Part shown: in pieces, positions 1-64,000 of the stretch
Position numbering within the stretch: the first letter of the stretch is position 1
How the letters are laid out: every line of letters starts with the position of its first letter
IMG/VR virus record: IMGVR_UViG_3300046314_000298
From: an uncultured virus (IMG/VR IMGVR_UViG_3300046314_000298)
Taxonomy: Duplodnaviria > Heunggongvirae > Uroviricota > Caudoviricetes
Direction: 5' to 3' (one strand)
DNA: 64,000 nucleotides
Program-made: the position numbers and the translations under genes
Notes under the pieces: model-generated
The model's database searches: none
Seen by the model: only the letters and a program-made list of their open reading frames with translations
What the model was told of the DNA's origin: nothing

Positions 1-123
1 CATATCTGTACTGTTAGCTGGTCAGTCTAGTGGTGTGTATTATATCAGACCTCGCATACTGACTAACTATTCTTCTGTTAAAGTAACTGCAGCTTTTAGA
101 TTAAGAAAGCTTTAAACAAAAAA

Positions 124-162
124 AAAAAATACTCCCGGCCTTTTGGCCTGGGAGTATTTTTT
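124..162. terminator. Intrinsic terminator (GC hairpin flanked by A and T runs, likely bidirectional)
   Basis: aaaaaatactccc..gggagtatttttt inverted repeat directly after the helicase stop; similar hairpins follow many genes in the window. Confidence 0.8.
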
Positions 163-166
163 GCTG

Positions 167-1714
167 TCATATCATGTTTGGATAGTGTAGCTCATTGATG
201 GAAGCTACCTTAGGCTGATACAAAAGCTTTCGATTACGGTGATAACCTACTTGCTTAGGGATCTGTAAGCAATACAGGTAGTAGAACTTAACATCTCTGT
301 CTTTCAACTCTCTCAGTCTACCTAACGCTTGAAGATTAGATACAGGACTGTCTACGGAGACAGACATGATCGCCACTCTTAGATTAGGTATATCGATAGC
401 CGTACCACCAGACTGGATCGTAGTGACTCTTATGTCAGCTTCGATCACATTCTCATAAGGGTCGTCTTCCACATACCTTCGCACATCCAGATCAGGAAAC
501 TCTTCTTTCAAATGTTTGGTATACTCAGTACACATATCTATACTGGCACAAAAGACAACGAGTTTATCGTTTTCCATCTTACCAGATATATACGTGTCCT
601 TAACCAACCTCGTAAGCATCATGAAGTAGTTATCTCTCTTCATGGTATTCTTAGTTATACTTTTCTCAAACTCTATATGGCTGTAGTTATTACTACCAAA
701 AGGTGAGGTTCGTATTTTAGAGGCGTTGAAATTAGAGATCTCATAGCTGATAGGGAACAGCTTGATGTATTTCTTCATTTCGATTTTGTCGAAACGGATC
801 TGTTTAGGGAAGATGAGACTATACATCCTCTTTAGAAACGGATCTTCAGATACCAGGGTAGCTGTTAGAAATACCAAGTTGTGGATATGCATGTGCGTTA
901 GCGCTCTGAATACTGCATGAAAGTGCTGGTGACCTTCATCGACAATCATCGTACCTGCCTTGATCGTTCTTGCAAAGTCACAAGGTTTGCACTCATACCC
1001 ACTCATCTCAAATTCATCTACGGATCCAGAATATGCTTCTAGGTAGTACATGAATGTAGTCAAACTACAGATGATAAACTTACTGGTAAGCTGTCCATCT
1101 GCGGCTAAGGATATCAAACCCTTTAGCTGATCACCACCTTGTACGGTCATGATCTCTTTGGGCTTAACATTAACCACAGCTACTATTTCCTCAGCCCACT
1201 TTTCTATGTACTTAGGTAGAACAAGTACAAATACTCGCTCACCCATGTTCACAGCCGTGGCTAAAGAACTTATACCTTTACCTGTACCTGTCGGTAAAGA
1301 CACCAATCTGCTGTTGAAATCACCTTCGTACTTGGCAGAGCAGAATTGCACCACCTCGTTTTGATAATCTCTAAGTTCCCAACCTGGGTTGAGTTTTAGA
1401 TCTACTTTAGTAGCTTCATAGGAATCCGCTACTGTAACTTCATACATGCTGTCATCAAAGTGTTCATAAGCAAGAAGCTTCAGAAACTCTGAGTATTGAG
1501 CTATGTGAAATCTAAACTCTGTGCTGGCTTTGTTCTTCCAAGCATATGTCTTCTGTACTGTGTTTTGTTTATTCCCTATTTTCACATAGTTGATTTGAAC
1601 AAACTTAACACAGAACTTAAGCAACATAGCCAAAGCTCTGGGTGTAGGGAAAGTGACGCTGAATGAATGTGTGTATTTGGTTACATGGAAGTGTTTGGGT
1701 ATATCGATTTGCAT
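167..1714 (-). CDS. SF2 DEAD/DEAH-like helicase (phiKZ gp75-like)
   Basis: LRDYQ Q-motif, PTGTGKG Walker A, IVDEGH, LTAT, QALGRLR; position after nvRNAP beta-prime. Confidence 0.9.
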   Translation of the reverse strand: MQIDIPKHFHVTKYTHSFSVTFPTPRALAMLLKFCVKFVQINYVKIGNKQNTVQKTYAWKNKASTEFRFHIAQYSEFLKLLAYEHFDDSMYEVTVADSYEATKVDLKLNPGWELRDYQNEVVQFCSAKYEGDFNSRLVSLPTGTGKGISSLATAVNMGERVFVLVLPKYIEKWAEEIVAVVNVKPKEIMTVQGGDQLKGLISLAADGQLTSKFIICSLTTFMYYLEAYSGSVDEFEMSGYECKPCDFARTIKAGTMIVDEGHQHFHAVFRALTHMHIHNLVFLTATLVSEDPFLKRMYSLIFPKQIRFDKIEMKKYIKLFPISYEISNFNASKIRTSPFGSNNYSHIEFEKSITKNTMKRDNYFMMLTRLVKDTYISGKMENDKLVVFCASIDMCTEYTKHLKEEFPDLDVRRYVEDDPYENVIEADIRVTTIQSGGTAIDIPNLRVAIMSVSVDSPVSNLQALGRLRELKDRDVKFYYLYCLQIPKQVGYHRNRKLLYQPKVASINELHYPNMI

Positions 1715-1757
1715 AGAGAAAAAGAAAAGCCTGGTGTTAATAGGCTTTTCTTACTCC

Positions 1758-3770
1758 TTAGACAGTTAAGGTTCTTCGTTGTCGTTCAGCTTCGAGTACC
1801 TCATGAGGCATCACGAACACATCGAACGGGCTGTCGGGTCTGTCCAACTTGTAATAGCTGGCTGGATTCAGGATCACATCTTGCTGACCCTGATAAGCAA
1901 ATGCCACAGAGAGACTTCGGTTCTTCATGACTCTGGCTGCGATAGACATCACAGCTTTATCAGACCCACGAGAAAGACCGAAGGTACCTGGTTCACTTAC
2001 CATACTTGCGTAGATAATCACTTCAAGACAAGCTATGTTCACATTGAGTTTGGCATTCACCAACATGAACAGCTGTTGCAGTGTGTAGACAGCAGACTCT
2101 GGAGTCTGTCGATCATTCAGGTTTTCCAACTTAGACTCGATGATCTCGGCCACTTGTTTAGAGTGATCTGAGAACGAGTACTCGATGTCGGGCATCTTGA
2201 ACAACGGCAGTGTATAGTTCCAGTTGGTCAACTCAAGAACAAAGTTGTTTTTGCTGTCTGTGTGCCATCCATGATCTTTAAGATAATACAGAAACTCCTG
2301 GCTCAGATTAGCTCCTCGATTACCTTGAGAAAGATCTACTGTATCAACAAGCTTGTTACCTTTGGCGTCTGTCAAACACAGATCGATCGTAGAGATGTTA
2401 CTCACACGAGTCGGGTTGATCTTAGTCACATCTTGAGCAATATGCAGATCCACCAACCCAGGCAAGCAATCCCTACTGATCGTTATCGTAGGATTCATCT
2501 TCTTGAACCTTGTGTTCAGGATGTATCCAGTCTTCTCTTTAGTCAGATCAAAGAATCTTCCTGTGTTATCAGAGAGGTTGATGGTGGGTGAGACTGAACT
2601 GGCCTGATAGTGCTTGTTCGACAACACAGACTGAGAGGTCTGTTGAGTCATCGTGGCTGCACAAATATGCCCAAGGTTGGTATATGCAGACAGGTTGTAT
2701 GACAACCCACCGAAGCATACAGCACAGACACCGTGCTTGTCGTTGTGCTTACAACCCAGAACAGACCTGATTTTAAGTGTCTTCCCATACAGAGTAGAGT
2801 CGTCACCACGGATCATTTTCAGATTACCAGTTTCTTCATCCAGATAATACTTGCCAGCCATGTAAGCCAGATCACCTTGGTAGGTCGTTACACCAGCTTC
2901 ATCTTTGGTAGGTGGAAGTATTAGCCAGTGAATGTAATCTGTAGATCCACAATCTACATAGTGAAGTCTTTCTACTGTCATGCACAACAGCTGAAGTCGC
3001 CGAGCAAAATACTCAGCATCTTCCAAAGGCGACTCTGAGAAATAGTGACTCTTAGCAGCAGAACGTGATTCAGCTGCGTAGTCGTGAAGTCTCACAAACC
3101 CTTCTGTGAAGTTGGACATGATAGGAGTAGGAAGGATCTTACCATCTACCTCTGTCAGAAACCCACGCACAGCCACACACTGGGTAACTTGGTTGGCATT
3201 CACCATCTTAGACCGAACAGCCCTAGCCAAGTTGTTGTTGGAAAACTCCTCGTTAGTCTTAAGGATGTTCAGGATCTTATTGTAACTATCCACAATGGAA
3301 TCGTTATTTGGCTGTACAGAGTCATTGATCTGTTTAACAGTCGGGTGATCCACCACTTCAATGAAGTCCAAAATGTCGATAGATGACACATAAGCTTCTG
3401 CCTCACATGTCACCTTGTTATGAACATTGTTTGTGATTTGGTAAATCAGTTTGTTGATGTTCTCTCGATCCACTGGACTGTTGATCTTGAAGTGCCAGAT
3501 CGTATCCTCAGCTATCCTTCCCAACAGCTCGATATGCGTCTCTGAACTCAAGGGTTGGTTCTTGAGCACAGTCTCAACACAATGCCTACTCGTCAAAGGC
3601 AAGCCAGCATACCTTCTGTGGAATTCCCAGAAGTGCCAACTATAGGTAGTCTTATTCCGTGTAGACGGAACGGTGTTTCCGTCGTCAAAAGTCAGAAGAA
3701 AGCTTTTGGGAAGCTCGCTCAACTGACTCTGGCTAAGGAAGCAGATTTCTCTTGCAGACAAATTGTTCAT
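1758..3770 (-). CDS. nvRNAP beta-prime subunit, C-terminal part (phiKZ gp74-like)
   Basis: YFARRLQL bridge-helix-like segment, DCGS, IRSVLGC...GVCAVCFG zinc site, NLGHICAATMTQQTSQSVLSNKH trigger-loop-like segment. Confidence 0.9.
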   Translation of the reverse strand: MNNLSAREICFLSQSQLSELPKSFLLTFDDGNTVPSTRNKTTYSWHFWEFHRRYAGLPLTSRHCVETVLKNQPLSSETHIELLGRIAEDTIWHFKINSPVDRENINKLIYQITNNVHNKVTCEAEAYVSSIDILDFIEVVDHPTVKQINDSVQPNNDSIVDSYNKILNILKTNEEFSNNNLARAVRSKMVNANQVTQCVAVRGFLTEVDGKILPTPIMSNFTEGFVRLHDYAAESRSAAKSHYFSESPLEDAEYFARRLQLLCMTVERLHYVDCGSTDYIHWLILPPTKDEAGVTTYQGDLAYMAGKYYLDEETGNLKMIRGDDSTLYGKTLKIRSVLGCKHNDKHGVCAVCFGGLSYNLSAYTNLGHICAATMTQQTSQSVLSNKHYQASSVSPTINLSDNTGRFFDLTKEKTGYILNTRFKKMNPTITISRDCLPGLVDLHIAQDVTKINPTRVSNISTIDLCLTDAKGNKLVDTVDLSQGNRGANLSQEFLYYLKDHGWHTDSKNNFVLELTNWNYTLPLFKMPDIEYSFSDHSKQVAEIIESKLENLNDRQTPESAVYTLQQLFMLVNAKLNVNIACLEVIIYASMVSEPGTFGLSRGSDKAVMSIAARVMKNRSLSVAFAYQGQQDVILNPASYYKLDRPDSPFDVFVMPHEVLEAERQRRTLTV

Positions 3771-3776
3771 GATACT

Positions 3777-6700
3777 TTATTCTTCCACGTACTTGGTTTT
3801 AAATCCGGTACAGGTGAACATGTGGTTGATGATCTGTATGGGTTTCGTGTTACCGTAAGTAACCAGATTCCTATCCACGATCTCTTTGATATCAGAAGGT
3901 TTCTCAGCATCCAAGATGTTCCTTGCCATATGGCGCTGAACAAGAGGGTTACCAGATCTATCCAACATCTCAGCCACAGCTTCCCGACCACAATACCCCA
4001 CAAACAAACGACCCTCAGTCTCACCGATGGTCCTGACCGGTGTGTTGCGATAAGGTCTTGCATGCTTTTCACGACGGTTGACCTGAGCCAACAATCCATG
4101 CAACTGAAGGTTGCCTGTGCTCACAGCTGTCCAGTCGTCAGCGATCTTTTCCAACAGCATCATGTACAGAGGAGCGATCCTTACATTTCTTTCCGTAGTC
4201 ACCATTTCACCAGAATTACCACGATAGGTTACCTTACCGTAGACTGGTTTGTAAGGAGACGCCTCTATCCTTTTGACGATCTCTTTGGATGAGAGCTGTT
4301 TGTCAATAGGCACATAGGCATACGCATGGTTAGAGATGATACTGACCATGTGCTCAGCCTGACTCTCTGGTGTTACCATACTTGCGTAGTACATGGCTTG
4401 TTTGTCTGAGAACAACTTATAGAAGTCCACGACATACTGATGCACGGCTTGTATCTTTTGGATATCGTGCTTAGCCAGTAACTGTTCTGCTGTCACAGCT
4501 GTGGGTGTCAATCGCTCATATCCAAATTGTTGTCTGACGTGCTGGGTGATGTCCCTCAGCGTAGCACTCATGTGCTGTTCATACAACCTACCTAAGTTCA
4601 TGCGGGAGATAGTAGATGCTGCGTCCATCACCACATCCGCACGATTGCCATTTTCGTCCACTGGCATGTTCTCAGGTTCCTCAGTTTTTACAACTACGCC
4701 TTTCTTATTGTCCAGTAAAGTCGCTCAGCTTCACAGCTTACTCTCTTTACCCGGTGTGCTAAGACACCCGCCTGTACTTTCATACAGGAACAGACTATAT
4801 CTTCATCCTTCCTTTCGGTTAGGATGTCTCCCATTTCGAATCTTGCTAAGATCCTACGCCTTACGGCTAGTCGTTGGCCACACCCCATGTAAGTATATAT
4901 GTACATACTTAGTTAGGAGCTTCGGTGCGGATTGCCCATATATCTTTATTAGTTTTACCTTACCTGTGTGATTAGCACAGCCGTTAACTCATTTTCATGG
5001 TTAAGTTGGTCAATAAAGTTTTGGGGGTTCCCCGGCAATTAGAGAGATTTTTTGTATTTACATTACTGTAAATAGGTGGCAGGATTTTATATTTCATTGG
5101 TAGTTACCAGACTTATTTCGATGTGTCGATCTAGCTAAGTCTAAAGATATTCTCTGGCCAGGTGGTAAATCCAGTCAGATATCTTAAAATGTAGTTCTCA
5201 TATGGGATTTCATGATTATCATCCAAAAGCTCTATGACTTTATTTTGGTCTAGCTTAGTTTGATTTATAAAATCTTGAAAATTCCATACGGTTTGTTTAC
5301 GCTCAGTGACATTGTAAACAATTATATCGAAAGTGTTGAACAACGTTTCCTTAAAACCTAAACCGCGAAGTAGTCTTGTTTTAAACTTCTCACGGTCTAT
5401 ATTTAGTTGTCTTATCCACTCTTCAATAGGTTGTATTATATCACCGTACTTGACGTTTTGATGGTAGTATCTTACATTCACCATTTGCTCTCTTGGATTA
5501 CTCCATTTACAATTAGCTTTGTAATAACCCTTATCGCCGTCTATTCTGTCGAGCGTTGTGTTGTCCGGTCTTGGACCCATATCGTCGTAAAAGTGCTTGA
5601 ATGACTTAAGCCAGCTTTCACATATGGTGATCCCGCGTTCACCGTAAAGATGGTATTTTATGTTATTTTTATTAGTGCAACGCTGGATCATATTCTCCCA
5701 AGTAGAATATTCCCTGCTTTGCCATAAACCATGCTTTGTTTTATTAGCCTGACGGTAACACCCACAACTTTTATTTGTAGGTCTTTTCAATAGAGGTAGA
5801 CATATATTTTTAATTACGCCGCAATCACACTGGCATTTAAAAATACGCCCGCTCTTACCCATCGGAGCTTCTTCGAGAACTGTTAACATATTGAAACGTT
5901 GTCCAATATCAATCTTGCTTCTGCTCATTTCATACTCACCTCTTTCTTTTAAATGATTTCAAATCGACACATCTGAAATCTAGGTTGTTGTTCTACCAAT
6001 GAACTATAAATTTTTATTTACCACCATGATTATCGGTTAACTTAAACCCTTCGCATGGCTCTATGGTGTACTCAATCACAAACTGGATTTGATATTCGTC
6101 AACAGATGTTTTCCGTGATTGGAGTTGCAGTGGTTGTTTAAAGCTACTGCTGTTGTGATTGGTTTGCACCATGGCTTCACAGACAAGCTTGTCAAACTTA
6201 GGTGTAGTCAAGATCTCATTTGTGCCAAACTTTGTTCTGTTGTCCTTGCGAAGAGAAATTTCCAGATCGATCACTTTCTTGTAAAAAGATTGATTGGCCT
6301 CATGGTACCTGTTTAGGTAGTGAGACATCTCCACCGGCATATTCTTAACAGGTGCGTTATTGCGAATGACTTTGACATCCACCACCACTCCACCCCCACC
6401 TCGTACGTAGACAGCTTCGTCAAACATGTGGTCGACTTCCATCAGATCGATACGGGACATCTCTACAGGCGAAAGAGATGTGTTGAAATCTCTGAACGCC
6501 ATGAGAATACCATCTTCACGGATCTTGTCACCAATCTCTGGGAAAGGTTTGACCTCGTTGATGGTACCGTAAAGGTTGAGCGGGAATTGTTTACTACCGA
6601 AGTTGACCACTCGGGTGTCATAGATCTTGAACTTAAGCTTAGGCAGAAAGTCCTTAGAGACCATAATACCGTCCTCAGCCACAGACGGAATAGACATCAA

Positions 6701-7204
6701 AGCGATGTTAGCGTTGATGCCAAACATGAAGTTACCGTTGTCAGAGACAGCTGGCGTGTCCGCAAAGATTGTGTCTTTTTGGATGTAAGCACCTGGCTGA
6801 AGCTTACCGATGTTCTTCTTGTTAACTTTGTACTTAAAGCCAAAGTTCTGATGGTATTGGGCTTTGTACGGAATGACCAGATAGTCTATCTGTTTGTTAT
6901 CTTCACGTTCAAAGAACACATAAGTCTCTGGATTGAAGTTCAAAGACTTGTTACCGATACCTCTTGGGTAGCGATCCATGATGGCGATGATGCGGCCATC
7001 TTCAGGCATCTTTACGTTAAAGGTATACTTACCGAACTCTTGTTCAAGCCCAGTCTGTACCAGTTTCTCTTGAGCGCCGTCGATCACCAGACGCTGACCG
7101 ATATGTGAAGAGAACATAACTGCTCGTGAGGAGCTGTTATGTGCACAGTAGGCATTCAGACCTTGAATACCTACGAATTCCAGTTTCAGTTCATTCTTTT
7201 GCAT
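3777..7204 (-). CDS. nvRNAP beta subunit (phiKZ gp71-73-like), spliced: join(7204..6020, 4703..3777), 703 aa
   Basis: Exon 1 ends FKLTDNHGG and exon 2 starts KGVVVKTEEPENMP, restoring the beta HGxKGV motif; also NSSSRAVM, EDG, SRMNLGRLYE, GETE. Confidence 0.92.
4704..6019 (-). mobile_element. Group I intron in nvRNAP beta, with HNH gene in the P1 loop
   Basis: 5' exon ends in U (GGUGGU) and pairs with GCCACC at 5075-5080 including the U-G wobble; terminal G at 4704; core elements AAUUGCCGGGGAA, GGCAAUCCGCAC, CCAACGACUA, GAAGAUAUAGUCU. Confidence 0.92.
5131..5928 (-). CDS. Intron-encoded HNH-type homing endonuclease
   Basis: CQCDCG...SCGC, WENMIQRC, YGERGITICESW, TLDRIDGDKGYYKANCKW; lies inside the intron. 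Confidence 0.85.
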   Translation of the reverse strand: MSRSKIDIGQRFNMLTVLEEAPMGKSGRIFKCQCDCGVIKNICLPLLKRPTNKSCGCYRQANKTKHGLWQSREYSTWENMIQRCTNKNNIKYHLYGERGITICESWLKSFKHFYDDMGPRPDNTTLDRIDGDKGYYKANCKWSNPREQMVNVRYYHQNVKYGDIIQPIEEWIRQLNIDREKFKTRLLRGLGFKETLFNTFDIIVYNVTERKQTVWNFQDFINQTKLDQNKVIELLDDNHEIPYENYILRYLTGFTTWPENIFRLS

Positions 7205-7694
7205 GATTGCTCCTTATGGTGGATATGATCCAGTGTGGTACTTTTGATGGAAGAGACCAGTGAGCAAACTTAAGTTTTTCACCGATGTAGAAGGATCTAT
7301 AAGCTTGAACAAGGTCGTCTTGCTTATATTTGTCTGGCATACAAAGAGGTATGGGGGTTCTTTCTTTCTTTGTGATTTTCTCAGGTGGTATGGATAACCT
7401 ACTCTGTAATAACAGGTGAGTCAAATGTTGTTTACCGTAGCGTTCTTCGTATTCTTCTGCCATGCAGCAGAAATACTCATAGTGCCACAGATAGTTACCT
7501 ATGCTTTCTCTTGTCCAGATGGTGGATGGGTGATTAACATGGGCGGCTTTGTAAAGACCGTCTGTGTAATCTGATTCGAGTTGGTGAGCTGTGGATAACA
7601 TCTGACCAGACTCAAGAACCATCTTTACGACATGTTCATTGCATAGGTATCTAGCAGAAACCTTAGGATCTAAGTCCAATAAGAATATGTTCAT
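7191..7694 (-). CDS. Pyrimidine-dimer DNA glycosylase-like protein
   Basis: MNIFLLD, HVVKMVLESGQML, HVNHPSTIW, AYRSFY pattern of the DenV-related family. Confidence 0.7.
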   Translation of the reverse strand: MNIFLLDLDPKVSARYLCNEHVVKMVLESGQMLSTAHQLESDYTDGLYKAAHVNHPSTIWTRESIGNYLWHYEYFCCMAEEYEERYGKQHLTHLLLQSRLSIPPEKITKKERTPIPLCMPDKYKQDDLVQAYRSFYIGEKLKFAHWSLPSKVPHWIISTIRSNHAKE

Positions 7695-7769
7695 GTTTAG
7701 ACTTTGATGGATGATACAGTCAAATAGAATATATGTGGTCTAGATGGTATAGACACAGGAACATAAACC

Positions 7770-8093
7770 ATGGACATCCTAAAACAAATCCCTAATCTAG
7801 AATCTTTCTTTTTTGAGAAAGACTTCATTAACACTTTGGAATCCCACCTGACTTACTTAAGAAGTAAGAACACCAAAGTAAAAACTATCACTACTCATCT
7901 TCTAGATAAGTACAGTGGTGACTTCTATGGGTTGTTAGATGAACTCAACATACCTAAACAGTATCATTATGCTGTCATGAGGGTGAATGGGTTCGATAAC
8001 AGTGATAATTATAGATCTACCATTACTGCTATTATCATACCTGATTTCAGTGAGATAGAGTCTATTAAAGATATCTATCGTACAAAAAAATAA
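7770..8093 (+). CDS. Hypothetical protein
   Basis: 107 aa ORF with AGGA RBS, followed by a terminator hairpin. Confidence 0.7.
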   Translation: MDILKQIPNLESFFFEKDFINTLESHLTYLRSKNTKVKTITTHLLDKYSGDFYGLLDELNIPKQYHYAVMRVNGFDNSDNYRSTITAIIIPDFSEIESIKDIYRTKK

Positions 8094-8154
8094 CCCATAG
8101 GCTGTTATATGTCCAGAGTCCCTTGTGGGGACTCTGGATTTTTAACCCGAGTTA

Positions 8155-9492
8155 TCAGTAGTATCCGGTTCCTGGATACCTAACGTTTCCAGCCATGGCA
8201 GGTTGCGGCCAGCCATTTTGCGGGGACGCTATCTGTTGTTGCTGCATAGGTTGTTGAAACTGCGGTGGGTAACCATGCATCTGCTGCTGCATCGGCATCT
8301 GTTGAGGATGTCCTTGCATAGGCATTTGCATAGGTCGACCATAGCTGTCATACACAACACCCATAGGCTGCATGGGCATTTGCTGCATAGGCATGGGTTG
8401 CACAGGACGCCCATATGGATCGTAGGCCATAGGCATTTGCTGAGGTACAAATTGACCGTTACTTTGAGTAGCTTGCTCAAAGCTGACTTTACCATTCTTA
8501 TTAGCCGGAGCTTGTGGCTTTGGCTGTTGGACTGGCATTGTGCTCATCTGAGGCATCATCTGAACAGCTGTCTGTGTAGACTCTGGCTCAGTTGGTGCTT
8601 TGGGTGTCAGACTTCCGTCACTTCCATACTGCACAGGAATGCGCAATATTTCAGCTTTCAGAGAGTCAATATCCCGCATAGCGTCAAGCCAATCAGATGC
8701 AAACATGCATTGCTCATTCTCGTCGATGTAATCTTTGTAGATCTCAACGAGGTCATTGATGCGTGCAGTTATCTTGGCTGAACCAAACATCAACACATCC
8801 AGATAAGGAATAGTGCTGTTATTGCTACCGTAGTTATAACTCTCTTGCTTCTCCAGATCAGGAAAGACAAACTCAAACATCTTCTGAAGACATTCTTTGT
8901 CCTTGATGCGCAGGTGATCAACAGGAAGTCCGTTAGGAGTTTCTTTCTCTTTGGTCAGTTGCTCATAGAACGGGAATGACACCACAGATACCCGAGTACA
9001 GCGCTTGCCTTGGTAAGACGCACCGCGATTCAGATAAAGAGACACAAAGCCTTTGTCAGGCTTGTTCTTCACTGCATGTGTCATGATTTTGACAAAGTTT
9101 GTCAAAGTCTTCATGTCAGCATCCATACCCATGTTGAACAACTCAGCTTGCTGAGGGTTCATTTGGTTATGAAGGTCTGGACTGGCCAGAATGTTGATCA
9201 GAGTCTGAAGCAGGTAACATGTCGAGATATTGATCTTCGTCATGATCTTCTGTTTCAGCAGGCTGATCACAACAGACTCACCTTTAAAGATGTTCTCCGC
9301 CATGGGGTGAAAGATCATCTTTTCACTGGGATTGAAGTTCCTCAACTGTTGATCATAAGGCATCACCAGTTGCTTTCCTTCAATCAGGATCGATTCATTA
9401 CCTGACCCGTAGGCATTCTTAATGAACCCACTCTTGTCTACCTTCATGGTGGCGTATTCAAGAATGGCTTCGTAAACATCCAACAGTTTCAT
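8155..9492 (-). CDS. Core protein (phiKZ gp70 position) with Q/M/P-rich C-terminal tail
   Basis: 445 aa; synteny between picA-like gene and nvRNAP beta. Confidence 0.7.
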   Translation of the reverse strand: MKLLDVYEAILEYATMKVDKSGFIKNAYGSGNESILIEGKQLVMPYDQQLRNFNPSEKMIFHPMAENIFKGESVVISLLKQKIMTKINISTCYLLQTLINILASPDLHNQMNPQQAELFNMGMDADMKTLTNFVKIMTHAVKNKPDKGFVSLYLNRGASYQGKRCTRVSVVSFPFYEQLTKEKETPNGLPVDHLRIKDKECLQKMFEFVFPDLEKQESYNYGSNNSTIPYLDVLMFGSAKITARINDLVEIYKDYIDENEQCMFASDWLDAMRDIDSLKAEILRIPVQYGSDGSLTPKAPTEPESTQTAVQMMPQMSTMPVQQPKPQAPANKNGKVSFEQATQSNGQFVPQQMPMAYDPYGRPVQPMPMQQMPMQPMGVVYDSYGRPMQMPMQGHPQQMPMQQQMHGYPPQFQQPMQQQQIASPQNGWPQPAMAGNVRYPGTGYY

Positions 9493-9502
9493 TTTGTTAC
9501 CT

Positions 9503-10957
9503 TTAAACTATGTTGTTGATGACGGACTGCTGAGATGGTGCGTAGGTTTGTTCAACCACTTTGAACATCTGCTCAAAGTTGTGAACGTTGTGGTCAAACA
9601 CTTGGTTGTTAGGAGCCAATACAGGAGCCAACAACCCATCACAGAACGAAGGTGTTACATACATGATGGCAGGACCACCGTCGATACTCACGTTGATTTT
9701 GGTTTCGCCAAAGATGTTGACGTCCATTTCAAGTGTGTACAGTTGCTGTCCACCATACGAGATATCAGAGAATACCTCAGTATCCAGACGGTTCTTAAAT
9801 GTCTGGAAAGCCTGGGTCATGTCTGCTGACGTCACAGAAGAACCACCAATAAGAGTGGTGTGTACTTGTCCCATACTGCTATGGTTTGTACTCATGAATG
9901 TTACCTTTGAGATGAAAAGTGACATCATGATAGCCGGCACTGCATTAGACAACATGGTCGCCACCACAGTTTCACGGTTGGCTGAGTTCCAGTACTCGCT
10001 TTGACCAGATTGATGAACAGCTGCTTGATGGGTGTTACCCAGTCGCAGCATGTTGGTCATAGCCACAGTGTTGCTGTCCAGTTTGATCAGATCGCCATAG
10101 TTGAACGTCGTCGCCAAAGGCATGCCGCGAATCTGACTGATAGCCCGAATAAACGGATTCTCAGAAATCATCGTGTCCAGAGCAATCTGTGTACCCCTTG
10201 AGTAGATATCAACATCAGACTGGCCAAAGTCAGCCAGTGCGTATGCTTGACGATGAGTGTCGAACACTTTGCTGATGAACTGACCTGGTAGATTGTTCTC
10301 ACGGTTAGACCCAATAGGTTCAGTACCCAACCGCAAACGCCCATCGTTGTATCCGATTCCAGGTTCAAGATAGGAATGCGCATTTTGAATGTAACCAGAT
10401 TGGATGCCTGTGAAGACTTCCTGTGGTCGCATCTTGTGTACGCCTTTGTTCACGCTGTTGGGTTCCGGGTTGATGATCTGAGAACTCTGAGTTACCAAGT
10501 CTTTACTTGTATAACCCATAGGTGTCAATTGCTCAACACGATTGACACGAATGAAACTGTTCAGGACAAAGACCATGTTAGGATCGATGTTACCATTTGC
10601 AGTTACACCCAGGGTGTCTGTAAACCCTTGGAAGTAGTACACACACAGACTACCCGTGTTAGACACTGTGTGGATTTCCAGAATAAACCTGATGCGTTTC
10701 TCAGTCCACCCATATGGAATATGGATCACATCGCCTGGTGTGGCACTGGGAGCCATGATGGTACTTGCGATACCACCTAACAGATTCCCAGTGATGTTAC
10801 CGTTACCGACCTGTTGCAGTCGGTTACCGATAGCGTTCATTGTATCCCCACTTACGTGGGTCATGTAAGGACGCTGATGTACGGGATTGTAAGTCCCAGT
10901 CTCTTGCATGGTGAGTTTCGCAACTCTTATGGTTTGTTTCATGGCACTTTGCATCAT
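9503..10957 (-). CDS. picA: Probable phage-nucleus protein import factor PicA/Imp1 (phiKZ gp69-like)
   Basis: 484 aa; directly follows the gp68-like subunit in the conserved block; assigned by synteny and size. Confidence 0.6.
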   Translation of the reverse strand: MMQSAMKQTIRVAKLTMQETGTYNPVHQRPYMTHVSGDTMNAIGNRLQQVGNGNITGNLLGGIASTIMAPSATPGDVIHIPYGWTEKRIRFILEIHTVSNTGSLCVYYFQGFTDTLGVTANGNIDPNMVFVLNSFIRVNRVEQLTPMGYTSKDLVTQSSQIINPEPNSVNKGVHKMRPQEVFTGIQSGYIQNAHSYLEPGIGYNDGRLRLGTEPIGSNRENNLPGQFISKVFDTHRQAYALADFGQSDVDIYSRGTQIALDTMISENPFIRAISQIRGMPLATTFNYGDLIKLDSNTVAMTNMLRLGNTHQAAVHQSGQSEYWNSANRETVVATMLSNAVPAIMMSLFISKVTFMSTNHSSMGQVHTTLIGGSSVTSADMTQAFQTFKNRLDTEVFSDISYGGQQLYTLEMDVNIFGETKINVSIDGGPAIMYVTPSFCDGLLAPVLAPNNQVFDHNVHNFEQMFKVVEQTYAPSQQSVINNIV

Positions 10958-12504
10958 AACCAGTTCCTTTCGCCCAACTCAATGAGCAGTTTTGCAAGAT
11001 CTGACCTTATGTCAGGTTTAATAACAAACACCCTACTCGTATTGCCAAGAGTTTCTCTCAGCCAACGATCTTCTGCTGTAGGTACCCAGCTGTGAGACAC
11101 AAGGTCTGCAACAACTTGATCAACAGCTTCCAGGGCGTAGTTGGATACTTTGCCTGTAGACACACGACCGATAGGTTTGCTGAAAGGATACAACAGCTCA
11201 ATCTTATCGGAAAGTTCTTTAGGGATTCTGTCCTTAGAACTTTGTGGTGCCAATACGTATTCATCGTTGGAGTATCTTGGATAAGACGTAACCAACAAAG
11301 ATAAATACTTGTGTCCTCGTGCCCACAAGACACTTTGAAGAACACCAAGCAGTTGTATAATGATATCTCGATTCAAGTACGAGATACCTCTTGGTGAGAT
11401 CACAGGTTTCATGACCCATGATAACAACAGCACTTGCACATCAGTGACCTGATGCGGTTGTAACAATTGACAAGTCCTCTGTGCTGAATTAAAAATGTCT
11501 TCTGACATCAGGGACGTTAGTCGAGTAGCTACATACGGCAGATCTTCTACCGAGTATTCCAACTCTACCACCTCACCCAACGACAAGTTGGTTTTCATTC
11601 GGTAGCGCTCAAGCACAGTTCCTTTGTTCTCACGACCGATGTCGTCCAGTTTGTTCTTCTGGATTCTATTGGCATGATCCGCATCAGGACTGCGAATACG
11701 CTGCATCAAGAACTTGTACAAATATTTGACAATATCTTGTTTGGGGTCTTTTGGATTGTTACCAGAGATATCTCCGATACAGAGCTTCTTGACCACAGTC
11801 AAAGACAACAGCCACTGAGGATAGTCTTCAGTAGACAACACATTCATCAACTTCTCACTGTCGTCTTTTGACTGATTCATGAGGTTTGAAATATATGTTC
11901 TCAGCTTCTGTACTGCCAGAGAGTTGTTGATCTCTGAATACTTCAGCAGCATGTATGCATGGAACTCTTTGTAGTAGTTACCATACGACCTGCGTGTTGA
12001 AGAGATATACTCACCCCAGATAGGGATCATGGACCTCAGAGCTAAGGACAAAGCCACCAGCTCCAGATAGTCTGACCTTGTGTAAGTCTTTTCTCTTGTA
12101 GAGTTGTTATCCATGTTAGGTACATACTCAGGCAAGAATGTCTGAGGTACCATCACACCAGAACTAAAAGACAACCACATCTGTACTTCAGACAGCTTAT
12201 GGTAAGACAACAGCTCAGCTACTGCCTTAGAGAGATTTTCATTCATATCACCCACGGTGTAGGATGAATTAATGATCTCCCTTACATTCTCATACACCTG
12301 AAAGATCCCGTCTTGAACAGGATCGTCCAGTTGCGACCAATAAAAGTTCAGATAATGGAAGACGTCATTGCTGAGTCCGTCATCGTCACCTTCCTCGATC
12401 ATGGCACCTTTTCCAAATACGGATACTTGGAATTCTACCACTTTACCCTTGTGCTCAATAATAGCTTTTGGCGATTGTTGAGCTATGCTTGTAGTTATCC
12501 TCAT
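10954..12504 (-). CDS. nvRNAP sigma-like subunit (phiKZ gp68-like)
   Basis: 516 aa, helical; conserved position three genes after sbcD. Confidence 0.65.
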   Translation of the reverse strand: MRITTSIAQQSPKAIIEHKGKVVEFQVSVFGKGAMIEEGDDDGLSNDVFHYLNFYWSQLDDPVQDGIFQVYENVREIINSSYTVGDMNENLSKAVAELLSYHKLSEVQMWLSFSSGVMVPQTFLPEYVPNMDNNSTREKTYTRSDYLELVALSLALRSMIPIWGEYISSTRRSYGNYYKEFHAYMLLKYSEINNSLAVQKLRTYISNLMNQSKDDSEKLMNVLSTEDYPQWLLSLTVVKKLCIGDISGNNPKDPKQDIVKYLYKFLMQRIRSPDADHANRIQKNKLDDIGRENKGTVLERYRMKTNLSLGEVVELEYSVEDLPYVATRLTSLMSEDIFNSAQRTCQLLQPHQVTDVQVLLLSWVMKPVISPRGISYLNRDIIIQLLGVLQSVLWARGHKYLSLLVTSYPRYSNDEYVLAPQSSKDRIPKELSDKIELLYPFSKPIGRVSTGKVSNYALEAVDQVVADLVSHSWVPTAEDRWLRETLGNTSRVFVIKPDIRSDLAKLLIELGERNWL

Positions 12505-12603
12505 GTTGACACTTTCGTTAAAAGAATTTGAACCTAAGCTCAGATAAAGTAAATGTTACTTAAAACATCTAGACAGGCCCTTCGAAAGAGGGCCTGTCTA
12601 GTA

Positions 12604-13275
12604 TTAGAATGTCAAATCGTCAAAGTCCATGACTGGTTTAGCTGCTGCTTTTTGTTCGAAAGGTTTCTTAGCCTGGTAAGCACCAGGTGCATTCTTATCG
12701 TAAGGCGGTTTATACACATTCACGTTCTGTGTATAGATGTTACGCAAAGCACGAATAGTAGCTGCTGCGTGTAGGCACGAAGCCTCTGATTCTGAAAGCT
12801 GTGTACCATCTGACCGATATACCTTGTGGAAATCAGACAACCGGAACGTAAACTTCAGCCTTGGGCGAGTCTCACTCTCGACAGAGATCACAGACAACCA
12901 AGCCATACCTTGGTCATCCTTACCAAAGAAGAGTTTGGAGTTGGTGACCTTTGGTGCGTCCGGTGTCCGATCAGCTGGATTATCCGATCTTGGATAGGAT
13001 AGCATGTCGATAGACATCTTCTTGTTGTTTTCCCCTTTGACGATTTCTTCAAAGAGATCTAGGAACAAGAAGAACGTCTCAGGATTCATAGGGGCTGTGA
13101 TAGCCCCGCGTCCATCTTTATCACCAGGATCATTGGTCCAAATCGTGATCCTTGGGTTGCCATCACGAATAGCCCAAACCAACCTACTCCTTCGAGTAGC
13201 GTTGTTTGGATTGGGTGTAAACATCATGAACTTTGAGAGTTCATTAATTTTTGGTGGTTCTGATACGGTTGTCAT
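12604..13275 (-). CDS. chmC: Probable nucleus-associated RNA-binding protein ChmC (phiKZ gp67 position)
   Basis: 223 aa, beta-rich with acidic tail DFDDLTF; directly upstream of the gp68-like gene; synteny only. Confidence 0.5.
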   Translation of the reverse strand: MTTVSEPPKINELSKFMMFTPNPNNATRRSRLVWAIRDGNPRITIWTNDPGDKDGRGAITAPMNPETFFLFLDLFEEIVKGENNKKMSIDMLSYPRSDNPADRTPDAPKVTNSKLFFGKDDQGMAWLSVISVESETRPRLKFTFRLSDFHKVYRSDGTQLSESEASCLHAAATIRALRNIYTQNVNVYKPPYDKNAPGAYQAKKPFEQKAAAKPVMDFDDLTF

Positions 13276-13326
13276 TGTGTTCCTAGTGGGTGGAGTTCAT
13301 CATACATTATATACGAAAAATAATTT

Positions 13327-14184
13327 TTAGAGTTGAGCTAACATCCTAGCTACCATGGGTTCTGGAATGTCAGTGGATAAATCCATAACTACTTTGGCTT
13401 TGGTCGTCATGGAAGTCCAACCTCTTTTAATAGATACATCGTAGACTTGTTGACGTATCTTAATAAGAGCAGGTTGAAACAGCACGCGATCACCAAACAC
13501 CATCAGAAGTTTACTCAGGAAAGGAAGATGTTTCATATCTCTTTCCCCAAGTGGGTAATACTTAGAATTCCATTCATATCTGGGTTTGAGTTTACCAGTA
13601 TGACTTTCAAGTAAATCCAATCGACTGAGTTTCTCGTGTGAGAGCAGATCCCAAGGTACGTGGGATAAAATCAAAGCCCTCGTGCTATGAGGAGCTTTGA
13701 TATAATCTTTGAACTTTTGAACATCTGGGCTGTCTTTGAATTTACCAAGCGTCTTTACAAGGATAGCTTTTTCATGTTTCTGAATGTCTGTTTTATCAGC
13801 TCTCAGTTCCACGATAGCTGACTTGGCTTTGGAAACAGCCTTGTCATACTCCATGATGTAAAAGACAGGAGTGGCAGTACCACCGCCTTCTACTTTAAAT
13901 AAACTTTGGATAAGTTCGATTTCTTGCTGGATAACTTCGGCAAAATCATCAGCCGTGGCTTGTAACTTAACTTCTTTATCTACAGACCCAAGTATGTTTC
14001 TGTAGAGTGTTGAAAGATTGACAAAACAGGAGTTGTAATTACTCAGTATGACCTGATTGGGTATTTCTCTTTCAGGATCATAAGGAGTCTGTCTTCCTGC
14101 AAAGACAGACTCAAAAGCCAGAGACGTACCTATGCTTAGTGGAAAAGCACTGATGTCTCTGTTAAATAAAGGGTTCATAGTCAC
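13327..14184 (-). CDS. Conserved core protein (phiKZ gp66-like)
   Basis: SIGTSLAFE, NLSTLYRN, LLESHTG motifs; overlaps the sbcD stop. Confidence 0.7.
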   Translation of the reverse strand: MTMNPLFNRDISAFPLSIGTSLAFESVFAGRQTPYDPEREIPNQVILSNYNSCFVNLSTLYRNILGSVDKEVKLQATADDFAEVIQQEIELIQSLFKVEGGGTATPVFYIMEYDKAVSKAKSAIVELRADKTDIQKHEKAILVKTLGKFKDSPDVQKFKDYIKAPHSTRALILSHVPWDLLSHEKLSRLDLLESHTGKLKPRYEWNSKYYPLGERDMKHLPFLSKLLMVFGDRVLFQPALIKIRQQVYDVSIKRGWTSMTTKAKVVMDLSTDIPEPMVARMLAQL

Positions 14185-15332
14185 CTCATGTTGGTAAGTG
14201 TGTTGGTCATGATTGTGTTAAATATGGTCTGTTGAGCGGTGTTAAGACTATGCTTTTTTTGGATCTCGTCAAATAACAAAGTTGTTATGTTAGATCTTTC
14301 TATTTGCACAGAGCTGTACTCCATCCCCAATAAGTCATTGATATACTCATTATGAACAGCTTCTTCTTCATCCTCTAAGCTTTTTTTACTTAGGTGATAG
14401 AGAGGATACCTGAGTTTCAATTCCTCAAAGGCTTGATAAACACCGTGATCTTTACGGGCCTTAATTCTAATATATGAGTTTATAGGAATCTTTAAGAGCT
14501 GTTTGTCTATGGATTCTAAACATCTATCCACATCAGCTAACTTAAGAGTGATTGTTTTGAAGATCTTGGCTTTTTTATTCTCTAGAAAGAAGAACTTATT
14601 ACCATCATCAGGATCCAATATCATCAACATAGCACCCTTGGGTTCTTCTTCCCCGTGAGTAAGTCTATCAAAAGAACCTTGAGCTAAGATTCTTTCGTAT
14701 GTCGAGTGGGTGTGGATATGTCCTATATTGATAAAGTACTTGACTAACTCAAGATAAGATAACTCATCATGTTTACTGGTGGTCTTACCCACACCAGGTA
14801 ACTGATAGTTAAACAAACCATGCATGATAGCTATATCCACAGTTTTCAACTGCATCTCAGCCATCAAAGTCTTTACCTGATCTAAAGTTTCTTGTGTTGT
14901 GGCAGCCCATTCATCAGGCACATAAAGAACGTGTATGTCATGTTTCTCCATGTACTCTATAGAAAGAATGTCTATGTATTTGAAATCACCAGGTGTCTGC
15001 GATATCTTCCAAACAGTTTCTGCTTGAGACGATTGATTCCAATCATGACTGGGCGTACCTTTCAGGATCCTCAGTGAGATGTTCTCTCTAGAGCAAAATC
15101 TAGATAGTCTATCCAACCACAGTTTGATAAGGTGCGTATTCTCATCATCCATGTCTAGTAATCTGTCAAACAAATCACCAGCTATGAAGATGATATCTAG
15201 TTTACAATGATCGCTTTTAGGGCTATAGTCTTCAAAGAAAGTATCTAGATTTGCAATAATTTCCTCTGTTGGGTTATTCTTACTACCCAGATGTACATCA
15301 CTGAGAACTAAATACCTTAAACGTTCAGTCAT
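14181..15332 (-). CDS. sbcD: SbcD/Mre11-like metallophosphoesterase nuclease
   Basis: SDVHLG, AGDLFD, GTPSHD, MHG, GHIH motifs. Confidence 0.88.
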   Translation of the reverse strand: MTERLRYLVLSDVHLGSKNNPTEEIIANLDTFFEDYSPKSDHCKLDIIFIAGDLFDRLLDMDDENTHLIKLWLDRLSRFCSRENISLRILKGTPSHDWNQSSQAETVWKISQTPGDFKYIDILSIEYMEKHDIHVLYVPDEWAATTQETLDQVKTLMAEMQLKTVDIAIMHGLFNYQLPGVGKTTSKHDELSYLELVKYFINIGHIHTHSTYERILAQGSFDRLTHGEEEPKGAMLMILDPDDGNKFFFLENKKAKIFKTITLKLADVDRCLESIDKQLLKIPINSYIRIKARKDHGVYQAFEELKLRYPLYHLSKKSLEDEEEAVHNEYINDLLGMEYSSVQIERSNITTLLFDEIQKKHSLNTAQQTIFNTIMTNTLTNMR

Positions 15333-15852
15333 AGATCAGATCGTCTTTGTCATCATTATTAGTTACAGATCCTGAGTTTTCAGTCTTTGAACCTAAGTTA
15401 TACCTAGTAAGGATGCCTTCCCAATCTTTTTGCGCCTGGGTTAAAGGCACTTCGGTATAACCATCAGACTTATGCTCAAGAGCTTTAGCTAAAAAGTTAT
15501 TGGCTACTTGAGGTAGGTTGTTGTTATACAGCTCATACTGACTGAAGATCTCCCGCATGGTTTTACCTTGCAGCATAGTCACCATGCCTGTGTCATAAAG
15601 AGCAGGCACTCTGAACAATACTTCGTTGTTATTACCGATGACATCTACAGGTGCCATGGGGTTACCAGCCACACTTACCCATTCGGCAAAGACAGGTTGC
15701 GAAACAGTCGGAGTTTTCTCACCGGAGAAATAAGGTAGGAAGTACTGTGAGAAGATCTTCTCTGGTAGTTTAGCGACAGGGGTTTCACTAACCAAAGTTT
15801 TATAGCTTTGATCTATGTTGTTCTGCAATTCTTGTTTAACGTCTTTATCCAT
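15325..15852 (-). CDS. Core-block hypothetical protein
   Basis: 175 aa ORF coupled to sbcD. Confidence 0.7.
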   Translation of the reverse strand: MDKDVKQELQNNIDQSYKTLVSETPVAKLPEKIFSQYFLPYFSGEKTPTVSQPVFAEWVSVAGNPMAPVDVIGNNNEVLFRVPALYDTGMVTMLQGKTMREIFSQYELYNNNLPQVANNFLAKALEHKSDGYTEVPLTQAQKDWEGILTRYNLGSKTENSGSVTNNDDKDDLIYD

Positions 15853-15856
15853 GTTG

Positions 15857-16264
15857 TCACCCGTTATTGATAGATATGATTTTGCTGATGGTTGTGTTGG
15901 TATACTCTACCATTTTACCTAAGGTATAAGTAGTACCTACTGTGTCTGTAAAGTTAATAAATAAACTTAAACTAACAGAACTGGAACCTGTTGCTGTAAG
16001 ACTGTCATCTACTTCCACAACAACATTTTCAAAAAACTTACTGAAGTATTTAGCCAAAACAGATTCTAAAGACCTGATTGTAGCGGGTATGTCACCTTGG
16101 TTGGTATGGAGTATGTAAGAAAAAGAAGTTACACCTTCTGGAAAAGTGTAAGATTGACTGTGGTCAGAAGCAAAGAAATGTGAAAACAAATAGTCTGCTG
16201 TTTTCAAACTGCCTGTGACCCAGCCGTCTGTGCTCAGACTAGGCATAGTGGCTGAAGAACTCAT
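15857..16264 (-). CDS. Core-block hypothetical protein
   Basis: 135 aa ORF with GAGG RBS. Confidence 0.7.
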   Translation of the reverse strand: MSSSATMPSLSTDGWVTGSLKTADYLFSHFFASDHSQSYTFPEGVTSFSYILHTNQGDIPATIRSLESVLAKYFSKFFENVVVEVDDSLTATGSSSVSLSLFINFTDTVGTTYTLGKMVEYTNTTISKIISINNG

Positions 16265-16352
16265 ACGGGCCTCTTAAAGGTAAAAGATCATACCATACTA
16301 CCAGCCGGTGAAAAAAGAAATACCCAGCTTTGGCCGGGTATTTCTTTATGTA

Positions 16353-16976
16353 TCACTCACCAAAGATATCGGTAGGGTCACGACCCTCAGCCAAGATCTG
16401 TTGGATCTTATCCCATGTCAACAATATATCGTGACGTTCTTCTGTTGAAAGATCTTGATGACCTTCAAATAGTTCATCACAATACTGTTTAGCCACCCAC
16501 TCATACTTACCATCCACTTCAATGTCCTGGACCACACCATCCATCACCCTGCGGTAATAGTAGTGCTGATCATTACTTTGCTTAGGATCGATATCGATAT
16601 AAGTGTCGCTGTAGCCATTGACGAGTTGTCTATGGTACATGTTTCGAAGGTCCGGCTGTGCCATGATGTAGTTTTGCATCATGGGTGTAGCGCTTCTCAT
16701 ACCTTCGATGTCATCTATCTGGATAATGACGTTAGGTTGATATAACCCACCGGCATGTCTGATAGCAGCTTTAGCTATCCTGATAGCTGTGTTATCATGG
16801 ATTCTTGCATACAACTCTTTAGCACCTTGCATAAATCTTTGACCAGTTTCAGTCAGCGCATTACTGAACGACTGCATTTGGTTTTGGAAATACTGCAAAG
16901 TGCTTGGAGATTGATTTGGGAATGCAAGGTAATCAAAAGCCAAAGGTGAAGCTTCGATCACATTGATTTGATACAT
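16353..16976 (-). CDS. Core-block hypothetical protein
   Basis: ATG overlaps the stop of beta-prime exon 3 (TAATG); terminator at 16314-16347. Confidence 0.75.
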   Translation of the reverse strand: MYQINVIEASPLAFDYLAFPNQSPSTLQYFQNQMQSFSNALTETGQRFMQGAKELYARIHDNTAIRIAKAAIRHAGGLYQPNVIIQIDDIEGMRSATPMMQNYIMAQPDLRNMYHRQLVNGYSDTYIDIDPKQSNDQHYYYRRVMDGVVQDIEVDGKYEWVAKQYCDELFEGHQDLSTEERHDILLTWDKIQQILAEGRDPTDIFGE

Positions 16977-19900
16977 TAACTCTCCAACCAAGATGAGATT
17001 GTTGCAATATTAGGCTTTGGGATACTTACGTTACCTGAAACCTGGAACGGCTTAGTCATCTGAAATATGTTAAACTCTGGTGAGAGAGGATACCACATAT
17101 TAGACATCTTTTCGTCAAGTGAGATAGAGACATTGAGAGCGTCCATAACTACCTCACTCTAGCTTTAACTAAGTTCGCTAAACTTATTGATCTTGCTTAA
17201 GGATCCTGATACTTTCATATCAGATTAGACTATATCTTCATCTTTCGATGCTCTTCGTTTCCACTCGCTTGAGTGTACTCCCATGTGGGATAGTCGTTGA
17301 CCACACTCCATGTAAGTATATATGTCTATACTTAGTTAGGAGCTTCGGTGCGGATTGCCCAATCCTTGTATCTTTTACCATACCCAGATAGTTACTCTGG
17401 CCACTGCATATATTTCTATCGCAGTTTGGTGCACAAGGCTCTAAGGAGTTTCCCGCAATTAGAAGAGTTTAAACGACGGCAACACTCTACCGTCAAAATC
17501 AGCATTTGGCTTATTGTCCAGTAAAGTCGCTCAGCTTCACAGCTTACCCTCTTTACCCGGTGCGCTTACACACCCACCTGTACTTTCATACAGGAACAGA
17601 TCATATCTTCATCCTTATTAAAGGATGCTCTCCGCTTCTTCCCTGCTTAGGGCTTTACTCGGTCGCAACTCCGATGATCGTTGAACTTTACGCATGGTTG
17701 ATAAGAATCAACTTTAGCGTCTTAGCTGCTGATTACCCAATTCTTATATTTTTCAAACTATCACGCTCATCGTTTCCGATCACGTTGTAGTATATAAGAC
17801 TCTAAAGGACTTCCCAGCAATTCAAAGAGATAACTTAGTCAATTACTCAACTAAGTGCCTTATCTCATCATTATTAAAATACAATGTCAATCGCCACACA
17901 CCGCCTATCAATGCTTTTCTTCTAGCTATTGTAGGGATATATTGTCTAGCATACCCAAATTGCTGACTAATATCTATAGGACTTGTTATAATCCTAGTTT
18001 CGCCAGTTTCAACGTTTTCGATAAAATATCCGTTACCCCTAAAAGATCTTTTATCGAGACATAATTGTTTAAAGTACCTCAGCTCCTTATCGGTAAGATC
18101 TTTAAACTGTCCGTTGAAACTAAATTGCCAACCTTTAATCGGAATGTTCTTTAATCTTTTATTTTTAATAGATAGTTGAACACCCCATGAAACACCAGTT
18201 ATTTTCTCACAAGCTGCCAGCGATTCAAATTTACGTTCTTTGCGTGTGAATATATTTCTAGCAGTAACTGGTATTTTTATTTGTAAATCTTCTAAGGATG
18301 GTTTTTCCTGAGGCCATGGTCTTGCATCTAATTTTCGTTTGAAACATAATCCGTCTGAATAGATTTTAATATCGGAAGATCTAAGTCTGACGGACACGGT
18401 TAGTTCAGAATATCCAAGTTTCAGAGAGCAATCCCTAGCACTTTTATATTCAGTCACCTCATCCGTGATTATGTTTTTAACAAGTATTGCTGAACCATAC
18501 CTGAATTGATCGTACTCATTTTCTAAATTTTCATAATTTTTCCATTCTTTTAATTCAGATAGCCATTGAAACTGCATGTAATTTTCCCAAAGTTTACAAC
18601 CGGGTTTTGTTTTTAACCGATGGTAAAGTAAATCATTACTCAAGCCTAATGCAATTGCGCATTGCGTCGGGTTATCATAAATAGTGATTTCATTGGTTTT
18701 AACATTTCTAGTTATGACGTCTATGGTATACTTTTTCTCATTTTCAAGAATTCTATTTACTTTTTCATCAGATCTATCACAATTCGAATAAATGACATTT
18801 CCTCTAGGTGTCACCCATTCTAAATTATCTAAGGTGTCAAAGCCAGGTATCTCATTTTTATGATTTACGTACAGCGATTCAACGTTTCTAGGATAATCTA
18901 GCCATGCTAAGCACATAGCTCTGTGTCTGAAAAATTTGTAAGATGTATTCTCATTAAGGGAAACATCAGGAATACCTGAATAGGAATGGTAACCATCTCT
19001 ATCACAAAAAGCTTTTTTATCCACACCAGTTATCAAATTTCTAACTTTTCCTTCCTTTGTTATACCATATCTTGTAAAACCAGGAATATAAGCATGATCT
19101 TTGTGTACTGGATGTGATAAACCAACTGGAAATTTCCAAATCAAGTTGCTAGGATGAGAGTTATTAAAATCACCGTCCTCGAACATCAAGTGTAATAAAT
19201 GCACTTGACTTTCATGAACGTGAACGGGCTTAAAAGCCGAAGCTATGATAAACTCTATTGGATATAGACCAGGACCTCTTATCCAATCTAAGAAAATCAA
19301 AGTGCTTCCTGTTTCAGTTGAGATACACTCAATCTGAATGTTCTCTCGCGATATGACATCACCTTCTGAGTTAACAGAATAACGACCGTCAGACCAGGGT
19401 AGCGAAAGATAGTTTTGGGTTTGTAAATATTTACTAAGCATATATCCTTTCTATATAGAAAGGTATGCTAAACGGCGATTGACAATAATGATAAGAATTA
19501 AGCGCGCACTGTTAAAATGTGCATTCCAATAGTGAGGTCATTTGGGTTCTTTTTGAACTTAGTAATCTTCACTCGTTGAGCCGACCCCTGCAAAAGGCTC
19601 GGATTTCTTTGGAGACATACATACAAACCTTTATCAGGCGCTTCGTCTATCAGCTCCTGCATAAACCTTTCTAACAAGGGGTGGTGTTTGTTAGTATGTT
19701 TGTATAGGAAACCAATAGAGTCATTCAGACCCATGCCGTAACGCCGCAGCTTATTCAACATGTGGATACGGTAAGCTGTGGTGGCCATACACCAAGGAGC
19801 TTCTATTTCATCATACTCTTTACCCGCTGTAATAGAGATGATAACTGCTCGGAATGAGAAGTTGGTTCTGGCTCCGAACATGTGTTTCCTGAAGTGACCG

Positions 19901-20742
19901 TGCTTATGAGCCATCAACAACAGGGTGTCGTTGTAGAAATCACAAAGCATGATCAAGGACTTAACTGTTCGGTTTTGCTTGGTCTTACTTGTCTGATCGT
20001 AAAAGTCTCTGTCAATAGACACCATCGTGTTGACAGCATTCACAGCCTTCATAATGGAAGGATCTGTGTATGTGCCTAGCGGTTGTGTATCAAAGATCAG
20101 GACTATCTTGTTCGGCAAAGGCAGATACTCACTGAAAATTATCTTACGATAGTCTTTTAGCAAGGATTGAAGATAGTCTATCCTCTCACTCTTAAGCTCG
20201 AACTTCTGAGTCTTAGGTGCAAACTCAGTCATGGAGAAGAGAGTATCCATGATGTAATCGAAATTAGTCACAAAGTAATTGTAACCGCGCTCGATATTGC
20301 ACGTCATCAGTTTGGTCAGCACTTTGTCAGGTGTTTTAGCTGCTGTCGTATAGCTTGTGTTACAAAGCCATTCGATCACAGAGAACCCTGATTTGGTAAA
20401 CCTCTTGATGAGCATCATGAAAACCACAGGAGAAATAAGCTTCTCTACCCCTACTGGTTGTTTGAGCCAGATGACTGGTTCGATATCTGACACAACTGAA
20501 GCTTTAACTTCAGTGTGACAGACTGGACAGATAGTACTCTTAGAATATTCACCTTTGGTATGTCCACATTGACAACTGGGAATCAGACTGATCTGATCAC
20601 TAGAGAGATGTGTGGTAAGTTTCTCTTTGACAGCCTCACGTTCTTCAAGCGTAGAACACGCCATGTGGTTGATGAGGGTGGGGGTATGACGTAATGTATA
20701 AAACATCTCGTCGTAGTTAACCAGTTCTTGGATAACAGGCAT
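16976..20742 (-). CDS. nvRNAP beta-prime N-terminal/catalytic subunit (phiKZ gp55-56.1-like), spliced: join(20742..19501, 17509..17489, 17143..16976), 476 aa
   Basis: CQCG...CPVC zinc finger, GARTNFSFRAVI, QRNPSL; splicing gives ILTVRA-PNADFDG-DALNVSIS with an intact NADFDGD motif. Confidence 0.92.
17144..17488 (-). ncRNA. ORF-less group I intron (345 nt), second intron of nvRNAP beta-prime
   Basis: P1 GACGGU/GCCGUC with U-G at the splice site; terminal G at 17144; core AAUUGCGGGAAA, GGCAAUCCGCAC, UCAACGACUA, GAAGAUAUAGUCU. Confidence 0.92.
17510..19500 (-). mobile_element. Group I intron (1991 nt) with homing endonuclease, first intron of nvRNAP beta-prime
   Basis: Exon ends in U (GCU); terminal G at 17510; core AAUUGCUGGGAA, GUAAUCAGCAGC, UUCAACGAUCA, GAAGAUAUGAUCU in 17590-17825. 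Confidence 0.88.
17843..19441 (-). CDS. Intron-encoded HNH homing endonuclease with repeated NUMOD-like DNA-binding modules
   Basis: RHRAMCLAW...VNHKNEIPGFDTLDNLEWVT; repeated modules of the type NxxTxExxxYxSxxxCAxxLG. Confidence 0.85.
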   Translation of the reverse strand: MLSKYLQTQNYLSLPWSDGRYSVNSEGDVISRENIQIECISTETGSTLIFLDWIRGPGLYPIEFIIASAFKPVHVHESQVHLLHLMFEDGDFNNSHPSNLIWKFPVGLSHPVHKDHAYIPGFTRYGITKEGKVRNLITGVDKKAFCDRDGYHSYSGIPDVSLNENTSYKFFRHRAMCLAWLDYPRNVESLYVNHKNEIPGFDTLDNLEWVTPRGNVIYSNCDRSDEKVNRILENEKKYTIDVITRNVKTNEITIYDNPTQCAIALGLSNDLLYHRLKTKPGCKLWENYMQFQWLSELKEWKNYENLENEYDQFRYGSAILVKNIITDEVTEYKSARDCSLKLGYSELTVSVRLRSSDIKIYSDGLCFKRKLDARPWPQEKPSLEDLQIKIPVTARNIFTRKERKFESLAACEKITGVSWGVQLSIKNKRLKNIPIKGWQFSFNGQFKDLTDKELRYFKQLCLDKRSFRGNGYFIENVETGETRIITSPIDISQQFGYARQYIPTIARRKALIGGVWRLTLYFNNDEIRHLVE

Positions 20743-20886
20743 GAGTTTCCTTTATGGTTGGTTGATGATACATTCAGACAGCGGTCACATAAAGTATATG
20801 GTATTAGTAAAATTAACAAACAGGACAAAAAAAGATACACCAGCCGAAGCTGGTGTATCTTTATGTCAGATCCGTATCTCTACAGA

Positions 20887-22755
20887 TCAGTAGCGGTAAC
20901 CACCCATGTTGATGTAGTTCTGCATATGCTGAGGAGCCATGCCGAAACCCATGAACGATTGAGTAGGTGCCAGCAGACCAGCGTTGGCGAAACTTGCAAC
21001 ACCGCGTTGGTTGTTGAAGTCTGCACCAGACATTGGGCTGTTGATACGCACCATCAGGTTGCAAGCCTGAATACCCTTACGCAGAGCGTCCAGGAACGTA
21101 GCGCTGAAGGTCACTCGTTGAGCATAGCCTGTAAACACAGCGGACTCATTGGACATGCTGGAGATCATACGCTTGCGATCGGAGAGACGCTCTGCCAACG
21201 AGATGTTGGTGTTCAGGTACGTTTCGGTGAACTGACGCAATGCATGCACATTGTTGGCACCAAGGATGTTGGCAGCTGCCAAGTAGTCGATGTCACGGAT
21301 GTCACGCTGAGCACCGTTGCGATCGGTGTAGTAACCCAGATGGACACGGTTACCCACATCCACGAACATCTGTGCGTTGTTCGGGAAATAGCGACCGAAG
21401 TTGCCAGCAGTCAGTTCCTGAGCAGCTTTGTACATGATGTCGTAAGCACCACCACCGCTTGCAGCAGCTGCACTGTACAGACCAGTATACCATGCCTGAG
21501 GACCAGCTTCTGGGCAGTCAACAGCAACCATCAGACCAGGCTGAACCAGAGTGTTCAAGAACTGACCCAAGTTCTCAGTCGTAAAACTGGAAGACTTGGT
21601 GTCGAGGATGTTGCTGATACCAGTGGGTTGATTGTCAAAGTTGCCTTCGATGTTCAACGCACCTGCATCACGCAGATCCAAATCCTTAGTCATCTGGGGT
21701 CGGAAGATCTGGTAGTAGTTGTTGTTCAACGCCAGAGCATCCATGTTCGCCACTGCCAACAGCATGTTAGCTGGAGTGTATGCGTGAGCACTGGACAGAG
21801 TGGTGATCACAGCACGAGCTGCAAACTTCTGTGGCAAACGCTGTTGTGCAGGCATGTAGGGGTTGACCATGGGTTCACGAGGAGCCCAGAGCATTTCTAC
21901 AAAGCCGCCAACTTCACTGATGCGAGTCTCACGACCGCCGCTGTTCAGACTGCGGTTCTGATTTTGGTTCTGATTGTTCTGAGCTGCAAAGCTCAGTTGG
22001 AAGTCAGAACGAATCAAGTTACCGACATCGTCAGCCACAGGTGTCGAACCAAAGGTCATGTTGATGACCAATTGTTGACCCGTAGGGATCTGCGACAGGT
22101 TCAGATCCTGGAACGTAGGAACCAGTTGAGACAACTCAGTACCGTTAGCCAAGCCAGCGTTCAGTGCCAGCTTATACACAGCAGCTTTGTCCTTCGTATT
22201 GAAAGTAGCTGGTACGACAGTGGCGTCGGTGAACCGCAGTTCGTGCTGAGGAAACGCACGACCAACAGCCGCCTTGGCTTTTGCAATCAAGATGTCGTCG
22301 AGAGCATCGCCCGCTACCCGATACAACTCGATTTGCTTTTGGTGGTGGTACTGCACCACAGGAGTGGGTTTGTCACCAGTTGCTTCGAGGATCAGCACAT
22401 GGAATGCTACCTTGTTAGGTACATCCTTCAGACGCATCGCCACGACCAGGCAAGAGAATGCCAGAGCCGTTTCGTTCTGGTTGTCCAGATCCAGAATGCT
22501 GATCAGACTGTCAGAACTTGCGTTCTTGTAGATCTCAATAAGTGCGGTCTTGAGGTCGTTGTAAGCCTCAGACCCAATTGAGCGACCGATAGGGGCACCG
22601 AAGATGTTACCGCCGGAACCGAAGTTCCAAGAAGATTTCACAGGTGCTTGTTGGGTAGCAGTAGCTGCTTGACCAGGAGAACCGGCTTGGGTGAAAGCGG
22701 TTGCTTCAGCAGAGGTTGCAGAAGCGGAAGAGTTGTTACCAGTATTGAGAGCCAT
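20887..22755 (-). CDS. chmA: Chimallin, major phage nuclear shell protein
   Basis: 622 aa with low-complexity N-terminus; directly upstream of nvRNAP beta-prime as in phiKZ gp54-gp55; strong codon bias that yields a long antisense ORF. Confidence 0.85.
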   Translation of the reverse strand: MALNTGNNSSASATSAEATAFTQAGSPGQAATATQQAPVKSSWNFGSGGNIFGAPIGRSIGSEAYNDLKTALIEIYKNASSDSLISILDLDNQNETALAFSCLVVAMRLKDVPNKVAFHVLILEATGDKPTPVVQYHHQKQIELYRVAGDALDDILIAKAKAAVGRAFPQHELRFTDATVVPATFNTKDKAAVYKLALNAGLANGTELSQLVPTFQDLNLSQIPTGQQLVINMTFGSTPVADDVGNLIRSDFQLSFAAQNNQNQNQNRSLNSGGRETRISEVGGFVEMLWAPREPMVNPYMPAQQRLPQKFAARAVITTLSSAHAYTPANMLLAVANMDALALNNNYYQIFRPQMTKDLDLRDAGALNIEGNFDNQPTGISNILDTKSSSFTTENLGQFLNTLVQPGLMVAVDCPEAGPQAWYTGLYSAAAASGGGAYDIMYKAAQELTAGNFGRYFPNNAQMFVDVGNRVHLGYYTDRNGAQRDIRDIDYLAAANILGANNVHALRQFTETYLNTNISLAERLSDRKRMISSMSNESAVFTGYAQRVTFSATFLDALRKGIQACNLMVRINSPMSGADFNNQRGVASFANAGLLAPTQSFMGFGMAPQHMQNYINMGGYRY

Positions 22756-23055
22756 GATTTTCCTTGAGTTATGGAAGGTTAAAATTGATTGTGCACAATC
22801 AGCCTTTAGAGCTAAAGACTAAGCAGAACTACTCGTTAAAACTAATTATCGACTAGGGCCAAATAAAGTATATGAACCCTGGTTTTTTTAGAAACGGGAT
22901 TTTTGCGGCCAAGAGTTTACTCAGAGGTTACCCTCTAAGTTGCACGGACGTTCAGTTCCATACTATAAGTATACTGTCTGTAAAAAATGTACCTAACTTT
23001 TATCTTAAGTCTAATCACTATAGCAATCTTATGAATTATTTTTAAAGCCAGAACC

Positions 23056-24135
23056 ATGTACGAGCTTTTCACAAAACGTTTCGAAGAAAATAACGATATC
23101 ATACGTCCTGGTCAAATAGACCTCATCAAGAGAAACTATCAGAAACAGATCACTAAAATTGAAAACTATTACAGAGCATCTGGCTTTAGTGTAAGAAGCA
23201 AACATTTGTTCTGTAGGATCATCACGACAGCTTTATCTGGCATGTCTTTAGATATATACAGATTCAATCAGCTGAATGATCTAAGGGCCAATAACTACGC
23301 TAGGTATTTTGAACTGACCTCAGAAGTAAGCTTTGGTAAATTCAGAAAAGACTTTCTATATAGAGGGTTGACTGGTTTGCTATCTATATCCGAATATTTC
23401 GACGTAGCTGAGGCTTATAGAGACTGGGAAAACTTAAGACCTGTGGAGGTACTTACACACAACGTAAGCAACACAAGGTTTTTACTACCTGACAATCCAA
23501 ACTACAACAGTGAAGAAGGCATCAACTACGTCAAGATAGACATACCTAAGTTATTGTTGATGTACAGAGCTTTCTATGAGAAACAGGTAAGTGCCAGAGG
23601 AGATGTTGACGGTGGTATGGTCCCCGTGGCTCAGTTTGTCATGAGGTATGTATTACCTAACATGATGAGATCTCATTTAGAGCTGGTTTTGTTTAACAGA
23701 TTTAACAATTTGTTAACTGGTGAGCCTATGGGTGAGACTTATAAGAACCACCCTTTTCCTGTTCTGGATCAAGATAAGTCTTTAGATAATGTTCTCTATG
23801 AGCTGGTCAAACATGTTCAAAGAAAACCTATGCACTATTATAGTGTATTGAAGCTGATACCTTCTGTCTACTCAGAAGACTTTCAACAGTTTGGTCTGAT
23901 GCCTGATTTAGCACCTACCAAACAAGTCTGGTGGTATCTGCTTATGTCTAAGAGAAGAGTTATGGAAATGTTAATGACACAGAACCCTGAGAGGGGTGAG
24001 AGGTTAAACAATTTCTATATACAGGATCTTAAAGTAGATCTGCAAAGATTGAACAGAGACAACAGTCTGAATTTCATGAAACAAGATGATTTGTTCATGG
24101 ATGATATACTGTTTGCTAATGAACATTCTAAATAA
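23056..24135 (+). CDS. Conserved protein divergent from chmA (phiKZ gp53-like position)
   Basis: 359 aa; synteny between chmA and DNA polymerase. Confidence 0.7.
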   Translation: MYELFTKRFEENNDIIRPGQIDLIKRNYQKQITKIENYYRASGFSVRSKHLFCRIITTALSGMSLDIYRFNQLNDLRANNYARYFELTSEVSFGKFRKDFLYRGLTGLLSISEYFDVAEAYRDWENLRPVEVLTHNVSNTRFLLPDNPNYNSEEGINYVKIDIPKLLLMYRAFYEKQVSARGDVDGGMVPVAQFVMRYVLPNMMRSHLELVLFNRFNNLLTGEPMGETYKNHPFPVLDQDKSLDNVLYELVKHVQRKPMHYYSVLKLIPSVYSEDFQQFGLMPDLAPTKQVWWYLLMSKRRVMEMLMTQNPERGERLNNFYIQDLKVDLQRLNRDNSLNFMKQDDLFMDDILFANEHSK

Positions 24136-24143
24136 GGAACCTT

Positions 24144-24953
24144 ATGTCTATACTGACTAAAGCTTTAGATGAGATAAAGTACAGGATACCTATACAGGTA
24201 CTGATGGAAGCTTTTAAACCTAATCATACCACATGGAGACCCACAGCTCCCGTGAGTATGGATTCTGAAATATTAAATAAAGTCATTAAGCCTAGAGTGG
24301 TGGTCGATACCAACATCGTAGGCGGTCAGACTGCTTTGATATCTTTAGATGGTTTAACTCCTGAGTATATAGATAGGTATAGCATGCTGTACCATATACC
24401 ACCAGAGAGATTGAACAACAGAGCTATTATGTCTGTGTTATCTGTAGGCTTAGCTCCTTATGGAGTAGGTAACAACGGATTTCCTTCTGTAGCCAGTAAC
24501 TGTTCCAGTGATCTGGTGGGTGTTGGGGCCAGAGTGGGTAACTCTTTCTCATCTGTACCTATGATGTCAAATGCCACTGCTGAATTGGTAGAAAGATCTA
24601 CCGTAGTGGTCAGAGACAGCGCACATCCTAATTACTATTATGTATTAAGATGTGTGGTGGCTAATGAAGCTAACATGGAAAATATAAACCCCAGATCTTG
24701 GCACGTTTTTGCTAAGCTTTGTGAATTGGCTGTAAAGTCTTATATCTACAACACCATGTTGATAAAGATGGATCAGGCTTTTCTGTCTGGCGGTCAAGAG
24801 TTAGGCGCTTTTAAGAATTACGTAGAGGGCCTGTCTGATAGTGAAGAGATGTATCAGACTCAGTTACGTGAAGTATGGCAAGCAGTTAACTTTATGAATT
24901 CTGCTTCTGATTACAGCAGGTTTATTAGATTACAGGTAAGTCCTGGGATTTAA
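24144..24953 (+). CDS. Conserved protein (phiKZ gp52-like position)
   Basis: 269 aa with AAGGA RBS; convergent terminator follows. Confidence 0.7.
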   Translation: MSILTKALDEIKYRIPIQVLMEAFKPNHTTWRPTAPVSMDSEILNKVIKPRVVVDTNIVGGQTALISLDGLTPEYIDRYSMLYHIPPERLNNRAIMSVLSVGLAPYGVGNNGFPSVASNCSSDLVGVGARVGNSFSSVPMMSNATAELVERSTVVVRDSAHPNYYYVLRCVVANEANMENINPRSWHVFAKLCELAVKSYIYNTMLIKMDQAFLSGGQELGAFKNYVEGLSDSEEMYQTQLREVWQAVNFMNSASDYSRFIRLQVSPGI

Positions 24954-25003
24954 AGTAAAAAAAAAAATAACACCCCTAGTCCTTACAGGCTGGGGGTGTT
25001 ATT

Positions 25004-25210
25004 TTACCACTCAAATCCAACATGCCAATACACGTTGCATATTTTCTCACCAGCTTTCTGATCAGAAACCCCATACAAAAGTATGGGCACGCCACTCAAA
25101 TTGAGGTTCTTCCCACATGAGAACCCGGACGAGAAGTCCGTTGTGGTGGAAAGGGAAATTTTTCCTTCCGTCACATGTTTGCAACTCCGGCAAGGTAGTC
25201 CGTCGCTCAT
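25004..25210 (-). CDS. Small Cys-containing hypothetical protein (68 aa)
   Basis: AAGGAG RBS before ATG AGC GAC; CRSC motif; promoter-like motif upstream and terminator downstream. Confidence 0.5.
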   Translation of the reverse strand: MSDGLPCRSCKHVTEGKISLSTTTDFSSGFSCGKNLNLSGVPILLYGVSDQKAGEKICNVYWHVGFEW

Positions 25211-25349
25211 AACCATCTCCTTAGCCATCAAGTATTACAGAAGTGTAACTTAAACTGATAACGATAGTCAAGTTAAGTATATATGACTGAATTTATTTAT
25301 AAGCCGAAAAAGACACTACCCAGCTCTAAGCTGGGTAGTGTCTTAAATC

Positions 25350-27473
25350 TCAATACCCTTGAGCAGTCAATGTCATGTCATGTTTACCATAGAAACCTAA
25401 GCTTCCAAGTATCAGTCTATAAGCACTTGTTAAATCTAAAACGATGCGTTCTGCATCCAACACCATCAAAGCTTCTTTAGGTATACCTCTACCCAACACA
25501 TAATCCATCGGTATGTAAAGAGTAGGAAGATCTACTTTGTTTCGTTCAGCCATCCACTTTATCAGGTTGGTTTTAAACTCTACGTTGTCGATCTTATCTA
25601 GCCAAGCTTTATAACCGGTCACGTTAGCTACTGTGGTGGGTACTTTCAACACGCTGTATGGTGGTGGTGGTACTTCTCCATAGGTAGGTTCAAAGACAGA
25701 TCTCCAGAACTTATACCACTTATAGTTAGACTTATCCTCATCTTCACTATAACTCTCTTTAACTTTGATCTTACTTCTCTTATAATAGATAGGTTCGCCA
25801 GAGTTTAGAGATTTGATAATCTGTTTCTCGAAATCAGCCACATGTTTGATAAGCTCAGTCATCTTGATCTTCTTACCAGCATAGACATCAAGAAGGACTT
25901 TCTCCATCATTTCAGTAGCATCTTTGATAACCTCTACAGGAGAAGCTGAGTTTTTAAGGTGCACGCCTTTGATTTCAAAGTCTGGTTTCTTATATACGTT
26001 ACCTTCTTGGATAGTTTTAAACGTAAAATAGTGTTTAGACACAGGCGTCTGTGCAAACACAGGAAACACAAACTCTGGTTTCATAGCTATCTGAAAGAGT
26101 TTCTTCTCAGACACACCCATGTTGGCAGAAAACACAGCCAAAGTATGCGCTACACACTGAGTAGCTAAGAAAACCACAGCACCCGCTACTGCAAAAGCCT
26201 CATCATGAAAACACAAACCATTGAAGTACCAAGTTACATAATCATCCACACTAAACATAGTAGAGTCTGTGTCACTTAACACCACAGCTCTTCTAACCAT
26301 GTTAGGTATAAACGCTGTACTTACAGGTACGTTATCCGTCAAGAATAGATTTTGAATAAAATCAAGATACTCACCTACAACTCTGTCTATATTCTCACAG
26401 GTAGCCGCCAGTGTGTTTACAGACTCGGGTGAGAGTTCATGATACTTTTTACCAAAACCTTTAAGTTCTGATTGACAGATTTGATGTGCGTAGTTAACAA
26501 AGCTTTCATCAAAGCAGTGTATGGTTTTGATAGGGTCTTCAAAGGTTTTGTCTTTGATCTTTCTGGAAATCTTCTCCAGAAACTTCCAAACAAACTGAGG
26601 ATTGTGTTTTCTGATGTGATAGAGATCGCTGATATAAACAACAGCTGCTCTTTCATACCCATCCAAAGTCTTAACAAACTGTTCTATAGAGGCTTTACCC
26701 CTTCCGTCTAACCAGTAAAGATTAGACGAATAAGCAATGCATTCCATAGTCTCTTCTGCCGAAGGTATATGAAGCTGATACTTATCCAGAGTTTGTTTAA
26801 AAGACTCTGTCACACTCATGGATAAAGTAATTACGTTGTTAAGAGTGGTCTGTATGTCTTTATAATGACGACTGCCAGCCACGATCTTTTCATTTAACGC
26901 ATTACCCAATGAACTCTCTGTCCTTACAGTACTGGTTAAAGTACTGTGAGCTGTTGGGTTATAAAAAGGAGAACCTTTAGATCCAAAGGCTCCTGACATG
27001 GAGTTGTTATACCCTTTCTTGTTGTTCTGTTCGTTCTCTTTGATAGCGTAGAGAATCATGTCTCCGTTGGTCCTAGCTACAAAGGATTCTTTCTTAGCTT
27101 TAGAACGAACAACAACGTTGTCATCTACAAAGTCTACTAGCAAAGATGGTTGCTCTTTGGCAGATAGATAGGTTGTGAATGTAGGAGCTATGATGCGCTC
27201 TGTCTTCGTAATGAAGTTGATATACTGATACAGACCTGTTTTAGTCACATACCTATCACCATTGTCACCACGCTCATAGTGTGTAACCGTCGGGTTTTTG
27301 ACACCAGGTATAGATCCATCAAAAAGTTTAACCTTCAACTGTTCTCTATAATAGTCAACAGGTTTACCCTTCTGTTTATGAAGAAAGTAAGCTGTCTGAT
27401 CTATGTAATGCTTGATAGGATCCAGATCTCTCTTGTATTCAGAAGCCGGACGAAGAAACGGATTGTTAGCCAT
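25350..27473 (-). CDS. Family B-like DNA polymerase, polymerase-domain subunit (phiKZ gp50-like)
   Basis: QNNKKGYNNSMSG (KxxxNSxxG), LSDTDST, KHY and EIKGV motifs. Confidence 0.85.
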   Translation of the reverse strand: MANNPFLRPASEYKRDLDPIKHYIDQTAYFLHKQKGKPVDYYREQLKVKLFDGSIPGVKNPTVTHYERGDNGDRYVTKTGLYQYINFITKTERIIAPTFTTYLSAKEQPSLLVDFVDDNVVVRSKAKKESFVARTNGDMILYAIKENEQNNKKGYNNSMSGAFGSKGSPFYNPTAHSTLTSTVRTESSLGNALNEKIVAGSRHYKDIQTTLNNVITLSMSVTESFKQTLDKYQLHIPSAEETMECIAYSSNLYWLDGRGKASIEQFVKTLDGYERAAVVYISDLYHIRKHNPQFVWKFLEKISRKIKDKTFEDPIKTIHCFDESFVNYAHQICQSELKGFGKKYHELSPESVNTLAATCENIDRVVGEYLDFIQNLFLTDNVPVSTAFIPNMVRRAVVLSDTDSTMFSVDDYVTWYFNGLCFHDEAFAVAGAVVFLATQCVAHTLAVFSANMGVSEKKLFQIAMKPEFVFPVFAQTPVSKHYFTFKTIQEGNVYKKPDFEIKGVHLKNSASPVEVIKDATEMMEKVLLDVYAGKKIKMTELIKHVADFEKQIIKSLNSGEPIYYKRSKIKVKESYSEDEDKSNYKWYKFWRSVFEPTYGEVPPPPYSVLKVPTTVANVTGYKAWLDKIDNVEFKTNLIKWMAERNKVDLPTLYIPMDYVLGRGIPKEALMVLDAERIVLDLTSAYRLILGSLGFYGKHDMTLTAQGY

Positions 27474-27564
27474 GTTACATTCCTTTAACTATATTATCCA
27501 TCGGCTGAATAAAAAAGAACAATCATAACACACAGCCACATTAGGCTGTGTGTTATGTGTTCAG

Positions 27565-28290
27565 TTAACGCTGAGCCATCAACAACTGCTTAACTGTAGG
27601 CATGTGTTTGAATATGTCCTTAACCACAAATGGCCAGTTGAGTTTGTAAGATTTGATTCTTGCCCAGTTGGTCATGCAGTTTGCGTTTATCAGCTTACCA
27701 ATTTGCAAATTCACTGATGGTTCAGTAAGTTCTTTATCGCTAAAGAGATCACATAAAAACTGTATCTTATCTATATCTTTGTTATATAGATACATATGCC
27801 CTGCATCCCATAGAACCATGGCGATAACCAGATCAGAAGACTTAGGTTTGGTTTTCTTCTGGACCAAGCTCAGAAGATTCTCAATAAACACGTCTTTGTC
27901 AAGTGATTGAGCTGTATGGGTGATGTGATCGCAGGCGGTATGTTTTTTGATAATTTCCCTGGCTTTGACTTTACCCACACTTTTAAAAAGCGCAGCAGCC
28001 ACAGCTAATCTTTTCTCTTTTAAAGAAAGATTGCTATAGCAACAACCTTCAAACACATTCAGCGCATAGATTCTGTCTCTGATATATTGCGGGTGGTGGC
28101 ACTCCGTCCACAAGCAATATATATCTGCGTGTGCTCTACCAAACAATTCTAAACCCAATTCTATTAAAAGACGTTCCATGAGATTGTGATCTTCAGCAGT
28201 TCTATATTGCTCCATCAAAACATCATAGTTAAATGTCTCTTTCTTTTTCGGTTCTTGTCTTGTCATGTTTCTTAGTTTTATACGAGTCAT
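27565..28290 (-). CDS. Hypothetical protein
   Basis: 241 aa ORF followed by a hairpin terminator. Confidence 0.6.
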   Translation of the reverse strand: MTRIKLRNMTRQEPKKKETFNYDVLMEQYRTAEDHNLMERLLIELGLELFGRAHADIYCLWTECHHPQYIRDRIYALNVFEGCCYSNLSLKEKRLAVAAALFKSVGKVKAREIIKKHTACDHITHTAQSLDKDVFIENLLSLVQKKTKPKSSDLVIAMVLWDAGHMYLYNKDIDKIQFLCDLFSDKELTEPSVNLQIGKLINANCMTNWARIKSYKLNWPFVVKDIFKHMPTVKQLLMAQR

Positions 28291-28323
28291 TGTTGCACCA
28301 TTTTATCACCCTGAATATGTTTT

Positions 28324-28575
28324 TTATTCCGGAGAAGAAAGAAAATTGATAGCTGATATAAGTCCTTTTGCCCTAAACAGTTCTGAGAACCCAACAGCTT
28401 TAGCTTTAGAGTAAAAAGAAAGTGCCAACATTGTTTCACTTATTTCAGATGCAGATTCCCATTTTAAAGTCTTAAACTCAGGGTGGTCAATCATTTCTTT
28501 TTTAGAAGCGTAGACTTTATAAACCTTCACAGGTTCTGGAACATCTGGCATTTTCATTAAATCGTTAAGAGTCAT
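28324..28575 (-). CDS. Hypothetical protein
   Basis: 83 aa ORF in a tandem minus-strand run. Confidence 0.55.
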   Translation of the reverse strand: MTLNDLMKMPDVPEPVKVYKVYASKKEMIDHPEFKTLKWESASEISETMLALSFYSKAKAVGFSELFRAKGLISAINFLSSPE

Positions 28576-28576
28576 T

Positions 28577-28768
28577 TTATTCTTTAGGTTTAAATAAAGC
28601 CGGTATTCGTTCTTTTATACGAATACCTAATTTATCCATGGCTGTAGCCATCTCAACCAACTCTTTCTCTCGCCTAGCTGCTTTTAACTCAAGCTCAGCT
28701 ATTCTATCATTTTGAGTTTTTATACTCTCGATTATGGTCAATATCTGAGAACTTTGTATGTTTGACAT
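28577..28768 (-). CDS. Hypothetical coiled-coil protein
   Basis: 63 aa ORF, 1 nt from the next gene. Confidence 0.55.
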   Translation of the reverse strand: MSNIQSSQILTIIESIKTQNDRIAELELKAARREKELVEMATAMDKLGIRIKERIPALFKPKE

Positions 28769-29048
28769 TATAGAGCCTTGGATTGCTTGTTACCAACTGA
28801 TTTCCAGAAAAGCCTGAGAATGCCGACAAAAAAAAACAGAGAAGCCGAAGCCTCTCTGTTTTTTCACAACTTTGCTGCCGACTGAACTATCAGAACGTTT
28901 AATTGAAAACTGTCGGCTAGTTATTCAATTTGAGATTAATTCAATCGACTTACAACGCACAATCTTTTTACGACCTTGGTCGGATGTGACTTATCAAGGT
29001 ATGTTCCAAGTGGGGATTGTCGTGTTGGCTTCATAAACTAAAACTCGT

Positions 29049-29372
29049 TCAGTGTTCCACAGTATTAGGCAACTGTGGTGTTATGAGAAAGTTGAAGGGA
29101 TCCATGAGCTTCATCATATCTGCTTGGAAATCCAGAAGTTCGTCGATCATACGGCATTGGAAGCTTGTGGCGTCCTTAGGTGTTCTCATACCACCGTTAA
29201 TCACATCGTTAGCCATGTTAATGGTGTCTGAGATGTATTTAGATAGATCGACTGGATCTAGATTGTTTGCTATTTGATAGATTTGAAGGTTTCTCAATGT
29301 GGATCGAATAAAGATTTCTATGTACCTTTTATTCAGTTTGGTGAGACTATCTTGGTGTCTAGCTTTGGACAT
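29049..29372 (-). CDS. Hypothetical protein
   Basis: 107 aa ORF. Confidence 0.55.
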   Translation of the reverse strand: MSKARHQDSLTKLNKRYIEIFIRSTLRNLQIYQIANNLDPVDLSKYISDTINMANDVINGGMRTPKDATSFQCRMIDELLDFQADMMKLMDPFNFLITPQLPNTVEH

Positions 29373-29412
29373 GTCTGTGATAGGGATTAGTTAATGTTGC
29401 TACCACTCTATG

Positions 29413-30090
29413 TCAGAAACCTTTGGTTGGGTAAAGGTTCCTTAAAATTGCATCGGCAAAAGCAGAGCCTTTTGTACTGGTCCCAGTCATCCCCCCCGAT
29501 TGCGAATCAAAATTGTTAGACAGAGAATAATCCACAATCATGCCAGCACCTACGATGGCAGATTTCATAGTCTCATACTGAGTGCGCTTAGCCAACAAAG
29601 TCGACAACGCATTGAAATTAATTACGGTAGCTTGTTCGATCTGGGGTGTAGCCTCTGTCTCAAACCAAGCATCAAGATCTTTATTCAAACGTGATTCCTT
29701 GTCTTTCACAGCTGTCCGAATGCGTGAAACCAACATCTCACCCAACTCATTCCAGACTATGTGTCGGAATGGGGACATAGGTGTCACCATGTGTAATGTA
29801 GTTACGGTTACTCTACCACCAGGGGATTTATCCCACCCATCACCGGTAAAGTGATAACCAGCTTCCATCGCTTCTTTTCGGGTCACAGTTATGGGCTTGG
29901 GTGTGAAGACACGATCCTGAAGCTCAAAGAAAGATCTGATCTCATCGTCAATCATCTGCTGCATGGATTCCTCAGGGATCAATCCAAGAAAAGTTTCTTG
30001 GACTTTCTTTTTCAACACAGCGTAGATGTCAGGAGCTGCTGTGGATAAAGAAGCTTCATTCAAAGATGAGAGTGGGGATACTTGATTCAT
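29413..30090 (-). CDS. Hypothetical protein
   Basis: 225 aa with the recurrent AAGGAATGTATCATG start motif. Confidence 0.7.
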   Translation of the reverse strand: MNQVSPLSSLNEASLSTAAPDIYAVLKKKVQETFLGLIPEESMQQMIDDEIRSFFELQDRVFTPKPITVTRKEAMEAGYHFTGDGWDKSPGGRVTVTTLHMVTPMSPFRHIVWNELGEMLVSRIRTAVKDKESRLNKDLDAWFETEATPQIEQATVINFNALSTLLAKRTQYETMKSAIVGAGMIVDYSLSNNFDSQSGGMTGTSTKGSAFADAILRNLYPTKGF

Positions 30091-30100
30091 GATACATTCC

Positions 30101-30283
30101 TTAGTGGGGTTTTAACTTACCAGACTCATAAAGATCTCTTTGGTCGAGAGGTTTATGTACGTAGACGTTATCGTGTTCGTCTTTTACTGGCACGCACCAG
30201 CAATCACCAGAGGCTTTGTGTTCTCTGAGATCGCCGATGGGCACCACATGTAGTGATTTTTCATCACTGTAGTTCTTCGTCAT
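30101..30283 (-). CDS. Small hypothetical protein (HVVP...CWC)
   Basis: 60 aa, overlaps the upstream gene. Confidence 0.55.
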   Translation of the reverse strand: MTKNYSDEKSLHVVPIGDLREHKASGDCWCVPVKDEHDNVYVHKPLDQRDLYESGKLKPH

Positions 30284-31109
30284 GATTGGCGTTTACATTA
30301 TCCAAAGTGTTGCTATCATCTTTGGGTATTACGTCAGACAAGAAGTTCTCGTAGCTTAGAGGTTTGTTGGTAAAAGCCATAGGTGGTAGTTTACCCCAGT
30401 GACGTTCGTACCACACTCTGTGTAAATGTGAAATAAAGATTTTCACAGTCCATCTGCGTGCTCTGGCATCTATGTGTGATGCAGTGAGCATACCTTGTTC
30501 TAGCACTTCTCTTACCTGAGGGTTACTAGATCGACTGTGATCTAAATATTTCTTAGCTGTTTCAGCGTAAACTTTGTTTTCGTTATTCTCTGTTTCCTGC
30601 TGCTTTCTGCTTAGATAGAGCTTACCATACAGACAGTTTGGATTATCGCTAAAGGTTTTAAAGCTATAACCAATCAACCAAGTAATCCTTTTGAGATGTT
30701 GGTTGTATTTCTGTTGATCGACTGTTCTGTCAAAAGCACTAGAACGATTAGGGTCTAATCCACAATAAGACCAAATATGACCTACCGTATTGGCTTTAGC
30801 AATATCGATCGTAGACAAAAGACCTGCTGCCAAGATAGGACTAACTCCATAGACCTTAGAAAACCACCCACCCATTTCATGTTCGTCAACATAACGAGTA
30901 AGTAGTTTCTTATAATCTTTCTCACGCTTCTCAAGACTTTTAAGTTCTTCTTGAAGCAGAGTCAGGTTGGTGTGTCCATCGTGATCAGCTGTGTTGAGAC
31001 GATTTTGGATCTTTTGTTTGTTGTTCTGGTGATCGTAATAAAGGTTCACCAGAAGACGCGCATCTGCATCATGAATGATAGCAGACGGCTGGAAGAGTTT
31101 AGAAAACAT
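30264..31109 (-). CDS. IS110 C-terminal/Nop-like domain protein without RuvC (TasA-like candidate)
   Basis: N-terminal coiled coil, VYGVSPILAAGLL (HhH), IWSYCGLDP, YNQHLK, YLSRK, HIDARARRWTVKIFISHL; no DEDD domain; AAGGAG RBS. Confidence 0.65.
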   Translation of the reverse strand: MFSKLFQPSAIIHDADARLLVNLYYDHQNNKQKIQNRLNTADHDGHTNLTLLQEELKSLEKREKDYKKLLTRYVDEHEMGGWFSKVYGVSPILAAGLLSTIDIAKANTVGHIWSYCGLDPNRSSAFDRTVDQQKYNQHLKRITWLIGYSFKTFSDNPNCLYGKLYLSRKQQETENNENKVYAETAKKYLDHSRSSNPQVREVLEQGMLTASHIDARARRWTVKIFISHLHRVWYERHWGKLPPMAFTNKPLSYENFLSDVIPKDDSNTLDNVNANHDEELQ

Positions 31110-31278
31110 TACTCTTCTCCTTATTTAAAGTGTTTGGATCTGAAACCTCATAAGTTAGATCGGGTTGATGATACTGTTTGGTTATGAAGATATAGGTGTC
31201 GTGTTTTTATATCCCTGAAGAGGTAAGAGAATCTCATCAGGGAAATTTCCTTTCAGTTTATTTGTTACAGTAATAATT

Positions 31279-31647
31279 TTAACCGTAGCAAATTCTCCCT
31301 TTGGGGGTAATCAAAATACCCGAGAGCCGCCCAAACAAATCTTTTTCGCCTGCGATGACTCGATAATCCCCATTAGAAATGGCTCTGAGCTGTCGATGCG
31401 CCTCATGATCAGCTTGACCATGAGAGGTTATCAGGTACGAAGAGAGTTCGTATGACATAGCATGAACAGGGCATTCTGGATCGACTTCCAGTAGTTCTAT
31501 CGGATCGTCGTCTTTAACATATCCTTTATTCAGGAACTTGGTAGCAAACCAGACGTTCTCGTCCTCATCTTTATAGGTAGGGACGTTCAATGTAATGAAC
31601 TTGTCCAGTTTCTCTTTAAGCTCAGTGACGGCTTCAACTTTAGTCAT
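31279..31647 (-). CDS. Hypothetical protein
   Basis: 122 aa with conserved leader motif. Confidence 0.65.
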   Translation of the reverse strand: MTKVEAVTELKEKLDKFITLNVPTYKDEDENVWFATKFLNKGYVKDDDPIELLEVDPECPVHAMSYELSSYLITSHGQADHEAHRQLRAISNGDYRVIAGEKDLFGRLSGILITPKGRICYG

Positions 31648-31759
31648 GTTACATTCCTTTTAAGGTGACAAGATTGTCAAGTATAGTTTAAGCGGTTATA
31701 TAAGTTTAAAAAGGTTATAAAAACATACTCCACCCTGACTGGGTGGAGTATGTTTTTAA

Positions 31760-32425
31760 TTAAATCGCTAAATTAACAATTTTCTTAACAGTACGGCGTA
31801 AGTCAGCAGCACCCAACAGAATGACTTGGAAAGGGAAAGACTTGATTTTTGTCTTTCTCTTAGAGATAAGTTCAAAGAACTTATTTGAACGTGCTTTATA
31901 TGTCTCGACTACCTTCGTTAGATCCTTGATGGTCCTAATGGAGTCAAGATATCTAGCTATGTCTTGACGATCTTTAAAGTCCACGCTGTAAAGCTGTTCT
32001 AGACCAGAGATACGATCGGCCTTAAGATCAGACTCTATCTGTTTCCAAGTTGTATCATTCAAAAGGAAATAGTATCTCCAAAAGAAGGCCTCACTTGTCT
32101 TCATCCAGGTGTAAAAGCTGTTCATGTCCAGATCCATACCTGGTTCATCAAGATCTTTATCTTTCAACCAATCAATGAGATCAACACAAATTTCTTCAAT
32201 ATACTTTCTCTTGGACTCCATACCCAAGAACCAACCCTTCATTTCCCGATAAGCATCTGTATAGGTAGTGACCGCATCATGGGCAACTGCTCTGATAAAA
32301 CCTTCCATAGCCACATCGTCAAGTACTACCTCAGGTACTTTAAGGTGATCCAAATAATCCACATCGCGCTCATCCATAACACCGCGCTGCATCATCTCTT
32401 CCAAAGCATAATTTCTCTTAGCCAT
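31760..32425 (-). CDS. Putative virion head protein with propeptide
   Basis: Start reassigned to MAKRNY (GAGG RBS); acidic N-terminus with ALE and AME sites matching the S/A/G-X-E prohead-protease consensus of phiKZ-like phages. Confidence 0.5.
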   Translation of the reverse strand: MAKRNYALEEMMQRGVMDERDVDYLDHLKVPEVVLDDVAMEGFIRAVAHDAVTTYTDAYREMKGWFLGMESKRKYIEEICVDLIDWLKDKDLDEPGMDLDMNSFYTWMKTSEAFFWRYYFLLNDTTWKQIESDLKADRISGLEQLYSVDFKDRQDIARYLDSIRTIKDLTKVVETYKARSNKFFELISKRKTKIKSFPFQVILLGAADLRRTVKKIVNLAI

Positions 32426-32515
32426 AAATTCCTCGTAAAAAGGTTGAAGTTCTAACCAAATTATGTAAAAAAGAAAATACCCGACCCGCAAGGCCGGGAT
32501 TTTTCTTTTTGAGTT

Positions 32516-33367
32516 TTAAATCATAACGTAAGTTTTATTGACTGCATTCGGAGCATCCTTATTCACCACAGTATCGTTAATCCAAATCTTTTTACCGCTG
32601 GTTAGTGTCCTTACATGACCTCTGCGAATATGTTCTCGTGGGGATGCGTGTGTGCTGTGACCAGTTGATGGGTTAGATTGCTCACTGGTATAATTTAAAT
32701 CTATAGTTAGCACGTGGTAACTATCATAAGGTACAAAACCATTCCTTTTGATATTAGCCTTACCTCTAACGCTTGGTGTGGTTTTACCCACCTTTACATT
32801 AGAACACGACATTGCTTTTATGAAAAACAAAAAGGTAGCAAGCTCATCATCATAGTCCGATACGTTACCTAGTAGATTTTCTGAAAAAACAAGATCTTTA
32901 GTTTCCTTAATAATTTTCACAACAGGTAAAACTATCCATGTTTCACCCAGTTTGTCGTTAATGTTGGCAAAAGCTGTGGTGATTTCAATATTATCACCTG
33001 TGTCCATTGCGTACACCAGCCGCTTACGAGATATATCAGATCCTTCTTGTGTGTATTGAGGAACGCCGTTAATATAGAAATACGGATCACCTTCTTCCCT
33101 TGTGATTGGTGGTACGTAGTATTCAAGACAGATGCATTTGAATGGTAGAGTAATTACACCATCTAAGAAATTAAAATTACCCTTATCAAAGTTTTTGATT
33201 CTTCCACCGTCCGGTAAGTTAAACTTAATAGATTTGTGGTGTAATTTACAAACTTTTGTATATCCGTCTATTAACAATGATAGTTTACTGCTTTGTGTGT
33301 ACGATGCTCCGGCAAGGAATTTCTTTGCAAAGTCATAAAGTTCTCTGCTGTAATTTAAGTTGCTCAT
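32516..33367 (-). CDS. Phage hypothetical protein (SPREHIRRGHVR...WI motif)
   Basis: 283 aa; C-terminal HxRRGHxR motif common in phage proteins. Confidence 0.65.
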   Translation of the reverse strand: MSNLNYSRELYDFAKKFLAGASYTQSSKLSLLIDGYTKVCKLHHKSIKFNLPDGGRIKNFDKGNFNFLDGVITLPFKCICLEYYVPPITREEGDPYFYINGVPQYTQEGSDISRKRLVYAMDTGDNIEITTAFANINDKLGETWIVLPVVKIIKETKDLVFSENLLGNVSDYDDELATFLFFIKAMSCSNVKVGKTTPSVRGKANIKRNGFVPYDSYHVLTIDLNYTSEQSNPSTGHSTHASPREHIRRGHVRTLTSGKKIWINDTVVNKDAPNAVNKTYVMI

Positions 33368-33396
33368 GATGTTACCTTTTGATTAAAATATAAAAT

Positions 33397-33432
33397 AAAG
33401 AAAAGTCCCAGCCGAAGCCAGGACTTTTCTTT
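33397..33432 (-). terminator. Intrinsic terminator after the ncRNA candidate
   Basis: aaagaaaagtcc...ggacttttcttt hairpin. Confidence 0.75.
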
Positions 33433-33436
33433 AAGC

Positions 33437-33918
33437 TAGCAATACTTTCCCACTATGTTCTTAAACAGATTAGACACAACTCTATATCTATCCAAAAACA
33501 CAGCAGGCAAGCAGCGCTACTCACTTCTATTTAACAGGAAAGGTCATAGCTGACCTAAAATTAAATTTTACACGTCCTGATCGCACAGCACTTACCATAG
33601 CACCTGGTCTACATTACTGCAACGGCATGAGATTTATACCCCAATCTTTAAACCATACAGCCGTATGATGATCTAAAAATTGTCTGGACGTTCACTTACC
33701 TAAAGATAAGTCAGAGCTATTCCACCATTTGCTATAGTGGGATGCGGATCTACATCGGAACTATCAAATCTAACTCATTGAAATGAGGTTTATTCGACTA
33801 ACGATAAGTTCGTACCGTGTGTAAGATCAGTGAAAAGAGTCTTTGTATTTTGTCGATGTATAAAGTCTTACGGTTTATTCACGCATAGACCTTACCTTAT
33901 CGTGATAGATTATTGCTA
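33437..33918 (-). ncRNA. Candidate large structured ncRNA (~480 nt)
   Basis: ORF-free; terminal 8-bp stem (33437-33444/33911-33918); nested helices; terminator directly downstream. Confidence 0.6.
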
Positions 33919-33934
33919 TCTACTAGGACTTTGT

Positions 33935-34546
33935 TCACTGTGTCATTCTCATGTCTGTTAAAATCAGTTTTCTGACTGTGGTTTCCAAGCCAGGGAAAAC
34001 TGTCAAAACATTAGACATCAAGTTATTCCTTACCTTATTCCTAAGATTGAAGTCGTTATCTGCATTGGTAGGATCTGTCAGATACTTTAACCTATAGAAG
34101 TTAGCATACTCTATAATAGTCTTCTTAGAAGTAGTTAACAAAGGTCTCTGCACATTACCATTTTGATAAGCCATCACTCTACTTCTACCTTGACAGCTGG
34201 TCATCAGGTACCATTCAGTAGCATCAGACAGATGATGACCTGTAAGTACAGGCTTATCCATAGATTGAAATATGGTGTTTCTTTTTCTAGACCAAAAGGA
34301 TTCTAGAGATGTGGAGTTATCAAACTCAGACAACTTGAAGGTTTTATAAGCTAAACCAAGCTGATTAGCTGTCTCTTTACAGAAAGCCAGTTCAGTCTTA
34401 CTAAAGTCTGTGTTATGATCCACAGTAAGTAAAGTTACATTAACTCTCTTCCTTAACAGAAGGTGTAAAAGTACGACCGAATCTATACCGCCTGAAAAAG
34501 CAAGGTAAACATCTTTTTGAAGAGTCTTAAGTACATTGAGTTTCAT
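33935..34546 (-). CDS. tilS: tRNA(Ile)-lysidine synthetase, catalytic domain only
   Basis: AFSGGIDS PP-loop, VDH, TGHHLSD, RPLL, DPTN, RNKVR. Confidence 0.9.
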   Translation of the reverse strand: MKLNVLKTLQKDVYLAFSGGIDSVVLLHLLLRKRVNVTLLTVDHNTDFSKTELAFCKETANQLGLAYKTFKLSEFDNSTSLESFWSRKRNTIFQSMDKPVLTGHHLSDATEWYLMTSCQGRSRVMAYQNGNVQRPLLTTSKKTIIEYANFYRLKYLTDPTNADNDFNLRNKVRNNLMSNVLTVFPGLETTVRKLILTDMRMTQ

Positions 34547-34616
34547 GTGTTGAGAAAAAAAGAAAAGACACAACTGCTCAGAATCTATAAGACTCTAAGC
34601 AGTTGTGCTTTTTTGT

Positions 34617-34928
34617 TGGTAGGCAGGATGAGATTCGAACTCACTATCTTCGGCTTCACATTTGTGTTAGTTTCCTAACTCTGTGGACTATATCACCATC
34701 CTTAACTTAATATTAGGATGTCGGGCGCTTTACTCTGTTATTAAGAAGATTCTACTTCTCAGATAGTCTCTGCACTTTCCTAGGGTATACCCTAAGCTTA
34801 GCTCAGTATTGCCGTCGTCATTATACGTTACGGTTTCACTGAATTCACCCGATTATTCAATACTGATTACTCAGTAAGGTCACCATTGAGATGAGGCCGC
34901 CGCTTATAACCCCTTAAGCTTCCCGCCT
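34617..34928 (-). tRNA. tRNA with CAU anticodon (probably Ile2), exons 34928..34891 and 34656..34617
   Basis: Acceptor AGGCGGG/CCUGCCU, loop CU CAU AA after splicing, GUUCGAAUC T-loop, encoded CCA; adjacent to tilS. Confidence 0.88.
34657..34890 (-). ncRNA. Group I intron (234 nt) in tRNA-CAU at position 36/37
   Basis: P1 UCAUC/GGUGA with U-G; terminal G; core GAAUUCAGUGAAA, GGCAAUACUGAGC, GUGCAGAGACUA, GGUGAUAUAGUCC. Confidence 0.9.
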
Positions 34929-34937
34929 ATTTTACAC

Positions 34938-35241
34938 TGGTCCGCCCGGCAAGAATCGAACTTGCAACTAAAACTTAGCGTCACACTATAGTTTTCACTA
35001 CCAGGTTACCCTGTTTGTGCGCTGGACTTTGTCTTGATCATGACCTACTTATGATAGGTTTTAGATCTTTGCCGTCAAGTCTCTACACGTTCTATCCCTT
35101 TTGAAAAAGATAGCTTCGCTCGGCGTTGGCATCAGCATTACCTGTTAAGCGTTCACCGAATTTGACAAAATTCACTGAATACTTTCGACATCCAGTGCTC
35201 CTAATTGAAGGTTCTTGTTATATCCATTTAACTACGGGCAG
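34938..35241 (-). tRNA. tRNA-Arg(UCU), exons 35241..35208 and 34978..34938
   Basis: Acceptor CUGCCCG/CGGGCGG, anticodon stem AGAAC/GUUUU, loop CU U|CU AA, GUUCGAUUC, CCA. Confidence 0.88.
34979..35207 (-). ncRNA. Group I intron (229 nt) in tRNA-Arg(UCU) at position 34/35
   Basis: P1 CUUC/GGAG; terminal G; core AAAUUCGGUGAA, GCCAACGCCGAGC, GUGUAGAGACU, AAGACAAAGUCC. Confidence 0.9.
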
Positions 35242-35243
35242 AT

Positions 35244-36370
35244 TATCTTTAATAACACTTTATTCAAATGTTATTAAAGATACCCAATATCACTATTGGG
35301 TCTTACCACTTATTACTCACGTAAGACAAAGCTCACATTTTCACATTAGATTCTATATTCTTTTACTCTTATAGACTTTACAGTCAGAGATATTCCTTTA
35401 AGAATCTTACGTGGGTTTAAAGTCTTTCTACCATATCGTGTTATTAGTACCAGGGGCTGACTATGCAATCTTAGGCTTTTCCTGGATTCAGTCATGCTAC
35501 AACTAATAACGCATCAGAGTAATTACTTCTGATATTTGACTTAGGTAATCTCCATTAGACTTATACCTTCTGTATTTAATCCGACCAGACTGCCTTTCGC
35601 ATGTATCTGGTTTTACTGTTTCCAGTAGTGAGCTAAACTCACATTTCGGTCAGATTGGTCCCAGAGTAACTCTGGACTTTGGAGATGGGCACCCACTCGT
35701 TAAAGTGTTTTACCGTCTTTCGATAACTTTTACGCTCATTGACATAGCATGTGGTTTAAACATCGCTTGTCTTGATGGACTACAAGTTATTTTTTCGGTG
35801 GCGTCTTGTTTATCTGTCTGCTTAATCGTTGTCGCTATTCCAAGGGCGAGTCCACCCATCCTGGCGAATGAGCTTCAATCTCTCACGACTATCCTATAAA
35901 CTTTTAAGCTTTTCCATTATTTCAGACCTTACAGCTAACGTCTATATCAGGCGATTAATATAGACATATGCGTATCTGTTGTCATGGCGACAGATGTTCT
36001 CGATGATTGTTCAAGAACATCGATATTCCTCACATGAGTACATTACTGAAACTCATGCAACCTTTTACAAGGACGATATACTTAGGAACGCTAAGTATAA
36101 TTAACTGTCTTTCACTCTCGTGTGGAGCTATTGAACTTAAAGCCACCAGTATCAAGACTAATCCTGGTTTCAATGATATTATTTATATACCGCGCAAGGC
36201 GGTCGAGGTTTTTCTGGTGGGGATTTGATAGACCCTGTCGTTGCAGCAACACGTTTAGCCCTAGCAGACTGCAATCGTTTAAGGCTGTTGTCTATCTCAT
36301 CCAGTTTGAACAACGACACAAGGTCGCACGCTCTCCAGAAATAACCCCATGAGAAATCATTCCACATGGC
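35244..36370 (-). ncRNA. Candidate very large structured ncRNA or ncRNA cluster (~1.1 kb)
   Basis: No credible ORF; dense inverted repeats; abuts the tRNA-Arg 5' end; strand inferred from neighbours. Confidence 0.55.
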
Positions 36371-36380
36371 GATCACTTTC

Positions 36381-36686
36381 TTAAGTTTGTTTCAGCTCTT
36401 CTATCATCAGTTCAAGCATACGCTTTTTAACTTCAGGATCTATGCTCTTGGGAACATAAACAAGTCCGCGTATGGCAAACTCTTTCATGTAAGACAACGA
36501 CATTTTTGTCGCGTTGTCAAATCTGGTTTCACATGCTGTCAACCTAGAACCAGATTTTAAACTCTCTATGTAGTTTACAAAGTCATCTGAACTAACCATA
36601 CCTCTACAGATATCAATAAAGATATTATAAGGATGGGTATTGAGGTTGATTTCCATATGTTCCTTAGTGCATGCACCCTTGCACAT
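36381..36686 (-). CDS. Hypothetical protein
   Basis: ORF with AAGGA RBS before the internal MEINL start. Confidence 0.55.
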   Translation of the reverse strand: MCKGACTKEHMEINLNTHPYNIFIDICRGMVSSDDFVNYIESLKSGSRLTACETRFDNATKMSLSYMKEFAIRGLVYVPKSIDPEVKKRMLELMIEELKQT

Positions 36687-36959
36687 TATACAAGAGGTAA
36701 ATAAAATTTGACACTATTGTCAGATAGAGTTTATATAGCTATAGTTGTTTAGAAAAGGGAAAAATAAAACCACCAGGTGTTACCCTGGTGGTTTTATCTT
36801 GCGCTTACCCGCTTTTCAACTCGGAAGACCAAAACACCATGCGATCCTAAAGCCAGATCGTAATAATTGCTCGTTTTACCGAGTCCAACCATTTATATAG
36901 GAGACACAGAGCTGGAGCTAATCCCAGTCGCCACTATGTACCTCAGTCTTTCCATAACA

Positions 36960-37553
36960 TTATACTTGATTCTGTTTTTGATATCTGAGTTGATTTTCAT
37001 AGTAATAAACTTTGAACTTACAGTAATATTTCAAATGTTTGAAAACTGAGAACATGAAAGCCAGGAATATACTCATTAAAGATACCAGCAGTAAACTTGT
37101 TGTGATAAATATAAGACCGGTACCGCTAATGGCCTGAGTCATTAATAACACTATAACAACATAAGAAGTTATCTTACTGATTGTGGGTAATCGATATAAG
37201 AAGAACTCATTGTTACTTATAACAAAACAATCTTTTAAAGTTACGCTGGTTCTGTGAGATCTTATATAGTTACCGGTATGGATGTTAACACTATTCTCAT
37301 ATTGCAAACCCAGAAGTACCAAATAGATACTTACACATGTTGCTAGATATGCAATCAGAAAGACAACCGTCTGAACAAAGAAAAAGTCTGTTTTATCTAG
37401 ATCGTAAAGATAAAGATAAAGCTGTTTTGTTCTTTCATCTATGAAACTCAGAAAGGTTTTATCCCGAATGAGGATAGAGTAACTGAATAGATACCAGAAT
37501 ACCAAAGCTATAACTGAATAGCTGACACCGAATAAGTTTCTAAGAAAAAGCAT
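36960..37553 (-). CDS. Hypothetical membrane protein
   Basis: About four hydrophobic segments; overlaps the upstream stop. Confidence 0.6.
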   Translation of the reverse strand: MLFLRNLFGVSYSVIALVFWYLFSYSILIRDKTFLSFIDERTKQLYLYLYDLDKTDFFFVQTVVFLIAYLATCVSIYLVLLGLQYENSVNIHTGNYIRSHRTSVTLKDCFVISNNEFFLYRLPTISKITSYVVIVLLMTQAISGTGLIFITTSLLLVSLMSIFLAFMFSVFKHLKYYCKFKVYYYENQLRYQKQNQV

Positions 37554-38256
37554 GATTGATCCTGAGATTAAGTCTGTTTTTGATAGCGTCAGTGCCGGTA
37601 TAATCTTGAAAGTTTGAGAAACCTTCGTTCAATTGCAGCTTGATGAAGCAAAAAGCCAAAGCTCTGTGGACAAAGCTCACATATTTTTTCCTGCTGAAGG
37701 TTTGTGAAAATCTCACACTCTGCGTCATCTCAGGTGTGAGATGGGTGAGATAAGCATCTTTAGTTTTACCAGCCTCTAGTAGATCCAAATACTTTAGAGA
37801 TTTGTCTATCTCCTCAGCAGTAAACTTAACCACTATGTTTTTATGATCAAGAAACATAAGGCCGATAGGTGCAAAGATAATCATCTCTGAGTAACCTATG
37901 CTACCCCTGTGAGAGTTATAACATCCCAGTAACATGTTATACATATCCATGGATTTGGGTCTGTATAAGATCTTATTAGATATGTCTGTCGTCTCAGCCT
38001 TGGCTAACATGAGCATATACATATTAGATACACTTCTGGTAAGAAGCACCTCTAGACTATCTTCTTTTTGATATGTCAGTTTGGAGAACATATCTTTAAC
38101 GTCTTTGACTAACCAGTTGTTAAAGTCCTTTTTGTCTGTAGAGACAGGGTTAAACATACTAGAGATGAGGTTTTCAGAATAATCAAGCAGGCCTTCCAAC
38201 ATCTTACCTGGTATGGGATAGTCTAAAAGTTGCGTTTCTTCAAAGTCTAATTTCAT
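37540..38256 (-). CDS. Hypothetical protein
   Basis: 238 aa, translationally coupled. Confidence 0.65.
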   Translation of the reverse strand: MKLDFEETQLLDYPIPGKMLEGLLDYSENLISSMFNPVSTDKKDFNNWLVKDVKDMFSKLTYQKEDSLEVLLTRSVSNMYMLMLAKAETTDISNKILYRPKSMDMYNMLLGCYNSHRGSIGYSEMIIFAPIGLMFLDHKNIVVKFTAEEIDKSLKYLDLLEAGKTKDAYLTHLTPEMTQSVRFSQTFSRKKYVSFVHRALAFCFIKLQLNEGFSNFQDYTGTDAIKNRLNLRINHAFS

Positions 38257-38459
38257 TTTGTTACCTTAGATAGTTGATTGAGTTTGATTCGGTAATAATT
38301 TAAAGATACTGACCTGGCTCTTAGCTGAGTCAATCTTTTTTCCTGTTCAGGTGTATATTCTTTACCAACCTTTGAATCATGTACTTTATAAAAGAGTTTG
38401 TTGATCTTTTCTAAGAGTCGAGTGGATTGATCCCATTTATGGACATTTGTCATGTTCAC
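38253..38459 (-). CDS. Hypothetical protein
   Basis: 68 aa with 4-nt overlaps on both sides. Confidence 0.55.
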   Translation of the reverse strand: MNMTNVHKWDQSTRLLEKINKLFYKVHDSKVGKEYTPEQEKRLTQLRARSVSLNYYRIKLNQLSKVTK

Positions 38460-39208
38460 TTTATCTTTCTGATATGTTTACAACCTAGACAGTGATTAGG
38501 TACTATTTTGTCTTTAAAGCTTAACAAAGCAGCTTCTCTAGAAAACCCCTGTGGTTCTTTTATATAGCAACAAGGTAATTCAACGCCATCTATTGTATAA
38601 AACGGATTGTTTTTATTTCCGTTTAGAAAATCACAAGTTATGGCTTTGGCTTTGTCATCCGGGACTTTAAATATAATTTTCTTATTTTCGGGATATACAG
38701 ATACATAATCAGACTTAACTGACAGTTGATTAATATTGTAAAAAATATTATTTTCTTTTAACCAGAGTAAAGTGCTTTTTAAGTCTTGACCCACATTGGT
38801 TATTTGCACATCCACAACAGTCTGCTTATGTGATTTTAACAAAAGTATATTTTGCATCACCTTTTTAACATTATGCCTGCCTATTGACTTACATGTTTCT
38901 TCGTCAATGCTGTCTAATGAAATAGATATTCTTTTAAAATATTTAATAATTTTCTCTATATCAACAACAGATCCGTTAATTATGGAATAAGGTATATGAC
39001 CTCTAGAATAAACATAATCAACTCCTTCCCACCAGTATTTCCATAAGGTTGGTTCGCCTTCACCCTGTAGTTTAATAACAGACGTGTCTTTAAGCTTATC
39101 TATAATTGTGGTAAAGGTATCCCAGGACATATCTTTTTGCTCCATGGTCCTGCCTGTGCAATACCAGCAATTATAATTACAACGCGTGGTTACTTCTATT
39201 TGTATCAT
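38456..39208 (-). CDS. Radical SAM protein with SPASM/twitch-like C-terminus
   Basis: CNYNCWYC, GEGEPTL, ISISLDS, LPCC...CLGC. Confidence 0.88.
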   Translation of the reverse strand: MIQIEVTTRCNYNCWYCTGRTMEQKDMSWDTFTTIIDKLKDTSVIKLQGEGEPTLWKYWWEGVDYVYSRGHIPYSIINGSVVDIEKIIKYFKRISISLDSIDEETCKSIGRHNVKKVMQNILLLKSHKQTVVDVQITNVGQDLKSTLLWLKENNIFYNINQLSVKSDYVSVYPENKKIIFKVPDDKAKAITCDFLNGNKNNPFYTIDGVELPCCYIKEPQGFSREAALLSFKDKIVPNHCLGCKHIRKIK

Positions 39209-39288
39209 TATTCACATCACATGTTTTCAATTTATCGTAAATAAAAATAACGCAAAAAAGATAAGCAGGGATTTACCCCTGCTTATCT

Positions 39289-39519
39289 TTAAACCTTCTG
39301 CACTTTACCGCATGTGGAACAGGTGATTTCACCGTTCAGCATGTAGAACTTGCACGGGTCTTGAAATGCTATCTTGTCGTAGTCGCAAGCAAGGTTCTTG
39401 CTTTCTACGATGGTGGTGATAGCTGTGCGCTCTTCTTCAGACCCAGCCACTACTTTGTAGTCTGTGTATTTAGGGATACACAGAGCACGTTTTACATTTT
39501 GGAAGAATGATTTAAACAT
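39289..39519 (-). CDS. Small Cys-rich hypothetical protein
   Basis: MFKSFFQ start with AAGGCGG RBS; CSTCG. Confidence 0.55.
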   Translation of the reverse strand: MFKSFFQNVKRALCIPKYTDYKVVAGSEEERTAITTIVESKNLACDYDKIAFQDPCKFYMLNGEITCSTCGKVQKV

Positions 39520-39862
39520 TTTCCGCCTTTGGAATCTGGTGGTCTGTGGTAAAAGCCATTTTTCCACCCATGTGCCTGAGCTTTACGTCACAGATGTTTT
39601 CGATCTGCTCGTCCATCATCTTATCGATTTTGGATTTGATGAAGTCTTGCATTTCAGGTTTTTCCAGCTCTTTACTGATGATTTCTTCGATCATTGAGCG
39701 ACCAATGCCTTTATCTTTGACGAGTTTGCCATTTATATAGGCATCTCTTTCATAGAAAAAAGCGTAGAAGGCGCTGTTGATAGTTTGATCTATCTGAAGC
39801 TTGAGTCTTTTTTCGATGGCTGGTTTATCGATCAACTGATCGATGTTGAATTTGATTTCCAT
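39512..39862 (-). CDS. Hypothetical protein
   Basis: 116 aa with conserved leader motif. Confidence 0.65.
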   Translation of the reverse strand: MEIKFNIDQLIDKPAIEKRLKLQIDQTINSAFYAFFYERDAYINGKLVKDKGIGRSMIEEIISKELEKPEMQDFIKSKIDKMMDEQIENICDVKLRHMGGKMAFTTDHQIPKAENV

Positions 39863-39895
39863 GGTACATTCTTTCTTGAGACAGGATTGATTAAA

Positions 39896-40099
39896 TCAAG
39901 CCAAAGCAGATTCTTCCAACTCCAGCATGTTGACAGGCACATGTGCCTTATCTCTGGACTGTTCATATTGAATATGAACACGAGCGGATCCGACAGGCGC
40001 ATCTTCCACTACACGGATACGGAACTTCATTTTCAACCGTGATGTGAAAATACCCTTAGTACCTTTTTTGATCAAGGTCTTGCTGACTGGTTCAGTCAT
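39896..40099 (-). CDS. Hypothetical protein
   Basis: 67 aa, coupled to the upstream gene. Confidence 0.55.
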   Translation of the reverse strand: MTEPVSKTLIKKGTKGIFTSRLKMKFRIRVVEDAPVGSARVHIQYEQSRDKAHVPVNMLELEESALA

Positions 40100-40376
40100 T
40101 TCTTTCTTTCTTTACAGGTTCTTCTACAAACAGTATATAGATGACTGCGTAGATAACTAATAACAAATTAAACAAAATGATCGTGGACACACCTGTCCAG
40201 AAGATCACAGCAGCCAAAGGCTGGTCTGGTGTATACCAGTGTGTGAACACAACACCAAAAGTCAGAATAAACACCACAAGTGCAATCAGCTTAATGTTAA
40301 CTGCTTTCTGATAGTGTTTATGGAAGACGTTATTTGGGTTATCTCTATAGCTTGAGCTTTCAAGATACTTGTTCAT
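40092..40376 (-). CDS. Hypothetical two-TM membrane protein
   Basis: Two hydrophobic helices. Confidence 0.6.
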   Translation of the reverse strand: MNKYLESSSYRDNPNNVFHKHYQKAVNIKLIALVVFILTFGVVFTHWYTPDQPLAAVIFWTGVSTIILFNLLLVIYAVIYILFVEEPVKKERND

Positions 40377-40879
40377 GATCTTATATAAGTTTTCATGTGT
40401 TTGTCAGCTATGTGTATAGTATCTAGTTGAATCCGTCTGGTGACATCATCTTCCATCACACACATAGCCTCGTGCATGTCTTTAACCTGATTGACTTCAG
40501 ACTCAGTGAATCTGTACCAATCAGGATTAGTTTCATGTTCAGAAGCTTTTACCACCAGCATGTTAAAGACAGCTTCTAGCTCATCTACAGTTTCTTGCAC
40601 ATAAACCACTTTAGCTATCTCTACCGCATGCTTGGTTCTAAAGGCTGCGTTATACCAATCAGTAGGTGTGCCTGTATTGGTTTCAAGAGCTTTGATGGTT
40701 AATTCAAAAACTCTTCTGATCTTATCCTTCAGTTCTTTAGGAACAGCAAAAACCACTGGGGTGTGGGTTTTGTATTTCTTTTTGACTTGAGGGCGTTGTT
40801 TGAGTTTAAGTTCTATTACCACGGCTAGGGATGAAGTTATCCAGATAGGTGTTGATGTAATAGGCTGCCTCAGCTGCAT
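40373..40879 (-). CDS. Hypothetical protein (start uncertain)
   Basis: 168 aa ORF overlapping the upstream ORF by 74 nt. Confidence 0.55.
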   Translation of the reverse strand: MQLRQPITSTPIWITSSLAVVIELKLKQRPQVKKKYKTHTPVVFAVPKELKDKIRRVFELTIKALETNTGTPTDWYNAAFRTKHAVEIAKVVYVQETVDELEAVFNMLVVKASEHETNPDWYRFTESEVNQVKDMHEAMCVMEDDVTRRIQLDTIHIADKHMKTYIRS

Positions 40880-41039
40880 CTTTACATCTCACGATGGAAG
40901 TAGACAGCCTGTACTTGAGAAATATCGTACCTGACTCAAGTATGGAAATACCTATAGGGCAGTTAACACCGTCCAGATTTGTTTCTTTGACAAACTTAGA
41001 AAGTCTGTTAACAGCTTTATCCAGTAAACCATCAGTCAT
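40806..41039 (-). CDS. Hypothetical protein
   Basis: 77 aa, ATGA coupling. Confidence 0.55.
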   Translation of the reverse strand: MTDGLLDKAVNRLSKFVKETNLDGVNCPIGISILESGTIFLKYRLSTSIVRCKDAAEAAYYINTYLDNFIPSRGNRT

Positions 41040-41557
41040 TTGACTTCCTTGAAACTAGCGATGAAATTCTTCATGCTCCCAGCAGGTGTGGTGTTTCCAG
41101 TCTGGACTTTAAACCCAACACGAAACTCTGACTCAAGACCTTTGCCAGAATCTACACGTTCAAGACAAAACATGTATAGGCCATGTTCATCAGCCACAGC
41201 GTCCAGAGCCATGGCTTGATCATGACAACTAACTGTCATGAAATATTCTTGAGGTGCTTGCCTTGCCAAAGCCAGACATAGGTTGAGTTGATTCTCACGC
41301 ATCTTGTTGACGTGTTCGTGAAATTCTTTCTTCAGGGTGCGCATCTCAGCTTTCAAAGCTTTGTTTTCTTCTTTGATAGCGTTGAGTTGTTTGTTCTCTT
41401 TCAGAACATCCTGAAGATCCAGGATCAGCTTAGCAATATTAGAAAAATCAAATTTTGAGGTTTGATCTTCCATAGCTACTGTAACGGCATTTTGAACTGC
41501 TGATTCATTAACCTGTTTCTTGGTAGCTGACTTCACAACTTTACTTTCATTCAACAT
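41036..41557 (-). CDS. Hypothetical coiled-coil protein
   Basis: 173 aa with conserved leader motif. Confidence 0.65.
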   Translation of the reverse strand: MLNESKVVKSATKKQVNESAVQNAVTVAMEDQTSKFDFSNIAKLILDLQDVLKENKQLNAIKEENKALKAEMRTLKKEFHEHVNKMRENQLNLCLALARQAPQEYFMTVSCHDQAMALDAVADEHGLYMFCLERVDSGKGLESEFRVGFKVQTGNTTPAGSMKNFIASFKEVK

Positions 41558-41600
41558 GATACATTCTTTCTTTAATGAGACAGGATTGTCAAGTAAAGTC
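41555..41600 (-). promoter_or_regulatory. Recurrent promoter/leader motif ACTTTACTTGACAATCCTGTCTCATTAAAGAAAGAATGTATCATG
   Basis: Related copies at about 31645-31690, 39860-39890, 43504-43550 and 50995-51040, each ending at a start codon. Confidence 0.65.
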
Positions 41601-41697
41601 TATATAACCGTAATTATTTACGAGGGTTTAATCAAATAGTAAACATCGTGAATAAAAAAATAAATATAGAACAGCCCTTGTGAGGCTGCTCTATATC

Positions 41698-41931
41698 TTA
41701 TCTGTCTAATTTCAAATCGATCAGCTTAGTCAGCTTATGGATAGTGTTATATCTGTCCATCTCATCATCGGTTATAAACACATCGAAATGTTGTTCTAAC
41801 TGCATGATGATCTCTACTCTATCCAGACTGGTTAATCCTACGTCACTATTTAGAACGGTATCTATTGTGACGTGTTGATTGGTAAACTCAGTCACGATCT
41901 GTTTTATTTCAGATTCTGTTGTTGTCCTCAT
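41698..41931 (-). CDS. Acyl carrier protein-like
   Basis: 77 aa, acidic; GLTSLDRVEIIMQLEQHFDVFITDDE matches the phosphopantetheine-site helix. Confidence 0.8.
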   Translation of the reverse strand: MRTTTESEIKQIVTEFTNQHVTIDTVLNSDVGLTSLDRVEIIMQLEQHFDVFITDDEMDRYNTIHKLTKLIDLKLDR

Positions 41932-41967
41932 GATACATCCTACGTTGATACATAGGATATTCAATCA

Positions 41968-42483
41968 TCACTTCTTACCACCGGTGATAAGCCTTGGGGA
42001 CCAACCCTTCTTAATCACAGTCTCTTCTGAAACTTTAAATTCTTCAGGTTCTTTTTCTTCAATGGCATGTTCATTAACAGTGGTGTGTTCGGTAAGCTTA
42101 TCCTTACCTGACTTCTCAGCTATTACTATCTTTGTAAGCTGGATGAAGAATGATGTAAAAGGATAGGGGATAACCGCATCTACATCTACATCAATAATAG
42201 CATCTATTTCGTCCAGAGAAATCATGATGTTTTCAGGCTTGCCGTTGAACCTGGCCTGAAAACTCAGATAATGTTCATAAACACCAAAATTGTGCACAGA
42301 CTCAGGTGATAGATTAAGAGTGATAACCCCTTCTTGACTTTTATGCTGCTCCAGGAAACCTGCATGGGTCTTAGGGCGATACCAGATATGTACACGATGA
42401 CCTTGCTCAGTCAACAAAGTGTAGCTGGATGCAAAGGCATCTGTTACAAGTTTTTTAACGTCAAGTTGAATTTGAACATTCAT
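41968..42483 (-). CDS. sspB: ClpXP adaptor SspB-like protein
   Basis: GVITLNLSPESVHNF, LSFQARFNG, acidic linker, C-terminal PRLITGGKK resembling the ClpX-binding tail. Confidence 0.75.
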   Translation of the reverse strand: MNVQIQLDVKKLVTDAFASSYTLLTEQGHRVHIWYRPKTHAGFLEQHKSQEGVITLNLSPESVHNFGVYEHYLSFQARFNGKPENIMISLDEIDAIIDVDVDAVIPYPFTSFFIQLTKIVIAEKSGKDKLTEHTTVNEHAIEEKEPEEFKVSEETVIKKGWSPRLITGGKK

Positions 42484-42676
42484 GATTTTGTTCCTTAGTT
42501 GGAAGTTGGTGATTGTGAGGGTTGAAGATGATGCCGTCGGTACGTTTAAGCCAGGCTACAGCAACATAGTTGACTTGAGGATAACCCCTTTGTGTGATGC
42601 CTGTAATAGTACCAGGTCCTACAGGACTATCTTCTATGGTATCGCCTATCTCAAGATATTCAGGGTTCATAGTCAC
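42461..42676 (-). CDS. Hypothetical protein
   Basis: 71 aa, coupled. Confidence 0.55.
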   Translation of the reverse strand: MTMNPEYLEIGDTIEDSPVGPGTITGITQRGYPQVNYVAVAWLKRTDGIIFNPHNHQLPTKEQNHECSNST

Positions 42677-43506
42677 ACTACTTTCATGACACGTTGAAAA
42701 ATGTAAAACTTTCTATCTGGAAACTTAATGCCCAAACGTTGAGCCTCAGTAAAAGCTTTCTTATATGTCAGATGAGTTGAGGGTTTTTCAGAAAATTGAT
42801 AACCGTTAAAATCTTCTGTTTTTTCTTTCAGCTTACTGGATATGACAAATATTCGTTTTCTTTTAAGACTGTTGGTATGGTCAAGAACCATATCTACTGT
42901 TTTACAGAAATTTAAATAGTGCTCATTAAGCTTGGTATTTTTGTAGTGTGTTCCAGTTTCGTTAAGCTGGATACCGTTTTCATCTAATAGATGCTGAAGG
43001 TTATTTTCAGCGTAGATGCTAAACATCTGTTGTTTAGTACCGGGCATGATACTTTCCTTTTTTGACGAAGTTTGATTTTTACATTCTTTTTCTGGCAGAT
43101 GTACACCATTTATGTACCAGTATTTTTCACCGCTGCGATTTTCGATAGCAGGTCCATCAATACGGTGAAGCATGCCGTGTCGATACCATAATTTATTACC
43201 ATCTATGCGCTCAACAGCTGATCCGTCTTCCCGATGACGCTCACCGTTCAGCCACCATTCACTATGACCATTCCGGCGATCGATAGCAGGACCATCTATT
43301 CGATGACGCTTCCCGTTCAGCCACCATTCTCTATCGCCGTTAGCGTACTCAACAGCAGGATCATCTAGACGATGTAGTATGTTGTCCAGATACCAAGCTT
43401 TATACCCATCCAAACGCTCAACGGTTGGACCATCTTCACGATGAAGCTTATCGTCTTTATACCAAACTACACTTCCATTTTCTTTTATGACTTTTCCATT
43501 TAACAT
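42673..43506 (-). CDS. Repeat protein (WxxxGxxHRxDGPAxE x5) with a separately initiated C-terminal domain
   Basis: Five 24-aa repeats; internal in-frame RBS and ATG at 43047. Confidence 0.7.
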   Translation of the reverse strand: MLNGKVIKENGSVVWYKDDKLHREDGPTVERLDGYKAWYLDNILHRLDDPAVEYANGDREWWLNGKRHRIDGPAIDRRNGHSEWWLNGERHREDGSAVERIDGNKLWYRHGMLHRIDGPAIENRSGEKYWYINGVHLPEKECKNQTSSKKESIMPGTKQQMFSIYAENNLQHLLDENGIQLNETGTHYKNTKLNEHYLNFCKTVDMVLDHTNSLKRKRIFVISSKLKEKTEDFNGYQFSEKPSTHLTYKKAFTEAQRLGIKFPDRKFYIFQRVMKVV

Positions 43507-43625
43507 GATACATTCTTTCTTTAATGGGACAGAATTGTCAGATAAAGTTTAAATGATTATAAATAACTAGGCAGCCTATTTGCTCTGTTCATAAAAAAAA
43601 CAGGACCCGAAGATCCTGTTTTATA

Positions 43626-44615
43626 TTAAGGTAAGAAATCACACTTCATCAACCTCAGAAACTTTTCAGTATCTGAGATAGGAAATGAGAACCCTGAAGC
43701 ATTTTTATGCCCACCGCCGCCGTTGTGTTTAGCTATAGCTGATACATCCACATCTCCAGCAGCGTTACTACGAAGAGAAACTATCACCAGATCTCTACCA
43801 GGGCTGACGATGAAGAAAGCACAAAACGCATACTCATCTTTAACAAGATCAGCCACGTTTGATACATACTTCATATCACAGTTCATAAGGGCTGCTTTAC
43901 CCAACTTGGTTTCCACAGGAGTAATAAGTCCTTTCAGACGCTCACATTCTGCTTCGTAGAAGTCAAGCTCCAATGCTGCTTTGGTCCAGACGGCTTTAAA
44001 TTCACTATCTGACATTTCAAAGATCTTGTCCCAAGCTTCAAATGTCATCTCAGCATTCAAAACTTTGTTCCAGATCTTTGTACCGTCCAATTTGAAAAGC
44101 CACAGATCACGATCTTCTACAGCCAACGCAGCATGGCGCAGTCTAGCAGGAACATCGATATCTTCAGAATCAATAGTTTCCAAAGCCAGACCAGCGCCTG
44201 AACGATTCTGGATAAGTTTAGTGAAGAACTTAACATCCTTCTCACAACAAATCAGGTCAGGTCTCTGCTCAAGACAAAGATGATTGACTGTCTTTAGTTT
44301 CTCTACGTCAGAAGCACCGTAGATATCAATCGCTGTCTTGTGGTGATCAAGAAACGCCAAACACTTGAGGTTTGGGGATTCGTTGACAATCTTAGCCAGA
44401 TCATCTTTGCTGTAAGAATAGTCGATAATCCAGAACTCTTCTGCGTCTGTAGACAAAGCCTCGTCACCATACTGCACTGGTGTGTACAGTACATCTAGAC
44501 CATCCAACTCAGCTTCCTGGCTTTTAAACCAATGTCTGAGTAGATAAGCAGACATAAAACCATCGGTACAGTTCTTGTGGTACCGAACTTCAACTTTCAT
44601 TTTTTCAGACATCAT
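43626..44615 (-). CDS. DHH/DHHA1 phosphoesterase (NrnB-like)
   Basis: YHKNCTDG, IDYS, LDHHKTA, DRDLW, SLRS, GGGGHKNASGF. Confidence 0.88.
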   Translation of the reverse strand: MMSEKMKVEVRYHKNCTDGFMSAYLLRHWFKSQEAELDGLDVLYTPVQYGDEALSTDAEEFWIIDYSYSKDDLAKIVNESPNLKCLAFLDHHKTAIDIYGASDVEKLKTVNHLCLEQRPDLICCEKDVKFFTKLIQNRSGAGLALETIDSEDIDVPARLRHAALAVEDRDLWLFKLDGTKIWNKVLNAEMTFEAWDKIFEMSDSEFKAVWTKAALELDFYEAECERLKGLITPVETKLGKAALMNCDMKYVSNVADLVKDEYAFCAFFIVSPGRDLVIVSLRSNAAGDVDVSAIAKHNGGGGHKNASGFSFPISDTEKFLRLMKCDFLP

Positions 44616-44760
44616 GATACTTTCTTAAGTAAAACAAAAACAATTGAAATGACACAACATGCGCAAAAGAACCCGAGACTCAGGTATTGCATAATGGAGA
44701 GTTCCCTACTCCACTTATCCAAATCCTCTTGTTCTTTCTTTGAAAGATTGCGGTAATCGT

Positions 44761-45174
44761 TCATTGGCTGAAGTCCGTTCTTGATTTGATCATGTTCTTT
44801 GCTGTATCATCATCTGCATTATACAGACGGTCGCAAAAGCACTTATCTATTTCATTCACGACTTTTTCCAATTTCACCCACTGATAAAAAGCTTGACCGT
44901 AGCGCAAAGTTTTACTATCGTGTCTGAAATCCTGAATGACAGAATTGCTAAACGTTAGGCGATCTGTATCACAAACAAAATCATCTTTGAGTTCAGAGAA
45001 ACGTTCGTGAGACAAACAGCGGAAATGTACATAGCGATTACCATTTCCGCTATCGTACCAAGCGGTAGTGCGAAGATGAATCAGATTTTCCACATCGTTA
45101 CAAACAGGACACAACACTTCTTCATTCACAGTCGCCATTTGACCTGTGAAAATTTCTCTTACAAATTCTTTCAT
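44761..45174 (-). CDS. Hypothetical protein
   Basis: 137 aa with AAGGAAGTATCATG start. Confidence 0.65.
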   Translation of the reverse strand: MKEFVREIFTGQMATVNEEVLCPVCNDVENLIHLRTTAWYDSGNGNRYVHFRCLSHERFSELKDDFVCDTDRLTFSNSVIQDFRHDSKTLRYGQAFYQWVKLEKVVNEIDKCFCDRLYNADDDTAKNMIKSRTDFSQ

Positions 45175-45189
45175 GATACTTCCTTTTGC

Positions 45190-45543
45190 TTAAACAGATT
45201 TATAACGAAGCAGATCCCAAATCTCTTCATCGGTGAGTATCTCATACTCTACCGGTGTGTTGATCTGAGCTTTGATCTTAGCATTTGATGTCCAGCAATT
45301 CTCTCGCTTGTGTTCATGGACACCAGGTCGTTGAAACTCAACAGCTGATTTGAGTTTCTTTTCATCGTAAATGATGGCTATCACACAGGACTTGCCGTGC
45401 GATATGTGTTTACCCGGACCTTTCTTCGACTTGCCAGAAATTCGATCAGCCCAACAAGCTGCCTCGTTGATATCCCTGGTTACAGTACCTGGCACAAAAC
45501 CAGGTTTCAAGAAAGATCGCAAGGTACCTTTATAGAATACCAT
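45190..45543 (-). CDS. Hypothetical protein (start uncertain)
   Basis: The longer ORF start crosses a terminator, so MVFYKGT is preferred. Confidence 0.5.
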   Translation of the reverse strand: MVFYKGTLRSFLKPGFVPGTVTRDINEAACWADRISGKSKKGPGKHISHGKSCVIAIIYDEKKLKSAVEFQRPGVHEHKRENCWTSNAKIKAQINTPVEYEILTDEEIWDLLRYKSV

Positions 45544-45854
45544 TTCATAATAACCCAATAAGTTATTGGCTTTTGGGTTTGGTTTACTTGATGAAATACC
45601 AAGTCTCAAATAAAGTAGATGTTGCCAAAAAAATTTACATAGCCTATACACCCGAGCCATATAGGCCGGGTGTATAGCTGTGTTTCATTTAACGTTTATA
45701 TAGACCAATAGGAATAAAACCATGACTATTCCTACAGCCAGTACAAATGACTGACCATCAAGAACTATGTCTTTATATTGATCTTCTTCAGTTTCATAAG
45801 CACTCAAGGTACTTATACCAGAAGCTTCATCTTTTTCATTGTTAAAAAACATGA

Positions 45855-46049
45855 TTATATTTCTGTTGATTTAACAATGATAGATAAGCCATCTGGATGA
45901 TAGCTGGAAGTGCTCTTACAAGCCATGTTGATAGATTCTTCTATAGATTCAAACAGAGGATGATTCTGTCTAAATCTAAGCTGTACGTGTTTCTCTTTAC
46001 CTTCGTCATTGACGATAGTTGTATTAAAGACTATTTCGTTACCGATCAT
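45855..46049 (-). CDS. Hypothetical protein
   Basis: 64 aa, ATGA coupling, GAGG RBS. Confidence 0.55.
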   Translation of the reverse strand: MIGNEIVFNTTIVNDEGKEKHVQLRFRQNHPLFESIEESINMACKSTSSYHPDGLSIIVKSTEI

Positions 46050-46270
46050 GATTTATCAAACCTCTTTTTTATCTCTCTAAAAACTACCATCGATAACACC
46101 AGAGCTGAAAATATATTCAGTAAAGGAGCTAAAGACACCACTATCAAAATACCACCTGTGGTAGCACTGAAGTCTACACCTCTCTCATCATAAAAAAGAT
46201 AAGCGCAGATAGCTGTTAGAACAAAACCAAAGATTACAAAAGTCAGATGTGTAGTTATAAGAAATTCCAT
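46046..46270 (-). CDS. Small two-TM membrane protein
   Basis: Start reassigned to MEFLITTH; the upstream extension overlaps structured RNA. Confidence 0.55.
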   Translation of the reverse strand: MEFLITTHLTFVIFGFVLTAICAYLFYDERGVDFSATTGGILIVVSLAPLLNIFSALVLSMVVFREIKKRFDKS

Positions 46271-46403
46271 TTTAATACCGTTGTTGTAGTTACAGTCAAA
46301 TAATTTCGGGTAAAAAAATAAGGGCGGGACAGTTTGTATCTGCTTGTGACAACCGAGTCTGGGTAGACTGATCACTTGCATCAACAAACTGTCCCTAATT
46401 AAG

Positions 46404-46504
46404 AACAAAGCCAACATGAATCGAACATGTTAAGTAAATATAACCTTCTACGCAGAATAGCACTGCTCCAGTTAATTTACTTGCCTCTACCAGACGGCTT
46501 TGTT
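46404..46504 (-). ncRNA. tRNA-like RNA with an extended anticodon-position arm
   Basis: AACAAAGCC/GGCUUUGUU end pairing, CUGGUAGAG D-loop-like segment, AACAUG-UUCGAUU-CAUGUU T-arm; no CCA. Confidence 0.65.
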
Positions 46505-47668
46505 TCTCTATTTATTACAAGATAGAGAAGGATGTGTCAGTCACCGCATCCAAGATATTTATAACACCGACTCGTGTTACCGGTTTGTCCAAACCTGGTG
46601 AAAGGATAAGCTACATCTGTTTAACTCAATCGCCACATACCCAGTAGTTCAGGTAAGGGTTAAGATGATTGTGCTATAATAAGCACAGAGCCTTAATACG
46701 ACAGTGTTTTAATTCATCAACATAACACTGAAGATACCCGAGTTCTCAATAGAGAATCTCGCTGTATTTTTGATGCCTAAGCACTCTAAAGCTATCTCTC
46801 CTAAAATAAGAGATAGCTTATAGGCTGCTCTCTGGGGTGATCAATCCCAAAGTTTACAACTTCCCAAAGATATCATTCATACAGTTCCCGACCAAGGGTA
46901 GTCTATATAAGAGATATCCATAGGGCGTACGATTTGGCGGTTGGTTAGACCACCTTCTACTCCTTAACAAAAAGTTAAAGGCAGGCTATTATCGTGAGCG
47001 CACCTCTTTCTATTACACACTTGTGATGTGTTTCGTCCTTGTGTTTAAAGCCTTAGGACTCATCAGATAGATAAGGCTCAAATGAAGTTTATGTGGCCTC
47101 ATTCTTTTATAAAGGGGTTTTCCCATAGCAGACTAAATGACTTCTGTCTATCTAATCTGCTACAGGCAAACACCTGAGTGCTAACTTGTTATCATATCAC
47201 AAAGGTAGATAACCACAACCTATTACAATAAAGACGTGTGAATCGCCTGCTTGCTTTGGCAAGAACAGCCCTCGAAGCTAGAGCCACATCAGGTCTGAAC
47301 AATCGTCAGAACACATGATCCCAGGGGATTTAAAAAGCATCAAACACAGTTCTGGGAAACTATGTGCTAGATCGACAGTTTATATTTTCCTTGTTTTATC
47401 AACTAAGTGAAAATACCGATCACTTTATACTGCTCCATCGTGCGTGTATTTTGTTATCACGCTAACGTCCCGATAGTACGTTTACCTAAGTTACCAATGG
47501 TCAATACCTGCACCCTAGCCTTACGCCCGCAAGCGATCTATTAACTTAACTCCGTAATCCGCAATGATATACGCACATTAAGAAATGTTTACACACTAGA
47601 TTTACTAAGCAGCGACTTGTTAGTTACCATTGATACGATCAAGTCTACTCCGGTTTACTTAGGTTAAA
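46505..47668 (-). ncRNA. ORF-free structured RNA tract (~1.15 kb) downstream of the tRNA cluster
   Basis: No ORF of 60 aa or more on either strand; many hairpins; contains a hammerhead ribozyme. Confidence 0.6.
47009..47079 (-). ncRNA. Type I hammerhead ribozyme, predicted cleavage between 47014 and 47013
   Basis: UCUAU-CUGAUGA-GUCCU..AGGAC-GAA-ACACAU-CACAA-GUGUGU-A-AUAGA: complete core, three stems, GUA site. Confidence 0.9.
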
Positions 47669-47736
47669 TGGTACCAGGAACGGGACTCGAACCCGTAAGA
47701 CCCTTGCGGAAGTATTAAGTTTTTAAAGTACATGGG

Positions 47737-48045
47737 TGGCCCGCTCCGGAATCGAACCGGAACGCCCCTTACGAAAGCGTCAGATTTTAAGTCTGATCTC
47801 TACCACTGCAGTTTTCACTGCCACTTTAGTGTGTTTGTGGTCTGGACTATCCCTTCAACTACATCCTAAATGTTTAGCTGGGCGATTATAGTCTCTGCAC
47901 GTCTTTCTATATTTCTATAGAAATTTCGCTCAGGATTGGCATCAGCAATTAACTGTTAAGCTTTCCCTGAATTTACGCCATTTTACTACATTATTTCTAA
48001 TGTAGGACACATCAAATATATGTCTACCTATTTCATCAGCGGGCC
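47737..48045 (-). tRNA. tRNA-Leu(UAA), exons 48045..48020 and 47797..47737, no encoded CCA
   Basis: GGCCCGC/GCGGGCC acceptor, UCAGA-CUUAAAA-UCUGA anticodon arm, long variable arm, UCCGG-UUCGAUU-CCGGA T-arm, A73. Confidence 0.88.
47798..48019 (-). ncRNA. Group I intron (222 nt) at tRNA-Leu position ~25/26
   Basis: P1 GACAU|AU..AUGUGUC with U-G; P10 AUCAGA/UUUGAU; terminal G; core AAAUUCAGGGAAA, GCCAAUCCUGAGC, GUGCAGAGACUA, GAAGGGAUAGUCC. Confidence 0.92.
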
Positions 48046-48056
48046 ACCCATGTACT

Positions 48057-48557
48057 CTATTTCTTTTCTAATCTGTAGTATTCTTTCTTTATTTCAGTTC
48101 TTTCGATGATCACGCCGCCATTTTGAACTTTGGCGCCATAAGAACCTGAACATTTTTTACTACAAAAAGGACCTGCTCTATTAGAAACATAATTAGTTAT
48201 CTGATTTTTACTAGGGGTAAATATTTCCTCACACCCAGCACACTTTACAGGATCCACCTTTACTCGTTTAGCGTCTTCACTTGCGTGAACAGGCAGTGTT
48301 TTAACAATAAGGTTATTTAGAGAATTATTGGTGAAATTTCTATCGTGATGGTCAACAGTCTCACCGTCTTTTAACTTTTGTTTTAATTCAATTTCTTTTA
48401 AAGCCTTGGGGTAAGAGATGGTTTTGGTCTTACCTTTAGTCCCCTTAGCAGCTTTTGAATTATTTAAAACAATATGCTGTCGACCATCACTTCTGTGATA
48501 AGGACCTAAGACGGATGTATATTCTGGATATAATCCAAGAAGTATTTGCTTATCCAT
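48057..48557 (-). CDS. Free-standing HNH endonuclease with C-terminal zinc-finger-like domain
   Basis: ETVDHHDRNFTNNSLNNL...H; CAGC...FCSKKC. Confidence 0.85.
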   Translation of the reverse strand: MDKQILLGLYPEYTSVLGPYHRSDGRQHIVLNNSKAAKGTKGKTKTISYPKALKEIELKQKLKDGETVDHHDRNFTNNSLNNLIVKTLPVHASEDAKRVKVDPVKCAGCEEIFTPSKNQITNYVSNRAGPFCSKKCSGSYGAKVQNGGVIIERTEIKKEYYRLEKK

Positions 48558-48652
48558 GTTTTCCCTTTACCGATTTGGGCATCCTGGTAATATCTATATC
48601 TCACGTTGCAGTCAGTTAGAATATTTATCACTAAATGATTCTAGAAAAGGAT

Positions 48653-48727
48653 TGGTGCCGGATGTCTGATTTGAACAGACGACCTATCGCTTACAAGGCG
48701 AGTGCTCTACCCCTGAGCTAATCCGGC
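48653..48727 (-). tRNA. tRNA-Thr(UGU), intronless
   Basis: GCCGGAU/AUCCGGC acceptor, CU UGU AA loop, GUUCAAAUC, CCA. Confidence 0.93.
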
Positions 48728-48789
48728 TTACTCTCCGCATTCTATTACAAACACGAATAAAAAAATACCCTGTTTGACCAGGGGTATTT

Positions 48790-49338
48790 TCAATTGATAC
48801 TATCGCCATTAAAGAAATTAGCTATGTGGTTATAGTGTTCTGTGATCTTGAGATTAAACACAGGTACATTATACAAACATGCCAAATCTATAGCGATCTT
48901 AGTACCGCCAGTTCTTGTACTCGTAGTCCCTCTACCTATATAACCATCTCTGGTATAACAGATAACGAACTTACTAGGATGACTCAAATCATTCCCTAAT
49001 ATCTGAAGTACATTTCTACCATAGAGCTTAAGAAGAGCTGGGGACAATTTATCCATGTAAGGACAAACGTTCTCCAGGATTCTGTAAGCTTCGTTTGGTA
49101 TGTGATATTGATAATCTAAATCGTTGAAGCCTTTCCAGGGTAGATAGATTTCACAATTCAGTTTATTTCTAACACCTTGGTAGAACGCTGAGTCTGCTCC
49201 TTCAGCACCACCTGAACGCAAGATGTATTGCTTCTGCTCTAGAAGAGCAGCTACTTTAGTCATAGCGTCCAGATAGAACTGAGGAGTATCTCTGTTACCT
49301 ATACCTGTGTAGGTACGGTTACTGAGTAGATCAATCAT
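48790..49338 (-). CDS. SLOG/DprA-like nucleotide-binding protein
   Basis: YTGIGNRDTP, LRSGGAEGADSAF, RNVLQILG, GGT. Confidence 0.75.
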   Translation of the reverse strand: MIDLLSNRTYTGIGNRDTPQFYLDAMTKVAALLEQKQYILRSGGAEGADSAFYQGVRNKLNCEIYLPWKGFNDLDYQYHIPNEAYRILENVCPYMDKLSPALLKLYGRNVLQILGNDLSHPSKFVICYTRDGYIGRGTTSTRTGGTKIAIDLACLYNVPVFNLKITEHYNHIANFFNGDSIN

Positions 49339-49990
49339 GACCTTCGATCTTCATCAGGATACTGGCTTGAACCATGTCGATAGAACCGTGACAATCTATC
49401 TTGATGATTTTACCATAGTAGTTATCTGGAAGTTCATTACACAGCTTAGTCACTTTAGACATGAGAGTGCTATTAGCTTCATGGACATCTTGCTTCTTGT
49501 CTGTGTAATCACGCTGACCTTTTTGAAGTACTCGTTCAGCAGCTACTTCTTCTGACAGAGTAAGTACAAAGGTGATGTCAGCTGGTCTGAGTGCTGAGTG
49601 CACATACTCAGAATATTCAGTATACTTTTTCATGTATATAGCATCTTCAGGGTGCTCAGCCAAAGCTTGTTGATACAGAATGTTAGACAAGATGTACCTG
49701 TCTAATACCACGTAATCATTTTCTAACAGAGCCTGTTCGATTACTTTTTTGTGAGCTGCGCGATCAGCTGTGTAAAGATCGGAGATTTCTGTTCTGGACA
49801 GATCTTTACCTTCTCCGTTAAGGTAAGCTGCGATGCACTTACCTGTATCAGATTGATATTGAGGGTAACCAGACAGAAAAACCTTCAAGCCAAGCTTAGA
49901 CATATTCTCAGCCAAAAGCTTAGCTTGAGTAGCTTTACCCACGCCATCGATACCTTCGATAGCGATCAACTTCCCGATCTTACTGCTCAT
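49331..49990 (-). CDS. tmk: Thymidylate kinase
   Basis: IEGIDGVGKATQ P-loop, ADR, LDRY..SN. Confidence 0.88.
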   Translation of the reverse strand: MSSKIGKLIAIEGIDGVGKATQAKLLAENMSKLGLKVFLSGYPQYQSDTGKCIAAYLNGEGKDLSRTEISDLYTADRAAHKKVIEQALLENDYVVLDRYILSNILYQQALAEHPEDAIYMKKYTEYSEYVHSALRPADITFVLTLSEEVAAERVLQKGQRDYTDKKQDVHEANSTLMSKVTKLCNELPDNYYGKIIKIDCHGSIDMVQASILMKIEGHD

Positions 49991-50591
49991 TGATTTGTCC
50001 TTTAACAAAGTTGCGTGCTATGAATTCATCTTCGTGTTCTGAAATAGCAGAGAGAAGAATATTCCTCAGAAGCATAGGGCTTTCTGCTGTATAGACCTTT
50101 TCAACCATATCAAAGAACCCACTTGTGGAAAGCTTATGATGTAACTGTTCAGAATTTGTAAACTCTGGATTTTCCCAGTTATTATCCACAACTTTCTTTT
50201 TGTACTCATTACAGACCAAGAAGTTATAACGTTGGTAAGGTGACAGGTCCATGATGGGGAGTATACCTGATTTGGTATGATTTTCCCATGAGTTCATGTT
50301 GACCCACTTAGTGACTGAGAAAGTCACTTTGGTCTCACCAGTGATCCAGTCAAAGACATGATACAAAGGTGCGCCTTTGTGGTCTGTATGAACATGAGTC
50401 ACGAAACCAACTAAGGGATCTTCCCACGCATCAGACTGATGATACACAGGCATGTAAAGCATATCCATAGCCAGAGTAGCAGCTACAATATCCTTACGGG
50501 ACTGAGTCTCAGTTCGTTCATGCATGACCCCATATTGCTTCCAATCAGCAAGCAGACGATCGAACGATGATTTCAGCATTATTTTGATCAT
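49980..50591 (-). CDS. Hypothetical protein
   Basis: 203 aa, coupled. Confidence 0.65.
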   Translation of the reverse strand: MIKIMLKSSFDRLLADWKQYGVMHERTETQSRKDIVAATLAMDMLYMPVYHQSDAWEDPLVGFVTHVHTDHKGAPLYHVFDWITGETKVTFSVTKWVNMNSWENHTKSGILPIMDLSPYQRYNFLVCNEYKKKVVDNNWENPEFTNSEQLHHKLSTSGFFDMVEKVYTAESPMLLRNILLSAISEHEDEFIARNFVKGQINEQ

Positions 50592-50592
50592 G

Positions 50593-50997
50593 TTACTTTC
50601 CTTTTTTGATGATAGCCACGGTACGATCCATGACCAGGGTTTTGCTGTTGTTTGTGTGATAAAACAAACGCCAGCGAGTCGCTAACACTTTATTGTCCTT
50701 CATAACACGCATGTGTTTATCCGTAAAAGCTTTAGCAGGTTCTTCTGAAACCAGTTCAAGTCTCTTACTTTTATCAGAACGTGTCTGATTGAAGTTACTT
50801 AAAACCATGACGTCATATGTTCCATGCTGCCACAGCAATTCGTGAAACATACTTTCCATAGTTATCAACTCAGTCCTGAATTCTTCCTCAGACTGAAAGA
50901 CTTCAGCGATGTCCTCAAAATCCATTAAGGAGATGGTTTTGACAAAAGGGCTGTCAACCATCTCTTCTAACAGTTTAGTTTTCTCTGCGATACCCAT
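50593..50997 (-). CDS. Hypothetical protein
   Basis: Start reassigned to MGIAEK after the AAGGAAAGTATCATG motif. Confidence 0.65.
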   Translation of the reverse strand: MGIAEKTKLLEEMVDSPFVKTISLMDFEDIAEVFQSEEEFRTELITMESMFHELLWQHGTYDVMVLSNFNQTRSDKSKRLELVSEEPAKAFTDKHMRVMKDNKVLATRWRLFYHTNNSKTLVMDRTVAIIKKGK

Positions 50998-51109
50998 GAT
51001 ACTTTCCTTTTTTAAAGTTGAAATACTGTCAAGTAAAGTAAATAGGATCAAAAAATTATACACAGGCTGAAAAAAAATCCCCTCAGCTTTTGGCCTTGGG
51101 GATTCTCTG

Positions 51110-51364
51110 TCATGCCGTTGCCTTGATAGGCTCGACGTCATGGAAATACGATACTTCCATGATGATATCGCACGCGGCGAACTGACCCTTGATAGAAGGA
51201 TCAGCCTTGAGACTTTCTTCAAAGTCTTTGATTAAGAGAGCGTCGACCCTCTTATCCTTAGACAATGAAGAACACATGCGCGCTATCTTTCGCGCTCGCT
51301 GGACCAGCTCAGTAGCCAAACGAGCCAGCTCAATATTGAGCTGTTGCGAAGAAAGTTCTTTCAT
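51110..51364 (-). CDS. Hypothetical protein
   Basis: AAGGAG RBS before MKELSS; own promoter motif and terminator. Confidence 0.6.
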   Translation of the reverse strand: MKELSSQQLNIELARLATELVQRARKIARMCSSLSKDKRVDALLIKDFEESLKADPSIKGQFAACDIIMEVSYFHDVEPIKATA

Positions 51365-51436
51365 GTTGTCTCCTTGATGTTTTAAACCACCTGACATCTA
51401 CAGGTTTTCCCAAGATCGGGAACGAACTAGCGATAT

Positions 51437-51473
51437 AGCTCAAGTTAAGTATATGTCATTGAAATCTTTTACA
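51437..51473 (-). promoter_or_regulatory. Putative phage promoter TGTAAAAGATTTCAATGACATATACTTAACTTGAGCT
   Basis: 35/37 identical copy at 61417-61453; related copies near 7720, 12535, 22860 and 25270. Confidence 0.7.
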
Positions 51474-51550
51474 AAGATAGTCGGGTTTAAAAGATACACA
51501 GAGCCTTACGGCTCTGTGTATCTTAAGCTCTCAGACTCTCACGAGTCAGA

Positions 51551-52123
51551 TTACCACTGCTCAGCCAGCATCTGGGGAGCAACAGGCAGACCGTTATACA
51601 ACAGGTTGCCGGTGTCGTCGCTCAACAGATCCAGCACAGCGATGTTAGCGTGTGCATGGCGCTTAGCCACGGCATCGTCAATGTCAGCCACCAAAGAGGT
51701 AGGCTTATTAGCGATAGAAGCCCACTCCAGGACCACATCCAGCGACTCATGTTCGCTGATCTTAGCCCAGGCCATGCCAACTGGATCATACACGTAAGTG
51801 GCAGCGCCGATCAACACGGTGGTGTCAGCAGTAGCGTCCAACACCAAAGCCATCGTAGCGATGCTAGGTGCCAGAGCGTCACGAGCGGTGATGTCTGCAA
51901 CGACCTTCAGTGAAGAAGCAGCAGCCAGACCAGTGGTGATCTTACCGTCGACCATTGTCTCCAGTTCAGCAAACGTAGGTACGTGCTTAGCAGCGGTACC
52001 GGTGCTGTCGGAAACATAGATGTTAACGTCGTCGGTACGAACGGCGTCAGCAACCAAATACAGAGTAGAAGCTTCCAGTACGCCTGGCAGAGCTGTTACT
52101 TTACTAATTTTCAATTGTGCCAT
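51551..52123 (-). CDS. Putative virion/fibre-associated structural protein
   Basis: Ala-rich, WASIANKP and KRHAHAN motifs; strong codon bias; N-terminus paralogous to 53318..53890. Confidence 0.65.
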   Translation of the reverse strand: MAQLKISKVTALPGVLEASTLYLVADAVRTDDVNIYVSDSTGTAAKHVPTFAELETMVDGKITTGLAAASSLKVVADITARDALAPSIATMALVLDATADTTVLIGAATYVYDPVGMAWAKISEHESLDVVLEWASIANKPTSLVADIDDAVAKRHAHANIAVLDLLSDDTGNLLYNGLPVAPQMLAEQW

Positions 52124-52244
52124 GTTAGGCTCCTATGAAGTTAAAGAGGAAATGAATACCTGAACTAGGTCGAGATCTTGATACTATTATCTATAGAACT
52201 CTTTTAAGTAACCATGTTCCATATCATTGAGATAAGAATATTCC

Positions 52245-52472
52245 TCAAAAGCAATAAGCTTTAGGTTTAGACTTCTGTAACAATGTTAAGGAGTTAGGTG
52301 CGCCTATATACTTTACTGGTATTCTAACAGAACCTGGACCGCCTATCATAGACCCAGCTGCGATAACAGATTGACTGGGTGAGAAAGGCTGTAGGTTATT
52401 GGTAAGGGTAGAGAATTTTCCAGATGTTTGGTTTACGCTACCAGTTGTTTCTAAAAAGGATACAAAGGCCAT
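52245..52472 (-). CDS. Small hypothetical protein in the structural operon
   Basis: 75 aa, GGAG RBS. Confidence 0.55.
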   Translation of the reverse strand: MAFVSFLETTGSVNQTSGKFSTLTNNLQPFSPSQSVIAAGSMIGGPGSVRIPVKYIGAPNSLTLLQKSKPKAYCF

Positions 52473-52475
52473 ATG

Positions 52476-53321
52476 TCACTCCCAAAGAAGTGCGCATGTG
52501 AACTGTGAGTTTAGGTTAGCAAAAGGATCATCCGCCACAGAAATGTACGTTCTAGTTACAGTACCCACAGGTTTGTAAGAAAAGATAGTACCTTTAGGCG
52601 CTTCACTAACACAGACACCGCACATACCAATAAACGGAACAACTTCAGGCACATTCAAGAAAGATTGATATGCCTGATATTCAGCACTTGTGGTCAAAGT
52701 AGTAGGTGGAAGTCCTGGTAAACACCCATAGCCTACTAAGTGTCTATCGTAAGCTGTGTTTGTGGAGATGCGAACCGATTGCAAACCACCACCAATAGGG
52801 ATTAAGGATCCATAACCTACAGTGCTAATAGCTCCAGAAGCATCTACAGTTTTAGTGCAATTATAAATGCCTATAGGAGATGTTCCATTGGAACCAGTAG
52901 AGGCAAATATTAAGGTAAAGTGATAGCTAGTTACACTGATATAAGTCAAATGCAATTGACTTATGCTAGTGACAGGACGATTATGCGCCACAGCTGTTTG
53001 AGCTGAAATGGCACCAGTGATGGTGCCGGTGCCACTACTACCTGTACCAGAAGTAATAAAAATCAAAGGGTAATCAAGAGCAGCGCCACTGCCGTATTCT
53101 ATTTTAAAAAAGATAGAACTGTCCGGAAGTTTCCAAATTTCATAACCCGCAGCTGTGTTTATAACACTTGGTCTATTGACTGTTGTCCAGTTAATCTGAC
53201 CCGTATCTGTGGTTTTGATAAGTCCAGCTGCTGTAAGATTGGAGCTAAGGCCTGATCCCCAAGCTCTAAACCCCGCAGATGTATTATGATTAACTACCGC
53301 TGAATAATTTAAAGTTGTCAT
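52476..53321 (-). CDS. Putative virion structural protein
   Basis: 281 aa, G/S/T-rich beta composition, coupled. Confidence 0.6.
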   Translation of the reverse strand: MTTLNYSAVVNHNTSAGFRAWGSGLSSNLTAAGLIKTTDTGQINWTTVNRPSVINTAAGYEIWKLPDSSIFFKIEYGSGAALDYPLIFITSGTGSSGTGTITGAISAQTAVAHNRPVTSISQLHLTYISVTSYHFTLIFASTGSNGTSPIGIYNCTKTVDASGAISTVGYGSLIPIGGGLQSVRISTNTAYDRHLVGYGCLPGLPPTTLTTSAEYQAYQSFLNVPEVVPFIGMCGVCVSEAPKGTIFSYKPVGTVTRTYISVADDPFANLNSQFTCALLWE

Positions 53322-53890
53322 GTAACTATTTCCACAAAGATTCTGATTGACGTGAAGTTGGTATTTGAATCCAATTTAAATCTAAGCACATCACCAGCCA
53401 AGACGTTTTTATTCCAACCGGTTAAAACTAGATCTTTTAACTTATAGCCGTTAGTGATAATGACTGGATTACCACCTAAGATACTATCTGCTATTACAGG
53501 CGGATAATTATCCACTGTGCTTTTCCAGATATCCATGCTTAGGGATCCAGGACCGCCTTCTGTAAGAATGACAATAGATTTAATCACACCTGTAGATTTA
53601 CAGACAGTTGTAGGCATGTCTACTTCTAAAGGATCCAACAGAACTCCGTTATTTGTCCATCCGGCACCCACCATGTAGGTATTACTAGAGGTAGCTATAA
53701 TAGCAGAGTTTACATAAGCTATGATGTCGCCATAGTTCAATAAACTTTTTACAGCAGTACCATCTAGATTACTCACCTTCAGTTCTAGATCATTAGGTCG
53801 ATCTATGTCTGAAGATGGTAATAAATACATGGTAGATGGCGTTAGAACAGCAGGTAGTTGGGTAACTTTACTGACGTTCAATTTTGCCAT
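53318..53890 (-). CDS. Putative virion structural protein
   Basis: MAKLNVSKVTQLPAVLTPSTMYL paralogous N-terminus. Confidence 0.6.
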   Translation of the reverse strand: MAKLNVSKVTQLPAVLTPSTMYLLPSSDIDRPNDLELKVSNLDGTAVKSLLNYGDIIAYVNSAIIATSSNTYMVGAGWTNNGVLLDPLEVDMPTTVCKSTGVIKSIVILTEGGPGSLSMDIWKSTVDNYPPVIADSILGGNPVIITNGYKLKDLVLTGWNKNVLAGDVLRFKLDSNTNFTSIRIFVEIVT

Positions 53891-53900
53891 AAACTATCCT

Positions 53901-55007
53901 TTACCACTGAATGTCACCAATGGTGACGGCGTTAAGCACACCACCTAAACCCATAGCGTTGACAATAGTCTCTACTTGGGTTTGCAGATTTGGAACTGTA
54001 AGTTCAGAAGTGATAGCTGTTTGCAAGCCTTGGATCTGGGTAGCCGTGTGTGCGTGTGGTAATACATCATGGACACCAGAAGTGGCATTCATGAATGTAT
54101 CGACATCACGCATGATCACAGACAGAGCTGCATTAAAGTCAGTGACTTGTGCTGCCGTATGCGTGTGAGCGACTGAAGCCAAATTCATAGTAGAAACGAT
54201 AGCCTGAACTTCAGAAGCGAAATTCAAGAGATCGGTTACACTATGTTGGTGGCTTGTATTTGCTTTACCAGCTACAGTAGTTTGCAAAGCTGTGATCAGA
54301 GTGCCTAATGCAGTAACATCTGAATTATTGGCTTTACCACCTAGAGTAGCAGTAAGGTTGTTAATCTCAGAGATTTCATGTGTGTGACCCACACTAGAGA
54401 AACTAGCGATTGCGTTTGTGATCAGAGCCTGAACAAAAGCCGTCAAACCAGAAATTTCACCAGCTGTATGTGTGTGGTTAACGTCAGCTTTACCGGTAAT
54501 TTGACTGGCTACATACAGATCAAGACCTGTTATGTCTGTAGTACCGTGGCTATGCACTGCAGCTGCTTTGGTGGCAAGAGCTGTGTTGATGTTAGTCACC
54601 ACAGTCGCCAGACTGTTCAGATCTGCTGCATTGGCCTTATCGGCCAGAGCAGTGACTAATCCCACCACCTCTGTGAGTTGATGAGTATGACCTGCTGCTG
54701 ACAGAGTAGCTGCTAATGCAGTTAACTGATCGGTAATATACTGCACCAGCCCTGGCACATCTGCCATGGCGTGAGTATGGCCCATATTAGATTTACCTGC
54801 CAGTGCGGCTTGGGTAGCCGTAGAGATAGGTTTATCTGCGTCTGAAGTATTATTGACAAGATCCAGTCCCAGATCAGTTTTAGTGATCAGAGACTTGATA
54901 GCGTTCAAAGTGACACGGTGGTTGACACCACCGATGGCTACTACAGTTTGCTCAAGACCTGATGGGGTCGTAAGCATCAGAAATTCACTGATTTTTTTAC
55001 TAGGCAT
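53901..55007 (-). CDS. His-repeat tail fibre-like protein
   Basis: About eight HxH-xxx-(D/E)(I/V)xGL repeats; GLDLVNNTSDADKPISTA. Confidence 0.75.
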   Translation of the reverse strand: MPSKKISEFLMLTTPSGLEQTVVAIGGVNHRVTLNAIKSLITKTDLGLDLVNNTSDADKPISTATQAALAGKSNMGHTHAMADVPGLVQYITDQLTALAATLSAAGHTHQLTEVVGLVTALADKANAADLNSLATVVTNINTALATKAAAVHSHGTTDITGLDLYVASQITGKADVNHTHTAGEISGLTAFVQALITNAIASFSSVGHTHEISEINNLTATLGGKANNSDVTALGTLITALQTTVAGKANTSHQHSVTDLLNFASEVQAIVSTMNLASVAHTHTAAQVTDFNAALSVIMRDVDTFMNATSGVHDVLPHAHTATQIQGLQTAITSELTVPNLQTQVETIVNAMGLGGVLNAVTIGDIQW

Positions 55008-55050
55008 AATAACCTCTTTGTTAGTGACTTAGTCAGTCATAGCATGACCG

Positions 55051-55644
55051 TTAAGTCAATGTGCTATAATTTACCTGTAAACGATTACTTGTACCCATAC
55101 CTGCTGAGACAAGTCTTTTGACATTACTAGGTAAGGCCATAAGATTTCTCTCTATTTCATAACGTTCTCTTTGTTGTCTGTAGCACAAAGCACCTGCCTT
55201 GATATAAAACAAAAGAACATCTGAAGTAGAAGCAGACTTGACTCGTTTATCGTCTAAGGTCAATAGAGGAGATGTGGCTCCTGGTATGACCATGGTATTC
55301 TGAGCAGAGATAGTGCTGTCAAAGAACCAGAACTTACAGATGGTATCAGATATATAAGCTACCTGAGGTCTTGCTAATTGATCAAAAGCAAAAGACAATT
55401 CTCTAATATTACTATCAGAGAAAAGAAGACTTGGATTAGACTGATTATCTACCGAAGCTAAGAAAGCTGATAAACCATCTGTCCAGACTCGCCAAGGCTT
55501 AAACATCAATCCTTTTGAAAGATCGGTTAAGCTGGCTGGTCCTATTTCAAAGTCTTCTTTGTTATGTCTTCTGATATTGTTATCCGGAGCAAGCACACTG
55601 GAAACTATGGTGGTGGAGTTAAACAGTATGTTGTCAGGTAGCAT
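55051..55644 (-). CDS. Putative tail protein
   Basis: 197 aa; FAFDQ, LDDKR, SDVLLFY, YRQQRERY motifs; within the fibre operon. Confidence 0.6.
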   Translation of the reverse strand: MLPDNILFNSTTIVSSVLAPDNNIRRHNKEDFEIGPASLTDLSKGLMFKPWRVWTDGLSAFLASVDNQSNPSLLFSDSNIRELSFAFDQLARPQVAYISDTICKFWFFDSTISAQNTMVIPGATSPLLTLDDKRVKSASTSDVLLFYIKAGALCYRQQRERYEIERNLMALPSNVKRLVSAGMGTSNRLQVNYSTLT

Positions 55645-55645
55645 A

Positions 55646-56584
55646 TCAGACCTTGTCCCAGTTATATCTGAAGGAAATAGTCAAGGACTCACTGGCTGAC
55701 TTAGTTACAGCCTGATCAAATTCATAAATGTGAACAGGATTATGGCCGACTACTATTGTGTCAAAACTAACAACACCTTCAGCTGGTATCAATGTTCGAT
55801 AAAAATCTACAAATTTATTACCTGGGACGTATGTCTTTTCATGATCGTAAAAAGCACTACCGTAAGTTTGGAAAAGACTAGGCCAAGATCCAAGTACATC
55901 AGCATAATCCAACTTACCAGTGCAAAAACTTATAACGCCAGGTTTTTGAAATAGATCTGGCTTACCACTATTTAGTAACACATTCTCTTTATCTATAAAA
56001 GATCTGACTCTACCTGTTCTAGCGACTCCGTTTATGTTAATGCTAAAAGGTTGATTTATGGGACTAAATGATGTTTTTAAATAATAATAAACATCTAAGT
56101 ACTCATCGTTGGCCACAGTCAGTGTGGTTGGATTTCCGTTTGTGTCTTTAATTAACGCTCTGGAAAATACTTTCATTTCCCCAGTTTGTGGATCACCTTG
56201 ATATAATCCTATTTCAGTCAAATTACCCGAAACAATACCGGGTGTAAAGTTAGCAACTGCTGATATTTTGTATTCGTAGGGAAAAGTAGTTTCCTGAATA
56301 GGTGTAGGTGTACCATTCCAATTCACATACGTCCAAGCCAATTGACCAGAACCGTCTAACACAGGCTGCTCCAGTTGTAAATTGCTGGCTGCTGGTGCTG
56401 TTGTACCTGTGCCTAAAGCACAATATGTGGGTCTCCAAAAACCACCGGCATTATCTAGTGTAATGCCGAAAGTGGTAATGAGGTTATCAAAATCTGCTAC
56501 TATCTCAGACACATCTGAATCTTTTTTACGTTTCGCTATGGTGTAATGTCCAGAGTAAACGTTGTTACCGGTTTTCTTTGTCAT
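55646..56584 (-). CDS. Putative tail/baseplate protein
   Basis: FDNLIT, GTGTTAP, GNLTEIG, FSRALIKD; paralogue of 57045..57947. Confidence 0.65.
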   Translation of the reverse strand: MTKKTGNNVYSGHYTIAKRKKDSDVSEIVADFDNLITTFGITLDNAGGFWRPTYCALGTGTTAPAASNLQLEQPVLDGSGQLAWTYVNWNGTPTPIQETTFPYEYKISAVANFTPGIVSGNLTEIGLYQGDPQTGEMKVFSRALIKDTNGNPTTLTVANDEYLDVYYYLKTSFSPINQPFSININGVARTGRVRSFIDKENVLLNSGKPDLFQKPGVISFCTGKLDYADVLGSWPSLFQTYGSAFYDHEKTYVPGNKFVDFYRTLIPAEGVVSFDTIVVGHNPVHIYEFDQAVTKSASESLTISFRYNWDKV

Positions 56585-57045
56585 GATTTAACAATCGAGG
56601 TTAGAGTTAGGGATCTGGTAACTGCATCATCAGCATGCTGATGGTGTATGACCAAGAGTTCTTGTTTTGAAACACCTGTCAATTGAAGACTTCTGGTAAC
56701 AACATCGTCATTTACAGAAGCTTCGTGGTAGGTAAATAGTTGTTTAGATATACTTATCAACTGTAAGCTAGATGTAACTTCCTCAATTGGAATATTTACC
56801 GTATGGAAGTTACTAGCCGCTATACTCACAGATGTCAGTTCAAGACTGCTACTTACAGTATCTGTTGCGCTAGGTATTATGTCTACAGAAACATTAACAA
56901 GATTGAAACCAGGTTCTATCATGTCAAAAGTTTCTAAGCCGTATAGCTTACTCAATACCTTAGTTAAGGGCTGAGTTTTAAAAGAACTGGAAACTATGCG
57001 AGTTTCAGTATTCTTTTTCAAAGGTCCTGTTGTGTTGATTAACAT
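56581..57045 (-). CDS. Putative structural protein with short internal repeats
   Basis: Repeated (D/E)xVTxSLxLTxxS units. Confidence 0.6.
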   Translation of the reverse strand: MLINTTGPLKKNTETRIVSSSFKTQPLTKVLSKLYGLETFDMIEPGFNLVNVSVDIIPSATDTVSSSLELTSVSIAASNFHTVNIPIEEVTSSLQLISISKQLFTYHEASVNDDVVTRSLQLTGVSKQELLVIHHQHADDAVTRSLTLTSIVKS

Positions 57046-57947
57046 CAGACTACACCTTTCCGCATCCAGCTTGTTTCAATCGCCAAAGACAAAGAGTTTT
57101 GATCTGTCTTCATGATAGGTGGATTGAACTCTAATTGATAAGCACCCAGAAACCTAGAACTACTTGCTATAAAAATAGTCTTGATCCCGTTAGGGAAGTT
57201 ACCTCTGTCTCTATTGAACTTCAGATAGTGAGTTCTCTTATTAGACAAAGGTACGTAAGGATCAGACCTAAACTTATCAGCAGAGTAACTGGTGTTATAA
57301 ACCGCAGACTCTAAGTTATCCACCATAGGTGTATCAAACGCAGTGGCGAAGTTACCTGAGTCTGTGTCCAAACCAGTCTTAAGCGGAGTCCAAGCACTAC
57401 CTACGTTTAACATACTAGGTCTGATAGTGACTACGGTGTTGATGCCGTTGATCACCATGTTGACTGTAGACTCAGCTGGGTTGACATGAGTCTCTATCGT
57501 GTATGTTACGTTAAGACCTTCGTCTGGTCTTACAGTTAATACAGTTGGATTTCCGTTAAAGTCACGTATCAAAGCTCTTGAGAATATATCAGCATTAAGT
57601 GCATTACCTACTGATATTTCTCTGATAGGTTGTGTGATGTAACCAAATGGAAAAGAAAAAGAAACGTTAGTCTCTAGCACATAGGGTTTAATCTGGGAAT
57701 GACTGAAGCTTATGGCTTCAGTCACCAGACTCGTATGGCTATTCAATACTTCTAGAGATGTATCTGTCGGTAAAGCTGGATTATTACCCACACCCACTTG
57801 ACAGTCAGTAAGTAATACGTTGCTATTACCTATCTGTTCAAGTCCGTTATCGACCACCATGTTGTCGAATACGTGAGTGTTACGGATACCTTCTTTACCG
57901 ACTATCTCTAGCTTGTATCTGCCTGAAAGTCGGTGATTGAATTTCAT
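57045..57947 (-). CDS. Putative tail/baseplate protein
   Basis: FDNMVV, GVGNNPA, FSRALIRD; paralogue of 55646..56584. Confidence 0.65.
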   Translation of the reverse strand: MKFNHRLSGRYKLEIVGKEGIRNTHVFDNMVVDNGLEQIGNSNVLLTDCQVGVGNNPALPTDTSLEVLNSHTSLVTEAISFSHSQIKPYVLETNVSFSFPFGYITQPIREISVGNALNADIFSRALIRDFNGNPTVLTVRPDEGLNVTYTIETHVNPAESTVNMVINGINTVVTIRPSMLNVGSAWTPLKTGLDTDSGNFATAFDTPMVDNLESAVYNTSYSADKFRSDPYVPLSNKRTHYLKFNRDRGNFPNGIKTIFIASSSRFLGAYQLEFNPPIMKTDQNSLSLAIETSWMRKGVV

Positions 57948-57948
57948 T

Positions 57949-59493
57949 TTACATGTTCAAAGCGTAACCGACACAATACAGATAAGGCGTGACTCCATCA
58001 AAGGACTCCACCATAAAGCTGAATGTATCGATTTTGTTGTTGATCAAAGTAAGAGCTGGAGCTGCACCATCAGGGAACTTCACGTTAGCTGGGAATACAA
58101 GATCACCACCTTTGTGAATAATAACCACTTTGTAGTCAAAACCTATCCGTGTGAGATCTAAGTTCTGAATATTGAAGTTGGTTACGTTAGAGATTAACTC
58201 TATACGGATAACCTGATGAGTATCTAAATCCCAAGAAACAGTACCCGAAGCTGGCTGTACTTTATTGGTAGTAGAGACTTTCTGTGGTTTGGTGAAGTTA
58301 TTCTCTGCGGAAGGAGACATGTAGTCTGTACCAGCAGCAGCTAAAGTCAATATGTTGTTGGTAGTCTTTAACAGACCTGTTCCGGCAACGTTGATACCAC
58401 CACCCACACCGCCACCTGTGCTTATTACACTGATGGCGTCTGATAAAGCCACCATATCGGTTATGATACCGTTACCAGTAATACCTGGGGTGATGCCGTT
58501 AACTATGTCTGATAAAGCAGTTAAGCTTGTGATGTCAGCTTTTAAAACATTTATACCATTGACTGTGTCAGTCAATGCATCTAAGGCAACCTGACTGGCT
58601 TTACTCAGAGAAAGAGCATTTACCGTATCACTTAAGACATCAAGATCTACCTGCGTAGCTTTAAGCTGATTAATTTGATTAACCAAATCACTCAATGCAT
58701 CCAAATCTACTTGACTTGCTTTACCAGCTATCAATACAGAATGCGATTGAATAAGGGTAGTCAGTGCGGTGATTTCAGCATTTATAGCTGTAAGGTCTAC
58801 AGTACCGCCACCGCCACCACCGCCCCCAGCTTGTAAGTTTGTTACTGCTGTTTGCAGATTGGTAATGATAGTAGACAAACCAGAAGTGTCAGCAATAGCG
58901 TGTCCATGACCAATAGCTGATTTACCTGCTAAACTGGTTTGGATAGAACCTAAACTATCATTCAGTCCCGATATGCTAGACATGTCATGAACATGACTAA
59001 CAGCTGCTTTACCAGCCAATGCTGGTGATAATCCAGCTATAGTAGTCATGTCGTGTACATGACCAGTTTCAGCTTTCATAGACAAAGTCTGTGCTAAGAG
59101 ACTGATATCATCTATAGCGTGCGTATGGCCTAAAGCAGCCTTACCAGCCAACGACAGATCAAGACCACTTATCTCAGAGCTAACGTGCGTATGTCCAAAA
59201 TTAGACTTGCCAGCCAGAGCCGTCATCAAACCTGAGATATCATCTGTAGCTAGGGTATGTGTGTGATTTGCATCAGCTTTACTTAGCAAAGCAGTCAGCA
59301 CAGCAGTTGATACTGGCTTATCGGCATCACTTGTGTTGCTGACATTACCCAGACCCACATCTTGTTTAGTGAGTATAGATTTAAAAGTATTCAGAGTCAT
59401 TCGGTAATTCTGATTACCAAATATCAAAGACACTTGTTCCAGACCTGTGGCTGTGGTTAACAGCGAAAAGTCACTTATCTTTCTATTAGCCAT
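57949..59493 (-). CDS. His-repeat and coiled-coil tail fibre-like protein
   Basis: Six HxH repeats, poly-Gly hinge, four KASQVDLDALSDxVN-type repeats, C-terminal beta domain. Confidence 0.75.
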   Translation of the reverse strand: MANRKISDFSLLTTATGLEQVSLIFGNQNYRMTLNTFKSILTKQDVGLGNVSNTSDADKPVSTAVLTALLSKADANHTHTLATDDISGLMTALAGKSNFGHTHVSSEISGLDLSLAGKAALGHTHAIDDISLLAQTLSMKAETGHVHDMTTIAGLSPALAGKAAVSHVHDMSSISGLNDSLGSIQTSLAGKSAIGHGHAIADTSGLSTIITNLQTAVTNLQAGGGGGGGGTVDLTAINAEITALTTLIQSHSVLIAGKASQVDLDALSDLVNQINQLKATQVDLDVLSDTVNALSLSKASQVALDALTDTVNGINVLKADITSLTALSDIVNGITPGITGNGIITDMVALSDAISVISTGGGVGGGINVAGTGLLKTTNNILTLAAAGTDYMSPSAENNFTKPQKVSTTNKVQPASGTVSWDLDTHQVIRIELISNVTNFNIQNLDLTRIGFDYKVVIIHKGGDLVFPANVKFPDGAAPALTLINNKIDTFSFMVESFDGVTPYLYCVGYALNM

Positions 59494-59510
59494 TTTATCT
59501 TCTTTCTAAA

Positions 59511-60674
59511 TCAATAGCCCACAGGCCCTACAGTAGTAGCGTCTAACAGTATCAGATGTAACTTTAAGTTACGCACCCTAAGAAAAGGTTCCTGACCAGG
59601 AACTCTAGAAGATACAATAGCGTGTACTTCTGTATTGACATTTAAAAACCTAGGGTAAGCAACATTCTCTAAAGGTTCGGCATTATAACCTAAACCTTCA
59701 GGATCTTTAGACTGATTATAGAGAGTAGGTATAATCAGCTTACCTATATTTAAGTAATCGGGAACCGTTGATAATTCACCAGTGACAGGGTCTGTGTTAT
59801 AGGACATATCACTTTGAAACAGACCCGGTACTTGGTTAAGAAGTACTTCCACTTGATCAAGACCCTCGTTACCTAATACTGGATATTCAGTTGTTATACT
59901 TGCGTCAACAACAAAACAGTCAAAAGGTATATAGAACTTATGTGTTCTATATAGAGTATCCATACTGATACCACCGTCAAAGTTTTCATAAAACTTAGGT
60001 GTCAAGTCTACAGTGTAAGGTATTCTTATCTGCTGGGTAGGGTGAGAGTGATCACCTTTAGCTGCCTCAAGTATTTCACCTGGATTAGGATAAACATTAG
60101 GGGCGGAAGGAGTACCTGAGAAAAAGGTAACTCCAGAACCAGTGCTTAGTCCGGCTATCTGTGCTTGCAATGTGGCTATCAATGCAAAAATATCTGCTAT
60201 AGTCGTAGTCAATCCAGATACTTCAGATTGAGCGTGGGTGTGTAATACAGCAGCTTTACCCGCTAAGGCGTCCACTAAACCTACTACTTCAGACAAAGCA
60301 TGGTTGTGTACAACGGGTGACTTACTAGATAAAGCTGTGTCTAAGCCATCTACTTGAATCATAGGGTGATTATGACTGACGTTAGCTTTAGTGGCTAAAG
60401 TGTCTAATAAACCTAAGATGTCTGCTACAGTGTATACATGGGTGTGATTGACATCCGCTTTATTCATTAAAGCGTTAACAACAGCTGTGGATAAAGGTTT
60501 GGTAATATCTGAAGTGTTGTCTACATTACCCAACCCTACCATAGCCTTAGTGACTAAAGCAGCTATAGAGTTAAGTGTGACTCTATAGTTCTCATTACCA
60601 TATATGACAGCAGCTTGTTCTAAACCACTTAAGGCTGTCAACATTTCAAACTGACTTATTTTTCTATTAGCCAT
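59511..60674 (-). CDS. His-repeat tail fibre-like protein
   Basis: MANRKISQF N-terminus, GLGNVDNTSD, HxH repeats. Confidence 0.75.
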   Translation of the reverse strand: MANRKISQFEMLTALSGLEQAAVIYGNENYRVTLNSIAALVTKAMVGLGNVDNTSDITKPLSTAVVNALMNKADVNHTHVYTVADILGLLDTLATKANVSHNHPMIQVDGLDTALSSKSPVVHNHALSEVVGLVDALAGKAAVLHTHAQSEVSGLTTTIADIFALIATLQAQIAGLSTGSGVTFFSGTPSAPNVYPNPGEILEAAKGDHSHPTQQIRIPYTVDLTPKFYENFDGGISMDTLYRTHKFYIPFDCFVVDASITTEYPVLGNEGLDQVEVLLNQVPGLFQSDMSYNTDPVTGELSTVPDYLNIGKLIIPTLYNQSKDPEGLGYNAEPLENVAYPRFLNVNTEVHAIVSSRVPGQEPFLRVRNLKLHLILLDATTVGPVGY

Positions 60675-60740
60675 GATGACTCTTTCCTATTTCGTGTTTA
60701 ATAGATACTAAGCCTTTACAGCTTAGTATCTATGTAAGAA

Positions 60741-61208
60741 TTATTCTGTTAACAGATATTCACCATTCTCGCCTAAGATAGGTGTGCCATCTTCAGCTAG
60801 GATTAAACTCATCATTTGTTCAGGACAATCATAAAGGAACTGTTCCTTCAGGTAACCTGACTCAAGATGATAAACGTCTAAGGTACCCAGAGTCACCCAA
60901 ACTTCATCTTCAGATGTGGCGTTGTGATAAGGTGCGTTTACTTCCAGTTTAAAAGGAAGTAGATTATCGGCTTTACCTATCTTTAAATAAATCCGCAAAC
61001 GTAGAAAGTCATCTGCTCTTGTGGTGTATGCTTCAAAAGCAATAGGGTAATCAGCTTTTTTAGCGATGCAGATCATATCAAAATCTGTAACGCGTAGGTT
61101 TCTGTTAAACTGATTGTTGAACAGAGTCAACGCCATCAGTTTAATATGGTCATGTTCTTTCATCTGGACCTCTGTTAAATAAGGTTGTCTTTGACTGATT
61201 ACAATCAA
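60741..61208 (-). CDS. Hypothetical (likely virion) protein
   Basis: 155 aa with C-terminal LAEDGTPILGENGEYLLTE. Confidence 0.55.
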   Translation of the reverse strand: MIVISQRQPYLTEVQMKEHDHIKLMALTLFNNQFNRNLRVTDFDMICIAKKADYPIAFEAYTTRADDFLRLRIYLKIGKADNLLPFKLEVNAPYHNATSEDEVWVTLGTLDVYHLESGYLKEQFLYDCPEQMMSLILAEDGTPILGENGEYLLTE

Positions 61209-61312
61209 CTTCTGTAAACGATAAGAGTTATCGCTATAGTCAAAGGATTACTTTTTAAAGAGATGGAACAAAAAAAAAATAAAAAAGAGGTGCCCGAATT
61301 ACCGGGCACCTC

Positions 61313-61369
61313 TTAACCGAAGTAGAACAACCATTCTACTTCGGTCAGGGTGATTTCACGGACTTCCAT
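61313..61369 (-). CDS. 18-aa micro-ORF MEVREITLTEVEWLFYFG
   Basis: AAGGAG RBS 5 nt before ATG; promoter at 61417-61453; terminator at 61285-61314. Confidence 0.6.
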   Translation of the reverse strand: MEVREITLTEVEWLFYFG

Positions 61370-61462
61370 GATAACTCCTTCAGCATAGCGTATATTCGAA
61401 TGAATATTTGAACCTAAGCTCAAGTTAAGTATATGTGACTGAAATCTTTTACATGAGGATAA

Positions 61463-61714
61463 TCAAGGGTAGATCCATTTATTGGCTTCCATGATACGGA
61501 AACTATAAACCACATTCTCAAATCGCTTCATGATCTGTTCATGAGTCTCACCCAGAACTTCTATGGCGGTGTTCACCCACGAGTAATCGTAAGTATTACC
61601 ATTTATAAGATCAAGAGCTGCTTTCTTGATAGTTGTGTAACCTACCACAGTAACCAAGATAAGGTTATCATTGGTTTCCAGTTGCTTCATCATACCTTGC
61701 ATTGTAATCAACAT
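61463..61714 (-). CDS. Hypothetical protein
   Basis: 83 aa, AAGGAG RBS. Confidence 0.6.
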   Translation of the reverse strand: MLITMQGMMKQLETNDNLILVTVVGYTTIKKAALDLINGNTYDYSWVNTAIEVLGETHEQIMKRFENVVYSFRIMEANKWIYP

Positions 61715-61774
61715 TTCTTTACTCCTTGGGATATTACAGACACCAGCCTCTATGGGCTGGTGTCTGTATGGGGT

Positions 61775-62434
61775 TTACATAGGGGGGACAGGTTCGGCAG
61801 GTTGATTTTGATACTTACCATTCCGATCAGCATAGCTCACCAAACATTGCTCATCCGACTGGAAGAACTGAAGTTGAGTGATGCCCATACCAGGATAGAT
61901 GCGCACAGGAAGATCTGTGGTGTTGGTGATTTCCAGTGTAATGCTTCCAAACCAACCAGATTCAAGAGGTGTTACAGTCACGATAATACCAGCTCTTGCC
62001 ACAGTGGATTTACCCATGCAGACAACAGAGACATCACGAGGAACGGTCACTTTTTCGACGGTGTGTCCCAAACAAAAGCTCTTTGCTGGTAGTTCAATCC
62101 AAGCCAGGTCTTCAAAAGAAGTCAGTTCGCAAGTGTTAGCAAAGTCAGCAATGTCGATAGAGCGACCCAGCGTACTTGCCAATACAGGTGTATTAACAGA
62201 CAGACCACCACCGGAGTTAGGACTGGTGCGTACTAGGTAAGCCTCATGTCCACGGAAGAACTTGAAGTTAGGACCCAGGCGTACATCGTAACCGTAAGAA
62301 GAAAGGCCAAAGCTAGGTACTTTCTTTTCCTCACCATGAACAACGATCTTGTTTTCATTGTCCATCACAAACGGAACAATCATGTCCCGCAACAGAGAAT
62401 TCTCACGAATCCATTTATCAGACTTGATGCTCAT
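61775..62434 (-). CDS. dcd: dCTP deaminase
   Basis: MSIKSDKWI, FGLSSYGYDVRL, GKSTVARAG, TPLESGW, YADRNGKYQNQ. Confidence 0.92.
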   Translation of the reverse strand: MSIKSDKWIRENSLLRDMIVPFVMDNENKIVVHGEEKKVPSFGLSSYGYDVRLGPNFKFFRGHEAYLVRTSPNSGGGLSVNTPVLASTLGRSIDIADFANTCELTSFEDLAWIELPAKSFCLGHTVEKVTVPRDVSVVCMGKSTVARAGIIVTVTPLESGWFGSITLEITNTTDLPVRIYPGMGITQLQFFQSDEQCLVSYADRNGKYQNQPAEPVPPM

Positions 62435-62825
62435 GTTTTCTTTTCCTTAAGATGGTTAATATGTCAGCTAAAGCATGTGCTTGGTTGACTGGTGTCGATG
62501 CAAATCTGTCTCTCAGACAATTGTTATGGTTGTAAGCTTGTATGTCAAGTTCTCTCAAAAGCTCAAGGTTATTAACACTCCAGCATTTCCAAAGATCGAG
62601 ATACTCGTGATATAGATCGGTGTTTGGAATAAGACTCGGTTTACCTTTTCCCAAACGCCAGTTTATACCACCTGGATCCATTCCTTTGACATCACATTGA
62701 TAATGCATCTCTATACTTCTGCCGTCATACATGATGGCGTTAAAAGCAGAGAAACGTTTATCACCTTGGCTGCTTATTTCATAACCCTCTGTTCTTGACC
62801 ATCTTACGTCTGAATCGACTGACAT
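62418..62825 (-). CDS. Phage hypothetical protein
   Basis: YEISSQGDKRFSAFNA...NQAHALA; coupled to dcd. Confidence 0.65.
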   Translation of the reverse strand: MSVDSDVRWSRTEGYEISSQGDKRFSAFNAIMYDGRSIEMHYQCDVKGMDPGGINWRLGKGKPSLIPNTDLYHEYLDLWKCWSVNNLELLRELDIQAYNHNNCLRDRFASTPVNQAHALADILTILRKRKHEHQV

Positions 62826-63151
62826 GATGCATTTACGTAACTACCATCTGGATTATCACCCCAGCTTTGGATGACATTGATGTCTATACGAAGACCATAA
62901 CCGCTTTCACGATCGAAATCTTCAGCTAACCAAACATCTCCCATGCGAGAAGCACCTGTCACCAGGTAAACTTTGCCTTCAAAAGTAGCAAACAGTTTAT
63001 GAGCTTTTACAAACTTATCAAACTTAAACCTCAGATTCGCCGGAAACCTGAAATGATTAAGTATCCAAGCTGCATAGGTTTCCGATTCTGACATCTGGGA
63101 ACAAGGAGCATCAATGAAATCATCGACATGTTTGTAGGTTCGATCAGACAT
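62804..63151 (-). CDS. Hypothetical protein
   Basis: MSDRTYKH start with AAGGA RBS; VTGASRMGDVWL. Confidence 0.6.
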   Translation of the reverse strand: MSDRTYKHVDDFIDAPCSQMSESETYAAWILNHFRFPANLRFKFDKFVKAHKLFATFEGKVYLVTGASRMGDVWLAEDFDRESGYGLRIDINVIQSWGDNPDGSYVNASCQSIQT

Positions 63152-63155
63152 GATA

Positions 63156-63551
63156 TTAAAGTCCTTCCTTGGTTCCGTTGACAAAGTACTCTTTATGTAG
63201 CATAGATACACCATACTTGTTAAAAAGTTGCTTATATTTTTCCTGGAACTCAGAATTAATATCAAAGTTACTTCTATCTTTGATCAAAGCCATGCATTCC
63301 ATATCAAACATAGCGTAAGTCATGTTCTCACGGAAACATTCATCAATGCAAGACTGATGAAGGAAGATCCAGCCTAGATGTGTTTTCAGACTGCTGTCTT
63401 TTTCACGAACATAGATCAGACCTGTAGACATTTCCAGATAAGTGAAATTACCTACAGTACCAAAGTTAACCACATGACCAGGTATAGCCACAGGTGTGAG
63501 GGTCAGAGTTTCCTGACCAAGGTCTTGATAATCATCTCTAAAATAGGGCAT
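63156..63551 (-). CDS. Hypothetical protein
   Basis: 131 aa with AAGAATGTATCATG start motif. Confidence 0.6.
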   Translation of the reverse strand: MPYFRDDYQDLGQETLTLTPVAIPGHVVNFGTVGNFTYLEMSTGLIYVREKDSSLKTHLGWIFLHQSCIDECFRENMTYAMFDMECMALIKDRSNFDINSEFQEKYKQLFNKYGVSMLHKEYFVNGTKEGL

Positions 63552-63582
63552 GATACATTCTTTTCTTGAAGTGGGTAAATGA

Positions 63583-63987
63583 TTAAGTTGTTCTGGTGGT
63601 CAGATTGTAAGAACGGTACCCCATGGCGTTAAGAGCGTCACGAATACGACTCACGTCATTCATACTGGCATTTGCTATCACAGCTGTGATGGTAATACTG
63701 TCGATAAGCTCCACACTGGCCATGTCGATCCACTGGTCGGCATAGATGAATCGTTCCCCTGATTCCCCAATGAACTCATAGTACGTACAGCTGTTGACAT
63801 CATCAGGTGTGCCTGGTGGAAGCAAAGGAAAAATCTTCCGGTATTGAAGATCGATGTTGTTGGTCTTTCTGGCAGTGTCGGCTACCATAATACCAACCAA
63901 CTTGGCGTTGATAACAGATGCACCCAGAATACTGGGTGCTCTTGTGACAAAGGTAAAGGTCTTATTCAGACTAAATTGAGCAGCCAT
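63583..63987 (-). CDS. Hypothetical protein
   Basis: 134 aa ORF at the window end. Confidence 0.6.
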   Translation of the reverse strand: MAAQFSLNKTFTFVTRAPSILGASVINAKLVGIMVADTARKTNNIDLQYRKIFPLLPPGTPDDVNSCTYYEFIGESGERFIYADQWIDMASVELIDSITITAVIANASMNDVSRIRDALNAMGYRSYNLTTRTT

Positions 63988-64000
63988 TTTTAAAAGCTTT

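Follow-up and report, generated by a model that had tools for sequence, protein, structure and literature searches.

Adjacent tRNA-Arg(UCU) and tRNA(CAU) genes in a jumbo phage fragment are predicted to be split by compact group I introns of two lineages

Introduction

Why would a phage carry two neighbouring tRNA genes, each interrupted by its own compact intron, and a third split tRNA gene elsewhere in the same DNA? The answer depends on what the interrupting elements are, on whether they descend from a single lineage retargeted to new sites, and on whether they protect the genes in which they sit or merely travel with them. The sole systematic survey of group I introns that lie within tRNA genes deals with bacteria and archaea and with eight anticodon-loop positions only; it describes 17 new tRNA intron classes, assigns the bacterial tRNA-type introns to subgroup IC3, and lists as the only other site the T loop of tmRNA genes, with 343 group I introns (Williams 2020, bioRxiv 10.1101/2020.01.27.920355). 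Published bacterial tRNA cases all lie within the anticodon region according to that survey and to PMC4090602, and according to a 2014 review every phage intron seen by then resided in a protein-coding gene, despite the many tRNA genes of phages (PMC3984707). Here, we analysed a stretch of 64,000 nucleotides (the window) from an uncultured member of Caudoviricetes (IMG/VR record IMGVR_UViG_3300046314_000298), in which tandem split tRNA genes had been noticed from the sequence alone.

Results

The phage fragment and its tRNA genes

The source record is a 72.7-kb IMG/VR contig, 27% complete according to CheckV, and the runs containing the phage are freshwater metagenomes. The window encodes a chimallin homologue (PF25677, E 1.2e-34), a divergent family B DNA polymerase of the phiKZ type (PF20286, E 6e-211) and an RNA polymerase beta subunit (phrog_3295, E 1.5e-78); judged by these genes, it is therefore a fragment of a chimallin-encoding jumbo phage of the nucleus-forming type (Chimalliviridae-like). 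Its polymerase is at most 41% identical to those of the nearest isolates. In an independent run, one DNA contig extends across 33900-36190 with zero differences and zero joints, and the arrangement of the Arg and CAU genes is therefore not an assembly artefact.

A search with RF00028 returned six group I introns, all on the minus strand, three of which are at tRNA loci (Table 1). The original prediction that three of the four intact tRNA genes are split holds for the window, where tRNA-Thr(UGU) alone is uninterrupted; its wording 'in one genome' has to be narrowed because, at the completeness given above, the record covers only a fragment. Broken tRNA halves occur elsewhere in the window, and a tRNA-Met called by ARAGORN at 58930-59022 was rejected, as it sits within a tail-repeat ORF.

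Table 1. Split and unsplit tRNA genes, group I introns and neighbouring features of the window
Feature	Coordinates	Strand	Basis
Group I intron in or beside protein gene	4771-5098	-	RF00028
Group I intron in or beside protein gene	17206-17498	-	RF00028
Group I intron in or beside protein gene	17577-17887	-	RF00028
TilS-like PP-loop enzyme, N-terminal catalytic domain only; likely ATG near 34548	33935-34573	-	TIGR02432, PF01171
Terminator-like hairpin, 19 pairs and T run, directly after tRNA(CAU)	34608-34568	-	
tRNA(CAU), whole gene, probably tRNA-Ile2	34928-34617	-	Sequence
tRNA(CAU) 5' exon, last base U36	34928-34891	-	Sequence
CAU group I intron, 234 nt, without ORF, predicted site 36/37	34890-34657	-	RF00028
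tRNA(CAU) 3' exon, A37 to encoded CCA	34656-34617	-	Sequence
tRNA-Arg(UCU), whole gene	35241-34938	-	ARAGORN intron mode: 229-nt intron after base 34
tRNA-Arg(UCU) 5' exon, positions 1-34, last base U34	35241-35208	-	Sequence; ARAGORN
Arg group I intron, 229 nt, without ORF, predicted anticodon loop site 34/35	35207-34979	-	RF00028
tRNA-Arg(UCU) 3' exon, C35 to encoded CCA	34978-34938	-	Sequence; spliced product
tRNA-Leu(UAA), whole gene	48045-47737	-	Sequence
tRNA-Leu 5' exon: acceptor 5' strand and entire D arm, last base U25	48045-48020	-	
Leu group I intron, 222 nt, without ORF, predicted site between D stem (U25) and A26	48019-47798	-	RF00028
tRNA-Leu 3' exon: A26, anticodon arm, long variable arm, T arm, acceptor 3' strand, A73	47797-47737	-	
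Free-standing HNH endonuclease gene, ends 11 nt before tRNA-Leu	48057-48557	-	phrog_14913, E 8.6e-15
tRNA-Thr(UGU), sole uninterrupted tRNA gene in the window	48653-48727	-	tRNA call

The RF00028 matches at the tRNA loci score 87.7 bits for CAU (34664-34917), 59.7 bits for Leu (47821-48029; above the gathering score of 50 bits) and 49.1 bits for Arg (34999-35218; E 3e-11 in a local search), the last falling 0.9 bit short of the gathering score. These scores and the covariation seen in relatives bear out the assignment of all three interruptions to group I introns, and the three insertion sites that had been named stand as well. For tRNA-Arg(UCU) at 34/35, the exon map and the intron mode of ARAGORN agree; for tRNA(CAU) at 36/37, the junction column matches that of 17 homologues; and for tRNA-Leu near 25/26, the exon map is joined by a call of tRNA-Leu(taa) on the product spliced by script and by the same site in seven other contigs. 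In all three cases, the last base of the 5' exon is a U, paired at position -1 to a G of the internal guide, and the last base of the intron is a G. The anticodon labels given by the intron mode of ARAGORN are wrong: Arg is reported as Ser(gct), and Leu as Val(gac) with a spurious intron in the anticodon loop.

The intron of tRNA-Arg(UCU)

When spliced by script, the Arg precursor gives a product that ARAGORN calls tRNA-Arg(tct), with a normal cloverleaf. Bases 4-10 of the intron (uuaggag) are complementary to the entire ligated anticodon loop (CUU|CUAA) and would form a P1 of 3 bp, including the U.G, and a P10 of 4 bp, a guide pairing that was equalled in 517 of 20000 shuffles of the first 35 intron bases. 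The intron keeps 37 of the 43 consensus pairs of its family (see below), with all six misses confined to a P2 that is differently registered, and its P7 retains five of five pairs, one of them a compensatory swap from A-U to U-A.

The intron of tRNA(CAU) and the TilS-like neighbour

The spacer between tRNA-Arg and tRNA(CAU) measures 9 nt. In sequence identity, the CAU intron reaches 45-50% with the Arg and Leu introns and 65% with one of Klebsiella phage Muenster, which splits at 36/37 an unannotated tRNA(CAU) gene that fills a gap left by the annotated tRNA genes (RF00028, 104 bits); Klebsiella Alcyoneusvirus isolates carry an unannotated relative. In bacterial genomes, a pattern built from the end of the exon, the guide sequence and P3 (CTCAT..TGGTGAC..TGAATTCAG) matched 57 loci, 42 of which were framed by script as tRNA(CAU) genes, mostly in Burkholderiales, other Gammaproteobacteria and Cyclobacteriaceae; three more loci look alike, and the remaining matches are due to chance. 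An exact two-gap pattern of the Ile2.5 type found no matches elsewhere in IMG/VR.

We aligned the window sequence with that of Muenster and with 16 bacterial tRNA-Ile2 loci (18 sequences in total). The alignment has 60 consensus pairs, 31 of them with a compensatory change, and the window row departs from it solely at G27.A43. The CAU intron aligns end to end with the 16 bacterial introns and shares invariant blocks with them, and the splice junction column is identical in the window, the 16 bacterial loci and the phage homologue, with the window and bacterial precursors being 54-64% identical. P1 consists of UCAU/GUGA and one intron pair (4-5 bp), with no P10; taken alone, it is no better than chance (3072 of 20000 shuffles), and this short P1 with its splice-site U.G is invariant in 18 of the 18 aligned sequences. 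On this alignment, the CAU intron is assigned to the classical bacterial Ile2.5Ug class (Azoarcus type).

The body of the tRNA is less regular. ARAGORN made no call on the spliced CAU tRNA, even with lowered thresholds, and the molecule shows A8 where U8 is nearly universal, a G27.A43 mismatch and a 10-nt D loop; a cloverleaf drawn by hand has -22.9 kcal/mol, which is 2.9 kcal/mol above the minimum free energy fold (-25.8 kcal/mol). This body is unlike those of bacterial Ile2 genes. The next gene downstream encodes a TilS-like protein that scores 103 bits against TIGR02432 (lysidine_TilS_N; NCBIfam cut-off 93.6) and matches PF01171 with E 4e-28. Such a neighbour fits a tRNA-Ile2 identity of the CAU gene, of which it is no proof. 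In another contig, a TilS-like gene lies near a tRNA-Arg(UCU) gene with a 34/35 intron; no close relatives of the TilS-like protein were found in a search of viral contigs, and a blastn search of 34500-35400 against GenBank phages returned matches to the intron core only, none covering at least 80%.

Considering these irregularities, one or both genes might be decaying, the intron no longer splicing or the tRNA no longer functional, and the locus would then be a relic. The non-canonical CAU body rejected by ARAGORN, the divergence of the Arg intron, which is the most divergent of its family and lies under the Rfam cut-off, and the broken tRNA halves elsewhere in the window all lean this way. 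Nevertheless, neither intron has lost a core helix or its guide pairing, the genes retain encoded CCA ends, T loops and G18G19, and without a tRNA the TilS-like gene would be left with no substrate. Codon usage, sampled over 59 ORFs (16511 codons), speaks in the same direction: AGA accounts for 39% of Arg codons, AUA for 30% of Ile, UUA for 19% of Leu and ACA for 32% of Thr, and because AGA and AUA are so heavily used, the tRNAs are likely needed and the introns must therefore splice. We thus consider decay very improbable.

A group I intron between the D stem and position 26 of tRNA-Leu(UAA)

In tRNA-Leu(UAA), the complete anticodon arm (UCAGA CUUAAAA UCUGA) is held by the 3' exon. Bases 4-14 of the intron form the complement of GACAU|AUCAGA in the ligated exons, with a predicted P1 of 5 bp and a P10 of 6 bp, which was equalled by only 6 of 20000 shuffles, and no other combination of U and G at the splice sites leaves one base between the two stems. 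The intron retains 41 of the 43 consensus pairs of its family.

This insertion site recurs in eight distinct contigs, namely the window and seven others, the latter including the viral contigs L264 and L265 and four other distinct contigs from metagenomes. A chimallin with 37% identity to that of the window is encoded on one of the two viral contigs. The search pattern for this site matched eight viral loci, of which two are real, and 56 metagenome loci, six of them with an intron core, the rest in both collections being chance matches. Across the eight precursors we counted 84 consensus pairs, 45 of which show compensatory changes, among them every one of the seven acceptor pairs and the stem of the anticodon arm, and the splice-site U.G and P7 are each kept in eight of eight. 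As the search pattern fixed the P1 sequence, P1 cannot show covariation, and P10 varies among the copies in step with the exon. These observations define Leu-25/26 as a predicted site class outside the anticodon loop, kept in at least eight contigs.

A family of Leu/fMet-type introns in viral contigs

The Arg and Leu introns are 59% identical and do share the sequence blocks quoted in the original prediction. Their identity is 64-74% to introns of IMG/VR contigs and 52-80% to members of the Leu/fMet-type family, for which 16 introns yielded 43 consensus pairs, 32 of them compensatory, with P7 intact in all 16. The comparison places both introns in the cyanobacterial Leu/fMet-type family, in different subclades of it.

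An 18-base block of this family, ATAGTCCAGACCACAAAC, occurs at no fewer than 119 listed viral loci, with about 470 estimated in the collection, and recurs with one change in cyanobacterial tRNA-fMet introns. Among the matches listed, it lies inside a split tRNA gene in 84 of 119 cases. Our site classifier, again among the matches listed, gave 50 introns in tRNA-Leu(UAA) after U34 as an approximate count; the other classes are tRNA(CAU) after U33, tRNA-Arg(UCU) after U33 or U34, tRNA-Glu(UUC) after U34, tRNA-Asn(GUU) after U35 and one tRNA(UCA). All class counts are approximate, as about one-fifth of the calls (sites 20, 24, 31, 32 and 38-49) are artefacts that arise from choosing the longest guide pairing. 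Blocks of the type AGTCCAGACCACAAAC are likewise found in cyanobacterial tRNA-fMet introns and in some 50 introns at 34/35 of tRNA-Leu in viral contigs, and the pattern TGAATTCAGNGAAACCNTAAC occurs at 54 viral loci, none within a split tRNA according to the scanner. RF00028 had no match in two marine Synechococcus genomes. By these counts, the Leu/fMet-type intron family appears as a common element of viral contigs.

Retargeting across the family

To place the introns, we built a quick maximum-likelihood tree of 80 introns, for which 71 of 87 candidates with a spliced tRNA were taken in, each with one unambiguous whitelisted label, and the others were dropped. The eight Leu-25/26 introns form one cluster inside a set with CAU-33/34, Asn-35/36 and Glu-34/35 introns (SH-aLRT 99). 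Among the Leu-34/35 introns, a long branch carries the Arg intron of the window, the most divergent family member. Mapped onto the tree, the labels for tRNA and site change 12 times (minimum possible 7; mean of shuffled labels 29.1), and the family has therefore moved repeatedly between tRNAs and sites.

The suggestion of a single lineage retargeted to new sites thus stands in part: Arg and Leu share a family in the broad sense, and they are not nearest relatives on the 80-intron tree. We accordingly rejected the idea that they are copies made within this genome; their positions in different subclades imply that retargeting took place across the family and not within this genome, the two copies in this phage having been, by their placement, acquired separately. 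A single lineage for all three introns is contradicted by the CAU intron, which is separate from the other two at the identity given above and aligns with bacterial Ile2 introns.

Mobility and the question of protection

Endonuclease genes are frequent near the introns of the window: HNH genes adjoin three of the four intron loci, that is, tRNA-Leu and the protein-gene introns. The HNH gene beside tRNA-Leu matches PF13392 with E 4.5e-4, below the Pfam cut-off, and the 450-500-nt flanks of two related Leu-25/26 loci contain no relative of it. No endonuclease gene adjoins the Arg-CAU pair. Intronless counterparts exist, as cyanophage isolates such as S-TIM5 carry an intronless allele of a related intron-bearing tRNA-Leu, and contig L126 has an intronless tRNA(CAU) beside an intron-bearing tRNA-Arg.

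It had been proposed that the introns are kept for protection, either by disrupting, in the DNA, the target sites of homing endonucleases or integrases specific for tRNA genes, with competing phages as their source, or by delaying, at the RNA level, exposure of the anticodon loop to host anticodon nucleases. Three of the four tRNA genes in the window bear an intron, the window is rich in HNH genes, one of which abuts the intron-bearing tRNA-Leu, and an occupied site by definition resists a nuclease that cuts the empty one; moreover, a review discusses archaeal tRNA genes in which an intron disrupts a viral attachment site, and names anticodon nucleases as a threat to tRNAs (PMC4090602). However, resistance of an intron-bearing allele to a nuclease for the empty site is normal homing logic and no separate function, and hiding at the RNA level ends at splicing, as the spliced tRNA has a normal anticodon loop. 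Related phage tRNAs frequently exist as alleles that lack an intron, the Arg-CAU pair is without an adjacent nuclease, and the family often changes tRNA and site, as a selfish element would. Protection as the reason for keeping the introns is therefore improbable, and this part of the original prediction is not upheld; mobile passengers account better for the locus.

Discussion

Taken together, the Arg-CAU locus is very probably a two-tRNA unit whose genes hold ORF-less group I introns of two lineages, present as near-neutral mobile passengers. The proposed transcription unit would run from tRNA-Arg(UCU) through the short spacer to tRNA(CAU) and a strong terminator, and each gene would have, in its anticodon loop, a compact, ORF-less intron belonging to the bacterial tRNA type. 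P1 would arise in the precursor when a guide near the 5' end of the intron pairs with the anticodon loop on its 5' side, with the U.G at the splice site. Free guanosine would then attack after U34 in Arg or after U36 in CAU, following which the final G of the intron would occupy the same pocket and the exons would be joined. The products would be an AGA-reading tRNA and a tRNA(CAU) that the neighbouring TilS-like enzyme probably converts into an AUA-reading tRNA-Ile2. In this scheme, the Arg intron would be a divergent Leu/fMet-type member of a family that has colonised many phage tRNA genes. The introns probably spread when co-infecting phages recombine, with the aid of free-standing homing endonucleases, of which the HNH gene abutting tRNA-Leu would be one, and now and then move to a new site.

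We infer splicing of all three tRNA genes from their sequences. Contigs assembled by Logan from three freshwater metatranscriptome runs and one DNA run contain no exon-exon joints on 33900-48800; the material being contigs rather than reads and the exons thinly covered, the result counts neither for nor against splicing. Contig joints linking 35003 to 47832 were rejected as rearrangements, as they come from the P9 region common to the Arg, Leu and other introns of the sample. A side observation concerns an RNA contig of 231 nt from one run, which covers 34657-34880 and stops at the predicted last base of the CAU intron; we do not count it as evidence.

Several known systems resemble parts of this locus. 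The CAU intron falls into Ile2.5Ug, the group I intron class of bacterial tRNA-Ile(CAU) found, for example, in Azoarcus sp. BH72 and Burkholderiales (Williams 2020) and also treated in a section of the tRNAscan-SE 2.0 paper (PMC8450103): it lies after U36, has a P1 of CAU/GUG with the U.G at the splice site, and is short and ORF-less. Unlike the bacterial members, it resides in a phage, in an unrelated and non-canonical tRNA body (A8), with a phage TilS-like gene as its neighbour. The Arg and Leu introns recall Leu.3Ug and fMet.2Ug, the introns of subgroup IC3 in cyanobacterial and plastid tRNA-Leu(UAA) and in cyanobacterial tRNA-fMet (Williams 2020), with which they share blocks such as AGTCCAGACCACAAAC, a GAAA-capped P9 and covarying helices. 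They differ from them in host tRNA and site, as Leu.3Ug follows U34 of tRNA-Leu(UAA) and fMet.2Ug follows U33 of tRNA-fMet, and their guides are rewritten. We therefore regard the Arg intron (after U34 of tRNA-Arg(UCU)) and the Leu intron (after U25) as relatives of these classes, not as members.

An intron in an arginine tRNA has been seen before. Agrobacterium is reportedly the organism of the tRNA-Arg(CCU) intron described by Reinhold-Hurek and Shub in 1992. The corresponding class, Arg.5Ug (Williams 2020), likewise sits in the anticodon loop of an arginine tRNA, whereas it differs from the Arg intron of the window in anticodon (CCU versus UCU) and in position (after base 36 versus after base 34). 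For the Leu intron, the T-loop introns of tmRNA provide a precedent in a tRNA-like fold outside the anticodon loop; unlike them, it is located in a true tRNA, between the D stem and position 26. Its neighbourhood brings to mind collaborative homing, which is said to occur at psbA of cyanophage S-PM2, where an ORF-less intron is paired with the neighbouring free-standing endonuclease F-CphI. The tRNA-Leu intron is ORF-less too, with a free-standing HNH gene 11 nt upstream; in contrast to psbA, the target would be a tRNA gene, the Arg-CAU pair lacks such a neighbour, and the specificity of the HNH enzyme is putative.

These comparisons bear on how phage tRNA genes are catalogued and on where a group I ribozyme can reside. 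Judging from the window and the scans derived from it, phage tRNA genes often carry group I introns, and because standard tRNA finders miss split genes, phage tRNA repertoires are under-counted. The D-stem class would widen the known places for a group I ribozyme in a tRNA, and Leu-25/26 offers a compact natural ribozyme-tRNA system for studies on the coupling of splicing and tRNA folding. A bolder reading holds that group I introns are widespread and unannotated in phage tRNA genes and extend beyond the anticodon loop, that at Leu-25/26 the ribozyme takes the D stem's 3' strand for its P1 substrate, so that the D arm would form only once splicing is done, and that such introns perhaps confer immunity to homing endonucleases of co-infecting phages that cut tRNA genes. 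We consider it unlikely; if true, the introns would be weapons and shields in competition between phages, and not mere passengers.

In our literature search, with most subscription journals outside its coverage, no publication dealing with phage tRNA genes split by group I introns turned up. What comes closest is a remark in the paper on Vibrio phage pVa5, which mentions a 'tRNA-Stop interrupted by a ~2.5 kb ORF-containing area' and does not call it a group I intron (PMC5746245).

An RNA-rich region beside the tRNA genes

Just upstream of tRNA-Arg, the window holds an ORF-free stretch that, within 33900-48800, is by far the most deeply covered in RNA, with depths of 129, 77 and 46 in contigs assembled from three freshwater metatranscriptome runs, compared to ~3-12 over the tRNA genes. 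Numerous GNRA-capped hairpins occur along this stretch, and its folding z-score is -4.97 on the minus strand, the likely strand of origin, and -2.49 on the plus strand. The Rfam search matched no family with E-values up to 5, and blastn against GenBank phages returned no match. We consider this stretch a candidate large structured non-coding RNA adjoining the tRNA genes.

A second RNA-rich stretch, covered by RNA contigs with depths of 106 and 29, lies within the ORF-free region 46418-47720. It is likewise without an Rfam family and without a match among GenBank phages, and it shares no similarity with the first stretch. Elsewhere in the window, ARAGORN called a 93-nt 'tRNA-Met' at 58930-59022, which we rejected as a false call, as it lies inside the phage tail repeat (PTR) ORF 57949-59493.

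Coordinates of the features identified in the window and in Klebsiella phage Muenster
Feature	Location	Strand	Details
RNA-rich ORF-free stretch	window 35300-36150	minus likely	just upstream of tRNA-Arg
Second RNA-rich ORF-free stretch	window 47043-47466		inside ORF-free 46418-47720
tRNA 5′ half	window 48563-48588	minus	acceptor ACCAGGA and D arm
tRNA 3′ half	window ~47669-47712	minus	variable arm, T arm, acceptor TCCTGGT, ACCA
Group I intron	window 4771-5098	minus	81 bits
Group I intron	window 17206-17498	minus	83.7 bits
Group I intron	window 17577-17887	minus	68.7 bits
Split tRNA(CAU) gene, unannotated	L001 1466-1773 (Muenster, MT708547)		group I intron at 36/37

A tRNA gene in two halves and further group I introns

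The HNH gene and the intron-bearing tRNA-Leu are flanked by two tRNA halves, which together constitute one further tRNA of the long-arm type, with perfectly complementary acceptor strands and a missing anticodon arm. The arrangement resembles a scar left where a mobile cassette inserted into a tRNA gene already resident there. Separately, the acceptor stem of tRNA-Leu itself can be extended by its flanks to 13 perfect pairs (48039-48051, ATGGGTGGCCCGC, with 47732-47744, GCGGGCCACCCAT), and its gene ends in ACCCA rather than ACCA.

Group I introns are also found outside the tRNA genes, where three of them (mutual identity 52-65%) form a third lineage in the window. The first has an HNH gene (5131-5928) on one side and, on the other, a segment (3777-4667) encoding the C-terminal portion of RNA polymerase beta. 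The other two are 78 nt apart and are adjoined by an HNH-domain ORF (17843-19441).

Related tRNA genes in other phages and viral contigs

A split tRNA(CAU) gene is likewise present in Klebsiella phage Muenster, in a 515-bp gap with annotated tRNA-Ser on one side and tRNA-Asn on the other; its intron measures 231 nt and scores 104 bits. The same split gene occurs in phage phiKp_21, with further matches in related Klebsiella and Escherichia jumbo phages. Muenster is an isolated and published jumbo phage, in which this gene is unannotated.

In an 83-kb IMG/VR contig (loci L126 and L268), three clustered tRNA genes lie ~1.9 kb from a gene for a TilS-like protein with 33% identity to that of the window. 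The cluster comprises tRNA-Arg(UCU), interrupted by an intron at 34/35, tRNA(CAU) without an intron, and an intron-bearing tRNA-Leu. The TilS-like gene and the tRNA genes form a module that is partly conserved between the two, with tRNA(CAU) lacking the intron in the 83-kb contig.

Two further IMG/VR loci (L007 and L010) carry a tRNA-Leu(UAA) with a 443-nt intron, whose peripheral insert contains three successive T-arm-like hairpins with GTTCGAWTC loops. Finally, a 144-kb IMG/VR contig (L125) encodes a tRNA whose variable arm is long and whose UCA anticodon would read UGA codons; this tRNA is complete only once a 346-nt intron after U34 is removed, and the guide region of this intron is similar to that of the Arg intron in the window.

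Follow-up and report, generated by a model that had tools for sequence, protein, structure and literature searches.

A pseudoknot-stabilised type I hammerhead ribozyme that probably frees the 5' end of a conserved phage non-coding RNA

To cleave fast at low Mg2+, a hammerhead ribozyme needs elements of its stems I and II to be in tertiary contact. The accessible text of Perreault et al. (2011, PMC3088659) describes hammerheads of all three types with pseudoknots between these stems, in ~40% of representatives, and places hammerheads in phages and prophages, where they are thought to cut long transcripts. The cut leaves a 2',3'-cyclic phosphate at the end of the 5' product and a 5'-OH at the start of the 3' product (PMC6765202, accessible text). 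Phage hammerheads have been known since 2011 and their purpose is still largely open; the roles of bacterial and phage ribozymes are described as undefined in the same text (PMC6765202). Here we analyse a hammerhead on the minus strand of a window of 64,000 nucleotides (the whole stretch of phage DNA considered) that has the same catalytic core and three-way junction as those of Perreault et al. (PMC3088659, accessible text). It differs from them in its open stem I (type I), in the use of its 5' tail as the partner of loop II, and in the 15-nt length of that loop, and it stands as a single copy before a non-coding RNA, whereas several copies flanking protein genes are described there. In the type II consensus of that text (PMC3088659), the strand after stem II pairs beside stem I, which, from its wording, would correspond to the arrangement found here in circularly permuted form. 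The ribozyme itself is ordinary; what is particular is the combination of a type I fold with a 5'-tail partner, a long loop II, and a place directly before a non-coding RNA.

Besides the close relative, 23 other viral type I hammerhead loci share the stem II and stem III start of this ribozyme. They have the CUGAUGAGUCC...GGACGAAACAC frame and a short stem I, as here, but their loop II span is 9-16 nt shorter, and in several of them the complementarity to loop II lies, by eye, in the 3' tail after stem I and not in the 5' tail. No sequence relation was found between these 23 loci and the RNA that follows the present ribozyme. A literature search that covered titles and the starts of abstracts returned no paper on a hammerhead-headed phage RNA, and a search on hammerhead ribozymes together with jumbo phages returned only work that, judged by title, is unrelated.

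The minus-strand motif at 47078-47009 is a genuine and complete type I hammerhead ribozyme of this well-known class (Table 1). It contains the core of the class (C3 U4 G5 A6 N7 G8 A9, G12 A13 A14, the A15.1-U16.1 pair, and an H17 that is not G), surrounded by three helices, with stems I, II, and III of 5, 5, and 6 bp and GUA as the cleavage triplet. The order of the strands is the 5' strand of stem I, the core, hairpin II, GAA, hairpin III, UA, and the 3' strand of stem I, and the topology is that of type I, stem I being open and a loop closing each of stems II and III. The tertiary contact linking stems I and II is supplied by a pseudoknot of 6 bp, in which the 5' tail pairs with loop II. The initial annotation had described a complete core with stems I-III at this place, and this is borne out by reading of the sequence, by a descriptor, and by alignment to RF00163. 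It had also pointed to AAGGCU in loop II and AGCCUU 5' of stem I as complementary, and the two are indeed exact complements, with the pairing kept through compensatory changes in a diverged homologue (L080, see below). Hammerhead numbering, moreover, predicts the cut at the very position that had been proposed, 47014/47013.

Table 1. Positions of the hammerhead elements, of the RNA behind the predicted cut, and of the group I introns in the 64-kb window
Feature	Position	Strand	Basis or detail
Pseudoknot 5' strand, AGCCUU	47078-47073	minus	pairs with 47054-47049
Linker A between pseudoknot strand and stem I	47072	minus	
Stem I 5' strand (positions 2.5-2.1)	47071-47067	minus	sequence reading, descriptor match
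Core CUGAUGA (C3-A9)	47066-47060	minus	same letters in L002 and L080
Stem II, 5 bp, G10.1-C11.1 first	47059-47055 with 47039-47035	minus	
Loop II, 15 nt	47054-47049 (opening AAGGCU)	minus	opening is the pseudoknot 3' strand
Core G12 A13 A14 (GAA)	47034-47032	minus	sequence and RF00163 alignment
Stem III, 6 bp (A15.1-U16.1, C15.2-G16.2, and four more), loop CACAA	47031-47026 with 47020-47015	minus	
Predicted cleavage site	after A17 (47014), before A1.1 (47013)	minus	hammerhead numbering on the sequence
Stem I 3' strand (1.1-1.5)	47013-47009	minus	would form the 5' end of the released RNA
Conserved structured RNA, ~235 nt, directly behind the predicted cut	47013 to ~46780	minus	blastn, RNAalifold
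Group I intron	4771-5098	minus	Rfam
Group I intron	17206-17498	minus	Rfam
Group I intron	17577-17887	minus	Rfam
Group I intron	34664-34917	minus	Rfam
Group I intron	47821-48029	minus	Rfam

A descriptor of CUGANGA, GAAA, and UH with at least 4 bp in every stem, run on both strands, matches once in the whole window and in none of 300 dinucleotide shuffles. In 989 random 64-kb sequences drawn from a first-order Markov model with the dinucleotide statistics of the window, there were 56 matches at ≥3 bp per stem, one at ≥4/4/4, and none at ≥5/5/6; the chance expectation for a hammerhead of ≥4/4/4 bp is ~0.001 per 64-kb window, with the pseudoknot not counted. The minimum-free-energy fold of the ribozyme includes the three-way junction, and its stability is no better than that of shuffled sequences (z -0.6). 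An Rfam scan of the window at the gathering score lists no hammerhead. The motif aligns over the full length of the 45-position RF00163 model (Hammerhead_1); no core base is missing and stem II is that of the consensus (GUCC/GGAC), but the score is 16.1-17.4 bits, where gathering requires 34, with E values of 5, 1.9, and 0.089 that vary with the stretch searched. The score falls below gathering because loops II and III are long, with insertions of 14 nt and 11 nt where the model expects 3 and 2. The low score is a limit of a short, small-loop model and not the sign of an absent catalytic feature, and the Rfam type I model overlooks real hammerheads with long loops such as this one.

The comparison with relatives places the ribozyme among conserved elements. 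In a close relative (L002), which is 93.6% identical over the tract, the ribozyme is the same letter for letter, and the block 47095-46990 holds none of the 108 differences between the two; this clean block is not unique, since further stretches of the tract, 47552-47403 and 47202-47153, are equally free of differences. A more distant homologue came from the neighbouring gene for a DprA-like protein, for which no protein above 52% identity was found outside its own cluster. Alignment of 30 DprA-like proteins led to 80 viral loci (746,218 bases, both strands), in which the descriptor gave four matches, namely the close relative (here as L079), L080, and two weak ‘type II’ matches (L109 and L117). 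L080 is a locus from a 113-kb viral contig with a DprA-like protein 57% identical to that of the window, and its ribozyme was found without its sequence serving as bait. A covariance model (R1) built from the window and L002 only scores L080 at 50.2 bits, with E of 3e-9 over 806,675 bases, while the next matches, L142 and L145, have E of 1.5 and are without the core.

When the pseudoknot is added by hand to the model alignment, which compares two distinct sequences only (the window lineage and L080) and in which stems I-III were aligned by a model that contains them, there are 22 pairs, all 43 of 43 cells hold standard pairs, and seven pairs are changed on both sides in L080. The pseudoknot, stem I, and stem III account for two of these each and stem II for one. 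With slid controls the number of such pairs was 0-1, and four of 500 shuffles reached the observed values. For the 16 stem pairs by themselves, 31 of 31 lettered cells are paired in the two distinct sequences and five pairs are changed on both sides. The covariation in the pseudoknot was not fitted, because the pseudoknot is absent from the model; all six of its pairs are kept in L080, with two changed on both sides, one changed to a wobble, and none broken. Spacing is also kept: in both, six bases separate the pseudoknot strand from C3, and the rest of loop II has 9 nt. In L080 the GUA triplet is present, stem II has 5 bp, stem III is 2 bp longer with the loop CACAA unchanged, and the fifth pair of stem I is absent (A opposite A by reading, a gap in the model alignment). 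There is exactly one copy of the ribozyme per record in the three viral records. A reading to be weighed is that the motif arose by chance, or is a relic that is inactive and has no function today. A score below Rfam gathering and a lack of excess folding stability would fit it, as would the fact that scanning very many windows meets some chance motifs, even at ~0.001 per window. However, in a homologue of ~70% identity no core base is lost and all 22 pairs are intact, seven with compensatory changes, which would not be so in a decaying relic, and all three viral records have the motif on the transcribed strand and within non-coding DNA. This reading is very improbable. On the sequences compared, we accept both the ribozyme and the pseudoknot as real.

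The region behind the predicted cut is conserved together with the ribozyme. By blastn, window 47067-46780 matches L080 5637-5925 with 69% identity over 298 nt, and this block is the only non-coding homology between the two, at about the identity level of the genes that they share. The homology runs from the pseudoknot strand to a conserved tail that lies ~235 nt behind the cut, and the flanks are unrelated. The downstream RNA is predicted to fold into ~6-9 helices (~nine in RNAalifold), with an invariant hairpin loop CUAACCA and an invariant segment ACCCUUGGUCGGGA. In a structure-blind MAFFT alignment there are 64 pairs. Of their cells, 90.5% are paired, and both sides have changed in 11 pairs, where slid controls reach 1-4; these counts are favoured because that alignment is also the source of the structure. 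The best-supported helices are those in alignment columns 80-102, 104-126, 134-152, and 236-258. A candidate closing helix would join the 5' end of the downstream RNA to the conserved 3' tail, in a register that, by eye, differs between the two lineages. Scans against Rfam 15 with E up to 10 (window 46000-49500 and 46400-47720, L080 5530-6080) found no match to the known large tRNA-linked phage RNAs or to any other family and gave noise-level hits only, to miRNA, snoRNA, and leader models. We conclude from these alignments that the ribozyme is co-inherited with a folded RNA of ~235 nt, and that this RNA is a candidate for a new family, matching none that is catalogued.

The surroundings of the two homologues differ on the upstream side. 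In L080 the ribozyme starts ~90 nt after the stop codon of the DprA-like gene, and no tRNA was found in the 10.5-kb locus. The initial annotation had placed the ribozyme in a tRNA-linked non-coding tract and had seen it as dividing the transcript into two RNAs of ~650 and 500-690 nt, and so as a possible processing enzyme of an ncRNA polycistron. What holds of this is the gene-free tract, which is found in RNA-library contigs, while the tRNA linkage is specific to the lineage of the window. Specifically, both the linkage and the ‘polycistron’ are features of one phage lineage and not part of the shared module, because L080 shares only the ribozyme and the RNA, without a tRNA. The two long RNAs likewise find no counterpart, since only the hammerhead and ~235 nt (47078 to ~46780) are common to L080. 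Homology is confined to the ribozyme and these ~235 nt, and therefore the likeliest role of the ribozyme is the release of a 5' end and not the making of two halves of ~600 nt. In L080 the RNA is followed by a terminator-like hairpin of 15 bp with 11 U (-37.1 kcal/mol, z -7.2, 0 of 200 shuffles), and in the window no terminator-like site was found after the downstream RNA.

We propose that, probably though with room for other readings, the pseudoknot-stabilised type I hammerhead heads a conserved phage non-coding RNA of ~235 nt and frees its 5' end. Minus-strand transcription would enter the ribozyme after passing, in the window, through the tRNA region and the gene-free RNA upstream, and, in L080, through the DprA-like gene. 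As the ribozyme folds, the 5' tail AGCCUU would pair with the start of loop II and hold stems I and II side by side, and self-cleavage would then take place co-transcriptionally between 47014 and 47013. The body of the ribozyme would remain on the upstream fragment, ending in a 2',3'-cyclic phosphate, and the downstream structured RNA would be released with a fixed 5'-OH end, whatever lies upstream. Cleavage itself, its timing during transcription, and the making of a 5' end as the selected function are the parts of this proposal that we infer from the comparison. Since the upstream context differs while the downstream RNA is conserved, the hammerhead is best read as freeing the downstream RNA. 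RiboJ, a synthetic hammerhead insulator placed before mRNAs, removes the leader and gives a constant 5'-OH end. The present ribozyme would likewise trim a leader, and it is a natural element that stands before a structured non-coding RNA.

The products of cleavage can also be looked at from the other side. A type I hammerhead leaves almost the whole ribozyme on the 5' product, so that it might serve the upstream RNA, either by giving it a defined, compact 3' end with a 2',3'-cyclic phosphate or by insulating upstream messages; the transcripts meant would be tRNA-Leu with ~590 nt of RNA in the window and the DprA-like mRNA in L080. An RNA-library contig (X22, 47043-47466) links the 5' part of the ribozyme to the upstream RNA, and processing of polycistronic phage transcripts by hammerheads has been proposed (PMC3088659 and PMC6765202, accessible text). 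Nevertheless, the upstream sequence is unrelated between the lineages whereas the conserved downstream RNA starts exactly at the ribozyme, and service to an upstream RNA leaves the co-inheritance of ribozyme and downstream RNA, seen in three of three records, without an explanation. We regard both forms of this alternative as unlikely.

A further alternative concerns the 5' tail, which could be part of a regulated switch. The tail would sit either in the pseudoknot (active) or in an alternative pairing or nested helix (inactive), with conditions or a factor setting cleavage. In the minimum-free-energy folds of both homologues the 5' tail is indeed preferably engaged in nested alternatives, and the mutants described in the accessible text of PMC3088659 show that pseudoknots strongly tune the rate. 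However, minimum-free-energy programs draw no pseudoknots, and nested alternatives are thus expected artefacts. One such alternative, in which the 5' tail pairs with bases just 3' of stem I, is kept in L080 for four of five pairs, mostly as wobbles (by reading), and so is less well kept than the pseudoknot, this being a comparison by reading in which only the pseudoknot was counted. No ligand- or protein-binding element is evident, and a switch seems to us rather improbable.

For the release of a downstream 5' end, a stronger version can be formulated. The ribozyme and the ~235-nt RNA may together constitute one new class of phage ncRNA gene, in which the hammerhead is obligatory for maturation and the released 5'-OH RNA, bearing its invariant loops, acts in trans; we put this forward tentatively and think it somewhat doubtful. 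A target in trans during infection, for example the host RNA-processing or defence machinery, is conceivable within this version, and again we would not count on it. If true, it would give a phage hammerhead a concrete biological job, which is still missing for most genomic ribozymes (PMC6765202, accessible text). A conserved ribozyme directly before a structured, uncatalogued RNA, in freshwater RNA-library contigs, makes a tidy unit for experiments, and the case offers a test of phage hammerheads as built-in makers of 5' ends for non-coding RNAs.

Searches for further relatives returned few. Neither blastn of the tract against GenBank phages nor, beyond the close relative, several scans of viral contigs gave a new homologue: a scan with the pseudoknot letters fixed found 48 loci, of which by reading only the close relative is a hammerhead, and scans with the tRNA-Leu 3' end and with protein anchors (the ORF at 46046-46417 and the DprA-like protein) found the close relative only. 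In metagenome contigs the same protein anchors gave the close relative and one contig of 1,562 nt that ends at 47070, inside the ribozyme. Of two motif scans for the downstream RNA, one returned both known relatives and the other one of them. A pattern scan of genome contigs gave nine matches where ~7 are expected by chance, all without the other motifs and coding-like, and these were rejected. The sequence at L080 5847-5890 fits the downstream-RNA pattern, yet its contig is missing from one viral-contig scan; pattern scans can thus miss true matches, because a contig with a fitting sequence was not returned.

The window is part of a 72.7-kb IMG/VR viral contig with a CheckV completeness of 27%, and is therefore probably from a very large phage. 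The genes around the ribozyme lie on the minus strand, with the ribozyme in a gene-free tract. Among the public sequencing runs listed as containing words of the tract, all 24 are labelled freshwater metagenome and six are RNA libraries; DNA runs contain 46-97% of these words. Contigs from four RNA runs (four studies) cover 46471-46760, 46808-46996, 46822-46972, 47043-47466, and 47150-47702, and such contigs show neither strand nor RNA ends; DNA can also occur in RNA libraries. The tract sequence occurs in RNA libraries, which says only that. Two of the contigs lie on the conserved downstream RNA (46808-46996, X19, and 46822-46972, X20), and X22 spans upstream RNA together with the ribozyme's 5' part. 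The contigs end at 46996 (X19), 46972 (X20), and 47043 (X22), with no common end point, and no RNA-run contig covers 46997-47042, which includes the cut site, or the ORF at 46046-46417; the uncovered parts carry no evidence. Adapter read-through was observed at 47466 (X22) and at 46737 (X23).

Two of the RNA-library contigs lie outside the shared module, one in the gene-free sequence upstream of the ribozyme (47150-47702) and one after the conserved RNA (46471-46760), and neither stretch is common to L080. A hairpin lies at 47365-47344, and the letters that vary in run X20 (47348-47350 and 47361-47362) leave, by reading, all seven of its pairs intact, with one A-U changed to G-C. The hairpin variants together with these contigs suggest further structured RNAs that are specific to the window lineage. 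As to promoters, no 11-mer from 47200-47080 recurs on the same strand, a 16-mer at 47115-47100 has three matches at ≤3 mismatches (expected 1.33; three are also reached in 14 of 100 shuffles), and a sigma-70 scan gave nothing convincing upstream of the ribozyme in either the window or L080. No repeats were found in the tract.

The tRNAs upstream of the tract and the introns of the window call for separate comment. The tRNA-Leu(UAA) at 48587-47668 (minus strand) is split by an insertion of 858 nt (48560-47703) and is intact in the close relative (L002 2673-2761). The insertion carries an ORF for an HNH endonuclease (48557-48057) and a second tRNA-Leu(UAA), itself interrupted by a group I intron (Rfam 48029-47821), and has the look of a homing cassette supplying a tRNA to replace the one it splits. 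By reading, this intron lies between tRNA positions 25 and 26 and not in the anticodon loop, its boundaries being placed by a P1 U.G at 48020, a P10 of 6 bp, and the terminal G (47798). Removal of 48019-47798 in silico gives a tRNA-Leu(UAA) in ARAGORN, whereas the intron option of ARAGORN on the unspliced DNA gives a tRNA-Val whose anticodon loop would hold an intron of 217 nt. In all, five group I introns lie above the Rfam gathering score in the 64 kb, every one on the minus strand. At 58930-59022 (minus strand) ARAGORN predicts an unusually long tRNA-Met of 93 nt that the Rfam tRNA model does not list at its gathering score. An insertion within a tRNA gene was also seen in the close relative, where at L002 2085-2572 the D-loop of a tRNA-Thr is interrupted by ~490 nt with an ORF, the tRNA-Thr of the window (48653-48727) being intact.

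Follow-up and report, generated by a model that had tools for sequence, protein, structure and literature searches.

To our knowledge, the catalogued group I introns of bacterial and organellar tRNA genes all lie in the anticodon loop, and in the Anabaena tRNA intron pairing of the two exons through the anticodon stem is said to be required. The largest survey tested only eight anticodon-loop positions, the sole other site that it names being the T-loop of tmRNA, and gives the four classical bacterial tRNA intron types as IC3 (Williams, 2020; 10.1101/2020.01.27.920355). For phages, the available portion of the review by Hausner et al. (2014; PMC3984707) places all of the group I introns then known in protein genes. 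The preprint on Lak megaphages, in the passages available, states that phage tRNA introns were previously unreported and describes one 'enigmatic' insert that encodes a tRNA (10.1101/356790), and the accessible portion of a 2025 review of nucleus-forming phages leaves tRNA introns in these phages unmentioned. Mobile endonucleases have been described at comparable places. In collaborative homing, as given in the available part of its description, the free-standing endonuclease F-CphI is encoded beside the intron-containing psbA gene of cyanophage S-PM2, and the intron stops self-cutting (PMC6083498). SegB of phage T4 is, in the accessible part of the report, a homing endonuclease encoded in a cluster of tRNA genes (PMC2330249).

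Here we describe a phage locus in which a group I intron interrupts a tRNA-Leu(UAA) gene outside the anticodon loop. It was found in the window, by which we mean the whole stretch of 64,000 nucleotides analysed, taken from IMG/VR record IMGVR_UViG_3300046314_000298 of an uncultured virus of the Caudoviricetes. The literature searched, with subscription journals largely outside its coverage, contained no tRNA with a group I intron off the anticodon loop, and within that literature such a site is not described before; a sequence-only reading of the same DNA had already called a site near 25/26 at least rare. The explanation that we consider best overall, to which we would give a probability of roughly 70%, is a working, ORF-less intron at position 25/26 that was retargeted to this site and that sits in an HNH cassette overwriting the resident tRNA-Leu(UAA) gene.

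Results

Genomic context

The virus record that contains the window spans 72.7 kb and has a completeness rating of 27%. Its genes include those for chimallin, an RNA polymerase subunit and a family B DNA polymerase of divergent sequence, so that the phage is likely to be a nucleus-forming jumbo phage. Five group I introns in the phage record score above the Rfam cut-off, and one further intron falls just under it.

A group I intron between nucleotides 25 and 26 of tRNA-Leu(UAA)

The interrupted gene, referred to below as the inner tRNA, consists of three parts:

48020..48045, minus strand: 5' exon of the inner tRNA-Leu(UAA), made up of the acceptor strand and a complete D arm (D stem A10-U25), its last bases being GACAU (from the sequence and from ARAGORN after in-silico splicing)
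47798..48019, minus strand: group I intron of 222 nt, ORF-less (from the RF00028 match, structure and covariation, and homologues at the same site)
47737..47797, minus strand: 3' exon of the inner tRNA-Leu(UAA), with A26, the complete anticodon arm (UAA), a long variable arm, the T arm, the acceptor strand and the discriminator A (from the sequence and from ARAGORN after in-silico splicing)

The gene is interrupted between nt 25 and 26, where the D stem meets the anticodon stem. The 5' exon, whose 26 nt form the start of a type-II tRNA, terminates at 48020 in ...GGUAGACAU, and the 3' exon begins with AUCAGA at 47797 and extends to the discriminator A at 47737. The anticodon arm, UCAGA-CUUAAAA-UCUGA (47796..47780), has a perfect 5-bp stem. 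The insertion is thus at 25|26 and at none of the eight anticodon-loop positions. The anticodon stem lies with both its strands in the 3' exon and so does not pair the two exons in the precursor.

P1 comprises 7 bp (48024-48018 with 48012-48006), with a U48020·G48010 wobble at the 5' splice site, and P10 comprises 6 bp in the window (47797-47792 with 48016-48011). The internal guide of the intron occupies 48016-48006, and the terminal intron base is G47798. The match to RF00028 (48029..47821) extends over the full model (1-253) with 59.7 bits and an E-value of 1.3e-12 for the window, the gathering score being 50 bits, and the alignment includes the core segments P, Q, R and S. Folding of the precursor (48065..47720) gave -126.8 kcal/mol (z -10.1); P1, P2, P6a, P8 and P9 all appear in this fold, as do a 22-bp terminal helix and the three arms of the tRNA that belong to the 3' exon. 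The sequence-only reading had proposed an intron with the same limits in tRNA-Leu(UAA), outside the anticodon loop, together with a 7-bp P1 holding the U-G pair, a 6-bp P10, a terminal G and an intact anticodon arm lying entirely in the 3' exon; the limits hold, and each of these elements was found.

Homologues at the same site and covariation

The same intron, at the same site, is present in three further contigs:

L081, metagenome contig: intron at 2039-2257
L088, IMG/VR contig: intron at 1158-1379
L072, metagenome contig: partial copy, the contig ending 65 nt into the intron

Against RF00028 the two other full copies, those of L081 and L088, score 65.6 and 66.1 bits. The U·G wobble at the 5' splice site is found in 4/4 copies and the terminal G in all three full ones, and P3, P4, P6, P7 and P8 are paired in all copies. 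P10 has only 2-3 bp in L081 and L088, compared with 6 bp in the window. The P1-P10 structure was drawn by hand from the window sequence and scored on an alignment of only four rows (A3), in which 96.0% of 225 cells are paired, compared with 29-48% with slid partners, and 15 of 71 pairs show changes on both sides. Because the structure was drawn from the window sequence, the slid control favours it on the percentage paired and not on the double changes. None of 500 shuffles reached any of five pairing measures. The stems of the host tRNA behave similarly, the acceptor and anticodon stems varying in sequence between copies with their pairing kept.

With blastn, the region 47600-48200 had no match among 50,697 phage records, and megablast of 40000-60000 returned a tRNA match only. 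An exact 24-mer was absent from the viral contigs, a 20-mer and a gapped pattern had 0 matches in 185,579 species genomes, and the gapped pattern applied to viral contigs recovered solely the contig of L088 again. Scanning 16 of the 64 parts of the viral collection for the motif of the 5' half gave at least 121 loci. By a simple stem test, 103 of the 121 are uninterrupted tRNAs (69 UAA, 16 UAG and 3 CAA, the remaining anticodon calls being possible misparses), 17 were classed as 'other' and one was too short. Fifteen of the 17 'other' loci were run against Rfam, with group I matches only in L140 and L175, both at the classical site; no new 25/26 intron appeared among the 121 motif loci from these 16 parts. 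The 25/26 intron lineage is small and rare, with four instances.

The same 5' half is present in 68 uninterrupted phage tRNA-Leu(UAA) genes with full flanks, and in 35 of these the base after GACAU is A. The best uninterrupted genes show 80-85% identity to the spliced products and are collinear with them over the predicted junction, and for this reason the predicted spliced product looks like a common natural phage tRNA.

Assignment of the interrupted tRNA

In the raw window, the inner tRNA-Leu gene was not called by ARAGORN, and the Rfam tRNA model gave only a partial match of 23.4 bits, bearing out the earlier expectation that ordinary tRNA finders would miss the gene. After in-silico removal of 48019..47798, ARAGORN called tRNA-Leu(taa), and the same call was obtained for the spliced products of the window, L081 and L088 (3/3). 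With introns allowed, which in ARAGORN means in the anticodon loop only, the program returned a forced tRNA-Asp(atc) with a 216-nt intron, and the insertion would then lie in the anticodon loop of a different tRNA. That model, however, has just two D-stem pairs and two mismatches in its anticodon stem, makes a variable arm of the perfect UCAGA/UCUGA hairpin with its CUUAAAA loop, and leaves the U·G wobble and P10 unexplained, and L081 and L088 both favour the 25/26 reading over it. With its D stem and anticodon stem broken, the tRNA-Asp(atc) reading of the inner gene was rejected, and we give it practically no credence.

An HNH cassette nested in a resident tRNA-Leu(UAA)

The inner tRNA is itself enclosed by the two parts of another tRNA-Leu(UAA) gene, the outer or resident gene, together with an endonuclease gene:

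48653..48727, minus strand: intact tRNA-Thr(UGU), just upstream (context)
48562..48588, minus strand: 5' half (nt 1-26) of the outer tRNA-Leu(UAA), severed by the cassette (from the intact homologue L001:2440-2528 and alignment)
48057..48557, minus strand: free-standing gene for an HNH endonuclease of 166 aa (P0001), whose C terminus holds a zinc ribbon with four cysteines (from the translation, an HNH_3 score of 20.2 bits and the family alignment)
47669..47723, minus strand: 3' remnant of the outer tRNA-Leu (from alignment to L001)
47703..48560, minus strand: 858-bp cassette of HNH gene, intron-bearing tRNA-Leu and flank (from blastn of the window against L001)

The close relative L001, with flanks 94% identical to those of the window, has the outer gene intact as tRNA-Leu(UAA), without the intron and without the HNH gene. 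In the window, 858 bp (48560..47703) stand in place of 27 bp of the L001 tRNA-Leu(UAA); the cassette has overwritten the middle of the resident gene. On the 3' side, 47702-47669 (the end of the variable arm, the T arm, the acceptor strand and CCA) is homologous to L001, the T arm, complementary acceptor strand and CCA of the outer gene lying at 47696..47669, and 47723-47703 is a remnant that was carried in with the cassette. On the 5' side, the outer half stands directly before the HNH ATG, and the HNH ORF stops 11 nt before nt 1 of the inner tRNA. Neither the HNH cassette nor the second, split tRNA-Leu(UAA) around the inner gene was mentioned in the sequence-only reading.

The nesting is repeated in L003 and L081 within other outer tRNAs, the halves of which have pairing acceptor strands; in L072 only the outer 5' half is seen, the contig ending before the 3' side. 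Trial joins of the outer halves in the window (5' ends 48575-48531 by 3' starts 47760-47701, 2700 joins) gave 39 ARAGORN calls, all with poor anticodon stems. An outer tRNA that can still be spliced was rejected, as none of the 2700 joins had a good anticodon stem, and on the same grounds we regard the outer gene as a relic that the inner gene replaces.

Against Pfam PF13392 (HNH_3), P0001 scores 20.2 bits, under the cut-off of 24.8, and the model is matched by 18 of 30 aligned relatives (E <= 0.01; best 1.1e-8). D69, H70, N82 and the four cysteines are invariant in the P0001 family, and H91 is nearly invariant in alignment A1 and invariant in A2. The family has 147 relatives, encoded next to tRNA-Leu genes or within them in the tRNA clusters of phages; these relatives gave 69 viral and 16 metagenome loci, and P0001 alone as the locus query gave no result. 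Other layouts among the loci have the HNH relative inside a classical intron, before an intron-less replacement tRNA-Leu, or after intact tRNA-Leu genes. The second of these layouts is found in Salmonella phage PVP-SE1, where the 5' half of a tRNA stands ahead of an unannotated HNH ORF. A promoter scan gave 6 sites, compared with 4.4 +/- 2.1 in shuffles.

Relation to introns at the classical site

Within the loci of the HNH relatives, 21 distinct group I introns were mapped at the classical site of tRNA-Leu(UAA). Their 5' exons end in GACUU, their terminal base is G and their 3' exons start with AAAAUC (CUU|AAAA), and in most of the 21 an HNH ORF follows the 5' splice site and precedes the guide sequence. 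The nearest relatives found for the window intron are phage tRNA-Leu(UAA) introns at CUU|AAAA, and the 3' ends of the window intron and of the classical-site introns are alike. In a tree of the last 215 nt, unrooted (midpoint only) and with an unresolved backbone, the introns of L081, L088 and the window fall into a single clade (100/99) among the 21 classical-site introns. The new 5' exon end, GACAU, is one base apart from the classical GACUU, and the CAU D-stem strand is present in 2 of the 21 classical hosts and also in many uninterrupted phage tRNA-Leu genes.

Since the three full introns form one clade among 21 classical ones, the 25/26 site is probably derived and arose when a classical intron was retargeted, the word 'derived' resting, with the tree unrooted and its backbone unresolved, on 21 classical introns against 3. 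The ancestors of the ribozyme would have been introns at the classical U34|A35 of phage tRNA-Leu(UAA), and it would have been retargeted once to the look-alike GACAU, 9 nt upstream, with the guide changed to match. Reverse splicing or recombination may have provided the route.

Predicted splicing and a leader-trailer helix

The sequences flanking the inner tRNA can pair with one another:

48046..48059, minus strand: leader strand of a 14-bp leader-trailer helix, overlapping the HNH stop codon (from pairing and the minimum-free-energy fold)
47724..47737, minus strand: trailer strand of the same helix, beginning at the discriminator base (from pairing and the minimum-free-energy fold)

Beyond the acceptor stem, this helix has 14, 14, 15 and 13 bp in the window, L081, L088 and L003, respectively, and the helix sequences of the four are unrelated. 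By comparison, 12 tRNAs with a classical-site intron show 0-1 bp of such pairing, and tRNA-Leu(UAA) genes that lack an intron and neighbour an HNH relative show 0-2 bp (18 resolved of 20).

From the anatomy of the intron we infer that it is spliced, and we propose the following course. P1 would form between the internal guide and the 3' strand of the D arm (GACAU), and because P1 takes up this strand, the D stem would have to be open in the precursor. Free guanosine would then attack after U48020, P10 would align A26 to nt 31, and G47798 would leave as the exons join. The acceptor stem, lengthened to about 21 bp by the leader-trailer helix, would hold the exons instead of the anticodon stem. 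With the D stem opened by P1 and the anticodon stem wholly in one exon, the leader-trailer helix is the obvious candidate for an exon clamp; it could alternatively be a processing site for a double-strand-specific RNase.

The stretch is contained in 24 runs, all labelled freshwater metagenome, of which three are RNA libraries. No spliced joint across the intron was present in contigs from the three RNA libraries or from a DNA run. One contig of an RNA library (47879-48093) continues unspliced over the 5' splice site and could represent either RNA of the precursor or DNA carried over. As rare forms are lost from contigs and the libraries may contain DNA, the RNA-library contigs decide nothing on splicing. 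Three observations count against the predicted splicing, namely that no joint was seen, that P10 is short in L081 and L088, and that P1 needs an open D stem.

The lack of spliced RNA in those contigs, the competition between P1 and the D stem and the want of a precedent for a 25/26 site in the literature searched would also suit a decayed intron in a tRNA-Leu pseudogene, the cassette having merely destroyed the tRNA-Leu(UAA) of the phage. Set against such decay, three diverged full copies hold the core above the Rfam cut-off, the U·G wobble, the terminal G and all helices are kept through the 15 double changes, and the exons keep a canonical cloverleaf with paired changes. In L081, moreover, it is the protein gene that has decayed and the RNA that is intact. 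We therefore regard a relic as very improbable and retain the working intron at 25/26.

Discussion

The position of the cassette and of the intron suggests how the two may act together. The HNH enzyme would cut uninterrupted tRNA-Leu genes near GGUAGAC, at about nt 26, and repair of the break would copy the cassette into the cut gene. The cassette would at the same time supply a new tRNA-Leu(UAA) in which the intron divides the target sequence, and the whole process would amount to collaborative homing on a tRNA. We put this logic of cutting, copying and target splitting at just short of even odds.

Several observations bear on it. The window cassette has its left junction at nt 26/27, a single base away from where the intron is inserted. 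Where inner tRNAs retain the motif GGUAGACAU, they are interrupted 0-6 nt after it in 4/4 cases, at 25/26 in the window, L072 and L081 and at 31/32 in L003, the L003 site being taken from the ARAGORN exon model only, with A as its -1 base and no convincing P1. The 25/26-type and L003 introns are unrelated. By contrast, a different D arm is present in 6/6 of the inner tRNAs that lack an intron and stand next to close HNH relatives. The pattern of motif and intron, taken together with the junction position, fits collaborative homing, in which an intron blocks self-cutting by a free-standing endonuclease. Counting against the immunity step are L088, where the intron-bearing tRNA belongs to an ordinary tRNA cluster that has no HNH gene close by, the score of P0001 below the HNH_3 cut-off, and cassette left junctions that vary from the D loop (L081, L084) through nt 26 (window, L003, L072) and nt 31 (L073) to nt 34 (L075).

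Some of these points would be met equally by an intron that is real and splices at 25/26 and that is a neutral passenger, giving no shielding from the HNH enzyme, with the HNH gene and the tRNA merely travelling together. The intron would have jumped to the look-alike GACAU, for example by reverse splicing into the tRNA followed by recombination. The one-base distance between GACAU and the classical GACUU agrees with such a jump, as do the intron and tRNA of L088 in their HNH-free cluster, the differing junctions of related cassettes, and L081, where the HNH reading frame is broken and the intron and tRNA are intact. A passenger would not, however, be expected to show the interruption of all four motif-keeping inner tRNAs within 0-6 nt by two unrelated introns, the altered motif in all six intron-less partners, or the window junction one base from the intron site. 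We consider neutrality unlikely, if well within the range of serious explanations.

In its fullest form, the homing proposal describes a composite selfish element on phage tRNA-Leu(UAA), in which the HNH enzyme would cut the resident gene and the gene would be overwritten with the HNH gene and an uncuttable replacement tRNA-Leu. The intron would be the immunity device, moved from the anticodon loop onto the sequence that the enzyme targets, the shift of site would be an adaptation and no accident, and the helix would be a clamp for the exons. This we put forward tentatively, and would sooner bet against it than for it. If it is true, the new site would depend for its function on the leader-trailer helix, which would take over from the anticodon stem in clamping the exons.

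The locus suggests that a group I ribozyme can apparently use another part of the tRNA body, and that a target differing by one base would be enough for the predicted move. Because the tools for finding such genes look only in the anticodon loop, surveys are blind to them. The case offers a test bed for how a group I intron holds its exons without the host helix, the leader-trailer helix being the candidate, and for whether an intron can shield a replacement gene carried by a homing endonuclease. The layout of HNH gene plus replacement tRNA extends to cultured phages, Salmonella phage PVP-SE1 being one example.

Among known systems, the tmRNA T-loop introns (10.1101/2020.01.27.920355) are, like the window intron, group I introns in a tRNA-like fold off the anticodon loop. 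The tmRNA host, however, has no anticodon arm and its site is in the T loop, whereas the window site is at the junction of the D and anticodon stems. Lak megaphages likewise have a phage tRNA gene split by an insert that holds a tRNA; the available text on them gives no ribozyme class, endonuclease or mechanism for the insert, and the likeness is one of description only.

SegB resembles the HNH gene of the window in being an endonuclease gene among phage tRNA genes and, in the accessible part of its description, recognises a tRNA gene sequence and carries neighbouring tRNAs with it. Unlike the window enzyme, it is of the GIY-YIG type, lies between tRNA genes and recognises the T-arm motif, with neither an intron nor a nested tRNA in the parts available. 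The F-CphI/psbA system, as far as the available account goes, is similar in that a free-standing endonuclease gene adjoins an ORF-less group I intron in its likely target, and in that close relatives differ by presence or absence, as L001, without the 858-bp unit, differs from the window. The target in the window is instead a tRNA and not a protein gene, and the enzyme is HNH and not Endo VII-like. The window unit, unlike the cyanophage one in the portion described, is nested in a destroyed second copy of its target and brings a replacement gene, its cutting and protection being predicted only.

The classical-site tRNA-Leu introns share with the window intron the isoacceptor, the RF00028 family, the U·G wobble at the 5' splice site and the terminal G. 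The 14-bp leader-trailer helix of the window is without counterpart in 12 classical-site hosts. In the window the anticodon arm is all in the 3' exon, so that the exons do not pair via the anticodon stem, unlike those of the classical-site hosts. The guide of the classical-site introns pairs with the anticodon stem and loop (GACUU), whereas that of the window is predicted to pair with the D arm (GACAU).

Endonuclease insertions and split tRNA genes in related phages

The tRNA-Thr gene is intact in the window but interrupted within its D loop in L001, the 94%-identical relative (L001:1852-2339), by an insert of about 490 bp with a different HNH-like ORF; ARAGORN found no replacement tRNA in this insert. 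Endonuclease insertions therefore distinguish the two relatives at two separate places, in adjacent tRNA genes. An RNA-library contig (run X15) joins a 3' end resembling the family of the 25/26 intron, the group I intron between nucleotides 25 and 26 of the inner tRNA-Leu (window 47833), through 28 other letters to the tRNA-Thr gene, entered at the anticodon loop (window 48694). In a relative from the same habitat, tRNA-Thr may be interrupted by a group I intron.

Five further contigs (L102, L112, L118, L129 and L134, around 700-800) share a tRNA-Leu 5' half ending GACAU, after which the sequence forms no anticodon arm and does not reach Rfam's cut-off for group I introns; these are additional split or rearranged tRNA-Leu genes. 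Directly 3' of the tRNA-Leu with the 25/26 intron in L088, a tRNA-like 5' half is followed by approximately 100 nt of other sequence and then a T arm and acceptor strand (L088:1480-1660). This may be a further tRNA gene with an interruption, though of another type.

Phage type and other RNA features of the window

The window phage is likely a nucleus-forming jumbo phage, because a chimallin family protein is encoded in the window. Beyond the 25/26 intron there are five group I matches, all on the minus strand, four above the cut-off of 50 bits and one at 49.1 bits; both tandem pairs are spaced by about 80 nt, and the second has a PP-loop ATPase ORF (33935-34573) downstream of it.

Features of the window
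4771-5098, minus: group I match, between two ORFs for an RNA polymerase Rpb2-like subunit (3777-4667 and 5131-5928)
17206-17498 and 17577-17887, minus: tandem group I matches
20887-22755, minus: chimallin family protein (PF25677, E 1.2e-34)
25350-27473: divergent family B DNA polymerase
34664-34917 and 34998-35217, minus: tandem group I matches
46418-47669, minus: 1.25 kb after the tRNA cluster, without any ORF of at least 40 aa
47010-47070, minus: type-I hammerhead-like core (CUGAUGA...GAAA...UA)
58930-59022, minus: tRNA-Met call (ARAGORN, 93 nt)

The ORF-less stretch may be a large structured RNA. Its mismatches with L001 are bunched, leaving identical blocks of 168, 131, 108, 106 and 103 nt, and the hammerhead-like core, complete by reading of the sequence, falls within the 106-nt block; in Rfam this core scored just 16.1 bits (E 2.1, cut-off 34). 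The tRNA-Met call is probably false, lying inside a phage-tail-repeat ORF (57949-59493) and giving no match to the Rfam tRNA model at its cut-off.

HNH and tRNA-Leu arrangements without the intron

One viral contig encodes an RNase P RNA of bacterial class A (L018:3024-3362, 253.8 bits), about 900 bases downstream of an HNH homologue. In another contig (L075:400-1164), the outer tRNA-Leu is broken precisely at the classical anticodon-loop intron site, between UUU and AAAA, and keeps an intact 3' half; the insert lacks a ribozyme and contains an HNH gene together with a whole tRNA-Leu(UAA) that has no intron. The layout of the window's HNH cassette, minus the intron, is present in a cultured phage, Salmonella phage PVP-SE1 (NC_016071.1; L090:1140-1720). 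There the 5' half of a tRNA, with acceptor strand and D arm, leads straight to the ATG of an HNH homologue that lacks annotation, followed 3' by the annotated tRNA-Leu gt020.
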